A DNA stretch of 64,000 nt from Vermamoeba vermiformis (taxonomy: Eukaryota), in NCBI GenBank assembly GCA_045837725.1, contig JBEWZL010000216.1, positions 1-64,000 on the forward strand. Reading direction: 5' to 3'. The notes under the pieces were generated by a model that was not told the origin of the DNA, did not search any database, and saw nothing but the letters and a program-made list of their open reading frames with translations. The position numbers were made by a program, and so were the translations under genes. Positions 1 through 64,000 of the stretch are shown in pieces (position 1 is the stretch's first letter; each line of letters starts with the position of its first letter).

Positions 1-57
1 AATCTAATCCTGACGTAAACGAAAGATTTATTCTCGAGCCTGTCGTGAGATCTGTTT

Positions 58-282
58 CTGATTCAGGAGATGATTTGTTTAGCACTGGCAACAAATCAAT
101 TTCTGGCTCAAGAAAGGATTTGTTGACCATTGACAGGTGATTCATCCCAAGACAAGATTTATTAACCACTGCTAATTCATTCGTTCCTGAATCAAGAAGG
201 GATTAATCTACAAACACTAGCAAGTCCAATTCCTAAACAGATTTATTCCCAGGTATCCTTTTGTGGTTCAAAAAGGGATTTT
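58..282. repeat. Degenerate copies of a dyad-symmetric motif (consensus about AATCCCTTCCTGA-N-TCAGGAAGGGATT), left cluster
   Basis: ctgattcaggagatgattt (~59), ttctggctcaagaaaggattt (~101), ttcctgaatcaagaagggatt (184-204), tttgtggttcaaaaagggattt (~260). The same motif recurs at 3070-3938. Confidence 0.65.
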
Positions 283-369
283 ATTTAAATCAAATTTTGC
301 GGAGACCAACCAGCCCTAAACCACCCTAATCTCAGACCCTAACCGTGGCTCGATCAGCGACAAATGTTT

Positions 370-500
370 GGGCACCTACGATTCCGTGGGCACCTAAATT
401 TCCGTGGGCACCTAGGTTTCCGTGACTGGGCACCTAGAATTCCGGGCACCTAGAATTCCGTGACTGGGCACCTAGAATTCCGCGCACCTGGGATTCCGTG
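370..500. repeat. Short tandem repeat, about 7 copies of a 16-22 bp unit GGGCACCTAGAATTCCGT(GACT)
   Basis: Directly visible repeated gggcaccta...ttccg units with no unique spacers. Confidence 0.9.
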
Positions 501-504
501 GGTC

Positions 505-2640
505 AGGCCAGGTCCACCAAATTGACTGGGGACTTCGAGAGGATATGCACAAGCTACCAGCGTATCTCTTGCATGATGAATGGGGGAAGTTAGGTGTTGG
601 ACCAAGGTCAAGACCCAGGTCGGTCCGGAGAGGGGTCTGGGTCGGGAAATGCAAGGGGCAGGAGGGCCAGGAGGGGGGTCAAGTGGGTCAACCAAATCGA
701 GTGGGGACTTCAAGGGGATATGCACAAGGTACCAGCGTATCCTCGGTGCGAAGAAAGGGGTGGGTGAGGTGTCGAAGGAAGGTTGTGACCCGGTGGGTCC
801 GGAGAGGGGTTTGATGGGGAAAGACGGGGGTCCGAGGGGGAAAGTACAGGGCTGGGGGCAGACAAGGGGGTGGTCAGGGTGGGTCAACCAAATGGAGTGG
901 GGACTTCAGGGGGGATATGCTGGAGGTACTGGGGTATCCCCTGCATGAAGAAAGGGGGAGGTTGGTTGTCGGCCTGAGGTCAAGACCCAGGTCAGTCCCA
1001 GGAGGTTATGGGTTGATTCGATTGTACAAGGGGAGGTTCAATCAAGCAGATACATGGGAGGCACCAGGGTATCCCTGCAAAGAAAGGGGGAGGTTAGGCA
1101 TTGGACCAAGGTGAAGACCTGGGACAGTCCCAAGAGGGGTCCTGATGGGAGCTGAGGGGTCTGGGTGGGAAATGCAAGGGGCAGGGGGGTTGGGAGGGGG
1201 GTCAGGGCATGTCAACCAAATTGAGTGGGGACTTCAAGGGGGATATGCATGAGGTACCAGCATATCCCCTGCATGAAGAAAGGGGGAGGTTAGGTGTTGG
1301 ACCAAGGTTGTGACCTGGGTAGGACAGGAGAGGGGCTTGATGGGGAAAGTATGGGGTGGGGGTGGGTCAGGAGGGTGGTCAGGGGTGGTTCAACCACATC
1401 AAGAGGGAATTTCAAGGGGATATGCACGAGGTACTTGCGTATCCCCAATGTGAAGAAAGGGGTGGGTTAGGTGTTGAAGGAAGGTCATGACCCAGGTCAG
1501 TCCTGAGAGGGGTCATGGTGGGGAGCCAAGGGGTTCAGGTGGGGAGGTGCAAGGATCTGGGCAGGTTGGAAGGGTGCTCAGGGTGGCTCAACCAAATTGA
1601 GTGGAAACTTCAAGGGGTGAGGAACCAGGGTATCCCCTCCATGAATACAGGGGAGGTTGGTTGTTGGCCTGAGGTCAAGACCCAGGTCAGTCCCAAGAGG
1701 TTAAGGGTTGATCAGATGAAGGGGAGGTTCAATTGAGCACATGGGTGGAAAGAGGGGGAAGTCCCATGTCCAGGCAGGTCGTCAGCTTGGGTGTGTGGCA
1801 TGGGACCTTCAAGGGGGATGTGCAGCAGGTGTCAGGGCATCCACGGAGTGAAAGATGGGGGGAGTTAGGTTCCCACCCATCCTACCTTCTACCCAGCCAC
1901 GTCAAAGCCCATAAGGTCAAACCTACAGGGCAGGGCAGGACCAAGCTGAGGACTGTCTAGGGGGACTCACAGTGGGGAGAGGTGCCAGGTGTGGTGAATG
2001 TAGGCCTCTCACAGTGAACGAGGCAGAGGTTATGGACAGAGGTAAAATATTTGTGCGCCAGGTACTGGGACCTGAACCTCAAGGTCAAAACTTGAAAAGA
2101 GGGACAAATGCAATCTCACTTACCTGGTCTTCCACCAAGAGGTTGATTGTTATGCACAACAGTAGTTTGGGGGGTTAACCAAATTACATGGGACTTCAAG
2201 GCAAATCTGCACAAGGTGTTGGGGTATCCCTTGCACAAAGCAAGAGGGAGGTTGGGTGTTGGACCAAGACCTGGGTCAGTCCCAGGAAGTTGAGGTTGAT
2301 TTGATTAGATGAACAGGAGATTTGATTGAGCAGGCCCAGGCAGCAAGGCTAGTCATCTGGGTGGGTCAATGAGATCGAGTGATAGCTTTGAGAGGGGTGT
2401 GGGAGGTTCTGGGGTAACCCCTGCATGAAAGGGGGTGTTAGGCAAAGAAGTATTGCCCAGGAAGAGTCAACTGGATTGACCCAGAGGGAGAAGTCCAGAT
2501 CCAGGGTGGCAGGTGGGCGATAGCTACAGAGTGGGCCAGTCCCAATCACAGGGTCACCCTTCAAAGCTGGGTTGAGCAGACAGGGTGGCTGAAGGTGGGA
2601 TGTGATGGGTCAACAACTGTTTGAAGTGGGATACCCTGGC
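505..2640. repeat. G-rich tandem satellite with ~175-195 bp units, decaying rightwards
   Basis: Recurrent tcaaccaaattgagtggggacttcaaggggatatgcacaaggtaccagcgtatccc...gaagaaagggggaggttaggtgttggaccaagg at about 513, 688, 884, 1212, 1390, 1588 and 2176, plus partial copies. Strong G-run bias on the + strand. Confidence 0.9.
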
Positions 2641-3069
2641 AACAAATAGACATGAAGTTAGTTCTATTGGAGATTGGAGTTACAGGCACTCAAAAAAGAG
2701 CAAGCAGAAATTTGTCTACAGCTGCCAGGACTTTGTCCAGGTAGTAGTGCGCACATACAAAGGTCACCAGTGGTGCCTGAGGAGTGTGGTGGTCCTGGCC
2801 TGTAGCACCTACAGCCTTCATCGTTCAAGGTAATTGTCAGACCCTTTGAAGAGGGAACAGAGCAAGAGATGTGCCAAGGTCTCCATCAGGCAACTGTTGA
2901 CAATTCCTCAAGGATCAACCCCTTGACCAGGTCAGACCTGGGAGTCTGATGGGAGGCCAGCTCTTGGCTTACAAGTCAGGGAACCAACATGATAGGTTGC
3001 AAACCATTAACCAGACATGATAATTGAGCTTGGCAAAGTCCAGTACTTCCAGTTCAGCTTAGTTGACCT

Positions 3070-3938
3070 CCCTTCCTGAGTCATAAAGGGATTAGAAAAT
3101 GGCATGCACTCAAAAGGAGACCGAGTTCATACCTGTGTTTTTTATCGAATTGAAGGTTTCTTTTCTCCTTGCTTTAACAAGTTCAAGATCTGGGTAGCTT
3201 GGGTAGATCACCTGTAAACTCGAATTAGAATCTCTTCTTGGGTCAGGAAAGGATTATCTCACTGCAACTTTAATCTTTCCCCTCTCTGACTCAGGAAGGG
3301 ATTTTCCCTCTCTGATTCAGGAAGGGATGCTTAATTGTGAATAACACTTAAAATTTACTGTTCCCTTCCCTATCTGCAAATATTGTACTTATGACATCTT
3401 TGCAGATTTTCCTTTTACTGGGTAGCACCTGGGCTGTTTTCTTGTCGTCAAGCGTGGTGTTGTGTTTGTTGGGGTGAGCAAAATGAATTTCTTGCTTTCC
3501 AAACATTACTTTTGAATTTCCTCCCTTTTTATTTAGGGAGGATATTTTTTCCCTCCCTGGCTCATAGAGGGAAGGTTTTCTGCCAATTTTCATGTTGCTT
3601 CTCAAGTTGAAAATCCCTTACTGCTTAGCAATTTGTCTTGGAGGAATTGGGGGGAAACCCCCCCACACCCCCCAGCAACATTTTTTCTCATTTTTTCTTT
3701 GCTTTTGCCTTGCTGAAACCCCTTCAATCTCTGATTTTGTCCAGATTTTTCCTGATTTTCTGTTGTTTTTGCCTGATTTTCCCTCAATTTTGGAATTTTT
3801 GCCTCAATTTCCTTCATTTTTCCCTTTGTTCTTTCGAAATCCCTTCCTGTCTCAGGGAGGGATTGCCTTGTAGGGGGAGGGATTTTCATCACTGCCTGTC
3901 TTTCTTCTTGAATTCCCTTCTTGAGCCAAAGAAGGATC
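3070..3938. repeat. Dyad-symmetric motif, right cluster, plus a G6-AAA-C7 hairpin
   Basis: cccttcctgagtcataaagggatt (3070-3093), ctctgactcaggaagggatt (~3284-3303), AATCCCTTCCTGTCTCAGGGAGGGATT (3838-3864), aattcccttcttgagccaaagaaggatc (3911-3938); ggggggaaaccccccc at 3649-3664. Confidence 0.7.
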
Positions 3939-4565
3939 GTCTTTCGAAAACAGCTTTCACAACCCTAACCCCGATGTTTTTTGATATTTCTCATATAAAT
4001 TAATTTATGGTACTAATTAATAAAATAATTTACTTATAATCGTTGCACTCCTCCTCGCCACTATTCAGTAGAATTTCAGATGCGCATAGGTCGCTAAAAA
4101 AAAATTTAAATATTTGTTGTTAATTTATATTTATTATATATGCACAAATTTGCCGTGAATTAATTATTTTATATTATAATTTAACCTACCTTGTTGTTAT
4201 TTGTCCAAGACTTTCAAGATCACGTGGCGACCAGCTGGATTTGGCGGTTGGTTTGCCTATCCATCGCTGCAAACCCTTAATTAATAATATAATAGCTATG
4301 CCGACAATAAAATATAACATTATTGGTGTCGGCCCGTTCTCGATCAAAAATGAATAGAAATTTTTTGAACGTAAACATTTGTTGTGAAAATAAATTGGAT
4401 CAAACACTAAAACTTATCCAAAAAGGTCGGAAGTGCTTGATATACAGTCGTGTTTATAAGCGCTTATTACTATTTGGTAATTATGACACTTACTTGTAAA
4501 CATCCTTGTTTTCACCAGATGGCAAGTAGATTTTAGCTACTTGTACACACATTAACCAATCAATA

Positions 4566-5121
4566 GGTCTTCAAAGAATGCTGTTTGGGATTCAGTTCAA
4601 TTTGATGTATGTGGTTGCTGGTTTTACTTCTTGTGTAGCAACCTTGTTTTGGCTTTGCACTGTGCACAAGGCAAAGGACACACTTGAAGACATGTAACTA
4701 CTAGCATTCAAGTGCAGGCAGCTGAGCCCCACAATTATGAAAAAGACCTTTGAGGATAAATGAAATGAAACAAGACACTTCACTTTTCACAGAGGCAAAG
4801 CCAAAACAAGGCTTGTTACAATTCATCAGAGGTGACCTCAGTGTGGTTCAATGCTGCAAAACAGGTTTTTGCACATTTCAAAGTAGTATGACAATTATTA
4901 TTGAGTAGCAAAAGATTGGATCAAGAAAAATACTGATGTGAACTGGTAGCCAAACTGAGTGATACATTCAACGGCCAACATCACATGATTTTTACCTTGA
5001 TTATTGTGAGTATGCAAAGAGACATAATGAATATATTGTATCAAAATCGACGCTGAAAAAGATCAAAGAAGATATTGGTGTGGTGAAATGGCTGTTTGAC
5101 AGATTTGATTGCACCAAATGA
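4566..5121 (+). pseudogene. Decayed ORF, possibly the N-terminal part of a Sola-like transposase
   Basis: Stop- and frameshift-broken frames give ...FTSCVATLFWLCTVHKAK... and ...FYLDYCEYAKRHNEYIVSKSTLKKIKEDIGVVKWLFDRFDCTK*. These loosely resemble the CTRSWQALYGVHSER and LYLHY...WCDSC segments of the element at 10-14 kb. The region is almost CpG-free. Confidence 0.3.
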
Positions 5122-5643
5122 ATTGAATATTAATTATAAGAAAAATTGAATTCAGCAACATTTCAAAGATTGATACATCAAAAGGCAATTTTACAACCAG
5201 CTACAACAAAGGAGCTTGCTTGACAGCTCAGCGTTGAAACACTATACTCTAAACCAATGGCTGCATTGACAGGCCAAAACTGGATGTTAGGAGGATGATG
5301 ATAGCAACCAGGCAAAGAAGTGAGCAGGCTGCAGTGTTTAAAATAGGTGTGTTTAAATAGCTGGAGCGTTGCTTCTCTTTGCTGCCACTCTGGGTGATGC
5401 CTGTAATGCATGCGAACCCTGTGTACTTCAATGGATCACCAACAAGCAGTAGTTGGATTGGCGAGTTGACTCCATCCACTGCAACCAGCACTTTAGGACC
5501 AAGGCAGCTTGCTATAGTAGCTTCACAAGGAGCTGTTCAGCATCAAGTAGTGCTATCCTGCGCCCAGAGCTGTTCAGCAAACATTAGCAGTAATTGATAC
5601 CATCAACAATCTTTAATTTGATTAGGTTAGAAGTACAATACAG

Positions 5644-8310
5644 CTAGAAATTGTTAGAAATAAGCTGGCACAGGTCGAACATTGTCTACAAAGAAGAAAA
5701 TATTATTATTAATGATGAAACTAGACAAGTTTTACTTACAGGCCTATCAGCAGGGTTTGCTCTCCAACACTTCTCCATTATCTCATGTAGCACAGGGTCA
5801 CAGTCTGGAGGAATTGCAGGTGAGTATGCCTCATCTCTTATCTTTGCAGCTACGTCAAGCTGGTCTTCACCAAAATGAGGCTCGTGGCCATTAACTATTT
5901 CGCTCACTGATGACCATTAGAATGTGCATTGGCTGGAGTATTTGTCACATACCAACTATTCCAAATGTCCAAACATCAGACTTAACACTGTACTTCAGAT
6001 CATGAAGACTTTCAGGAGCCATCCAGCGAATTGGTCCAATATCTGTCTCCGTCTGTCCTTGTTGTGACATATCTTTGAGCACTCTTGACATGCCAAAGTC
6101 AGAGATCTTAGGCTTGCCGATCCCGAGCTTCAAAAGAGTTAACATCGTCGGCAAAACAAATCACAGTTACCAAGATATTTCGTGCAGCCAAGTCGCGATG
6201 AACAATATTGTGACTGTGCAGGTGGAGCAGTCCAAATGCGATACCTTTCACAAGTGCTTTTTGTTCGTCAGTGTTGAGTTGTTGTTTTGACAAAATCTTG
6301 TCGAGACTACCACCGTCGCAGAACTCAAGCACAATGTAAGGGAAATCTGAGTCGAGACTCACTCCAAATGTGCGCACGACATTCGGGTGAGGTGGAAGGT
6401 CGCTGTTACTCGTCAATAAGAAACATCTATGGGCTCTGAGCTTACACAGTGAGCTTCGCTTCTTTCAAGAACACCTCTTTTTCCATTAGCTGAGTACTCA
6501 TTTTGATAGCTACCTCGGCACCCTTCCATTTGCTAGGCACAAATTAGCAAGTTGTGTTTTCCATTCGGCGCCAAACTTACCCGCGGTAGACCTTTCCAAA
6601 GCTTCCTGCGCCGATTTCTGATACGAATTTAAGCTGTTTGTAAGGAATTTGCATCTTTTCGTCGATTTCTGCGTCGCCTTTCTTCGTAGGCATGAGCGAG
6701 TAAGTTGTATCTCCATTACCCCCCTCGGGGTGCTCCTTTTTGTCGCTCTTCTTCTTATCAATCTTCTTCTTGATGACGAGGAAGTAAATTATTAAAAAGA
6801 CACCAACAGCGCCGGCTACTGACAGGCTGACACCGAGACCGATTGCAAGACTATCAACTCCCGGCGGATTAATGACGTTGCTCACGGGGTTGCTCGAAGG
6901 AGTTGACGCAGTAAGTGGAGTCGTCGTGCCTGGGCCAGAATCAGAATAGTTTCCTAGAGCCCAGAAATCAATGCTGGAGTCCGTTCCAATGATTATGTAG
7001 TCGTCAAATACTGTTGCCGATATCAAATCTCCATTGCGTGTAGACTGTTTTTTGGCCAGGACATTGAAGTTATTTGCCGGATCCAGCGCGAAGAGGTTGT
7101 AGCGATTGCTTAGTTGGTCCGCAACTACTAATATCAACGTCCCATCGTTCAACAAGACGCTGAGTGTGCGTTCATATGCGATCAATTCGAAATTGTAATT
7201 GTTACCGTAGTACGATGGAACAGGAACTTGCACTCGTGTTCCTTGATTGGTGGAGCTGACGCAGTAGAAGTCCTACATCATTGGTTATGTTTGTCTACGA
7301 TTATTCGATAGCGTACCGAGGCAATTGCATTGGTGTTATTGAGAACGACAGCCCTGCCACAGAAAAACCAGTGCGTTCTGTTGGAGACAAACGTGCTGGC
7401 GATAGTATCGGTCTGCGTCAATAGCATTGAGCAATCAAGCGGTGAAGTGCACTTGTCGACAATAACTGTCGAAGTGTCAAGCCCAAATTCGTACGAGGGA
7501 TTGAGAGTGGACTCAGGTGTCGTGATCACTCGCGCCATGTAGAACTCCGTTGCTGTTTGAAAGCATCAGCACGTATTATTCGTCTCAAAAAGGACTTACG
7601 TTGTGATTGATGCACGTAGAATTGCATGATGCCCGAGGGTACTGTGTCTAACGACGAGTCATAATAAAACGAGATCTCGGTGCCATTGACAATCCTTCGA
7701 ATCATGTCGCCCTCATAGCCGGCGAACTAATTTAACGTCAAAAATGTAGTAGAATGGTGATATATAGAGCTTACCGATTTATCCAGCATTAGAGTAATGA
7801 CCTGATTTCCAATGAAGACACTAAACGAATCCACGGGAAAAAATTTCTCCAAATTGATGTTATTCGTCATAGTAACGTTTGCGTCGAAGTCTCCTAGATA
7901 GCTGTCGAACAATTCAGTTCCAGCAAACTGGCAGGAAGAAACTCCCATAATCCAACGCAGATCGAAGATCGAGTCTTTAGCGGTGAACAGAACTTTTTCC
8001 GTCAATTCCATATCTGTCATATTCCAAGTGAAAGAATAAAAATTTGCATTGTTGGTGCTGTCGAGCATGCAACCTTTGTAGACACCAGTTAACGGATCCT
8101 TTTCAACTATTCGAATATCTCTAATATCAATAAGGCCTTTATTGAGTAGGACCTGAGGCTTCAGTGAAAGTTGCCCGAACCCTGGAATTTTAGAAGTTAG
8201 TGGTGATTTTTTATTAATTTACTTTGTTGGATGCGTTTACCTAGCGCAACGACAGACGAAGCAAACAATAAAACGATGAAGCATTTGATCAGAACTATTA
8301 CCGTTTGCAT
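5644..8310 (-). CDS. Single-pass receptor-type TKL (tyrosine kinase-like) protein kinase, multi-exon
   Basis: Signal peptide MQTVIVLIKCFIVLLFASSVVA; TM helix LAIGLGVSLSVAGAVGVFLIIYFLVI followed by a basic patch; kinase motifs IGAGSFGKV, HRDLAARN, DFG, GPIRWMAPE, SDVWTFG; GT-AG introns. Confidence 0.92.
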
Positions 8311-8401
8311 ACTTTAGATGTGGTGTCGTGTCGTGCACGAAGTACGCAAGATAAACTGCGAGATTAAAATAAATTTATTTAATTTTCCATATTTGGTAAG
8401 A

Positions 8402-11400
8402 TTACCTAACCCAACTTCTCACCAATAATATCGCATACATCATGCATGGTCTGACGAGCGTAATTAGTACTTAATTTTGCGCTCTTTATTTTTACTTACT
8501 GGTCGTTCCGCCGGATCGGTCTTCCAACACATCTCCATTAGTTCCTTTAACACAGGATCGCAATCTGCCGCAATTGTAGGAGTGTAAGACTCGTCTCTAC
8601 GTAGTTGGTGAGTGAAAGAGAACGCTAAAACTTTGTTCGTACCGGATTTTGCGGGCAACGTTGATCTGATCTTCGCCAGCATGTGGCTCGTGCCCATTGA
8701 CTACTTCACTCACTAATGCGGTGTTAATAACGACTATTATTCTTGGTCGCGATACTTGCCTACAATGCCAAACGTCCAAACGTTGGATTTCACGCTGTAC
8801 ACCGCGTCGCGAATACTCTCCGGAGCCTAAGCGCTATGTTAGTACTCGAATAGTAAGCAATGCTTAACGCACCATCCAACGAACTGGCCCAATGCGCGAT
8901 GCTGTCTGACCTTGTTGTGCACCGTCTTTGAGGACACGAGACATACCAAAGTCAGAGATCTTGGGCTTATTCTCACCGACCTGATTAACGAGATTAGAAC
9001 AGAATATACTGAAGCAGGGGGTATACTTACTAAAATGTTTCTCGCGGCCAAGTCACGATGAACAATATTGTGACTGTGCAGGTGGAGCAGTCCAAATGCG
9101 ATACCTTTCACAAGTGCTTTTTGTTCATCGGTGTTGAGTTGCTGTTTTGACAAAATCTTGTCGAGACTGCCACCGTCGCAGAACTCGAGCACAATGTAAG
9201 GGAACTCCGAGTCGAGACTCACTCCGAACGTTTGTACAACATTCGGGTGAGGAGGCAATTGCCTGTACACGTTAGCGCTATGATTGTCAAAAGTACACCA
9301 CTTACAGGGTCAGCTTAGCCTCTTTCAAAAACGATTCGGCGTCCTTGGAGGATAATCTATTGTTCATTTTGATTGCGACATTTACTCCTCGCCACTCTCT
9401 GTATTGCAGTTTAGTAAGTCGATGAAGGCTAGCGTTACGATCTTACCCGACAAAAACTTTTCCAAAACTGCCAGCGCCGATCTCCTTCGTGAACACAAGG
9501 TCTTTGTATGGAATTAGCAGCTTCTTATCGAATTGTTGCAGCGGTAAATTCTCGACTGCCTCATTGTTGTTCGGTCTGCTGTGTTTCTTGCGTCGTTTTT
9601 TGTCCAAAAGTACCGCTAATACAATTGCGCCGGCGGCTACAGCACTGCCAACAACAAGACCGACAATTAAGCCAGTTTGTTCATCGGGTGTAAGACCAGA
9701 GGGAGACTTTGTCACTGAAGCCGGTGATCCTGGTTTAATATTGAGGTCCAAATTCCACGTGTAGTAATCAATTCCTAATGTCGTCACGACAGCGATGATG
9801 TTGTCTTTGCAGTGTATGGCTCTGACACCGCCGCTTCCAACCACTTGGTTAACCAAACTGAATGAATCAGATGGGAGCAATGCTGACATCGTGTAATTCA
9901 GCCTCTCTATCGCATTCGTTGTCATAATGAACACGTCGCCAATGATGCATGCTTGCATTCCTGCAAGATCAAAGGTACTTGGCTTGAATTCTCCAGAGTA
10001 GATAGCAGTTGGAAGGGCAACGGCGCCGTTTTGTCTAACACCAACAAATGCCTGCGTAATAATTCAGAAAAGTTAATGCGATTTGGAACTTACTGTTGTT
10101 AGCGTTTGAAGGGACACGCCACATCCGTACCAATTGGTACCGTCTGTAGCAATTTTTATAAAGATTCTGTCGAGCAAGCCCACCTGCGTGCACGAAGTTA
10201 ACGAGCAGTCCTCGACCTTTGCTGTCAATGAGTCTCCAATGCTGCTCGCAATAAAGTATCTGGTCGCTGGTGAGTGTAAATAAGGCTAATTATGCACCAA
10301 CGTCAGCGGAGTGTCAAATGTGAGAAAAATAAAGTTTACTCATGTTTATGCACGTTCAATAACCAATTGAGAGAAAATCTCATTACAACAAATTCTTAAC
10401 ACAGTCTACATCTTCCCAAGTCCAGTCTTGTTTCTTTGGCCATCCAACCCACTGAATTAGTATTTTACCATCTTGTTCATGATGAATTTTGTGAACTTTG
10501 TCGCAACTTCTTATCTGTCCTTTCCATCTTTTCAACAAATTATTTGCACTTATCAACTGATTACTGGCCAACCATTCATCATGCTTGTCTTGTGAGAGTT
10601 TTTCATTGTCTGTATCTTTGAATTTTACCTTGTATTCTGTGATTCCATGTCTAATTCGAGCATCCACAATCTGCTGAACATCATACAAAGGAGGATCCCA
10701 AGTGTTCCACTTATCTTCAAAGTCAAGCTTTTGTTCTGGGTTGATATATTGCTTGCATTCTCTCATTGTCTTGATTCAGTCTTTGTTTAATGGTATCAAA
10801 CTGAATTTTGGAAGCTGCAAAATATCCAACTCCATTTCTCCTGAAGTTTTCCGTAATTTATATGGCTCACTCCACTCTCCATCACAATTTGATTTAATTC
10901 TTACACAGCCTTTATGGTCTTTTGAGAACCAAAAGTGGTACTGTTCTGAAATGGCAAAATCAGGTTTTTTGTAATGCTTCTTCAAATGTGGCTTAAAGTT
11001 TACACAAGTTTCAGCTGTGAGATCTTTTACAAGTTGTTGATGCTTAAATGCTGCACTAATGTTGTTAACTAGATCACTGATATTCCACGCATCTAACCCA
11101 ATAATGTGCTTGCCAATCATTCCAAACCAACGGTCAGGTCCAAATTTGGTATGTCCGGCAACCATAAAACTGAAATAAATGTTGTCCGCCCAGCCAAGTT
11201 CAATAGCTAAGCACAGAAATTGTAGTACATATTGGTTCTTATTTTGACCAGAACAGTTATCTGCTGCAAAGTAAAGATCTCTGTCAACCTTTCTGTCAGG
11301 GTCTGTCAAACCACTTTGTTCTAAATGGTGATATAACATAGCAATTACATGTGATGATCCTTTCTTGGTTGGGTTAACTTCTGCATCAACAAAATTCTCA

Positions 11401-14400
11401 GGGTACACATAGCCTGCAAATGAGTTTGCAGTTTCATCCACCACACCAAAGAGATAAACATTCATTCTTGACATGTAGTAGACAGCTCTAGGAGAACAGT
11501 GATATCCCCAGTATGGCAGAACAAGAGTTGTTTTGAAGTCAAAGCAAATGAGACGTATTTTGCCTGCTTTCGCCAACTCTCTTAGACATTCATGGGCTTT
11601 TCTTTCTGCCTGTGCATGAGCAATATGCCGTAGCCAGCTTGCTTCTTCTTCTTCCCATTGTTGTTTAAGCTTTTTAAAAGATTCAGATTGCTGTTGCTTT
11701 GCAGAATATGTTTTTTTGGTCTTATTCCATGCAGTGCTGGCATCAATATAGCTCTGGCAGGAGTCACACCAATTTTTGCTGAAAGCAGATGTTGCAACCT
11801 TATTCTTCCAATGCTTGTTGAAATATTTGTACCAAACAGAATAGTGAAGGGCACAAGGGCAAAATTTGGAGTGTAACTCATCAGATTTTGCAATGTCCTT
11901 GTAGAAGCCAGTTTTTAAAAAGACATTTTGGTAAGTCTGCTCTTTTTTCTTTGCAACAACATAATGTATCTTTGGCTTTTTAGCTTCGTTGTTGTGCTCC
12001 ACGGGAAGCTCTGCAGCTTTACACTTTCCTGCGTAGATGGCAACTCCATCATCTGATTTCAAACGATTGCTTTTATATCTGTAGAGATTGAGTTAGAATT
12101 GTTGCTTTCTCCTGATATGACATACATTACACAGCTCCTGATATGTTCCCAAACATAGTGTAGGTAAAGTTGATGAAATGAACCAATCTCTGGAGGACAC
12201 ACATGGGTTCTCTCATTCAACCCTCTTGAAGCAAAAGGATTTGGAAGCAGCACTGATTCAAGATGCTTGTTGAGTTCTTGTTCTTGTTGAGGGGTTACTT
12301 TCTTGACTGATTTTGCCCACTTCTCTGTCTTTTGTGGAGAAGAGTAAATTCTTTTAAACACAGAATTAAGTCGTTCACTGTGCACTCCATATAGTGCCTG
12401 CCAGCTTCTAGTGCACATGGATCTTTCTGCAGCTACTGTAAACTGACCATTTTCATCCACTTGAGCTAACGAGCGGTACATTGTATGTTCAACAAAATTA
12501 TCTCTATCATCTATTGTCATGGAAATCCAACGTTGCAGGTGTTTGGAGTAATTATGCATTAGAAGAAGAGTGCAAGGGCATTCTCTTTGACAGCATTTCA
12601 GGGTGAAACAGACCAAAGCCATTCCAAGATCAGTTCGTGCATGTCCAGTAGCAATGCAAAAATCCCAGTTGAGCAACACTAATAAATATTCTTTCTTTAG
12701 ATTGGGTAGCTTTTCTACAGAGCATAATGGCCAGTCATCAATATTTGAAAGGATCCAATTCACGTGCGATTGATAATCCCGATGATTGCCGCTATCATTG
12801 GCAATATGACTCAACACTGCCCATGCTATCAAATCATGCCAAGGGTATGCTTGGAGTTGAGTTGCCAAGTCATTGTAGTTTGTGCACAGTTTGTGGTAAA
12901 CAGCAGCTTTTGGATTTCGCTTTTCAGGTGTGCAAACTTTAACTTTAAGTAGAAGTGGAACTTCTGTTGGCATTTTGGAGTCATTTAGCTCATCACGAAA
13001 CATGGCTCTAAAGTTAAATTGCCCTTCATTCTTCAAACAGAGAAGTGCGCCGGAGTAGTACTTTCGCAAGTAATTGATATCACTTTGATTCCATGCCCAT
13101 TGTGATTTGTTGAGCGAAATGCAAGCAATTCCATGAATTAAATATACTCCACAATCATCTCCATTAAGTTGTTTTGGGTATGATGGGCTGTTAGTCATCT
13201 TCCATCTCAAGAATTTCTCAGACTTTCTTGGATGATTCACGGTTGTAAAGTACTTCTCCAAAAAGCATGCTGCAAGTGTGCAGTAGATGGAGTACTTGTA
13301 TCCTGACATGCCATCATAGTGCACTAAGGTGCGACTGCTGAAATTTGCTTCTATCATTGTCCAGTGATCATCATTATAGTGCACTGGCAAAATTATTCTT
13401 GTTCTTTGAGTCATTTTATGCCAATTTAGCCAGTCTGTTGTAATGTTTGGCATATTGCTGCTATCAATGTAGTCTAGCAAAAATATTTAGTGAACATGAT
13501 CAACAAAGTGTAATCTACATACTGCTTTCATTTCCTTCAAAGGACCGAAATTTTACTCTATATAAACTTTCTGTCTTGTATATCCAATCAAGCATTACAG
13601 TGCAGTCAATAAAGTACACTGATTCCTCAGTCACATCATTAAACAGTGATATAAAGGCATTGATAACAGTAGAATCAACCCAAGCACGAGGTTTGCAGAG
13701 AGATTTCAGAGCTCCCAGAGACATGTTGGCACTTTCAGGGACATCTGATTGTAATGTGAAGAAATGAGCAAGCTTTCGATTGGGTTGGTTGCGTTTTGTA
13801 GGCAGATCAAAATCAGTTTGCCAGGTAGAATGCTCTTCGTTTTTGCTTTCACAGCTGCAAAGAGCTGATTTTGTTTTCAAGAATCGGCACTGCTCTAGGT
13901 AGAAACAATTAGCTGCAATTTTTTACAATGCTACAGTCAGGAAAAATCCTAATTACCTTGATGTGGCTCAGAGTCTATCTCAATATCAATTAAAGTTGGC
14001 AAGTTCTTAATTTCAGCATCAAATAGCTGTGAAAGCACCAGCTCTTCATCAGTACAAGAAGATACATTGCTATAGGCATGCTGCAACCTCTTTAGAACTT
14101 GTAAATCTGGCCATCCTTGAATAGAAAAGTTGTTGTTTGTCCAGAAGGTGTGTTGAGATGCTAAATATGAAGCCATTCTTGCTTTGCTTTGAACTACCAG
14201 AGATGCCAAGTCCAGTGCATCTGACAAAGGAACAAGTGAGCGGTACTTTTCCCATAGTGCTTTGTCATCCTGCTTCATATCTTTCTTTACATATTTTGAC
14301 AATGCATTTGATGATCTGCGATGCTTGAACCAATTTTGAACTCTCTTCTCTGACCAAGTGCTGCCTAAAATTGTTGACAGTAGCTGATAGTCAACGGAAG

Positions 14401-17400
14401 TAGGCAATTTTTTTTGGATGAACACATTCTCAAGCAAGTACCATTCTTCAGGCTTGATATAGGAGTCCTTATTTGAAGTTCTAGTAGCCTAACAAACCAG
14501 TCATTATTTACAAGGAATTGTGCATTTACCTTGCCACTAATCTCCTTAAAAGATTGACCATGCTTCAAAAAGTCGGCATAGTCTGCTCTTGGATCAAAGT
14601 CCTGCACTTTGGGCACATCAATGGCAGTTTCTTGTTCGTGCAATTCTAATAACACAACAAGAATAAGCCAATGTAATACATAACAGTCATCATAATTACC
14701 ATTGAATTGTTTGCAAAGACTCACTAATTTCTCCAGTGAAGAAGACTCATTTATTATCTGCAGAGAAACTGAATAAGTAACTACATACTATAAAATATTT
14801 AATTATTCTTATTTCTTCTTTTTCTTTGTTTGATTGCTTGAGCTGCAAGTGAAGCTTTTCTCTGCTCTGTGGCCTGTCGTTTTGCTTCCCGCTCACTAGG
14901 AGTAGGACCTGCTGCACGTTTTGTGCCAGGCTTTTGGATGTTGGTTGTGCTTGCCACAGATTGCGGATTGACAATGGGCTTTGGATTTGCTTGCAATTGC
15001 TGTCCCTGGGCTGAGAATTTAAGAACATGCAACTGCTTTTTAAGTTCTTGAACTTGGCATGCTAACTCTGGCAGTTCTTTCAAGGCTTCATTAAGAACTT
15101 TGTGCATCTGTTGCTGAATCTCCACTTTTTTGCGCAATTCCCTTGATGATTTAGCGTAGCTCGAAAGAGTAGCTGAGAACTTCTTCATTTTCTACATGTA
15201 AACATTAGTAACTTTGTGAGTGTCAAAAGCATTGACGTACTTCTTCAAAAATAACAGTGTCAACTTTTGCTTGGCCTCGGATTTGCTCACGAACTTCATC
15301 TACTATCTTCTGTGCATAATCCAATGCTAATGAGTGATCAGGACTAGCTGGCTTGGTCACATGATGGCTATCAGAGATGACCGGTGATCCTGGTTCAAAT
15401 TCCAAACTTGGACTTTTTGAGCTGTCCTCCAAACCTACGTTATTGACGGGTTCATCCCATTCTCCACCCGCACCATGATTGTCAGCTGAGGATGGATTTT
15501 GGTGCTGAACATCAATATTATCATCAACCACATCAGTGTGTGCGAATCCATCATGGCTGCCATATTGGTTGATAACAGGCAACTCTTTAACAACTGTTTG
15601 ATTTGCAAGTTGTTCATTGTAAGACTGGCCTCCAACAGCATTGCATATGTATTTAATGCTTAAGCTGAATCTTTGTACTGTAGGAGGAACGTTCAACTTG
15701 ACAGCTTGTTTGTACTTTTCAATAGCGCGAGATGTCGCACGGCCTCTAATCTCAGGAATGATTGTAGATATGACAAAGCGTTCATCAAATGACTGGTTTC
15801 TGCGCAAAGAAGCCCACCAGAAATATGTCATCACGTTCGCTGTTTCCAGAGCCAGTCTTTCCTTTTCGCCATGGTGTAATGCACAACCAACATCCAAAGA
15901 TATTCGCTTAACGACAGGCCTTCAATTCAATAAGTTTACAAGTAACACACAATTACAACTTACAACACTCTGTGATAAAGCTTCTGTGTTTTGCTCTCAA
16001 GCTTCTTTCTTGCTCGCGCATTTACCTCGTCACGGTCCTTTCTCTACAAATTTTATGTTAATACAACAATACAATGCGTCTCTAGTAACAATTTGAAGCA
16101 CCATTACAGTGCAAAATGATGCCATTACAGAGCGCATCAGCACCATTGCAGTGCACATAGGCACCATTACAGTGTGTGTAAGCACCATTGCAGTGCGTCT
16201 CGGCACCATTACAGTGCGAGTAGGCACCATTGCAGTGCAAGTCAGCACCATTGCAGTGCATGTTGGCACCATTACAGTGCGTGTCGGCACCATTGCAGTG
16301 CGTGTCGGCACCATTACAGTGCGTGTCGGCACCATTGCAGTGCAAGTCAGCACCATTGCAGTGCATGTTGGCACCATTACAGTGCGTGTCGGCACCATTA
16401 CAGTGCATGTTGGCACCATTGCAGTGCATGTCGGCACCATTACAGTGCGTGTCGGCACCATTGCAGTGCATGTCGGCACCATTGCAGTGCATGTCAGCAC
16501 CATTACAGTGCATGTTGGCACCATTACAGTGCGTGTAAGCACCATTGCAGTGCAAGAGATCAAGTAAATGCATATTTATTTAAGAATAATAATCACCTTA
16601 GCATTGTTGCGAGCCTCCTCTATCAAAATTATTAGGCACTCATATAATAAACTGACAATAACTTACTTTGCCACTGTTTACCACTCTTAGAATTGTTTCT
16701 GTCCATACCCTGTACAGTGGTATTGATTAGCAACGGAGGAAAAATCGATTGTTAACCAACACTTTGCGGCGTCTCGATCTCGGAGTCCTTGACAGCCATT
16801 GCACTCCCGTTTGGAGAGCAGTTAGTTCCCGCCTAGTACTTGTCATATACCAAACAGGAGTGCAGTGGCTTGCAAGGATTCCGAGATCGAGATGCCGCAA
16901 GTTGCCCGGGCGCATACCCGGCGCACGCGAAATTGCTTGTTATTGGTATTGATTTATCTTTAAGCTATTACTTAAATAATTGATAAAATGATGTATTCAT
17001 ACTATTAACATACCTGCGGAGCAATGAAAACCTTTGAATTTGAAAAATTTGTCCTCTCGAATTTGGGATGTGAGATCTGAATAATTTTTAAATTAAATCA
17101 AATAATTATAATAATGTAATTTATATATTACTTATATTATTATTAAGGGGTCGCCTATATAATTACCCCTAATTATATTTATTTGGTTAAATGCATCCCC
17201 ACATCCAAGTGGAGTTGCCGGCAGTTCACTTACCAAATCGAAATGACTCTCCAACCAATAAAAAATAGTGTTTTATAATAAAAACGCCCCTATTGTGGTA
17301 TATATCACGTGCGTTCAAACAAAACAAGCAAAAATTAATGTTCGCAACAGATCTTGGTTCGAACACACCAAAAACCCTTTATTTTTACAAACAATACCTA

Positions 17401-18270
17401 TAACTAATATGAACGTGGGTTTATAAGGCTCCGCTGACCTTGGAGCGTAAAAAGTATTAATAGTCGCTCTAATTAAATCGTATCACGTACGCGACACTTG
17501 TACCACTTCGAACGCATTGGCTTTCGTATTTGAAAGGTCGGTACTAGTAGAAAGGTAAGAGTAGGGGCCTGGTTGAGCGGCATTAAGGCGCGAGCCGATA
17601 TAGCTTCCGTTCTAAGAAATACAAAATCAGGTTTGCGTTCAGTAAGTGACTAGAACGTACCGCTGAACGATAAAATGTGATGGTGTCGGTATCGGTTTTA
17701 ATGGCGTAAATTGGGATAAAGTTATCGAATGGTCCGCTGCCAAGTTGTGTTTGTTCTTGATCAGCTACGTAGGTGAAGAACTGCACGCCTTGTTTATTAG
17801 GCTTATTTAATAGTTAGAATATTTAATAAAATATATATATATCATTTTGCGTACTGTATCGCAAACGCCGGCCACGGCACACGAATCGAGACCTTGCATT
17901 ACCGTCGCTGAGCAGTATTCAGATCCAGTCGGAATTAAATTATTAGGAAGTGAAATATTATTAACCGACGATGAAGCAATATCGCCACTATAATCCACGC
18001 CTATTGAATACAAGGCGAATTCCGTAGTGCCTGAACGAGAATCCACTAAGCATCCGCTTAAAGAGCCTTTCGTGCCATCACCATGGAAAAAAAAAGATCT
18101 ATACACGGCTGTATCGGTATTTGGCAACGAATAAGAAGTTAAATACTGGAACGCTAGAATAATGAATTAGTATTTTTGTGATTAAAATAAATTGGTGTCT
18201 TACTGTTGGCGCCAAGAACTAGTGGGGTTAGTAAGATAATGCAACAATATGCGGAAATTATTTTTCGCAT
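8402..18270 (-). CDS. Receptor-type TKL kinase, paralog of 5644-8310; its intron at 10267-17490 contains the transposon
   Basis: Signal peptide MRKIISAYCCIILLTPLVLGA at 18270. Exons at 17491-18270 join exon 10094-10266 in phase 1 (VVQVS-P-TRYFIAS), matching the paralog's phase-1 junction (VHQSQ-P-TEFYMAR). TM GLIVGLVVGSAVAAGAIVLAVLL; kinase motifs at 8400-9500. Confidence 0.85.
10383..14757 (-). CDS. Transposon polyprotein: homeodomain - Ulp1/SENP C48 protease - Cys-rich/HTH-like region - DDD transposase - two chromodomains (premature TGA at 10776-10778; 5' start uncertain)
   Basis: Removing four GT-AG introns (14529-14489, 13956-13913, 13522-13474, 12125-12079) gives one frame of 1398 codons. 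Motifs: LLENVF...WSEKRVQNWFKHRR; AWVDSTVINAF...DHWTM...HYDG...QLNGDDCGVY; ICFDF...FAADNCSGQNKN...GHTKFGPDRWFG; YDVQQIVDAR...EYKVKFK...EW and ILIQWVGWP...WTWE. Confidence 0.85.
14799..16706 (-). CDS. Transposon accessory gene, 5 exons, 404 aa, unknown function (acidic low-complexity middle, coiled coil, basic NLS-like C-terminus)
   Basis: Exons 16706-16667, 16619-16597, 16043-15964, 15919-15241 and 15191-14799 join in frame through canonical GT-AG sites: MDRNNSKSGKQWQKEARNNAKRKDRDEVNARARKKLE...LDVGCALHH...KQRKRRNKNN*. Confidence 0.75.
16098..16553. repeat. Minisatellite of 22 x 21 bp (GCACCATTRCAGTGCRTGTYG) inside intron 2 (16596-16044) of the accessory gene
   Basis: Strict 21-bp period. The unit has an internal dyad (GCAC...GTGC). 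Many unit variants are CG->TG/CA. Confidence 0.95.
16764..16900. other. Long imperfect inverted repeat (51-bp arms, 35-nt loop) upstream of the accessory gene
   Basis: 16764-16814 ttgcggcgtctcgatctcggagtccttgacagccattgcactcccgtttgg pairs with 16850-16900 ccaaacaggagtgcagtggcttgcaaggattccgagatcgagatgccgcaa. Confidence 0.9.
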
Positions 18271-18548
18271 AATTAATTGCTGTTATGCTCGCTGCATTAA
18301 AAAGAATACCAAATAAAGATCAACAATGCAAAAAAGGAAAGTTATCTCCCCCGAGATTGTAACATTATGGAAGGCAGTGAGAAGAACGCGTTGTAGTCTC
18401 GAACGAATGGTGCGAAATCTTCTAGCACGATTTTGAGAAGGAACATTAAATTTTTCGCATCCCGAGTTTTTGGTCCCGTGAAATCTTTTTGGTGACAGTT
18501 TGTTGCCACCAAATTCCACAGGAGAACAACACAATCCTGTATATTGAT

Positions 18549-18957
18549 ATGAACTCTCAAGATCAACCCCAATACCTTCCTGGTCAAACACCTGTTTACC
18601 AACAAGTCACCCCGAACTACGCCGTAGCTCCCGTGGGTGCTTACGTGCAACCTCCAGACTGTGGATACCAGCAACAACCACAGCAACAGCCATTAGTTCA
18701 ACAAACAGTAATTCACGTTAGTGGTTCGTGCCCAACTTGCGGCCGTGGAAACCTTGAAGGTAAATCTGATCAACCGTCTGTGACAAAGAATTACCTACTA
18801 GTTTACCACATTAGTCTAATTTTGTTTCCATATTATAGACGAGTTCACTTGCTGTGGCGTCGCTTGGGCAATTATTTGCTTCCCGATCGGTCTTCTGTGT
18901 TGCTTCTTAATGCGCAAAAAGAAATGCTACACTTGCGGTTATGAGATTGATGCATAA
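18549..18957 (+). CDS. BRI3 (brain protein I3)-family small Cys-rich membrane protein
   Basis: Q/P/Y-rich N-terminus, then CPTCGRGNLE-(intron 18760-18838)-DEFTCCGVAWAIICFPIGLLCCFLMRKKKCYTCG. Confidence 0.85.
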
Positions 18958-19135
18958 ATATTGAATTTAATGGTATTCTTTGTTGGAATCTTCTGAAATC
19001 ATTTTGTGAGCCGATCAGGTAAACTTTCATACGTTTATGGACAACATAACAGGTACACAGGTAGTTAAACAGAACATACTAATTTATATTGAAGATTTTA
19101 GATCGATATTTAGACGTTTGAAGTTATAGTTATTT

Positions 19136-19619
19136 TTAGACGTTAAACAATTCCTTCCACAAGTACCACTTTCCGTCAGCTTGCTTCTTCCACACGATCA
19201 TGTAGTTACCACCAGCAAGGTTAGTTTTCCACGAACTCTCCTCGATCGCTACGTCGTCAGAAACTGGAGTTACTTTACCAGTTGTCAGTTTCAGGTCGCG
19301 AAATCCAGCCTCAACATAAGCCTCTAAACAGTTTTCTCTTTGTTAATAGCACGTACTATGCCGCATTAAGTTTACACGATTAAGTAGATTATAAAATTGA
19401 AACAAATTCAAAAAACTTCGCAAAATTCGAAAATGAAATATTACTTGTCCAGAACGCGGCAATTGCTTCGTGTCCATGGAATGCTTGACCTTGTGCATTT
19501 GGAGGATAAAGAGATCCGTCTGTTGTATAGAGCTTGGCAAGGCTAGGCATGTCATTAGCGTTGAAGAACCCCTCGAAGACGCGGTTGTTTTGATCGATGA
19601 TGCTTTTTAAGTCGGTCAT
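19136..19619 (-). CDS. SnoaL-like / DUF4440 (NTF2-fold) protein
   Basis: MTDLKSIIDQNNRVFEGFFNANDMPSLAKLYTTDGSLYPPN...GHEAIAAFW-(intron)-...GNYMIVWKKQADGKWYLWKELFNV*. Confidence 0.8.
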
Positions 19620-19851
19620 AATTGATAAACTGAATGACGTCTGTTGCAAGAAGAATGAAATGAAACAAATGCATAATCCTGACCTTAAGGTCGAGAAAAT
19701 CACACAGGACCGAATTTCGGGAATCTCCCAGTCCCGAAAATTTACGAGATCGTAGTTGAAACGATATTTTGGCATATTTTATAGGAAAGAAGCTCAGACC
19801 GAGCCCTAATTGTAATTCGCGCAGACTTTTAACTCTGATCCACTTAACCTT

Positions 19852-21899
19852 TTATTGAGAATTCTGTTGTCGCTTCATCATTATCCATCCGACAACCGCA
19901 GCAGTAGCCGATACTACTAAGGTAGTGCCGGCCAATACTTTGGTAACAAAAGAATCGTTCGCTTTTTTGGATCCGGATTTTCCTTGCTTCTTCTCGCCAC
20001 GTAGCTCGCTTAACTCTCTGCGCCATTTTCTTCTTGCAATAGCGGACTCTCTTAGTGCGTCTCGACGAATGTTCTCCAATTTTGAAGCCCATTGCTCGCG
20101 CAATGAAACACCAGATGCGACATCCACGGCATTTTGCAAAATGTCGCTCCAAGTCTTTATAACACCTGATACTAGCGGATCATCGATTGACAGTATGTTT
20201 GTGCGAAGTACTGCCACGTGCTCTGCTAATGTTTTTGAAATCTGCATCTTGCTGTAAGCTCTGTGTTCAAGCTTGCACGCTTCGAACCATTTGTTCAACG
20301 CATCCACAACGACGACGAGATCATTGCTCAGCACTGGCGGTACATCAAAGCCTTGGTCCATGATAAGTCTGTTAAGTATTCAATTAGCATTGTACAAAAA
20401 ACCTTTCAAGTTGCGTCGCATCCGGATCATAATTACGTACTTGAGTAACATTTTGCTGGAGCCAGCCTCGTCATCAATTATATCGAGTGATTTCAATATT
20501 TCTTGTTGGGCTTCAATATCTGCAACGGTTTTATAACGTGGAGCAACTTCATTCAACTCCCTTTCAATTTCTTTGTCCTGGTTGAATATTAGTACCTTAG
20601 TGTTACGTGCATGTATTCACTGTACTTACTATATTTTTATTATGCTCTTTTTGTCCGAATGATTTTTTGGCTCGCATAAGCAATTGATTCTTTTGCGCTG
20701 ACTTGCGCATATTTTCGTTCTCCTCGTATGCTTTTACAGTAAAATAGACTATGAAATATTGTTAATATACAGAGTACTAATTATTTTCATAGTCGCCTAC
20801 TTGGTACAGATTGCACATTGATCAGATCCGCCTTCAAACCTTCTAGATCGTTATCCTTGGCAATGTTAGGAACTCACACCAATGGCATGCTTGTAACTTA
20901 CGTCGAGCTGCATTAGCTCTGGCATGTTGAAGGCATTGGCTGCAATTACTTTAGATGATAAAATATGGCACCTCATGAGTGGACTTGTAGCTTCGTAAGC
21001 GGGATCTGCCAACAAAATAAACGACTTTAACAACCGTTCAACAACTTCACCACGATCATCTTGAGGTCTAATATAGTGTCAGTACTATAATTGTAATGAA
21101 TTATTATTCTTACCTCGATTGAATGCCCTGTCTCGCTCGTCGCTTGCCGAACAAAATTAACGCGGATGTGCACGAATTGGAAAGCACGCTTTCAGTATTC
21201 GCTGTTACAAATTCCCGCAATTTATCACGTGGTAAGCTCTGCAATAATGATAAGCCTCGTATAAAGGGCCATGAAGGCACTTACTGCCATGTCAGGTGGC
21301 AATTGCTCCAGCGAAGCAATAAAATTGAATGCATCGTCATCTGAATGCTCTGGATTACGCAGATATTGAACCTATATTATATATTAATATACTCCGATAT
21401 TATTCGCGCAGCGCTTACTAATTGCACCGTTTTCGAGATGGACTCGTGTAATTTATCTAATAAATGCGATTCATCCTGCTTTGCTAAATTATCCATAAGT
21501 TGATCCACTGTTTGACCTGAAGAGTCTTCTTTTGTGCCATTGGTCATTTCTTTCGGTGAATCTACGAGATGAAGATCAGATCTTGCTAACAACATCGAGC
21601 AAAATTATAGCGATATTTTTAAATTAATTGCAAATGTATATTTTGACTTCTCGAAATAACGATTTAATTTTTAAACCGGTGCAGATATTTCTGCAGTGTA
21701 GATCGTGAGTTTACGCACCTTGACTTGCTGATTTTTTGCGAATAACTTCGAATACTGATCTTTGAATATAATTGGATGCACATATGGCGTGTAATCGTTT
21801 ACTTGCTTGCATTACAGCAAGGAAGTCATTCGTGGACAGATTTACCAGGACTCGCGCCCACACTTCAGAAGGAAAATCGTCAATTTCTATGCCCTCCAT
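19852..21899 (-). CDS. F-box protein with a C-terminal transmembrane anchor, multi-exon
   Basis: N-terminal F-box IDDFPSEVWARVLVNLSTNDFLAVMQASKRLHAI; chain of short exons with ct...ac intron ends on the + strand; C-terminal VLAGTTLVVSATAAVVGWIMMKR. Joining all exons into one gene is inferred. Confidence 0.6.
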
Positions 21900-21961
21900 A
21901 GTGATCGTATATAGTTCGCATTAAATAAAATATTGTTCGAGCAAGCCAACAAAATTTTTAT

Positions 21962-22197
21962 TTCACAACGAGACTTTCGCAGTCCGATTGAAGCGAATGG
22001 CAAGGCGGTAAATGCCGTACAAAAGAGGCTTTCTACCGCCAGGAAGCACCTGTAACAACGTAGCGCCAGGCTTTGCCGTGTTGACGCTACAATTTCCAAT
22101 CTTCAAGCCAGAGCTTCGCGTGACCACGCCTCAATGCTACAGCTGTTATAAGCCAGTCGGTCCTCGCCAATTATTTCTATCCGCAGTGTTGTGGGTT
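21962..22197. ncRNA. Candidate structured non-coding RNA or UTR element (unidentified)
   Basis: Nested complementary helices: 21964-21969/22188-22193, 21984-21990/22154-22160, 21988-21993/22101-22106, 22004-22010/22034-22040, 22060-22065/22085-22090. GC-richer than other spacers; no convincing ORF. Confidence 0.35.
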
Positions 22198-22261
22198 CCG
22201 TTGAAGTGCCTCCTCACCTCTCTAAGATCTGGCTATCACCCCATGTGCTTGAAGCATCATT

Positions 22262-23740
22262 TTAGGATCCATAAAATCGACGGGTGTAAAATGGCGTCTG
22301 TTCACTGAGTAAACAAAAAGGTTAATAATTTGTTCTACGGATATGATGATCATAAACTGTTTGGTTGGCATGACACTTACTGTTTATTTACAACTTTCTG
22401 CGCGATAAAGCACCGCTCGTTCAAGTTCGCCAACAGCCAAAGTTTTCTTCGAATTTCGAAGCCAGGGTACTTGCTCATAAACTGCTCGCTGAACACATCC
22501 ACGCGCTTTTCGATGTTTTGGTAATTCCTCTTAGGCATCTTTAGCGTCAATACTACGAACCCATTGTCCTTTAATCGTGGTACTATTGGTTCAATTGCTT
22601 CAAGAGCTATTTCAGGCTCATGATTGATATCGCACGTCTGGGTACATCCGTTAATCGCGCCAAACCTACTGAGTAAAAACACTTACAATCATGTCTACAG
22701 AGTCCGTGATCTCGGGACCGGCCTTTTGAGACAGCATTTGCAAATGTACGACATTCGGCAGATTTTTGACAACAGTGACTTCAGCTGCATCCACCGCGAT
22801 AACCTTCTGCACACGTTCGCTGTGATCGGGGTTGGTTAGTACCGTCTAAATTTCTGTATTCACGTTGGTTTTACGTACGATAGATATAAACTCCAGCCAC
22901 CAGGAGCTGCACCAACATCGACGCAGATCCAGTCTTTTTCGATCGGGATTACTCCTGTCCTTTCGACAGCTTCTTTAATTTTATGGTAGGCGCGAGAGAC
23001 CTTGTTCTTCTTCACCGAATGAACGGCATTGTCTTTAAATAATTATTAGGCACGTGTCTGAAACCAGCTCAACTGTACCTTCTGAGTAATAATATTTCTT
23101 TGGCGCTATGCCCGTGTAATATTTGCCTTTGACACGCACAATAGATATATAGTGCGTGAAGTTCTTGGGGTGAAAATTGATATTGGGATTTGTTAGGTTG
23201 GGAAAGGTCACCGGTTTGTTTGCTTGCGGACGAATGGAGGTCAAGATCGACTGTTCAGAAGACTTTGGAAATGCTTGCAGCCTAATAAAACTGTTAGTAG
23301 ACGATAATATCACGCGTTTAAATGTTAATTACCGCAATATTTTATTGTCCAGTGATCCTAGGGGTGTTAAATCGAGCTCCGAACTGTCGTGCTGGATTAA
23401 GTAATATCTGACGAATTATAAGCTGCTTTAACAATAAAAAATATTTATACCTGTGCGTGTATCGATATAGAAAAGGATGCGCGAAGCATTTATCAAGAAA
23501 CTGTTTTGCTGAAGTTGGTCGAACGAATATCAAACATTTGTCGAAAAGCTGGACCGTGGGACATAAATCTGACCATTCCTTAAAATATCTATGATGTCAT
23601 TAGATTTTTTGCATAATTATTACGAATTTCTGTGCTTATTAACGATAAATAAAATTGCGTGCCCTTCGGATGGAGACTTACTCAACAAGTCTTGACGTGT
23701 AAATATCAATACACTGAACGATCACATCGCCACGAACCAT
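22262..23740 (-). CDS. FtsJ/RlmM-like SAM-dependent RNA 2'-O-methyltransferase
   Basis: VSRAYHKIKEA, WICVDVGAAPGGWS, VIAVDAA and VLTLKMP motifs across exons. Start MVRGDVIVQC at 23740. Ends at 22377, or at 22262 via an extra exon. Confidence 0.8.
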
Positions 23741-23877
23741 TTCGGTATTGTCAGACTCCATTGTTACTGTATTGTGGCGATCGGATTCAGAACAAAAAAA
23801 AACGGTTAGTTCGAGCATTATTTATTGTTCTGCGCCAAATCAGTCGCCCTCAGTTCAGCAAACACAAAATATAAATA

Positions 23878-26615
23878 ATGACGAGCAAAGCGAAGGAGAT
23901 CGTGCTGGAAGCCTTGGGTGACGCTAAAGCAGACTTGGATGAAGTTGTTTTAGATTATATAATCGGTAAGAATTATAAAATTACATAATTATTACGATCT
24001 TGGGGTTTAAATGGAAACCGGTAACCTCGCATCACGATCAGATCTTGATCGTCAAGAAAATTTAGTAAATTCCTTTTACAAAACTAATGCAAGATTGTTT
24101 CATGATCTAATATTTATAATTTACGCAGGTATCGTGGCCGATTTTAACGAGCAAGATGAAACATTGGTTGATGTCGTTTCTCCGTATCTGGAGGGCGTCT
24201 TCGATGAATCCAAAATCAAAACATTCTGCGATGATGTTATGAATATTTTGCACGGAAAAGGAGTATGTAAACTGTATTTATTGCAAAGTTTCAACCATCT
24301 GATCACGATCAATCCAGAAAAAACAAAGGGGTCCGTCGAAACTGAAATCGGCCGTTAATATCGGTGACATTGTTAAAGACCCCGAAGAAGAACTGCGAAA
24401 GCTGCGTATTCAACAGCAATACGAAGAAATTGTTGGTCGCGAAACTTTCGTGAGTGATCGCAGTCGACTTCTTTTTATTCCTTTGATCTTAACTATTTAT
24501 TAGAGCGAATTTATTAACATCACTAAAACCGACAATAAAAAGAAGAAAAAGGGCCTGGCTCAATCATCGAACGCCCACAACACTACAGTCTTCGTCAAGA
24601 GACGCAAAGCAGGCCAAATCTCACGTCAAGGTCTATCACGTGACGTCCATTTGACCAAGATTGAGGTCTCGGCCGGCGGTAGAAAGTTGATTCAAGAGTC
24701 GGACATCAGCTTGATCTTCGGTCGAAAGTATGGTTTGGTTGGCAGAAACGGCACGGGCAAGTCCACTCTCTTGCGCGCCATTTCATCGCGTGAAATTGAA
24801 ATGCCTACACATTTGGACATTTTGCACGTCGAACAAGAAGTAAGTAGCTCCCTTGTACTAGTGAATAGGCACAGTCTCACACGTACCCAGGTTATTGGTG
24901 ACGAAACTACGGTCATTCAATCAGTCCTCATGTGCGATGTTGAACGTGAAGAACTGCTCACCGAAGAGAAGAAGTTGTTGGCTGACGCTGAAAAAGCTAC
25001 TACTGAAGAGGCCAAGAAGGAAATTGACGCCAAGTTGGCCCATATCTACGCGCAAATGGCCGAATTGGAGATTGACAAAGCTGAAGCAGCGTAAGTTCTT
25101 GAAGTTTAAATAGTACCCCGATATCAACCGCAATATTATCGTAGTGCCTCTACTATTTTGGCCGGTTTGGGCTTCAACCAAGCAATGCAAAAACAGACCA
25201 CGAAAGAATTTTCAGGAGGTTGGAGAATGAGAATTTCGTTGGCAAAGGCTTTGTTCTGCGATCCTGGTACGTGGAATATGACGTGTACAGTATATCCAGG
25301 CTAACACTTTTTTATGCAGATCTGTTACTTTTGGACGAACCTACTAACATGTTAGACGTGAAAACTGTTTTGTGGCTCGAGAACTACTTGACTAAGTGGC
25401 CTAAGACTGTAAGAACAACATTTACTTACAACTTTCACATGCTAATTCAATCTTGTAGTTGCTGGTCGTCAGTCACGATCGTGAGTTCTTGAACCATACC
25501 GCCACTGATATCATTCACTTGCAAGCTGAAGTTTTGACAACATATAAGTACGATTATTTCATACACAACGTGTTATAGGTCCTAATTGTTATACAGGGGC
25601 AATTACGATGCATTCTCCAAGGCTCGCTTGGAGAAGTTGATGACGCAACAAAAGTTACACGAGGCCCAAGAGAAACAACGCGCACACGTGCAAAAGTTCA
25701 TCGACCGATTCAGATTCAACGCTAAGCGTGCTTCACTCGTACAATCACGTCTTAAGATGTTGTCTAAGATTGAAGTCATTCCTGAGGTGGTTGAAGATCC
25801 AACCCTCGCATTCACCTTCCCTAGCACCGAGCCTCTTAAGTATGCAATACAACTATATAAGTGAACTTATAATAATGTAATAACAGGTCCCCTGTCATTC
25901 AATTCCAAGATGTTACTTTTGGCTATAATCCCAATAAGCCCTTGTTCAAGAAGCTCAACTTCAACATCAACATGGACTCGCGCGTTGCCCTCATTGGAGC
26001 TAACGGTATGGGTAAAACCACTCTGTTGAAGGTCATCACCGAAGACTTGAAGCCTACTAGCGGCTACGTAGTCAAGAGTGCTCGCCTAAGACTGGCTAAG
26101 TTCAGTCAACATCACGTCGAACAACTCGATCTGGATCTGAGCCCCGTGCAGTTCTTGCAAAGACACTACCCTGGCAAAGATCAACAACACTACCGTTCAT
26201 TCTTGGGACGCTATGGTATTCAGGCTGATTTGGCTTTGCAACGCATGGACACGTTGAGCGGAGGTCAAAAGTCGCGTGTCGTTTTTGCTTTTATGGCCAT
26301 GATGGAGCCGCACGTGATGGTACTCGACGAACCTATTAACCACTTAGATATCGAAACTGTTGATATTCTTGCTCAAGCACTTAATGACTTCGAGGGAGGG
26401 TAAGTTCGATCTGCGCATCTGATCCGAATCCAAAACAAGTTTGTTCTTCATACTAATACTATTACCACAGCCTCGTGTTAGTTAGTCACGACGAGAGAAT
26501 GATCAACATGGTGTGCGATGAGCTGTGGTTAGTAGAGAACGGTTCAGTAACCGAGTTCCCTGGTGACTTCAATGCTTACAAGGAGATGTGCATGAGAGAG
26601 TTCCAATCTTACTAA
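23878..26615 (+). CDS. ABCF3: ABC-F family ATPase (ABCF3/GCN20-like)
   Basis: N-terminal DEVVLDYI; two NBDs ([52 protein letters not shown]) with the linker [20 protein letters not shown]; no TM segments. Confidence 0.93.
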
Positions 26616-26764
26616 TATAAAAGACAGTTCCCAATAATTAGTTTACATTAAGAAGTTTGGCTTTCGGTATGTACCCGATCATTCAAATAATTTCGTAGAA
26701 ATTCATCTCGGTTTAACGCCGTAGATGTGCGTGTTTATTCGTATTTTGTTGGGTTTATTTATCT

Positions 26765-29207
26765 TTAAACATTATTATCATCTCCACTAGATGAAGACGA
26801 GCTTGAAGTACTATCCTTCAATCGAGTTTTCTCGTTGTCAACTAACGCAGGTTGAATATCATCGAGAGGCACGTGACCAGCCAAAATCGATTCTTTGTCG
26901 GAGCTTGAAGAGGAAGCTTTCTTTGTATTTACATCATCGAAGTCATCGGGATTGACCCAACCACCTAGATCTTCATCTCCTTGTTTGGATCTCATTTGAC
27001 GGTGGATTAATCGTGCGTAGAATCCATTTTTAGCCTATAGAATCGCATTAACGTTATGCTCTCGAACGATAGGGCATTTTAGGTTACATACGACAAGCTG
27101 ATCGTGGCTGCCGCTCTCCAACAATTGACCCTTGTTAATCACGTTGATGACATCAGCATTGCGCACAGTAGTCAGTCTGTGAGCAATAACAATCGTCGTG
27201 CGGCCAACCATCAATTTGTCGAGTGCGTCTTGCACGAGAGCTTCTGATTCTGTATCGAGAGCTGACGTGGCTTCGTCTAGCAAGAGAATCTTGGGGTTCT
27301 TAAGAATAGCTCGGGCAATAGCTACGCGTTGTTTTTGACCGCCACTGAGCTGAGCACCACGTTCTCCGACAGCACAATCATAGCCGCCTTCCAGATCCGT
27401 TGTGATGAAGTTATGAGCATTGGCCATCTTGGCTGCAGTGATGACTTCTTCGTCTGTGGCATCAATCTTGCCGTATCGAATGTTCTCGGCAATGGATCCT
27501 TCAAAGAGAATGGGTTCTTGACTGACCAAGCCAATCTGACTTCTCAACCAGCGAAGATCGAATTCTTTGACATCTACACCATCGACCATGACACTGCCTT
27601 CAATAGGGTCATAGAACCGCTCGAGCAATTGGATCACAGTGCTCTTGCCGCCACCACTAGGACCAACCAAGGCGACAGTTTGACCGGGTTTGACCTCGAG
27701 ATTCAAGCCTTTCAAAACCACAGCTTCTTTGCGGGTAGGGTAATAGAACTTGACATCGTTGAAGTTGATAACACCCTTCATGTCCTCTAGGCGACGGCCA
27801 GTACCGTCTTGAACGTCAATAAGAGTTTTTCTAAGTAATGTCGGTAAGCTACAGTCCAACAAAGTACGTCAGATCCACATTACCTGTTGATAATCTCGAA
27901 GACTCCAACGGCAGCACCTTGAGCTTTAGCAACATCAGGTGTAATCTGTGAGGCCATACCAATGCCCATAGCACCGATTACAATCGCAAAGAAGACCGTC
28001 AACATGTCACCAGGCAACATCTCGCCTGCTATGATCAATTGACCACCGTACCAAAAGCCTAACGCGTAGACACAGAACATGAACAAGAACGCGAAGCCAG
28101 CAGCGATGCCAGACATATGACTCTTCTTCACGCCGAACTTGTAGATGTCGTTCAAGATGTCATTGAATCTCTTGAGGACAGTCATTTCAGCGACGAAAGA
28201 GTACACAGTCCTGATGCCAGAGACTGTCTCTTGCACGACTTGACTCGCCTTGCCCGTGTGCTTTTGGCTGCGTTTCATACTCGCGGCGAAGAATCTAGCT
28301 TGAAGAGCTCCTGCGGCAATCATTGCGGGTGATGTCGCCAACATGACAAGTGTCATTTTCCAGCCTGAAATGAACGCGATGATCAAGCCGGCAACAACTT
28401 GGGTCAGATAGTTAAGTGCCTATATACTATCATTAATACAGAATCTAACTGAAATGACAGCAGCATCACATTTTTCCCGCGCAAAATAGATTTTTTTGTG
28501 AATCGATTTGTGCTCAATCAGAAAAGGTGCGTACTATTCCCAATTTATCGGAGACACCGTTAGAAATGGTGTCAATATCGCCGGATATTTTTGAGATCAG
28601 ATCTCCTGTTTTTGCCGAATCGAAGTAGCCGATCTCTTGTTCGAGTAATGATGAGAATACGGCTCTTCTCATTTTACGTGAAACGCGTTCGCCGTAAATG
28701 GTCCTATTCACAAAAGTATATTAATCAATTGATAGCGCGAAAACTAGTGATTTCACACAAGAAGCATACCAACATAACGTCCTCAAGTACGTAGTCAAGA
28801 ATGCACCAACTCCGAGCACTACGAACATGATTGCTAAGAAAGAGATTCTGGCAGCAAGCGCATCTCCAGTCAGGGTAAAGAGATCATTGAACAAATTGCC
28901 GAACACGAGCGAAAATAACGGAAAAACAGCACCGCTGATGATTGAAAATATGAAACCTATTATACAGAGTTCAATTAGATGCTGACATGTCACCAGATCG
29001 TCGATATAACATACCCAAAGCAACTAACCATTGCGATTTCTCATCGTAGCGAAGCAAAACGCCAAAGGGAATCATGGGCATCTTGGCCTTCTTTTTCTTG
29101 CCGCAGCATCCCTTCTTTTCAGCTTTCTTGCCTGGCTTGTCAGTCGGTAGATCGACCACAACTTCAGGTTCGGTGTCAGCTTTCTTGTTTTTCTTTGATC
29201 GCTCCAT
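26765..29207 (-). CDS. ABCB (MDR/TAP-type) half transporter, one TMD + one NBD
   Basis: TM helices with GERVSRKMR...[49 protein letters not shown]. Confidence 0.92.
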
Positions 29208-29881
29208 TTGTGGTACTCAATATTAAACCTTGTGAGGGATAATGTTTCGTTTGGAGCTCCTTAAATGAACGTGCGCCGTATTTTCGTTTTTACGCCGCCC
29301 GCCAACCAAATTTAGAAAGTCGCTAACTTTTCACGCGCTTCGTCAGCAACATTTCGTGAGTTTACTCTCTGAATTTACTAGAATTTAGGCCCAAGATACG
29401 CACATATACGATTGCGACAATACGCGCATTCTATTAACTTCGTAGAAAGCTGGACTTTACCCGATCGGGTAGAAGGTTCAAGATATTTTTCGTATACTTT
29501 GACAACAATGTTCTCCATCCGTGCTCATTTGATGCCCTTGTCGTAGGAACATGCTGCGTACCATTCGAATTTAAAATAGGTGCCGATCCAACGCTTAAAT
29601 GTAAACTATTTAGATGTAATAACATAATTAATTTAATGATATGTATATGATAAAAGAATCGCAATGGACAAATGATCATTACTACTAAACCGGAGGAACT
29701 TCCGATCAGGAAACTCACGTTCCCTTGCGGGCTCTATGAAATTAAAGCAATCGCACACATTTTATTATTTAAATTAATCAATAACCGAGCCCTACGAAAA
29801 ATAAGTTCGGGTCGGTGTACGACAGCAAGCTTCGTTTGTTTGTTCGCGACAACTTGAGAGATTGGTTTTTTTTTTCTTTCT

Positions 29882-30016
29882 ATGGATTGGAGCACACTTG
29901 CCGTAGAGCTAATAGAGCACACTATTATGTACGGTATCTCCTCACGTCGTTATAATTACGTGTAACCCAGGGTGTAGAAGGTGGAATAACGTGGGTAGCT
30001 TCACATCTCGGGAAGG
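29882..30016 (+). pseudogene. Isolated, degenerate F-box first exon
   Basis: MDWSTLAVELIEHTIMY...CRRWNNVG...SHLGK|gtaaat resembles exon 1 of the 33-47 kb F-box array, but has a frameshift/stop and no downstream exons. Confidence 0.6.
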
Positions 30017-30393
30017 TAAATTTGGAAAGAATTTAACTTGAAGTAAGCGTATTTTGTTGTATAGCCTTCGTTGCGTGCAGTTTCAAATTAATTGTAATTA
30101 TTGAACAATTTTCAAGAATTTAAAATAATGGATTGTTTCTCGGTTTGAAATTGCTGACGATTAGCTAGCGCCGATATTATTTAATACTGAAATATCATCT
30201 TAATGGCAAGTCGGACAGGAAGAGAGGTGGATTGGAAGGCGCGAGTAAGGAATCTACCTCTGTGAGAAAACTCCTGTCGCTTACCAAAAAACTTTAAAAC
30301 TGAATCAAATCAAACTCTTTAGAACGTGTCTACCACAACTCTGCTATGGCGAGTTAGTTTTATATCAATATATTAATATAGTAGCCGAAGATA

Positions 30394-32107
30394 ATGAAGC
30401 AAAGATCCCGAGCGAAACGAAACGCGAGATCACAACAGAACGGTGACAAAAAAAATTCAAAAAATAATAAGCATGTTGAAGAAACGTAAGTAGAAAATTT
30501 AGAGCAGAAAAATCAGTAATTAACCGCGATTAACTGTTTGAAATACGGCTAATTATGGATTTTTCTACAGCAAGCGAGTATCCTCACAAGTTGCAAGGAA
30601 AATTCTGTATTATGTTGTGCCTGTTGTAGTAGTATTAGCGGCTCTAGTGTATTACGATTGTAAGTGTCGATCAGTGAAAAAAAAAAGCTGCGTCAATTTT
30701 TTCTAATTATCTTCAATAGATCATTCAGAGGCAAGCATTGCTCGTCGATTACAAGGCCAACTAGATGTAGATATTAAAGAATTACTATTATCCAGTCGAT
30801 TGTTGCGAACTTATAGCGACGATTGGATCGGATGGCTTTTCAAGAACGAGACGGACTTGACAGCGTATTTAAGCAAATATAATATCACCGATAAATTCGA
30901 AGGATTGTATAGAACGCAAAAGAGCTCTATAAATCACTTGCTGATGTCAGATGCGCACAGTTACATCTTGACTATCGTGCCTGGTAAATTTAACACGATT
31001 TGTTATTCATCATTAAGCTAGTTTTTGCATACCAATACTTTATATCAATAGGATTATTCACATCTTGGTACCCTGGATACATGTCTGACGCCGTTCGTGA
31101 GTTGAAATTGTTGGATTTGGATGTGCGCGTAATTCGACTCAACACTGAAGCTCCCGTGGTACGTTTTGAATACTTGATATAATATAAATGGTCTAATTAA
31201 ATAGAATAGACGAAGAATGCTGACGCTATTCGAGAGTGGGTCTTGAACACCACGAGGACATCCGACAAAAAGATAATTTTCTTAGGACACAGGTGATTAT
31301 GCGGCAATAATAGGACAATTGCATATATATTTATATATATTCTTGTTATAGTATTATGCTGACCGTCGATTATTTAGTAAAGGAGCAGTGGATGCGGCAG
31401 CAGCCTTAGCGATGTATTTTAACGAATTGAACGAGCACGTGGCTGCCTTAGTCGCAATGCAAGGTATTATTAATAATAGGGTACATATATAACAATATTA
31501 ATATTGGTTCAATAGCACCGTATGGAGGCTGCACTTTGTGCCACGATCTAGCCAACACTCAAAATCGCAAAGAATTCGTATTCGGCTTGATAAAAACTAT
31601 ATTAGGAGGTCATCCTGATTGCTTTACTAGTCTAGCATATACAAATAGAAAAGAATGGATATTAAAGGTGAGCACATCCATAACTTTTAAACGGAAGATC
31701 AATTTGCCGCATCCACAACTTTAGCTAACTTCAATTGCAGTATCCTTATTTGGTGGATAAAATTCCTACGATCAGTCTCGCGACATCAGCGTCCATGGCA
31801 TTTTCATTGTTAAAGCCCAGCATCGATTACATACAGCTCCGCTACAATCACACCAGCGATGGCTGTGTTTCGCAAATTGATGCCATTATACCAAGTACGT
31901 TATCGAAGAGCTCCAATACTATAGTATCACGTTAATAACTCGAGTTGGAACTAATTTTTTTTCAGATGCGCCGTTTGTTTATCTGAACGACTTGGATCAC
32001 TTTGGTCCTGCATACGGCTCGTTTCCAGGAATGGGAACCTATCATCCAGCACGATTAATTCTCACCTTGATTAAATTAATTGAAAAGGACATACACAGAG
32101 CGAATAA
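30394..32107 (+). CDS. Alpha/beta-hydrolase (lipase-like) with an N-terminal TM segment; start uncertain
   Basis: IVPGLFTSWYPGYM, IIFLGHS|KGAVDAA nucleophile elbow, QAPYGG, SDGCV and LDHFG motifs across exons. Confidence 0.75.
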
Positions 32108-32297
32108 ATAACCAGTGCAAAATCATTCGAGATCTACAGGAAAAATATAAGTGGATCCGCAACACCACAAGAGCTCTAAATAGTCAAAGCACTGATAATA
32201 TGAGCAAGACACCTCATTCACTCACCGTTAAGCGTATAACTGAAGAGTTTAATTTTTAATGACATGGTGACATAGCTCAGTTGTCGTTATGAGGCAC

Positions 32298-32666
32298 TTA
32301 TCCCAGATCAGGTTCTTGTGGAGGTTGCGGCGGTTGTTGGGCTTTAAGCATTCGAATCATTTCTTCAAGGCGTCGAAGACAATGCTCCAAAGACTCTCCA
32401 AGGCGGTCAAGAGATTCTGCCAATGTCAGGCGGCGCTCTGGTGTACTTGGCGAAGACGAGGCCGAGGACGGAGAGCCACTCTCGGCAGTCGAATCTACAT
32501 ATTATATTGGCGTTAATAGTAGACAGCAGATCAGATCCAAAAGAAAACGTGTTGCGAGCCATTTTTGCCCTTAAGCTATCGAGACCGCAGCTCGAAAAAT
32601 TAACTTACTTATACCGAATGGCCCATCGCCATTGCCATAGCCGTTCGAGTGACCAATGCTGCTCAT
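32298..32666 (-). CDS. Small (~80 aa) Ser/Pro-rich protein with a coiled coil, hypothetical
   Basis: Two-exon model MSSIGHSNGYGNGDGPF-DSTAESGSPSS...LAESLDRLGESLEHCLRRLEEMIRMLKAQQPPQPPQEPDLG*. Confidence 0.5.
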
Positions 32667-33126
32667 TTTCTTCTGTTATTGCGAGACCTAAAATCTATTC
32701 CAAAGAACAATTGAGTCAATTTTCAACTCTGGTTCCATCCTTCAAAAAATTGCGTGCACTTACGTGTAAGGGACCAAGACTAACACGATACTTCTTTTGT
32801 GGTATTGTAACTTAATTTTTTGTTGAATTTAGTTCGGCTGCAAACCAAACTGAAAAGTTATTAGCGCAAAAAGAAGTTTGATATGGAATTACTCCGATAT
32901 TGCCATTCGTAAGCCATATTGCTATTGCTTGCATTACTGGCAGTAGATTATTGGAGGGAGAAGCTGACGTAAACATTTCGCATCCACATGAACAGATCTA
33001 GCCTGCTTATTTTATTTGCGTAAAGAATTCACGGAATTAATTGTTATTTATAATAATATAAGGATCATAGACACCGCATTCACTCCGTTGAGTGTGCGTA
33101 ACTGAAAAAGTTCAATTGTGACCAGG

Positions 33127-35690
33127 TTACATTGACACCAAATGCCATCTTCCATCAATCTTCTTTTCCCGCACAATAATTGCCTTGCCACGCACAACGT
33201 TGTTTTCTAAGCTTGATGCTGTGATTGAATAAGCATTGAATTTCCAGCCTTGATAAGGTCTGTTGAGACAACTTGGCTTCTTGGCATTTCTGAGCAAATC
33301 ATTTGCTACTCTGTTCTCGGAAGATCCATCGCTAGTAAAAAGCATCACGAATCGTTCATCGTTCTGACAAGGTGTCCCAAAGTACGAACTCAGCACACGT
33401 GATGTCATGCATTCGTCTCTTGCCACATTGGCGAAGAAAAATTGCGCAAGCTCGTGTGCGGCAATTTCATGGACCTAAGAATTTATATTATTAGTAAGTG
33501 CACTGCCAGATCAGTCTTGGATATCATGCTATGATAGCGTCCTATTGCTTGATCTTACTTCGACTGTTCCATCAACCTCTATCAACTCCACTTCGATCTT
33601 ACGATTGACTTCAGAGTCGATAAAACTGATCACGCGACAGCCTACACCTTGAGCAACGCCAAGGCGACCATCGCTCAACTAATATAAAGAGTTAGTTTAC
33701 CAGGGCAAGTCCAAAAAAACAAGGGATCTAGACCTAGATCCCATTTTGCCGAGCAGTTTTCGGTTCTATAACTTACCAGTGATATATTTCTAGAGGTACT
33801 TTGTCTCAGGGCTAGTGTATTCATCAGAGACCCGTCACTCATGTCGTAAAAGTACAGTTTGGCCTCGCGATAAATAAGCCACATATTGTTGTAGATCATT
33901 GCGATCGGGAATTTCATCTATAATAAAGTAATGAAAAAAAATACGTCCGATGTGACCCTTCCTGACGTACCACTTGTCCAGCAGGATAAACGACTTCAGA
34001 ATTGTCAATAAAATTCCACAAAATAATTTGCTCTTCTAGTTGAATCACGACCTGATTACGAGTCATAAATCCGAGGGTAACATATCGCTTTTTCAATTGT
34101 CGTTTCCGTTCTTGTTTCGTCAAAATGTCAATGATCGTCAATTCTCCGGACATTACATCGCACTAACAAAGGTATTAACAAAAACATTTAAATCATAGAA
34201 AAAGCTAGATTGTTAATAAGATCGTTAACCAAGTTCATAATATTTTAATTTAATAAGAGAAAGAGGTTACTTACGAGGGCCAAGTGATTATCGTACATGC
34301 GACGCAAAGGTAATTGGTTTTGACAAGCCAAACTAAATATTTCGTCGCATGTCTCCCCGTTATACACCATAATCTTTGGTCTGTAAAAAAAATCGTTAAT
34401 TTTCAAAAAAAATTGTAATTTTAATTGCGAACATCGATTTGACGTTATACTGCTAACATATATGGGCCTCAATAATATAATACTACATCAATTGCTATAG
34501 TAGGCGTCGGCTATATTATATTAAGGGTATAATAATCTTATGGATAGCATTATTTTAGGCTGTGGACTATTGGGACTTACTTCGTAAACGACTTTTGCAA
34601 AATTCCAATGTAATTCGAATCAGAGCAATCATTCTCAATGAGCTCTTTCTGATGAGCGCTCTCTTGAATTTTTAACATAGATTCGTCGTCGAATATGATT
34701 TTCGAGTCCAGGGCTTTTGGATCGAACTTTTTGACTTTGATCCTCCCGTAGGTAGCTCCACCATAATAACCGGAAGGCTAACCATATTAATCGGTGCTGC
34801 AGTATTTTGCGTAAAATCTTACACTATTAGCCACATAATGGTTAATAAATAAGGCTTCCTGCAGATCCATCTAAAAAAATTTTCAATTAGCTACGTTTAG
34901 AAAAAGAAATATTATTGTACCTGAGTAACCTCTTCATTAACTAGATTTATGAAATGCGAGTCTAATCGAGTGACGTTTGCGTAAGAGCTAAGATTGTAAG
35001 TTGTTAGTAACGTCCGCGCGAGTAAAATAAATTGAATTGTACCTGTAGGCCTCCAAAACCTGCCAGTTGACGAGACAAAAATCTTTGTACAAACTGCAGT
35101 TATCAAATTCCAGCGTTTTATCTCGTTGTATAACCTCTGGAGCAGCCAAAGTTCGAACAACACATCTGTAGTTTGTTAGGTCCAGGTTTGAAAATAGAAG
35201 GACCAAATAAATAATAACAATAAATAATAATAATTATTTGTGCTTTTTACCTCCCACTTTTGACGTTGTCACGGACAAGCACGAGATCCACTACTTTAGT
35301 TTTCCAATCGGTCGTTCTCTCATCATACTCCACGATCCCACCGGAAAGTACACTATATACGTTCTATTTTTGAACGGCAGGTAAGTTAAATAATATCTAA
35401 ATTCGTTCGCACAATCGAATTCAACGATTATTTTTGTTAATATTTGAAAACAATTGATCAAAAAATGGCTAAAATTGCGAGAATAATTTTGTTATTATGT
35501 GCAATAAATGCTTTGAAGATTATCACAAATTAATTGTGCCCACTCGCAAATTTACCTTCCAGAAATGCGAATCTGCATCCACTCCGTTCCAGCTCTTACA
35601 AGTCCTACAAGCACTTAGTATTGCTTTTGGAGACACTGTAAAAAATAAAATGCGCTCGAGGAGCTCCAAAGGAATGGTGTTCCACTCCAT
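33127..35690 (-). CDS. F-box protein, array copy 1
   Basis: MEWNTIPLELLERILFF...CRTCKSWN; conserved exon pattern; C-terminal REKKIDGRWHLVSM*. Confidence 0.8.
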
Positions 35691-35873
35691 CACGAACAAA
35701 AACAAATTTGGAGAGTCAACGAAAAAAAAAGTGGAGCTACAGAGCGAATTTCTTTACACCTACCTTACTATGCGCTCTAGGAATTTTTCATAATAACTAT
35801 GTAACGTTTGAAGTTACTTTAATTATTTCCGTCACGATACAAGCACTGCAGATCGCGCTCTACTTCAAACTGG

Positions 35874-38275
35874 TCACATCGATACCAACTGCCATCTTCC
35901 ATCGACTATTTTTTCACGAACGATGATTACCTTGCCATACACGTGGTGAACGATGTTATCTTGTACCGGAATTGCCTTAGAATCAAATTTCCAAATTTGG
36001 TAAGGTGTGTTAGTACATGTCGGACTCGTTGCAGTTCGAAATAAATTGGTAGCAGCTTCGTTGAGTGGCCCGGTCATTTTCAGTGAAAATATCATTGCAA
36101 ATCTTTCGTCGCTTTGACACTTTGTTGCTGTGTACTGAACAATGCGTGACGTCATCGAACCTGATTTGTCGATGTTATCGAAGTAAAACTTGCTGAGCTC
36201 ATGTGCTGAAATCTGATGGGACTGTACAACGCAAATATAGATTAAAATTACATCGCAAATTTAAGTTCCGATTACTTTAACTTCTCCGCGGTGGTCCATC
36301 AAATCGATGTTAATTTTGCGATTGACTTCTGAATCAACGAAACTGATCACACTACAACCAGTCCTTGTTAGCACTGCAAGCCGACCATCGCTGAGCTGCA
36401 CAAACTATAAAAATAGAGACCTTAAAATAGCCTAGTACGTACCGGCGATACGTTTGAGATAGGATATTGTCTCAATGTAAGAGAATTCACCAACGATCCA
36501 TCGTTCACATTGTAAAAACTGAATGTAGCGTCAATATTTACAAGCCACATGTTGTTGTAGATCATTTCGATAGGACGCAACGGCTAAGCAGGGATTATAA
36601 TCGAATGAGTTTAGTTGCATTAAATCGACGCTAATTTTGCGGTTGACGCATTACGTACCACTAGTCCAGCAGGATAACCTTGGTCCGTGTCATCTTTGTA
36701 ATTCCATAAAATGATTTTATCTTCGGTGCGTATTGCAATCTGAGTCATACAGTTAAAATTAGTCGTCATTTACCAGGTTTTTGTCGATGTAAACGTACCG
36801 CGTTGTGCGTCATAAATCCTACGGCAAAAAGAGACTTGAAATGTCGTGGATGCTCTTTTTTCGTCAACGTATCAACGAAGAGCAACTCGTTGTTGTTGGG
36901 CTACAAATTCAATTAGCTGATAGAATTACAATACGTTGATCGGGTAACTTACTCGAATGATCACCAAGTAATGATCGTACATTCGATAAAACTTCTCGCC
37001 GCGTTCTGCTTCCGTAACAGATCGCTCGTACACTAATTCGCCCGTCTTTCCATTCAGCACCGAACAGTGAAAGCTGCAAACAAACACCGTCAGAAATCAG
37101 GTGCCTTGCCTTGATGTTTCGAACCGCCTGTATTGTAATTTAAATTCAAAAAGGGCTTGCTAAATATAGCCCAGTCTACAACTTCATATTCAAAGGTTTA
37201 AACCGTTACTGACTCACTCATCATAACCATAGACAAAGCCAAGATAATCGGAGTCTACGCAAGAGTTCTTGATCAAATTTCGTTCCTCCTCGTTTGGAAA
37301 TTTGAGCCTCAAGCCGTTGTTATCGTCGAACAATATTTCATCCAAATCTTCCTCTGGATCAAATGGCAGAACTTTTATCCAGCGGAATGTAGCAGTACCG
37401 TAATGTGCAGAGGGCTAAGCGAATTATTTTGTGATAAATGCCAAGCATTCTTGCGTTTTTTACTTACAGTATTGGCCACGTAGTGGTTCATAAAGACCGA
37501 TTCTTCAATTGACGACTTGAATAAACAGTTTAGCAAACCAGCTTAATAAAAGCCAAATACTATTACCTTTTGAACACTTTCGGTCGCCATATTAATGAAA
37601 TCCGAGCCAAGCTTGTAAACGCTTCCGTAGGATCTACAACATTTTGTTAATTTTATTAAGTAGTTGAAAATTAATACCCCATGTCCTCGGTATGCATCCA
37701 GTTAATCAGGCAAATATCCTTGTACATAGAAATATTGTCCATAGCGAGACTGACTCGCTGGCTTACGGTCTCTGTTGCTGCCAATGTATGAACAACGCAT
37801 CTACGGAAAAAATATATTATACAATGCAATATAAAATATAAGCTATATATAAATTAATGATACCTGCCACTTTTGACGTTCTGACGAATGAGAACGAGAT
37901 CCATTACTTTACTTTTCCAGTCCGTTGTAGAGTTATTCGTATTTAAAGAGCTCGATATCGAATGATATAGAGCCTAAAAAGATGATTTAGATTGCGCAGA
38001 GCGTTACTGGCGTCAGTAAAATAAAGACTCCAGAAATTAAAATTTTATAGTACTTTTAGAACAGCTGCGCGTAATTAATGTTATTGTAATAACATATTAG
38101 AAATATGCATATGAATTAATTAAATTAATTGAAAATTTACCTTCCAGAGATGCGAATCCGCGCTAACTCCATTCCAATTCTTACACGTTTTATAAGCGTT
38201 CACGACTGCTTGAGGAGATTTTGTAAATACTAAAATTCGTTCGAGAAGCTCGGTGGCAATAGTGCCCCAACTCAT
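35874..38275 (-). CDS. F-box protein, array copy 2
   Basis: MSWGTIATELLERILVF...KTCKNWN; C-terminal REKIVDGRWQLVSM*. Confidence 0.8.
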
Positions 38276-38366
38276 TGTGCTGATCTGTGTAATAAATTTA
38301 AATTTTGTCAAGGAATTTTTATTGATTCAACTCACACGCCTTGCGATAGAAATCAAAAGGCTTATT

Positions 38367-41158
38367 TTATTCGCTCATGGACGCTAACTGCCATCGACCA
38401 TTGATCTTCACCTCTCGGACAAGTATTGCTCTGCCGCAGACTCGATCCAAGGCTAAGTCCTTCACTATAATCGCTTGATTATCGAACTTCCAAGCTTGAT
38501 AAGGTGTATTCACACACGTTGGCCCTATTTTAGTTTGAAGCAATTTCGTTGCAGTGGTATTCTCTGGCGATGTCTTGTTCTTTTCGTCTTGAGTGCAAAT
38601 AAGCACGAATCGTTCGTTAGCGCTATTAGCCTCTTTTGGAGGGTATTCGACAACGCGCGAAATCATCATTTCGTAAGGTTTTTCGACTTTTTCGACGAAG
38701 AATTGGGGAAGTTCGTGAGCTGAAATTTCGTGGGTCTGGATCCGTTCATTAGCTCAACTATGATAGCTATCATATTCATTGCTTATGGATCTTACCGTAA
38801 CTGTTCCATCAACGTCCATCAAATCCACTTCGATCTTACGATTGACTTCAGAGTCGATAAAACTGATCACGCGACAGCCATTTCGAGTAGCAACGCAAAT
38901 CCGGTCATCGCTAAGCTAAAAATGGAGCTAAATATCACACCTATAAACACGATAGACAAACCATGGTTACTTACTAACGATAAGACATGGTCGGTAGTAC
39001 TGCCCGCACGTAAAGCAAGCGTGTTGATCAGTGACCCATCTTCTGTGTCATAAAACGACAACTTTCCTTTATCGTACACGAGCCACATATCATGATACAT
39101 CACTTCAATGTTACTCATTGGCTGAACCAAAGCGTTATTAATAGATTTTTTAATAACGTTAACGTACCACTTGTCCAGCGGGATAAACGACTTCCGTGTC
39201 CTCAATAAAATTCCACAAAATAATTTTCCCCTCAGTGCGAATTGCGAGCTGCACAATTATTATGAATACTATCGACGATTAATTGAATAAAGTACATACT
39301 GTGTCGTCTGTCATGAAGCCCAACTCATAATCTTTCGGGATATATTGTTTCCCGAGTGTATAATGCGTACTTACATCGATAACTTCTACCCAATCAGGGT
39401 CCTATAGTCATATTAGTAAGAAAATTACGTGCATTTGCGATATTTCCGTACCCTTGACATCACCAAGTACGCATCGTACAACTGAACTTGTCTGAACTCC
39501 TCGACTTCTAATGAAAACGCTCTGTTTCCAGACTCTGCATCTATCACTAGTATGTACGAAGACCTACAGTGCTATTGTTAGTCCTTATGAATGCAGAAAA
39601 AGCGGGTGCTTCATGTCCGTTATCGGGTCACTTCGGACAAAATTTCTTAATAAACATCGCTATTTATAACACTAATAATACTATATATACTTTAGGTATT
39701 ACTTATTAATATCTCTTGCAATATTTAATCAACTGGAGCATAAGGAACTGATAAAACTAAGCGACAAGAATGGGTGATGCACGTCACTTACCCGCCATAT
39801 GAGTAACTAGTGAAGCCGATGTAATTTGAATCCGGATAGTAATTTCGGACCAAGTTCCTATGTTGCGGTTGCATATTGAACCTGACGCTATCAGACGGAG
39901 TGAAAGTGGGAATTTTTTTCGGATCGAATTTTTGAACTTTGACTTCTGAACACATTGCACCACCAAAGTAACTTGAAGGCTATATAATACGTTCGTTAGG
40001 TACCGTTTTGGTTGTGTAATTTACTTACAGTAGAAGCCACATACTGATTCATGAATAGTACTTGTTGAAACGCCCACTAAATCCGGTTAGATCTCTCGTT
40101 AAAAAGCACGTTATATAATCGTTATTTACCTCCACTACTTCTTCTTTAACCATATCAATTACGTGAGAACCAGATCTACAAAAAAATTTTAGATCAGGTT
40201 ACTGTGAAATATTTTACCCGGAATTTTTAAGCCAGCCGCAAAGAAAATAATCTTTGTACACTGAAGGATTCTCAATGTCCAGCGTCGTTCGTCTTCCAGC
40301 ACCGTGTGATGTCGCTAACGTGCGTACAACGCATCTTAATTTGTCGTTAATCACAATATTTTAATGAATATTAATGTAATTACCTTCCGTCTTTGACATT
40401 CTTTCGAACAAGAACGAGATCTGTAACTTTTTTCTTCCAATCAACCGCAGGCTCCCCAGAAATTCGACAACCGGTTATGTTTTGGAAAAGATCCTAAATA
40501 AATATTAAATTGTTGCTTTCAATGCAAAATGTACTATTATTGTCCGTTATACCGTCGACCCAGATATATCGTCATTTGGGCTCGCCATACATTTTCGCGA
40601 TTTTTCCCGAACATTTTTGATCCGGTCACGACTCAAATTTTTTTAATCTATCAACAAATTCTACTATCAATTATTGCTTACTTATAATTAATTATTACTA
40701 AGAGTTTAAGTCAGAGATGAAGGGAAGATTGTTGGGTCTGGATGCGAATCCAAGCCCAACTTTTCCCGTTTCGTTCTCGGTTCGCTGGCTTGTCAGAGCA
40801 AAATGAAAGCCAGGATATTGTTACCATATATATGTTATATATTAGATATATAAGTGTGGGGCTTAGGGCTTATATTTATCGTGTGACGATAAAAGTGGCC
40901 ACGCGCACCAACTATCCGTTTTGTCCCTAACCTTCATTCGGGGGCAGCGCTTTGCCCCGGTGAATATTGTTTTCCCACCACTAACTATTCTAAAAATTAT
41001 TGGAAAATGAAATAGTATCATACCTGCCATAGGTGCTGGTAATGATCTACATCGCGCCAGGTTTTGCACGCAATTAAAGCGTTCCCCACCGCTTTTGGCG
41101 ACTGAGTAAACACTAAAATACGCTCAAGAAGCTCCACAGGAATTGTGCTCCAGTCCAT
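38367..41158 (-). CDS. F-box protein, array copy 3 (intron 1 enlarged by foreign sequence)
   Basis: MDWSTIPVELLERILVF; C-terminal REVKINGRWQLASMSE*; near-identical to copy 4. Confidence 0.8.
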
Positions 41159-41400
41159 TGAGATTTTGTTTTATTGAACCACCCTAAAATAAATAAAAAA
41201 TGGGTTCAACACCTGATTAGACCTAAAATCGACTTAGACCGCGGCTGCTATGTGACCCTATGGTAAGTAATTAATTAAAAAATTATTGTTGCTATTTCAT
41301 AATGCTCGAACGATCGAACCGTAGATCCGCTTTGTTTTTTTTATTGCGCCGCAACAACCAAACGAAGTAATTCACTTTCGAGCTTGATCAGCGAAAAAAA

Positions 41401-41790
41401 TCACTGGTCACATCGATACCAACTGCCATCAACTATTTTTTCACGAAATTACCTTGCCGTAGGATCCGACCATCGCTGAGCTGCATAAACTCTCAACAAA
41501 GAATCCTTATTTAAGACTAGTACGTACTGGCGATACGTTTAAGATAGGATATTGTCTCAATGTAAGGGAATTCACCAACGATCCATCGTTCACGTTGTAA
41601 AAACTGAATGTGCATCGATATTGACAATCCACATGTTGTTGTAGATCATTTCGATTGGACACAACGGCTAAGCAGGGATTATAATCAAATAAATATAGAT
41701 TGCATTAAATTGATTCACGACTGCTTGAGGAGATTTTGTAAATACTAAAATTCGTTCGAGAAGCTCGATGGCAATAGTGCCCCAACTCAT
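41401..41790 (-). pseudogene. Internally deleted remnant of F-box copy 2
   Basis: Mosaic of pieces matching ~35870-35940, ~36380-36625 and 38199-38275. Confidence 0.85.
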
Positions 41791-41881
41791 TGTGCTGATC
41801 TGTGTAATAAATTTAAATTTTGTCAAGGAATTTTTATTGATTCAACTCACACGCCTTGCGATAGAAATCAAAAGGCTTATT

Positions 41882-44354
41882 TTATTCGCTCATGGACGCT
41901 AACTGCCATCGACCATTGATCTTCACCTCTCGGACAAGTATTGCTCTGCCGCAGACTCGATCCAAGATGAAATCCTTCACTAAAATAACTTGATTATCGA
42001 ACTTCCAAGCTTGATAAGGTGTATTCACACAAGTTGGCCTTATTTCAGTTTGAAGCAATTTAGTTGCAATGGCATTCTCTGGCGATGTCTTGTTCTTTTC
42101 GTCTTGAGTGCAAATAAGCACGAATCGTTCGTTAGCGCAATTAGTCTCTTTTGGAGGGTATTTGACAACGCGCGAAATCATCATTTCGTAAGGCTTTTCG
42201 GCTTTTTCGACGAAGAATTTGGGAAGTTCGTGTACTGAAATTTCGTGGGTCTGGATCCGTTCATTAGCTCAACTATGATAGCTTCATATTCATTGCTTAT
42301 GGATCTTACCGTTACTGTTCCATCAATGTCCATCAACTCCACTTCGATCTTACGATTGACTTCAGAGTCGATAAAACTGATCACGCGACAGCCATTTCGA
42401 GTAGCAACGCAAATCCGGTCATCGCTAAGCTAATAATAGAAACTTAGCACCGCATATAAGCATGATATAAATAAACCACTACTTACTAATGAGACCTGGT
42501 CGTATTTACTGCCTGCACGTAAAGCAAGTGTGTTGATCAACGCGCCATCTTCCGTGGCATAAAACGACAACTTTCCTTCATCGTACACGAGCCACATATC
42601 ATGATACATCATTTCAATGTTACTCATTGGCTGAACCAAAGCGTTATTATCTAGATAGAGTTCGGTTTTAATAACGTTAACGTACCACTTGTCCAGCAGG
42701 ATAAACGACTTCAGTGTTCTCAATAAAATTCCACAAAATAATTTTCCCTTCAGTGCGAATTGCGAGCTGCACAATTATTATGAATACTATCACGGATTAA
42801 TTGAATAGAGTACATACTGTATCGCCCGTCATGAAGCCCAAGTCATAATCTTCCGGGATATTTTGTGTGGTGAGTGTCGTCGCCGTACGTACATCAATAA
42901 TTTCTACCCAATGAGCGGCCTATAGTCATATTAGTAAGAAAATTACGTGCATTTACGATATTTCCGTACCCTTGACATCACCAAGAACGCATCGTACAAC
43001 TGAACTTGTCTGAACCCCGCGGCTCCTTCTAATGAACACACAATGTTGCCAGACTCTGCATTTATCACTTTTATTGACGAAGACCTACAGTGCTATTGTT
43101 AGTCCTTATAAATGTAGAAAAAGCGGGTGTTTCATGTCCGCTATCGGGTCACTTCGGACAAAATTTCTTAATAAACATCACTATTTATAACACTAATAAA
43201 CCTATATATCTACTCTAGGTGTTAGTTATTAATATCACCTGCAATATTTAATCAATTGGTGCATAAGGAACTGATAAAACTAAGCGACAAGAAGGGCTGA
43301 TACACGTCACTTACCCGCCATATGTGTAACTAGTGAAGCCGATGTAATTTGAATCCGGACAGTAATTTCGGACCAAGTTCCTATGTTGCGGTTGCATATT
43401 GAACCTGACGCTATCAGACGGAGTGAAAGTGGGATTTTTTTCCGGATCGAATTTTTGAACTTTGACTTCTGAACACATTGCACCGCCATAGTAATTTGAA
43501 GGCTATATAATACGTTCGTTATGTACCGTTTTGGTTGTGTAATTAACTTACAGTAGAAGCCACATACTGATTCATGAATAGTACTTGTTCACACGTCCAC
43601 TGTGAATCCGGTTAGATCTCACATTAAAAAACACGAAGAATTATATAATCGTTATTTACCTTCACAGCTTCTTCTTTAACCACATCAATTACGTGAGAAC
43701 CATGCCGTGAGACTCCTCCGTAGGATCTACAAAGATATTTAGATCAGGCACTATTACAAATTAATTATTTTGGATATTTTACCCGTAATTTTCTAATTGA
43801 AGCCAGCCGCAAAGAAAATAATCTTTGTACACTGAAGGATTCTCAATGTCCAGCGTCGTTCGTCTTCGAACACCTTGTGATGTTGCTAACGTACGTACAA
43901 CACATCTTAATTTGTCGTTAATCATATTTTAATGAATATTAATGTAATTACCTTCCGTCTTTGACATTCTTTCGAACAAGAACGAGATCTGTAACTTTTT
44001 TCTTCCAATCAACCGCAGGCTCCCCAGAAATTCGACAACCGGATATGTTTTGGTAAAGATCCTAAATAAATATTAAATTGTTGCTTTCAACGCAAAATGT
44101 AATTCGAGTTTGAAATTTAATTTTGGTAAATAGTTCAGAATAGCATTTTAATTCAAAATTATGCCATATAAATATGTTTAACTATTTTAAAATTATAGGA
44201 AAATGAAATAGTATCATACCTGCCATAGGTGCTTGTCATGATCTACATCGCGCCAGGTTTTGCACGCAATTAAAGCGTTCCCCACTGCTTTTGGCGATTG
44301 AGAAAACACTAAAATACGCTCAAGAAGCTCCACAGGAATTGTGCTCCAGTCCAT
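41882..44354 (-). CDS. F-box protein, array copy 4
   Basis: MDWSTIPVELLERILVFS; recent duplicate of copy 3 including most introns. Confidence 0.8.
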
Positions 44355-44451
44355 TGAGATTTTGTTTTATTGAGCCACTCCAAAAAAATGGCGGTTGTCA
44401 ATTCGTTTTTTCCCTCGCCTGCTTCAGAGCCGCTTTCTAAAGATGGCTTCG

Positions 44452-46740
44452 CTATGAAACTGATCCAGGTTTGGGGGTCACGTTTAAATCCTCTGACATT
44501 GACACCAACTGCCATCTTCCGTCGATTTTCTGCTCGCGAACAAAAATTACTTTGCCGTATAGTTTATCAATGCTTTTTTGGATCAATTTCATCGCATCAC
44601 CCTCGGATTTCCATCCTTGGTAAGGCGTGTGCAAATGGATTGGTTCTAGTGCTTGTTTCAGCAGCTTAGTCGCCATTTCATTGACCGAATGTTTTCTGTG
44701 GTACCCGTATTGCGAAAATACCATCACGAACCGTTCCTCTGGGTTTGATGGAACACGATAAGGAACAACTCGTGATGTCATCATTTCACAGGACTCCTCG
44801 ACTGTGTCAACGAAAAACTGGGCCAATTCGTACGCTGAAATATCGTGCAGCTATTGAGAAAAATTAGAACTGCTTAGAAAGGCACAACAAGCCTATTTAC
44901 CTCGACTATTCCGTCAGCTGAGAGAACTTCTACTTTGATCCGCCGACTGACTTCAGAGTCAAAAAAACTGATCACCCGACATGCTGTAACATCCACAACA
45001 GCAATACGACCGTCGCTTAACTGGAAGGCCCGATTTGATATTGAGACTGGCGTGATGTTGAACTGTTTGACTAATGAACCGTCTTTCATATCATAAAATT
45101 GAAGATCATAATAGTTGCACGTGAGCCACATATCTTGATAAACCATGCAAATGCGTCCATTGATCTAAAGCAACACCATTAAACTTAACACAGTACGGGC
45201 GGAAAATTCCATACCAGCGACCCGGGATTCGGAAAAACAAGCTCAGTGTTGTTTCGGTAATTCCATAATGTTACCGCGCTTTCCGTACAAACAGAAATCT
45301 AATAAATATTATAACTCTGTTGTATAGAACAATTAGTATGCTATCATTGGTACGTACGTATTCAGCAGTCATAAATCCAAGTTCTACAAGTCCACTAAAA
45401 ACTCGCGTCGCTTCCATCCTCGAAGTTTCAATGTCGATAACTTCTAGTGTTCGATCCTGAGAGATGTCAATCTGTGGTATTTCATGATGTTAAAGCCTTA
45501 CTCTAAGTAAAACCAAATATTTATCGTACAACTGGGACGTTGTATAATCAGCAGTTTTTTCATTCTGTCGCACACAAACTATCTCCCCAGACCGAGCATC
45601 AACTACGTATACTTTAGGAGTACTAAAACGGTCCGTTTAGTGTCTGGGGTTAAAAAATTTGGAAGTAACGTACGAGTCAAAAAAAGTGAAAACCCAATGT
45701 AATGAGAATCAACGCAGAAATTATTCAGCAAATTCCTTCTTCGAGTACTTAGCTTGAATTTTAAGCCCTTTTGGAAGGAATTGTATGAACGAATGTTTTT
45801 TGGATCGAAAGGCACCACTTTGACTGTATCCAGCACCGGGCCGCCATGAGTATATGATTCCTATTTTCGTTAATGACTCGATTATTATTTGAATGCAAAT
45901 CGACTTACGGAGGTGGCAACGTAATTATTAAGGAAAAATAGTTCCTGATAGTTGACCTAAATAAACGGCGTTACAGTCTAATTTAAAGACTTGAAGCAAC
46001 TTTACCTGTTCTATATCATCGGTCATCATATTAATGAAGTGCGAGTGCCCCATTCTTGGAGGTATCTCCTGCCTAAAATTGACGCTCAGTAGCAGATCCG
46101 ATCCACAAAGGGCTGACGCAGGTAATTTCATACTCATCGATTGTAAGCCAGTTAGCAATACAGTAGTCCTTGTATACAGTGCAATTATCGAAATCAAGGG
46201 TTACTTCAGGAAAGTTTTCGAGTGTTCTTGTTGCGGCCAACGTTCGCACAACACACCTTCGTTGAACATTAAAGTTAAAATGTTATTGCCATACTACTTT
46301 AATATCTAGAAGAGTTCTTACCGACCGGCTCTAATATTTTTTTGAATTAACGTGTGATCGACCACTTTATTCTTCCAGCCATACTTCGGCTCATCGTGGA
46401 TCGGATAATTAAATATAATGCTATATAAATTCTGTAATAATTAATTCCTATTAATATTGTTCAACAATGAAAAAGGAAATTAATAACTTCAGTGTTAAAA
46501 TCGTGGTAAATAAATAATAGTATGTGTATTTCCTTCATTTTCCCTGTTTTATTGACGTAATACCCTAATTATATGCAACTAAAAATATTTAAAATATCTA
46601 TTCACCTTCCAAAGAACTGGATCTTCGCCAATTTCAGCCCAACCCTTGCAGGTCATACAAGCGTTTCCTACAGCTCTTGGAGATACTGTAAGGACCAAAA
46701 TACGTTCGAGAATTTCCGTGGGGATTGTGCTCCACTGCAT
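44452..46740 (-). CDS. F-box protein, array copy 5 (divergent)
   Basis: MQWSTIPTEILERILVL; C-terminal REQKIDGRWQLVSMSE... Confidence 0.78.
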
Positions 46741-46825
46741 TGTTATGGCGTCGAACTAATTTATTTACAAAATTTTACTTTGGCTATTTACACCAATCTA
46801 ATTACTAATATGGTAGTATTAGTAA

Positions 46826-48897
46826 TTAATAAAGATAGCTTTTCAAGTGAGCAACAACAGCATCAATATCAGCTGTGGCGAGACCACTGATGAAACCGAT
46901 GTACCCATCTGGACGGACGAGCACCGCAAGTCCCTTCGAGTGCTCTTCAAGATGGAATGCTTTGTGGAACTCTTTGGTGTCGTCACGCCACACTTGCACT
47001 CCTTCCACGTGACTGCCACCATCAGTGATCACTTCAGTTTGCACGAGCGAGTCCAACTTGCTCTCTTTGAGCTTGGCTTGAAGTTGGTCAACACACTTAT
47101 CGTCGCCCTCATCATTGAGTACGAATATAATGTGCTTGGTAGTGTTGCGCACGATATTATGCGAAGAGCTCGAGCACGAGTCCGATACCTTTGTGACGTT
47201 GAAATGTGGGAGTCGAGCTCCTAAGAATTGAGAAGGATAGGCCGACTTGAATAGCTTGAATAGACCACGTGGCTCATTGTAATGCGATGTGAGTGATGAC
47301 TGCGGATAAGCGATGTCCATTTGACCCATATTATTTGCAAGTCTATCTTTTCCGAAGTCCTATAAGGAAGTCAGGTCCGCTTGACTCACAGTTAACAACG
47401 TACCATAATCATCGGCATGAGCATATTCCTGATTGCTTTCAATATCGCTGAGTTGGTGCCAACAACCGATCTCATAAGGCCAGTGTTTTTCAGCAGTCTT
47501 TTCGCATTGTACTCGCGCTCAGTGGCGAAGCTATTGAGAAGAACGTCTTCCTTTCCAAGACCCTGTGGAAAGTTAGACTCTACAACCTAGGACAATAATG
47601 GCTTTTCCCTACCTTCAGTACAAGGGCGAGTTTCCAAGCAAGATTGTGCGCGTCTTGAATACCCGTGTTCATGCCTTGACCACCAGCCGGACTGTGGACA
47701 TGCGCAGCATCACCGCATACAATCAGTCGTGACTTCTTCATCGACTCGACTCTTCGCTCGTTAATCTTGAAAGTAGTGATCCAACGAGGGTTGTAGAACG
47801 TAACTTTGTGGCCCTAAGCGTTGAAGTCAGCACTGTTTTGTTTAGTCAACGAGGCTTACCATTGAACTGGCTCGATCGTCAACAACCTTCTGAAGCTCTT
47901 CAAGCGAAAGTTCTTGTCCGACTTGCATATCTTGCGGTGGATTGATTACGTTAATGGCGAGACGGAATCGTCTTTCTTTCTCTTTCAACGGGAAAAAGGC
48001 CACAAATCCTTTCTCGTCGAGAACTCCCGTGATTTCGTTTCCTTTAGGGAAGTCCTGCTCTCTGATATGCACGTCCGCCGTCATCCACACATCGTTAGTA
48101 GTAATGCCTAAACAAAATCCGCATTAGTGTCCGAAAGTGTCACGTGTCAAGTTGTGACACCTCATTATCGTAATTGACGTACCTACTAACTGCACCTTCA
48201 TTGCCTTCCTGACTAGGCTGTGAGCGCCATCACATCCAACGACATAACGAGCCAATATGACCTGTTGTGAATTGTCCTTGGTGTTTCGGATTGTGGCTCG
48301 CACAAGCGGCTCCTCGCGGTCGCTGTCGCCGCCAACGGGATGCATAAACTCCGTAAGGTTAACAAGTTCCATGCTTCTGTCCACATGACGGCCATAGATG
48401 TGAGTTAGGTGGTCATTGAGGATCTGTTCTGTTTCGTCTTGCGGCAACATCAGAGCGTAAGGGTACTCGGAGCTAATGCGATCAAAAACAACGCCTCCGA
48501 TCTTCTTTGAACGAGAGCGAAATGTAGCATTATGACAGGTTACACCTTGCTTGTGGAACTGAGAAAGGTTAGGTAGGATCTCCAAAGATCTAGCGTGCAG
48601 TGCGACAGCCTTCGACAAAATCGATATTGATGGTAGCTTTTCGATTATTTTGAAGGATTTAACTCCGTGACGGGCAAGCTCATTCGCTAGGAACAGACCA
48701 ACCGGGCCAGCACCTAAATGAAAATTTAATTTTTTAATTTCGCATATTCAAAATAATTTAATAATATTTAATATAATTTGATCGTGCTTGAAATGCATAA
48801 AATACGGCGAAAAAGCATAAATAGAAAATTCAAAGATTTGTGTTCGGCTATGAATCTACTTACCAACTATTAATACATCAAGTATGTTAGATTCCAT
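46826..48897 (-). CDS. FAD-dependent monooxygenase (FAD_binding_3; PheA/TfdB-type aromatic hydroxylase family), copy A
   Basis: [76 protein letters not shown]. Confidence 0.92.
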
Positions 48898-49122
48898 TGC
48901 TTTGTGTGTGTTTTCTTTCTTGAGGTGACCGAATCACGGCAAAGTATTAAGTAGCATGCTGGCGTAATTTAGTTATTACGCGCTCCGGCCGGAATTTTCG
49001 AAATGCGCAAGCTTTGCCATGAATTATTGCTAATTCGCTTCAATCCGTACAATAGTTGTTACTACATTCGTAAAATCGAAATGAATTTATTCAGCAAGAA
49101 AAAAAAGGGAACATTCATGCGC

Positions 49123-51192
49123 TTAGAACATGTAGTTCTTCAAGTGAGCGACAACAGCATCAATATCGGCTGTGGCGAGACCACTGATGAAGCCAATGTA
49201 CCCATCTGGACGAACAAGCACTGCAAGTCCCTTCGAGTGCTCTTCAAGATGGAATGCTTTGTGGAACTCTTTGGTGTCGTCACGCCACACTTGCACTCCT
49301 TCCACGTGACTGCCACCATCAGTGATCACTTCAGTCTGCACGAGCTCGTCCAACTTGCTCTCTTTGAGCTTGGCTTGAAGTTGGTCAACGCTCTTGTGCT
49401 CACCTTCATCATCGAGAATGAACACGTGGTGCTTGGTGGTCGCTTTGACAATATCGTGCGATGACTTTGACTTGGCGTCGGCAACACTGGTCAAATGGAA
49501 ATAGGGAAGACGACCACCCAGGAATTGAGAAGGAGAGTTGTACTTGAACAACTTGAAGAAGCCTCGAGGCTCACCGTAGTGCGAGGTGAGAGGAGATTGA
49601 GGATACGAAATGTCCATCTGGCCCATGTTGTTGGACATGCTCTCTCGAACAGCGTCCTAATATGCAATGAGCACTTAGTAACTATAACGATAGGACACGT
49701 GTGCCAACTTACGATCTCCGAGACAATGGGGAGAAGAGTGTTTCTCAAAGCTTGCAATATCTTCGAGTTAGTGCTGATCAAAGTGCGCATCTTGGCGGTG
49801 TTCTTGAGCACGTTATCAGCGTTGTGCTCACGCTCGAACGAGAAACTGTCGAGCAAGACGTCCTCTTTACCGTGACCCTATAAACGTGATTAGATCCAAT
49901 CGTTTCGATACTTTTGCAATGTAATTACCTTGAGAACGAGTGCTAATTTCCAAGCAAGATTGTGCGCGTCTTGAATACCAGTGTTCATGCCTTGACCACC
50001 AGCGGGAGTGTGCACGTGCGCAGCATCACCGCAAACCATTAATCGTGATTTTCTCATGGTCTCAACGCGGCGCTCGTTCAACTTGAACAATGAGATCCAA
50101 CGAGGGTTATAGAAAGTGACATGTTGACCCTAAACTGACGTTTAGCACGTGCACAATTGGTATATCGAATCAAAACTTACCATCGCGGCTGAGCGTTCGT
50201 TTACGATATCTTGCAACTCTTGCAAGGTGTATTCCTTGTCCAAGGCAGAATTGAAGTCGTCGCCAAAGTTAATCGCAATGCGGAATCGGCGCTCTTTCTC
50301 CTTCAACGGGAAAAATGCAACGAAGCCTTTCTCGTCGATAACAGTCGTGAGCTCGTTAGGAGAAGGGAAATCTTCTTTGATCTGGCAGTCTGCGGTCAAC
50401 CATGCGTCATTGACGGTGACACCTAAACAAATAGATTTAATTAATTCAATATTTTTCACAAATTGTATACTTTGCGTGAAACATACCGACAAAATTAGCT
50501 TTCATCGTCTTTCGCACGAGACTACGAGCACCATCGCAGCCAATAACGTATCTTGCAAGAATAACTTCGTCAGAATTTGTTGCGAGATTCTTAGCTGACA
50601 CGCGGACGAGGGTTTCTTCTTTGTCATCCGCTGAGGTTCGAGTAAACTCGACCAAGCTAGTAACCTCGTAGCCACGCTCGACGCTAACGCCATGCACATC
50701 TTTCAGGTTATCCAAAAAGATCTGTTCAGTCTCATCTTGCGGCAACATCAAGGCGAATTGGTATTCGGAGTGCACTTTATCCATAGTAACGTGAGCAAGG
50801 CGCTTAGCTCCGGCGTAGATACAAGCAGCACGGCACTTGAGACCTTGAGCCAAGAACTTGTCAGCCTGAGGAACAACTTCGAGGGATCTGGCGTGGACTG
50901 CAACAGCTTTTGACAAGGTATTGATGGCTGGTAGTTTCTCGAGGATGCGGAAAGATTTAACTCCGTGACGAGCGAGCTCATTAGCCATAAACAAGCCTAC
51001 TGGGCCACCACCTAAAAAAAGTATACAGATTAGATCGGGATTTTGGTAAAGATATGCGCAATTTCTATTTTAATCAATTTATCACATACACGCTAAAGCT
51101 TAATTTAAATCGTAATAAATAGCTAGCGTTATTTAACGGTTGAGAAAGGGATACTTGCCTACGATCAGAACGTCGACTACGGGACTCTCCAT
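49123..51192 (-). CDS. FAD-dependent monooxygenase, copy B
   Basis: [63 protein letters not shown]; same intron positions as copy A. Confidence 0.92.
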
Positions 51193-52149
51193 TTGATTGT
51201 TGCTTGCGAGTATTGGTGTGTTGTGTTTGTTATCTTCAACGAGAATTGAATGTTTGTCAAGTGGCAAAAACAAGATATTTATACCCGAGGAGGCGGAAGT
51301 AATTTGTTACGGGTATACCAACCTCGGAACACTCCCTGACGAGATTACAATCTCTTGTGTCAGTTGATAAGTTACTTACTGGTATTGTAATTACCTTTTA
51401 ATCATCAGGATCGCGGTACTGCTTCTCCTATTGGCTGCCCACCATGTGCCACGAGGTTCGCGTTGCATCCACAAAAGCATCTAAAACAAAGGTCTGTGAA
51501 GGGTTAATAACGGCAAGTACGATAATACGCACCTGCTCCGGTGGGAGGCACGCGAACTATCTTTTGTCTAAGAGCTACAGATCGTTTATAAATTCACCAA
51601 ACTTTAACATTAATCTCTGGAGCAAAAATAGGAGCAGCGGAGCGGAACCTCAAGTGTTGGCTGTAAATTACGGCATATTATTATTTAGTTGCGACTTCTA
51701 CTCTCGTAATAATAGGCCAGACAAGTCCAACGCTAACCAAAAGATGGTAAATCCAGTAAACTTTTACCTGCAGATTAGTGAGCAAATTATCCTGGTACTT
51801 GTCCACGACCAATTATTATTGAATAAATATTATAAATAATTATGATTATTCTAACGATCGTACTAAAACCCGCAGTGGGCGTCCACGCATTAATTCTGAA
51901 TCGGCTGCATAAGGATTTGCCCGGACGAAAAAATGAAAGCCATCGCGGTATATTGTGGCTGTAGGTTCGCTGCTTTAAAATATATTAATCCATTGGTGTT
52001 GTATGTTACGAGTCAAAAAAAAGTCAACGTGGACAGCGACAAAAAAAATCAACGCAAACAACATTCGCGATTTCCTCGAAATAGAGTGACCACCTTGCAT
52101 TTACAGGAAACAACCTTAGCACAAAATAGCCCGCTTTCGCAAGTTAAAA

Positions 52150-54548
52150 ATGGACTACAACAAACTCACCGTTGCCAAGCTGAAGGAAGAGCTGAAGAAG
52201 CGAGGCCTCGAAACTGACGTACGTTGGAAAAGCGAATCGTCGATTTTGCTCCCAAAATTTTGTACTAATATTGCGCGAATATTATAGGGCAAGAAAGCCG
52301 AGTTAATTGAGCGTTTGGAGGAAGATGACAACACCAACGGCGAGGGAGGCGACAAAAAGAAAGAAGAAAGCGAAGAGGAAGAGAAACCTAAGATAGGTAA
52401 ATTTAAAATAATATTTAAATAATAATCGCCGTTTACTGCAAAATTCTAACTCAAATTCCCCTAAAAAAATATCAATGGGCGCGCAGATTCTGACTGACAA
52501 TTTATTTTAGGAACAAAGAGAAAAGCCGAAGAACCTGCTGCAGACGAGCCTGCTGGTAAATATTTATTGCAAATAACTAAAATTAAATTCGACTAACTCC
52601 ATCCGTTTGACAGTCAAGAAACAGAAAACTGGCAAACCTAAGGTCGACGAGTGCTGCAGCTTGTCCGGCGTAAGTAACAAATATTTGCCAAGCAAATTGC
52701 ATTGCTGAAATCATCGTTACAAAGGTCTCTGTCGTGGATGACTACGCCGCCATGTTGAATCAGACCAACGTCGGTCAGAACAACAACAAATTTTATGTTA
52801 TTCAAGTGCTCACTAATGGCTCCACTTATTGGTCATTCAATCGCTGGGGTCGTGTTGGAGAGAACGGCCAACAGAAGACATCTGCTTTTGGCTCCAACAA
52901 GAACGGTGCCATCGCTGACTTTGAGAAAAAGTAAGGCCTCTAAAAAAATAGTTAATTTAATCTTGAAGATTCTTTTGAAACGGCGCCGTTTGAAATCGAT
53001 TTCAGATGCTAATCTGTTTGACAGATTCAAGGACAAAACTGGCAACCTTTGGGCCAACCGCGACAGTTTCGTCAAGAAGAACGGCAAGTATGATTTGCTC
53101 GATATGGAATACGAAGACGATGCTGTTGAGGTGAGTTCCAACCATGCCTACCTGAACGTTCCAACGGCTAACTCGTATTTTCAATAGGTGAAAACTACTT
53201 CAGGTGGCGATTCTAAGCCCAAGAAGGTCCGCGATTCTGCTCTGCCTCCTCAGACTCGTAACCTTATCAAGTTGATTTTCGATCACGACATGTTCAAGAG
53301 CGGTAAGCAATGCGGGACGTGGCGATCACACCACCCTTTTTTGCCTCTGAATTGCTAGAGTTTAACGTAATTTTGCACTATAGCCCTCCAAAAGATGGAG
53401 ATCGATACTAAGAAAATGCCTTTGGGTAAAATCAGCAAGACCCAGATCGCAAAAGGTCGCGAAATTCTTGCCGAGTTGGATGAAGAGATCAAGTCTGGCA
53501 AGCCAAACCGTGCTAACTTGATCGAGTTGAGCTCTCGTTTCTTCACTACTATCCCTCACTCTTTCGGTCGTAACCAACCTCCTGTGTTGTCTCAAGCCGA
53601 AGAAGTCCAAAAGAAGTTCGATCTGTTGAACACCTTGTCCGATATCGAGTTGGCTAACTCTTTGATGGGCAACGAGAAGAACGACGGTGATGAAGTCGAC
53701 GACCCCTTGGACGCCAAGTACAAGACACTTGATTGCGACCTCGAGTACGTCCATCCTTCTGCTGACGAATGGAAGACCATCAAGAAGTACGTTGACAACA
53801 CCCGATCTGGCAACCAAGTCGAGTTGGCTGAAGTCTTCCGCGTGAATCGTAAATCCGAAGGCAAGAGATTCGCTGTTCACGATGACCTCGACAACCGCAA
53901 GTTGTTGTGGCACGGTACCAAGGTCGCCGTCGTTGCCGCCATTTTGAACACTGGTTTGCGTATTATGCCTCACTCTGGTGGTCGTGTCGGTAGAGGCAGT
54001 AAGTATCTAACGATTAACAATAGTTATACGGTATCACCACTTTTATTCCCCAATACGCGAATCTGTGGATGATCAACTTCTTCAGAGTTATTAACTTAGT
54101 TCCTACTAGTTTACTTTGCCTCTGAGAACGCCAAGTCTGCTAGCTACGTCGGCACTTGCGCTGAGCCCGGTCAAAAGGAGCAAACTGGTATCATGTTCTT
54201 GAACGAAGTCGTGCTCGGCAAAGAACACCACATCACTCGCGATGATCCTTCGCTCGTTGCTGCTCCTAAGGGCTTCGATTGCGTTATTGCTAAGGGCCAC
54301 ACTGAGCCTGATCCTAAGGATGACGTTACTTTGTAAGTTGCAAGCGCTGGATGCTACTGCACGTCGATCTAACACATTTCCAAAGGGATATCGAGGGCAA
54401 GAAAGTCGTTGTGCCGTGCGGCAAGGCTATTAACATGCCTCAATACAAGAGCAGCACTTTCATGCACAGCGAGTACCTCGTCTACAAGGAGAGTCAAGTT
54501 CGCATCCGTTACTTGTTGAAGCTTAAGTTCAAGAACAGCTGGTGGTAA
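52150..54548 (+). CDS. Poly/mono-ADP-ribosyltransferase, SAP-WGR-regulatory-catalytic architecture (PARP3-like catalytic region)
   Basis: SAP: KLTVAKLKEELKKRGLETDGKKAELIERL. WGR: NNNKFYVIQ...NRWGRVG. Regulatory: KMPLGKIS, LSSRFFTTIPH. Catalytic: LWHGT, GRVGRG-YFA, SEYLVY. Confidence 0.93.
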
Positions 54549-54702
54549 ACAATTTCAATTGAAGTCAATCCTTTTCATGAAACAGCTGTTTTTTTGTTAG
54601 ATAAATAGTAATTAATTCGCTCGGTGCTTGTCTTGGGCGTCGGAATTTTTAAACGGTCCTCGTCTTTGACCATTTTACTTCAACTAACTACTAGTACCAC
54701 TA

Positions 54703-55770
54703 ATGAGCACCCACACGTTTATTCATCCGGAGATCCTCACGCTGGAAAACCTTGAGGGGTTTTCGGATGAGTTCTTGGCTGCATTGAAAAGCGAGAATAT
54801 TTTCGATAGCATGTTAAATATTATAGAAATGAAAACATACGGCGTTTGGTCATTTCCGTGCTTAAAGAAAGAGTTCTGCGCGAAGCTAATCGAAGATCTC
54901 GAAGCAGTCGAAAGAAATCCGACACTAAGAATTACCAGACCCAACTCTATGAACCGTTATGGTATAATCTTGAAGGGTAATTTCAAATTTATAAAGAGAA
55001 AAAATTCAATTTTAATAATTTAATTTCAGATCTTGGCTTTGGTCCTTTAGTTTCAGTTTTGCTCGAGCAATGCATTTCAATATTATCTCAAATAATTTTT
55101 GGAGTCACCGACATCCCACATTATCATGCTTTCACAGTAAGTGTAAAGATACGGGTAGCTAGTCCGCGTCTTTACAATATATAAACAAGGCTAATATAAA
55201 ACTAACCTTTATTTGTGTCGTACAGGTTCGTACGGGTTAACGAACTATTAAAAAGTTCGTTCCCAAATAAATCTCTTTTGACGAGATTTTCCGTCTCGTC
55301 ACATAAGGTGAGTGTGTGTCTTGTTTCCTCCGTGAAGTTTATCTAAATGGCTCCTAGGTACCAGAAAGGGGAAGATTTAGATTTGAAAACGCATGTAGAC
55401 GATAGTGATATTACTTTGAATATTTGTCTCGGTAAAGAATTCACTGGATCAAAGCTTTACTTTCAAGGTATGAGTTAGCCGGCGTTTCATCGAATATTTA
55501 TTTACCATCGTGCATAGGTTATCACGGAACAGCATTGCAAAAGATTCCAGCAAATATTCAAGTTAACAGACGAGATAACGATGTCACAGAATTCGATCAT
55601 GAGGTAGGAACCGCGTTCATTCATTTTGGAAAGCACATCCATGGAGCTCGGTAAATATGACAATAATAGGTTATATTTGACACCTACTAACTATTAATAC
55701 CAGAAAAATCGATTCTGGAGAGCGTGTAAATTTGATTATTTGGTGCAAACATGAGCCCTTCAAACTGTAA
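54703..55770 (+). CDS. 2OG-Fe(II) oxygenase (OGFOD2/lysyl-hydroxylase-like)
   Basis: RPNSMNRYGIIL, HAF, LKTHVDDSDITLNICLGKEFTG, HFGKHIHGA, GERVNLIIW. Confidence 0.85.
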
Positions 55771-55867
55771 TTTAAAGTGACAAGCTCGGTTATGGCGATG
55801 TAAATATTGGACCTTAAATAGTTGCATTCATTTACACGTAGCATTTGCAATATGTTACAGTGGTTTA

Positions 55868-57302
55868 TTAAATTACTCGTCGGATGGTCAGATCTCCGAT
55901 CAATTCGTCGACTACAGAGGAGAAGTCAATTGATATCCCGTCGTAATTGATTCGCGAGAGTATTTCTTTCCATATTTCTAGTGGTAACAAGTTGTCCTCG
56001 GACCTGCTGTTCCTCAGGATGTTGAAAATGAGTGTCACGATGTTGACCACTTTAATATTTTGATGCCTCCTGTTACGCTTGACCAAGTCTTGCATGGAGC
56101 GATAATCTAATTCACCTGCAATATTTTCGCACGCATACATGGATACTATTGTTTGATTTGTGTCCAGCGTGTCAATGAGAAACTTGCAGCCTGGCATATT
56201 ACTGAATAAAGAAGGTCTGCGCTCGGGTTTTTCATAGTCTACTGTCATATATAGTTGCTTTAATGAAGTGTTATCGATCAACATGTCTTGGATATGGTTG
56301 CAAACTTTGAGGGCTTCAGTTACACGTAATAATGTCAGTTTCTCGATCTTATTATGCTGAATTATCTTATATAGATTCAAAAATGAATCTCCTTTCTTAA
56401 ATAGCAGTCCAGTGTCCAGGCACAACGACCGTAAATTCTTCATACTTTCGCCGCTGAAATTATCTCCGAACAATCTCTCCAAATTATCACAATTAGTATC
56501 GGAATATCGTGTCTTGTAAGTGAAGCTTTCTAGGGCGTGGTTATGTTCCACTAATTTCGCTATAGATCGGAGTAGCTCCCACCGATTAGAGAACAGATCC
56601 AGCCTAACTTTCCGCAGCTGCTTCTTTATAATAAAATCGCATAGCTCCGAAAAACTTTCATATGTATTGATATCAGATTTCATAACTAAGGCAAATCCAT
56701 TTAAATTCATCACCGTCATTGCTTGGGTGATCAGATCCACGTCTTCGTCTTTCAATTTGAACGTAACTATTTTTAAAGTTGTGTTGATGTGTTTCGGACT
56801 AATAAATCCTGATAGCAGCAATGGCTCTAATAGCTGTTTTATATCTTTTTCTGTCTTTTGAATCGAGAGTGAGATCTCCTTGACGGATCTATTCCGAGCT
56901 AGAAAATTTTTGAGTTCGCCATTATTGTTTGTTATCAATCTAGTGACTGTTGTTACTGGAAATATAATTTTTGTAATATTTTTGTGCAATGACGCGAATA
57001 GAATTCCGATTTCTTGATCTGTGACGTCTGGTTTGATGATAATTCTTCTAACGGACCAACTTTTCTTTATCGCGTCGCATAAAATGCTAAAATGTTCGCC
57101 AGAGCTGCACACAAGCCGTTCTATTTTTTCAATCCGAAAGGGGTTGCCGAGTTTCAGTGCTTTCTCGAGCTCAAACTCGTTGTTCACCTAAAATAATTAA
57201 TTAAAATTTTACAATATTCATTGATTAAAAGGAGGCACGCCTGGATTTAATAAACGAATAAAATAAAAAATCAAATTGTTGAGCCCTTACAATTGTCTCC
57301 AT
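55868..57302 (-). CDS. RNI/LRR-like protein with a C-terminal F-box-like motif
   Basis: 439-codon exon plus a probable 4-codon first exon (METI, 57291-57302). Repeated LxxNxxLxxL patterns (FLARNRSVKEISL, LVEHNHALESF, LIDNTSLKQL). C-terminal LLPLEIWKEILSRI. Confidence 0.65.
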
Positions 57303-57603
57303 CCTTCACTTGGCTTGATAATACCATTTAACTTACGATTAGATAATTTCTGCCGAGCTACCGAAAATGCAACGACATCAAATTCGAGAGATCTAAGCGA
57401 TAATCCACTCGTGAAGAAAACCGTTGAAGCGAGTCTGGAGTCGTTGCATGTCGTAAGATCTGAGGTTTACAGTTAGTTCGACATTCTTTATTGCTCTAGT
57501 TCTAGGCACGAGGCGTTTAGCCTTGATCTCGTAAAAACATTTATTTGTTTTTGCATTTAATGTTACACCACATTTTCAAAGGGGCTAAAACCTCTTTTAT
57601 TAG

Positions 57604-59423
57604 AAATGGTCTACCTAAGTATAATGTAGTAGGATCACGATCAAGAAGGAGGCAGCGAAACACGTTCAATCATGAGACGGATGATCGGATTGGATCACTG
57701 GACAATTACAGAGAGGCATACAAGCACGACAAGCCTTATAAAAAAATCGAAAAAACTCAGGAAGATTATATGGCCGAGTTGATAGCTAGATTAGAGACGC
57801 CAGAGCCGAAAGAAAATTCGGATGTCGAGGAAAAAATTATTAAAAGGGCAAAAACTGCGTCAAAATCATTAAAAGCAAAGAAGACCGTAAAAAAGAAGGT
57901 ACAGAAATCCACAGAAAATAAAGAAGAAAATATTCAGCCAACTCAGCCTGCTGAAACTCACTCCACAAAAGTGGATCGTTTTGCAAAGCTTACTGAAGAG
58001 GTAATAATCAAACACTTTCATTATTTATGAATTACGGATCATGATAGTAATACCGAGTATTCGAACAGATTCGAGAGATCGCAGATCAGTTGCGACCTAG
58101 CGTGACGTCTCTCGAGCCAATTTTAGAATTACGACAGCGACTAAAAGATTGGATAATAAAAGAACAATGGATTAGCCGGAGATACGTACCAACTGTCGAA
58201 ATATTTGGCAGCACTATGAGCGGATTAGCTTTAAATGGCAACGCTGGTATGAAAGGGCTTAATCCTTGACAAAAAATTATTCAACGACTAACATCAATCA
58301 TACTTTTAGATGTGGACGTGTGTTTATTGACGAACATGCCGTTTTCAATCGACTATCAAAAGAATTACAAAATCGCCTTTCACAACGAGCTAAAAGGCAG
58401 GCAGAAAGAATACGTCGTTGAATCGGATGATTTTCCCGAAGACAAATTAGCCCGGATATTTGCAAGTCATTTGCGAGCCAGTAAGTTCAGATCCAGATCT
58501 TCCTTCAAAAACGAAACTAATCTCACTGTTCTTTAGAGAAAATGAAAAGCATTTTGCCGATTCCATATGCAAAGGTTCCTATTGTCAAGTTTCATGACCC
58601 AGTTTCGAAGATGAATGTAGATCTGAGCTTCAACAATCCACTCGGCCTGTTCAATACGAAGTTAATCAGGGACTATGTAAATATGGACCCTAGAGTATCT
58701 GATCTCGCATTCGTCATCAAGTATTGGTCTAAAGCACGAGGAATCAATGATCCACCTTCAGGTATGGCTTTAAATGACACGTGTCATGTTGCACACTACG
58801 TCATCGTAACCTCGTTTAAAAAATTTATTCCTGACTGTTTTATTTAGGCACGCTGTCTTCGTACGCCTATGTTCAGATGCTGCTGTTCTATTTGCAAGTC
58901 AAGAACACGCCAATCTTGCCGAGCTTGCAAGATCTAGCTGCGAACAAGGACTTGATCAAAACGAAAAAAGACTTCATGCGAGTATCAGTTGAAGGCTGGG
59001 ACTGCACGAGACTAAGCGCGCGATTGTTTAAAGAGTTTTCTGCAAGAAATAACGAGTCATTAGGGTGCGTGAACGCTGCTGCTTGTGCACTCGACGCTAA
59101 CGATAATTTTGCGCAGGGAATTATTGGTTGGCTTTTTCGACTATTACGCACGCCACTTCGACTTCAGGAATACCATCGTTAGCATTAGGGCTGCACGTGA
59201 ACTTCCAAAATCGCCCGAGTATTCGATGTGCGTGCAATCATCGCCTGGATCTAAGCTCCAAAAGTTCATTGCGATCGAAGATCCGTTCAAGTTGACGCAC
59301 AACCTTGGAAGAGGAGCCAATAAGGACAACGCGCGACTTATTATTAGCGAGTTTGAACGTGCTTATACCATTCTAAAGCATGGAGGCGGATTAGCAGAGC
59401 TGATGGATCTAAGCGTGGAATAA
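57604..59423 (+). CDS. Cid1/TUTase-family (non-canonical poly(A)/poly(U)) nucleotidyltransferase; 5' end unresolved
   Basis: IFGSTMSGL...DVDVC, AKVPIVKF, VDLSFNNPLGLFNTKLI, IKYWSKARGIND...GTLSSYAY, IAIEDPFKLTHNLG. Confidence 0.88.
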
Positions 59424-59798
59424 AAATAATCGAAGATTTTGGACTTTCCTTTTGGTTGCAAAGGTGACGTTGCCTTAATTTAGGTTAATTTTACTGACAT
59501 GTTTTGGTACGTTAATAGCGCTAGAATAGATGGCTGACTATTTTCTGAACACAAAAGAGCGGATCTCTTTCCCGACGGAATTTCCCGAATCAGTCCATTG
59601 TCGTCACGCAACTTTTGATAGCCATTTATTTTCATGCGCCAGGCAAGTTTAATAACTCTTTTGTTTCTCCGCAGACCAGCACAAACGGATCAGCGAAGAT
59701 CTGACTCGTTTGCTCTGGGAGAGTAGCGGAACATTAAATCGATAGTTAATATTAAACTTTTGAGTTTCTTTTAATTTGGTATTAATAACTTATTTTAG

Positions 59799-60678
59799 TA
59801 ATCTTCGGCCTCATCCAAATGTCGTTCAAATCCTTGGTATTTCAACTGATGGAGTGAACGTTGTGATGATCATGGAGTTCTGTGACGGTGGAAGCCTGGA
59901 CAATCTCGTGTTCAAGAAGAATCCACCAATGAAAAAGAAGATTCATTTGTTGTCAGGCATTGCCAAAGGAATCTATCACTTGCACAAGAACAAGATCGTT
60001 CATCGTGATCTTGCTGCGAGAAATGTTTTGGTACGTTAACTTTGCTTACCTTGAACTGCAGTTATCAGCGCAGTCCAAACGAGATGACGCTAATCGTTCA
60101 ATACTTACAGCTATTGCGCGGTGAGCCAAAGATTTCTGTAAGTCAACACGGATCTAGGGATGAGTCATATTAATATTCGATAGGACTTTGGTATGTCTCG
60201 TAAACTTCAGGACGCAATGGCGCACGGTCAAACGAAAGCAACAGTTGGACCAATCAGATGGATGGTACGTTTTGTCGCAACATCAGTGCGGAAAAAATTA
60301 GTTAATTCTGTCGCGGTTTAGGCACCCGAGTGCTTGCGCACAGCAAAGTACAGCACCAAGTCGGATGTTTGGAGCTTTGGCATTTTGTGTTGGGAAGTGC
60401 TGAGTGGTGAAGAGCCTCACTTGAACAGCGATCCACTCACGATTGGAGTTGCAATTCGAGATCAAGGAGTGACTCCAACGATGAATACTGAATGGGATCC
60501 TGCACTTCAATCGTTGCTCAAAGATTGTTGGAATATTGACCCTGAGCAGCGACCGGTAAGAATGCGTTGCCTGTTGCCTAGCATGTGTTTATTGTTACTT
60601 AAATATAATTCATTAATTATTATTTAAAAACAGGAGTTTGACGAGATTTGCGAGCGGCTACGCAGGCTGGATGCATAA
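59799..60678 (+). pseudogene. 5'-truncated TKL kinase duplicate (subdomains IV-XI only)
   Basis: Begins at NLRPHPNVVQ and is near-identical in protein to 63602-63837. No Gly-loop, catalytic Lys, TM or ectodomain exons are visible in the ~375 bp upstream. Confidence 0.65.
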
Positions 60679-61208
60679 GAGCATTGCTGCAGAAACGAAC
60701 TCACGGATGCTTTTTGGACAAGATCTGGAATACTTTCGGCCAAAACTACCCTGTAAGGACTTGTCGTTTTGACAGTAAGGAAAAGTTCACTCAATAATTA
60801 ATCCGTGTACGAGATCAGATCGCACCAATTTTCGTTCGTGCTCATACCGAAGATAAAGAAAGTCAACCACCTGTTACAATTTGACAATTTTAATACTTTT
60901 GCTGCAACTACGTGCGGATCTGTCAGACGGGAAATAGATCGTCGATCTGACGTTGGTGAAGATGGACTGCCGCGGCGGAACATCGAAATGTAAGTGCGAA
61001 TAACATGAATCAACGAAATCTAACTCTTATCTTGCGTTTGTTATAGAGAAAATGACCCGCAAACGTATTTCAGATTTTATCATGCGAATCACAAAGTGAC
61101 AACTGACAAGCGAATTGACTTTTTGGTGGACAACATATTATTTTTTTAACTCATAGCTACGTGCGAACATAACACAACTGCTAGCTCGTAATTGAGCTGA
61201 TTCAAGTC

Positions 61209-64000
61209 ATGGCACTCTTTGTTCGGTTTGCATTGCTGGCGCTGGCTCTCATTGCGGTTTTGCCTTTGGATGTTGTCGGTGAGTCCTCCGCTTTCTCACT
61301 ATCATCTATAATATTCGTAGCTAGTGACTTCTGAAAGTTTGAGAGTTACAACTTGCTCTTTTCAGATGTGTTTTTTGTGAATTTCTAAATATTAATATTA
61401 CATTTGTTTAATTCAATCATTCGTGTAGGACAAACTTTCTCAGTTGCAAGTCGCATTGACACTATTGGGGGCACAATATCTAACCAGATTGTGTCGAGCT
61501 TGGCACTCAACACATCTGACGTTATAGTTACTCTCGCTGCCAGGATTGATACGTTCACTTCAGTGCGTTCTTTTTGGTACAGGAATACGCGCAATGGAGA
61601 TTTGAAGAGTTTTACTACGTCTTTGGTGGCAACGAAAAACTTGACGTTTATGGAAAGTTACTACCTAGTAGTGAAACAAGAAAAAAACAACGATTACGTG
61701 GTGCAAGTTTTCTTGAATCCGCTCGTAACAGCGCAGTTTATCAGCTTATCAAATCCCTCTCTCGTCATACCAAGTATCACTGTTGCCCTGGACCAGTACG
61801 CCTTCGACAGATACATGGACGTTTTAGTGCATTCAGACGGTGCCTTCTCGCTCGTGTTTGGTGCAATTGTAGCTACTAGCACCTGCGTCTATCACACCAG
61901 ATTCACTGTCTCAACGAACGGAACTACACCGCAACAACTCTTTTGCGGGTCTAGCACTAGTTCTTCTACAAACTTGGAGGCATGGATTGACCCAACTGAC
62001 TCGAGCATTTTCTACATTGTAGCGGCCAACACGAGCAATTCTTTCTATACTTACAAGTGCATCAATGCGTTGCAACCAGGGTCAGTCTCGTGCACAAGCA
62101 TCTCACTGGCAACTTTATCAACACAAATTTCAATATCAACCGGCAGACGCGCCTTGAACAGCAATGCCTTTTTCTACTTGGGTACGAGCGATGGAAACGA
62201 CATTCAAGTCATTGTTGTGGACTTCGTGGCGGGAGTATCCAGCATAGTCAAAGTTCCGTTAGCTACAACGAGTCGTAGGAATGTTGCCTTGGTCGACTCG
62301 ACAATCCCAAACGCAGTAACTCTGGTGGCTTTTGATACCACTATTCCGGGCATTCGAGTGTTTGATATACTGTGGAACTCAACATCCAAGCAAGTCTGGT
62401 ACGCCGCAGTCGCCAACTTGACAAAAGGAAACAACTTCGACCTAACAGCGAGCGATATCATACCAGCGAGCAGCAACGGCCCTTCAATTTTCAGCATTTC
62501 TTCAGTCGAAGTAAGTTCGTCACGAATCAGTACTCAGTTCTATGGTCGTTTGTATTGCGGTGATGGTCTCGTGTTTACGGCGGTCACGGTACCAGAACAA
62601 TGTGATTCAGTGCAGTATTGTGACACTACCACCTGCCAATGCCCGAACGGCTCGCCTGGTACCAACGTATGCAATGCACCACCTCCTCCAGGAACACCAA
62701 TTGCACCGCCAGTAGCTGCCCCAGTCTCACCACCAGTTGACGTACCGGTCGCTCCAGTAGCTCCTCCAATGGACGTTCCTGTGTCAACTCCAACGCCCGT
62801 TTCTGCGCCAATTGATGCTCCTGTAACGGTACCCAATGCAAGTCCTGTGTCATCTCCGGCTACCTCTCCTGTGACTGCACAAGATCCCGTGCCAATCACT
62901 ACTCCAGCAGAGGCTGGCAACAGTACGGACAACATCAGTGACGGTCCTGTTAGCTCAGCGGGTGCATCAATTACAACAATCGTCCCTGCTGTCGTTGTAC
63001 CAGTCGCAGTTGCATCGGCAGGCGTTGCAGTACTTGTTGTGTTGCTCCAACGAAGAAAGAAGAAGAAGCAAGCAGAGAAGACATCAGCTTCATCGAGTGA
63101 CGAAGCCTCAGAGCCGCAGAGCGAACGAGTCAAGCTCGAGCCCGTCAATGTAAGTCTACTTAATTAACTTGAAGCTCCTTTGGCTAATGTAATACTCTGT
63201 AGTACTTTGCAGTGCCCACACCATCACCAGAGCTCGGAAAAGACTCAAACACCTCAGCAGGATCGATGGGCTCGAATGCATCGCTCGTGTCAACAGGCTC
63301 TAACACCACCATTCACAATCCTCTTGGTGAGCCGTTATCTGACACAATGTCAGCACTCAACACCACCAATCGATCACGCACAACAGATGATCGCATGGAC
63401 ATTCCTTACTCGGAACTCAAGTTCATCAAAGAGATTGGTGCTGGTGCATTTGGCAAAGTGTTTCTCGGTGAATGGCAAAAGACACGTGTTGCGATGAAGA
63501 TCAGCAGTATTTCATCATCAGATGAGTTCATTCGTGAAGCTGAGTTGTTGATGTAAGTCACGCGAGTACGGCAGTCACTCAGATTAATATTTTCTCCAAG
63601 CAATCTCCGTCCTCATCCAAACGTGGTTCAAATTCTCGGCATATCCGCTGACGGAGTGAATGTCGTGATGATCATGGAGTTCTGTGACGGTGGAAGTCTC
63701 GACAGTCTCGTGTTCAAGAAGAATCCACCAATGAGTGAGAAGATTCATTTGTTGTCAGGCATTGCCAAAGGAATCTATCACTTGCACAAGAACAAGATCG
63801 TTCATCGTGATCTTGCTGCACGAAATGTCTTGGTACGTAATAAAACGGTTCTTTTGTACGTACTAATTCTTTGTAGCTGTCGCGTGGTGAGCCAAAAATA
63901 TCGGTAAGTTTATTTCAGCGTTAATAATGTCATCGTTAATACTAACTTCAATCATTTAAGGACTTTGGTATGTCACGTAAACTTCAAGAAGCCACTGCAC
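61209..64000 (+). CDS. Receptor-type TKL kinase (runs off the window end)
   Basis: Signal peptide MALFVRFALLALALIAVL; large ectodomain ending in a CGDG...EQCD...CQC Cys module and a Pro/Thr/Ser stalk; TM IVPAVVVPVAVASAGVAVLVVLL-QRRKKKK; IGAGAFGKV, VAMK, HRDLAARN, DFG. Confidence 0.92.

Follow-up and report, generated by a model that had tools for sequence, protein, structure and literature searches.

DNA transposons of the Sola superfamily are summarized as having a DDD transposase, 4-bp target duplications and an element size of 2–9 kb (Bao et al., 2009, as cited in PMC10741241 and PMC5751038). The published descriptions of Sola in the literature searched mention no C48 protease, chromodomain or homeodomain. 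Capture of a Ulp1 protease has been published for Ginger1 and Mutator transposases, and no chromodomain is reported in that source for these Ulp1-bearing enzymes (PMC2836005). Chromodomains are described, according to a citing paper, for the chromoviruses, i.e., Ty3/Gypsy retrotransposons in which the integrase carries the domain at its C-terminus (Gao et al., 2008, cited in PMC6839031). The authors of GingerRoot searched their own DNA transposase for a chromodomain and found none.

In the window, i.e., the whole 64-kb stretch of DNA analysed, a multi-exon gene is predicted from its sequence to encode a Sola-like cut-and-paste transposase together with a SUMO-type protease and two chromodomains. 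It resembles Sola in its DDD triad on an RNase H-like fold, in the 4-bp duplications and inverted ends of its DUF7869 relatives (features of the relatives, not of this copy), and in size, as both the relatives (2.1–5.5 kb) and a 7.2-kb candidate element span in the window fall within the 2–9 kb of Sola. The DUF7869 family thus fits the published definition of the superfamily. The reading favoured here, somewhat more probable than its competitors taken together, is that the gene is a DNA-transposon transposase belonging to a small, distinct, Sola-fitting lineage inside the large eukaryotic DUF7869 DDD family. The gene shares with the Ginger1 and Mutator-like enzymes a Ulp1/C48 domain on the same polypeptide as the transposase with the catalytic residues kept, but it differs in transposase type, as Ginger1 has an integrase-like DDE and Mutator a MULE DDE, and in domain order, as the protease is C-terminal in Ginger1 and N-terminal to the transposase in the window gene. 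By analogy with the chromoviruses, it has a chromodomain C-terminal to a polynucleotidyl transferase of the DDE/D fold and a presumed tethering to heterochromatin marks; on the other hand it is a cut-and-paste DNA transposase rather than a retroelement integrase, and its chromodomain is tandem, not single.

Exon structure and domain content of the gene

The original prediction joined six ORFs through four canonical introns into one frame of 1398 codons with a single internal TGA, and both coordinates and splicing agree with it. In the ORF listing all six stop-to-stop ORFs lie on the minus strand where they had been placed (Table 1), and they are linked by four in-frame GT-AG introns of 41–49 nt. 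Spliced by coordinate, the exons amount to 4194 nt (1398 codons). The frame is open for 1266 codons, followed by the TGA at codon 1267 (10778–10776), and the only other stop is the terminal TAA (10385–10383). Introns of such short length are nothing unusual for this genome, as an ABC-transporter host gene in the same window requires an intron of 35 or 53 nt, and the intron-4 junction is bridged gap-free in the alignment to intron-less homologues. Exon 1 holds an additional candidate in-frame intron of 54 nt (14699–14646). The gene model lacks an ATG and starts at an acceptor site, and the 5' end is therefore open.

Table 1. Positions of the features of the transposase gene and its surroundings in the window
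Feature	Position	Strand	Remarks
Upstream ORFs 15921–15241 and 15191–14799	15921–14799	-	49-nt intron, ACTAAT branch site
ORF 1	14787–14365	-	stop-to-stop ORF listing
ORF 2	14488–13949	-	stop-to-stop ORF listing
ORF 3	13922–13515	-	stop-to-stop ORF listing
ORF 4	13486–12059	-	stop-to-stop ORF listing
ORF 5	12092–10776	-	stop-to-stop ORF listing
ORF 6	10775–10383	-	stop-to-stop ORF listing
Exon 1	14757–14530	-	open, without ATG
Intron 1	14529–14489	-	41 nt, GTAAAT..TTAG
Exon 2	14488–13957	-	homeodomain-like HTH at about 14458–14312
Intron 2	13956–13913	-	44 nt, GTAATT..GCAG
Exon 3	13912–13523	-	presumed N-terminal half of C48 (..RAWVDSTVINAFISLF..)
Intron 3	13522–13474	-	49 nt, GTATGT..CTAG; interrupts C48 domain
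C48 (Ulp1/SENP), catalytic part	13417–13052	-	PF02902; His, Asp, Gln, Cys
Middle region	13051–12126	-	no Pfam family; phmmer conservation
Intron 4	12125–12079	-	47 nt, GTATGT..ACAG
RNase H-like DDD catalytic core (predicted)	11645–11031	-	Pfam, conservation, model, structure match
D185	11540–11538	-	DDD core
D278	11261–11259	-	DDD core, ADNCSGQNKN
D320	11135–11133	-	DDD core, GHTKFGPD
In-frame TGA	10778–10776	-	codon 1267, ahead of chromodomains
Chromodomain 1	10685–10521	-	Pfam, phmmer, predicted structure, homologues
Chromodomain 2 (..ILIQWVGWPKKQDWTWED..)	10496–10395	-	Pfam, predicted structure, homologues
Weak candidate left inverted end	10292–10311		pairs with 17429–17448
Weak candidate right inverted end	17429–17448		candidate span 10292–17448, 7157 bp
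Tandem array	16140–16554		19.8 copies of a 21-bp unit, within candidate element span

Of the four modules expected in this frame, Homeodomain, Peptidase_C48 and DUF7869 pass their Pfam cut-offs and Chromo stays just under. The strongest match is DUF7869 (PF25273; 82.9 bits against a cut-off of 26, E = 2.8e-23). Across 150 sequences the conservation of its D185, D278 and D320 is 90% or higher. In an AF2 model of the core (pLDDT 83.6) these residues take the canonical positions, D185 closing strand 1, D278 closing strand 4 and D320 opening the helix that follows. The best structural match of the model was Mos1 (Z 9.8, rmsd 3.7, 166 aligned), and SIV integrase (Z 9.6), Metnase (Z 9.5) and IstA (Z 9.0) matched as well. 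The modelled core is an RNase H-like DDD transposase fold, and its anticipated grouping with DDD RNase H-fold transposases is upheld by the conserved triad, the model and the matches to Mos1, Metnase and IstA. The motif DNCxGQNKN/GHxxxxxD, a putative Sola1 signature on which a tentative assignment to Sola1 rests, is present in the core and conserved among relatives; a full-text literature search for a DNCxGQNKN-type motif returned nothing relevant. The middle region is conserved in the homologous proteins P0001–P0003 (phmmer, E = 1.8e-68 to 3.9e-60) and only at its C-terminal end in P0007 (E = 1.6e-8), and is read as the putative N-terminal region of the transposase proper.

Peptidase_C48 (PF02902) scores 58.3 bits against a cut-off of 20.7 (E = 1.3e-15), the match being limited to profile positions 79–206 of 217. 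The region aligns to SENP5 (E = 1.7e-9) and SENP1 (E = 1.4e-7), and its DHW, YDG, KQ and DDCG pair with HW, YDS, QQ and DCG of these proteases. The catalytic His, Asp and Cys, which had been claimed to be intact, line up throughout, as does the oxyanion Gln, and the catalytic set is intact. By this alignment the SENP catalytic domain would have its first 76–105 residues upstream of exon 4. Exon 3 alone gave no significant match in Pfam or PDB, and the N-terminal C48 block has a counterpart neither in 151 family proteins nor among longer proteins from a set of 5.8 billion; the exon carries a WVD..VINAF motif, which we assume to resemble the N-terminal motif of Ulp1.

Chromo (PF00385) reaches 23.8 bits in two stretches (E = 4.3e-5), under the cut-off of 25.1, and the homologous region of P0002 reaches 39.5 bits. 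Identity over the chromodomain region is 38–57% to P0001, P0002 and P0004–P0006, and 19% to P0007. Its phmmer matches are Polycomb, CDY and HP1, weak at E = 0.055–0.64. A low-confidence model (pLDDT 63.6) shows strand-strand-strand-helix twice, and the top Foldseek rows are mostly chromodomains (Chp1, LHP1, MPP8, HP1) with a probability of 0.97–0.99 and a best E of only 0.023. The position of the TGA is occupied by Arg in P0001, P0002, P0004 and P0006. The copy in the window is probably crippled, with an Arg codon changed to TGA before the chromodomains and no visible start codon.

Relatives of the gene and the homeodomain-like block

Homologues at 50–76% identity are colinear and continuous. 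A single chain unites the C-terminal part of C48, the middle region, the core and two chromodomains in P0001 (968 aa) and P0002 (1012 aa). The order recurs in P0003, whose C-terminus is cut, and P0004 (76% identity), P0005 (68%) and P0006 (69%) contain the core and two chromodomains. The predicted fusion is thereby recovered in single continuous proteins for C48, core and tandem chromodomains, the homeodomain being the part that is missing, and as judged from these chains the three-part fusion is real. The surrounding core family is large: it counts 2240 representatives at E ≤ 1e-3, of which 511 remain at E ≤ 1e-10 and no more than 5 at E ≤ 1e-30. DUF7869 was detected in all 68 long representatives, Homeodomain and Chromo in one each and C48 in none (E ≤ 1e-3), accessory domains thus being uncommon in the superfamily, and none of 80 metagenome loci matches any block except the core. 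A tree of 148 sequences resolves the close group as a clade (support 0.992), to which the chromodomain-bearing P0007 is sister (support 0.885); the chromodomain-bearing proteins form one clade and, by this tree, have a single origin. Rather than standing alone or founding a superfamily of its own, the architecture belongs to a sub-lineage of at least seven known proteins inside the family of 2240 representatives.

The homeodomain-like block matches PF00046 by a narrow margin (24.9 bits against a cut-off of 22.9, E = 1.8e-5), over residues 11–59 of the block and profile positions 7–53 of 57. Helix 3 of homeodomains has the consensus WFxNRR, in which Asn51 is invariant. Here it reads WFKHRR, and the domain is termed homeodomain-like because of the His at this position. 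A counterpart of the block is found in 0 of 151 family proteins, and no relative at E ≤ 0.01 among 791 candidate longer proteins from a set of 5.8 billion. These absences would fit a separate upstream gene made up of the homeodomain exons, perhaps with the ORF pair 15921–14799, in which case the true fusion comprises only C48, transposase and chromodomains; the lack of an ATG in exon 1 and the end of the ORF pair, at a TAA 41 nt before exon 1, point the same way. Such a division is nevertheless decidedly unlikely. The two introns concerned, introns 1 and 2, have canonical borders, measure 41 and 44 nt and preserve the frame, and a terminator and a promoter would not fit into the mere 26 nt between the end of the homeodomain ORF and the start of the next. 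Furthermore, all homologues start within C48, so that their upstream parts are not on record. The DUF7869 family does recruit homeodomains, as P0008, a member with 32% core identity, has one in the same chain (Pfam, E = 1.7e-12). In contrast to the window gene, the homeodomain of P0008 is C-terminal and canonical (WF.N.R) and is accompanied by neither C48 nor chromodomain; it looks like an independent acquisition. On splice logic the homeodomain-like block is probably part of the fusion. The upstream ORF pair has no Pfam family and no relative in the 80 metagenome loci, and may be either the element's second ORF or a severed 5' part.

Selection on the gene and its possible function

A near-identical copy in a second organism, organism B, was compared over 969 of the 4194 coding bases. 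Of 35 differences 29 were located, the other six standing outside the count. Among the 29, 23 are synonymous and 6 non-synonymous (pN/pS about 0.06), and 22 fall at third codon positions (P = 3e-6). By these counts purifying selection on the core is strong. That the gene is a relic in neutral decay, or that its ORFs line up by chance and have no coding function, is very improbable. The internal stop and the missing start codon would suit such a relic, as would the lack of reads on the gene in three RNA runs labelled with the same species, which carries no weight since the neighbouring gene is uncovered too. However, 1266 open codons before the TGA, four Pfam families in the expected order, the third-position bias and homologues that are colinear throughout contradict it.

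The same substitution pattern fits a host gene equally well, and a serious, though unlikely, rival is that the locus is a domesticated transposase-derived gene, i.e., a chromatin factor that is inherited vertically at a fixed locus instead of transposing and in which DDD core, SUMO-type protease and chromodomains are all retained. The neighbouring kinase gene is present in organism B at similar identity (3 differences in 155 nt), and the introns are like those of the host in size and style. On the other hand, the contigs of organism B (107–611 nt) are too short for a comparison of synteny, the premature TGA at a conserved Arg severs the chromodomains and the start codon is not seen. The several divergent, paralogue-like relatives at 50–76% identity and the fact that the transposase has kept its catalytic DDD and its N-terminal region in full likewise speak against domestication.

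If the gene is a transposase of the Sola-fitting lineage, as favoured here, the lineage would have started from a complete enzyme with an N-terminal region, a CxxC..H motif, the DDD core and a C-terminal region. It would then have gained a Ulp1/SENP-type C48 protease with the full catalytic set upstream of the transposase and a tandem chromodomain downstream of it, the homeodomain-like HTH lying further upstream in the window copy. It is conceivable that the HTH and the N-terminal region bind the element ends, that the DDD core cuts and pastes, leaving a 4-bp A/T-rich target duplication, that the chromodomains, by holding the enzyme on methylated histone tails, bias insertion in the manner of chromovirus integrases, and that the protease frees silencing or repair factors of SUMO or a comparable modifier. 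In this form the protein may be a chromatin-targeting, anti-silencing machine. It is tempting, if doubtful, to speculate that this is the first Sola-like DDD lineage to read histone methylation by its own tandem chromodomain and to carry its own SUMO-type protease, maintained by strong purifying selection, be it as an active DNA transposon that seeks heterochromatin or as a host-recruited chromatin regulator derived from a transposase. If true, and if host-recruited, it would be a new instance, beyond animals and plants, in which a multi-domain transposase was domesticated as a whole.

Element ends and mobility

Pair search, shuffles and blastn-short turned up neither convincing inverted ends nor a convincing target duplication around the copy in the window. 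The best pair, 10292–10311 with 17429–17448, matches at 17 of 20 bases (best of 20 shuffles 13–15), its flanks differ (AATT versus AAAA) and blastn-short gives E = 0.47. For lack of convincing ends the domesticated gene stays a serious rival, and it is also consistent with the single copy of the transposase gene in the 64-kb window and with the three 90%-identity clusters found, which have only one or two members and one contig each. Against domestication stands the demonstrable mobility of distant members of the DUF7869 family. These distant relatives have G-initial inverted ends of 17–50 nt, an element size of 2.1–5.5 kb and 4-bp A/T target duplications, the relatives with such duplications being only 24–36% identical to the core in the window. 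Inverted ends of at least 17 nt were present at 42 loci; among the 18 that were readable, 11 had exact 4-bp A/T duplications, six had one mismatch and one had two. Two 3.5-kb copies, L037 and L040, are 99.7% identical, have 33-bp inverted ends and are flanked by different duplications (AATT and AAAT, respectively). Three of the 11 exact duplications are non-palindromic (L040, L052, and L012).

Gene model and premature stop

Six stop-to-stop ORFs lie head to tail on the minus strand between 14787 and 10383, and the original prediction that they splice through four introns of 41–49 nt into one frame of 1398 codons with a single internal TGA was confirmed by ORF, splice-site and joined-exon translation. 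Joined by coordinate, the exons amount to 4194 nt (1398 codons), in which the only stops are codon 1267 (TGA, 10778–10776) and the terminal TAA. CTAAC- or CTGAC-like branch sites can be read by eye in several of the four introns. Such short introns are the local norm, as a host ABC-transporter gene in the same window, which served as a control for host intron size through its own short introns, requires an intron of 35 or 53 nt. The splice of intron 4 is further supported by the alignment to homologues, which passes the junction without a gap. The transposase model has no ATG; the upstream ORF pair terminates in TAA 41 bases 5' of exon 1, and only introns of 116 or 128 nt with a donor at 14896 would link it in frame. 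From three RNA runs bearing the same species label came 4, 4, and 8 reads, each aligning only in part, at the kinase stretch 9034–9071. The transposase stayed uncovered, but so did the neighbouring gene, and this negative therefore carries no weight; the reads match only this short conserved stretch and then continue into unlike sequence, and they are therefore attributed to other kinase genes.

Positions of the features discussed in the text
Feature	Position	Strand	Details
Intron 1	14529-14489	-	41 nt, GT-AG, in frame, donor GTAAAT
Intron 2	13956-13913	-	44 nt, GT-AG, in frame, donor GTAATT
Intron 3	13522-13474	-	49 nt, GT-AG, in frame, donor GTATGT
Intron 4	12125-12079	-	47 nt, GT-AG, in frame, donor GTATGT
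Upstream ORF pair	15921-15241 + 15191-14799	-	49-nt intron, ACTAAT branch site
Tandem array	16140-16554		19.8 copies of 21-bp unit, 86% matches
Hairpin-like inverted repeat	16764-16900		137 bp, 51-nt arms 88% complementary, 35-nt loop
Neighbouring kinase gene	8839-10063	-	motif HRDLAARNIL (by-eye reading), probable membrane-spanning stretch
ABC transporter gene	26768-28419	-	ABC_membrane E 1.3e-38, ABC_tran E 1.2e-34
Second ABC_tran fragment	24504-25094	+	
FAD-binding monooxygenase-like genes	46826-51069 and 62540-63163	-	tandem duplicates

Protein searches returned six close homologues (P0001–P0006), the chromodomain-bearing P0007, and the distant P0008. In P0001, P0002, P0004, and P0006 the position of the internal TGA is an Arg within a conserved stretch (LIPLNKD*IKTMRECKQ in the model vs. 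LIPLSKERIKTMRDCKQ in P0006), which argues for a nonsense change rather than recoding or an intron. Removal of the TGA by a 42-nt intron (10801–10760) was rejected, its 14 codons being conserved in P0001, P0004, P0005, and P0006, and the Arg at the aligned position lends no support to the TGA as a sense codon. The window copy of the transposase has probably been crippled recently by this codon.

Transposase core and mobility of its family

The predicted DDD transposase core was borne out by a triad conserved in 150 sequences, an RNase H-like model, and structural matches. D185, D278 (ADNCxGQNKN), and D320 (GHTKxxxD) are each conserved in at least 90% of the 150 aligned family members, and in the AlphaFold model of the core (pLDDT 83.6) D185 closes strand 1, D278 closes strand 4, and D320 opens the helix that follows, the canonical RNase H-like arrangement. 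In an exhaustive VIA-align search the best match was Mos1 (Z 9.8, rmsd 3.7, 166 residues aligned), with SIV integrase (Z 9.6), Metnase (Z 9.5), PFV integrase (Z 9.5), and IstA (Z 9.0) also found, and the top 21 rows were all transposases or integrases. With Foldseek no row reached E<=0.001, although transposases and integrases made up most of those listed, and the family profile matched none of the PDB sequences. The Atlas placed the core in DUF7869 clusters, in one of which 11% of members carry PF07592, a domain found in none of the 68 long relatives at E<=1e-3. Among 1.84 billion representatives searched with HMMER the core family numbers 2240 at E<=1e-3, 511 at E<=1e-10, and five at E<=1e-30; no relative turned up when prokaryote genomes and viral contigs were scanned.

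A metagenome scan yielded 80 loci with DUF7869 core matches, all distant (24–36% identity). Two of these, L037 and L040, are 99.7% identical 3.5-kb copies with unrelated flanks, bounded by 33-bp inverted ends that start with GTGACC and by the 4-bp duplications AATT and AAAT. Inverted ends of at least 17 nt surround the transposase match in 42 of the 80 loci, and a G-initial terminus flanked by A/T 4-mers is readable in 18 of the 42, the other 24 being left unscored as low-complexity, at contig ends, or ambiguous. Duplications of 4 bp are exact in 11 of the 18 (L037, L040, L033, L049, L052, L072, L012, L080, L078, L025, and L056), have one mismatch in six (L055, L067, L068, L071, L018, and L059) and two mismatches in L010, counts that include copies of one element (L037/L040, L052/L055, and L071/L072). 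Eight of the 11 exact duplications are palindromes (ATAT or AATT), indistinguishable from an extension of the inverted repeat, and three (L040, L052, and L012) are non-palindromic. PMC10741241 describes Sola as a DDD transposase with 4-bp duplications, and as the DUF7869 family shares both the triad and the 4-bp target duplications it fits Sola on these two characters. A literature search by name or motif returned nothing on DUF7869 and nothing relevant on GQNKN or ISAzo13 with Sola. L033 (8248–11540 and 12906–15984) and L049 (7619–15501), contigs (WLWD01...) from one and the same metagenome assembly, contain several distinct DUF7869 elements whose GTGACAG termini adjoin ATAT, one of them within a TA microsatellite; the source would seem to be a eukaryotic genome in which this transposon family is abundant.

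Added domains and their distribution among relatives

Pfam finds four families in the model, in the order Homeodomain (24.9 bits against a cut-off of 22.9), Peptidase_C48 (E 1.3e-15), DUF7869 (E 2.8e-23), and Chromo (two stretches, 23.8 bits, below the cut-off of 25.1). Helix 3 of the homeodomain reads WFKHRR, the homeodomain consensus being WFxNRR. In alignments to SENP5 and SENP1 the motifs DHW, YDG, KQ, and DDCG stand opposite the catalytic His, Asp, oxyanion Gln, and Cys. The alignment begins at residue 77–105 of the SENP catalytic domains, and the missing N-terminal sub-domain would therefore sit in exon 3, across intron 3. The chromodomain region gave a weak model (pLDDT 63.6) with the succession strand-strand-strand-helix twice over, for which the top Foldseek rows were mostly chromodomains (probability up to 0.99, best E-value 0.023), and with phmmer it matched chromodomain proteins only, at E 0.055–0.64.

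Among 1829 candidates from a word-indexed search of 5.8 billion proteins, three were longer relatives of the core. P0001 (968 aa) and P0002 (1012 aa) follow the model colinearly, starting within the C48 domain and continuing to its final residue. In each, a single unbroken chain runs from the C-terminal part of C48, which has the Gln and Cys, through a conserved middle region to the core and a pair of chromodomains. P0003 has the same order with its C-terminal end cut, and P0004 (76% identity), P0005 (68%), and P0006 (69%) have the core followed by two chromodomains. In block-by-block local searches of all 151 fetched proteins the chromodomain region was found in P0001, P0002, P0004, P0005, and P0006 at E<=7e-51 and in P0007 at E 1.7e-6, the C48 part in P0001–P0003, and the middle region in P0001–P0003 and P0007; when C48 and the middle block were searched among longer proteins P0001 was the sole match. 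Because close relatives carry the parts colinearly, and in single chains where they span them, the combination of C48, transposase, and chromodomains is a genuine single protein in this lineage. We read the middle region as the ordinary N-terminal part of the transposase; its C-terminal motif LPxxxTxxxxYxxY is common to the whole superfamily in the consensus and, by eye, in P0007 and P0008, and the Atlas scores for it (0.79–0.81) are at an uninformative level.

The original prediction had joined four modules. Three of them thus recur together in relatives, but the homeodomain block, like the N-terminal block of C48, was found in none of the 151 fetched proteins, and the search of longer proteins gave no match to the homeodomain block. 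The homeodomain is probably part of the same protein, the sole basis being that two canonical introns keep the frame and that no intergenic space is left.

The architecture is rare. Among 68 representatives 560 aa or longer (67 drawn from the 150 best, and P0002 from the word-indexed search) all have DUF7869, one (P0002) has Chromo, one (P0008, 651 aa) has a homeodomain, which is canonical and C-terminal (Pfam E 1.7e-12), and none has C48 at E<=1e-3, that of P0003 being at E 0.003. The non-core blocks of the model matched none of the 80 metagenome loci. As the homeodomain of P0008 is C-terminal, the DUF7869 family would have recruited homeodomains at least twice, at opposite ends. A FastTree tree was built for the core from 148 of the 150 rows, P0006 and one other having been left out because they filled fewer than 150 of the 256 columns. 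In it the window copy, P0004, P0005, P0001, and P0003 form a clade (support 0.992) with P0007 as its sister (0.885). No member without chromodomains falls inside this group, which points to a single acquisition of the chromodomains.

Selection, possible function, and surroundings

Contigs (run X3) of a second organism with a near-identical copy cover 969 bases of the core at ~97% identity. Of 35 core differences 29 were located and counted, of which 22 fall at third codon positions (P = 3e-6 vs. one third), and 23 are synonymous and six non-synonymous (pN/pS ~0.06). This excess indicates strong purifying selection on the core along nearly the whole path between the copies and rules out a long-dead relic. 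The same contigs cover a piece of the neighbouring kinase gene (three differences in 155 nt), and one of 107 nt (record 2) matches 10416–10495 (+) and 10594–10618 (-), which hints at a rearrangement or an assembly chimera in the chromodomain region.

Such selection would be expected of a host gene as well as of an active transposon lineage. Domestication is the main rival, one that we consider rather unlikely. The reading we favour, with some confidence, is a transposase gene of a Sola-like DDD transposon lineage that has acquired a SUMO-type protease and a tandem chromodomain, and probably also an HTH of homeodomain-like type. It is tempting to speculate that the HTH would bind the element ends, that the tandem chromodomain would tether the enzyme to heterochromatin, and that the protease may remove SUMO from silencing or repair factors, by analogy with chromoviruses and with the Ginger1 and Mutator elements that carry Ulp1. 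For retroelement integrases, integration guided by a chromodomain is well documented. For a cut-and-paste DNA transposase the literature searched held no such description; nor did it describe a transposase combined with such added domains (Repbase, Dfam, and paper supplements lay outside its scope). If true, the union of a histone reader, a deSUMOylase, and a DNA-binding HTH in one transposase would offer a compact case, found in nature, of chromatin-targeted DNA insertion and a test case for why transposons capture Ulp1 proteases again and again. Given the strong purifying selection, expression of the proteins would be worthwhile. Were the gene domesticated, a chromatin pathway hitherto unknown in this organism group would be indicated, and merely another domain-accreting transposon family would have mainly annotation value, DUF7869 becoming readable as a DDD transposase that makes 4-bp target duplications.

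Only one copy of the transposase lies in the window. The best inverted pair around it (10292–10311 with 17429–17448) agrees in 17 of 20 bases, the best of 20 shuffles giving 13–15; its flanks are unlike (AATT and AAAA) and its blastn-short E is 0.47. The enclosed 7157 bp (10292–17448), which take in the upstream ORFs, the 21-bp array, and the 51-nt inverted repeat, are as an element span suggestive and no more. A further inverted repeat, I2 (31 nt, 77%), was by our own estimate not above chance for a 10-kb search. The hairpin-like repeat, with a G+C above that of its A/T-rich surroundings, may represent a small MITE or else belong to the sub-terminal region of the element, and the tandem array gives rise, in several frames of either strand, to ORFs that are long but spurious. 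Neither the Rfam nor the tRNA scan gave any match in the window. Among the monooxygenase-like genes the ORFs 48124–48747 (PF01494, E 1.1e-28) and 50446–51069 are 56% identical, and equal-length ORFs recur at 46826/49123 and at 62540. The first 2000 nt are unlike the rest of the window, with a G+C of 54% and a strong G over C skew (0.31); several short tandem repeats with periods of 16–38 lie at 369–500 and a 177-bp repeat is present in 1.9 copies at 1193–1524.
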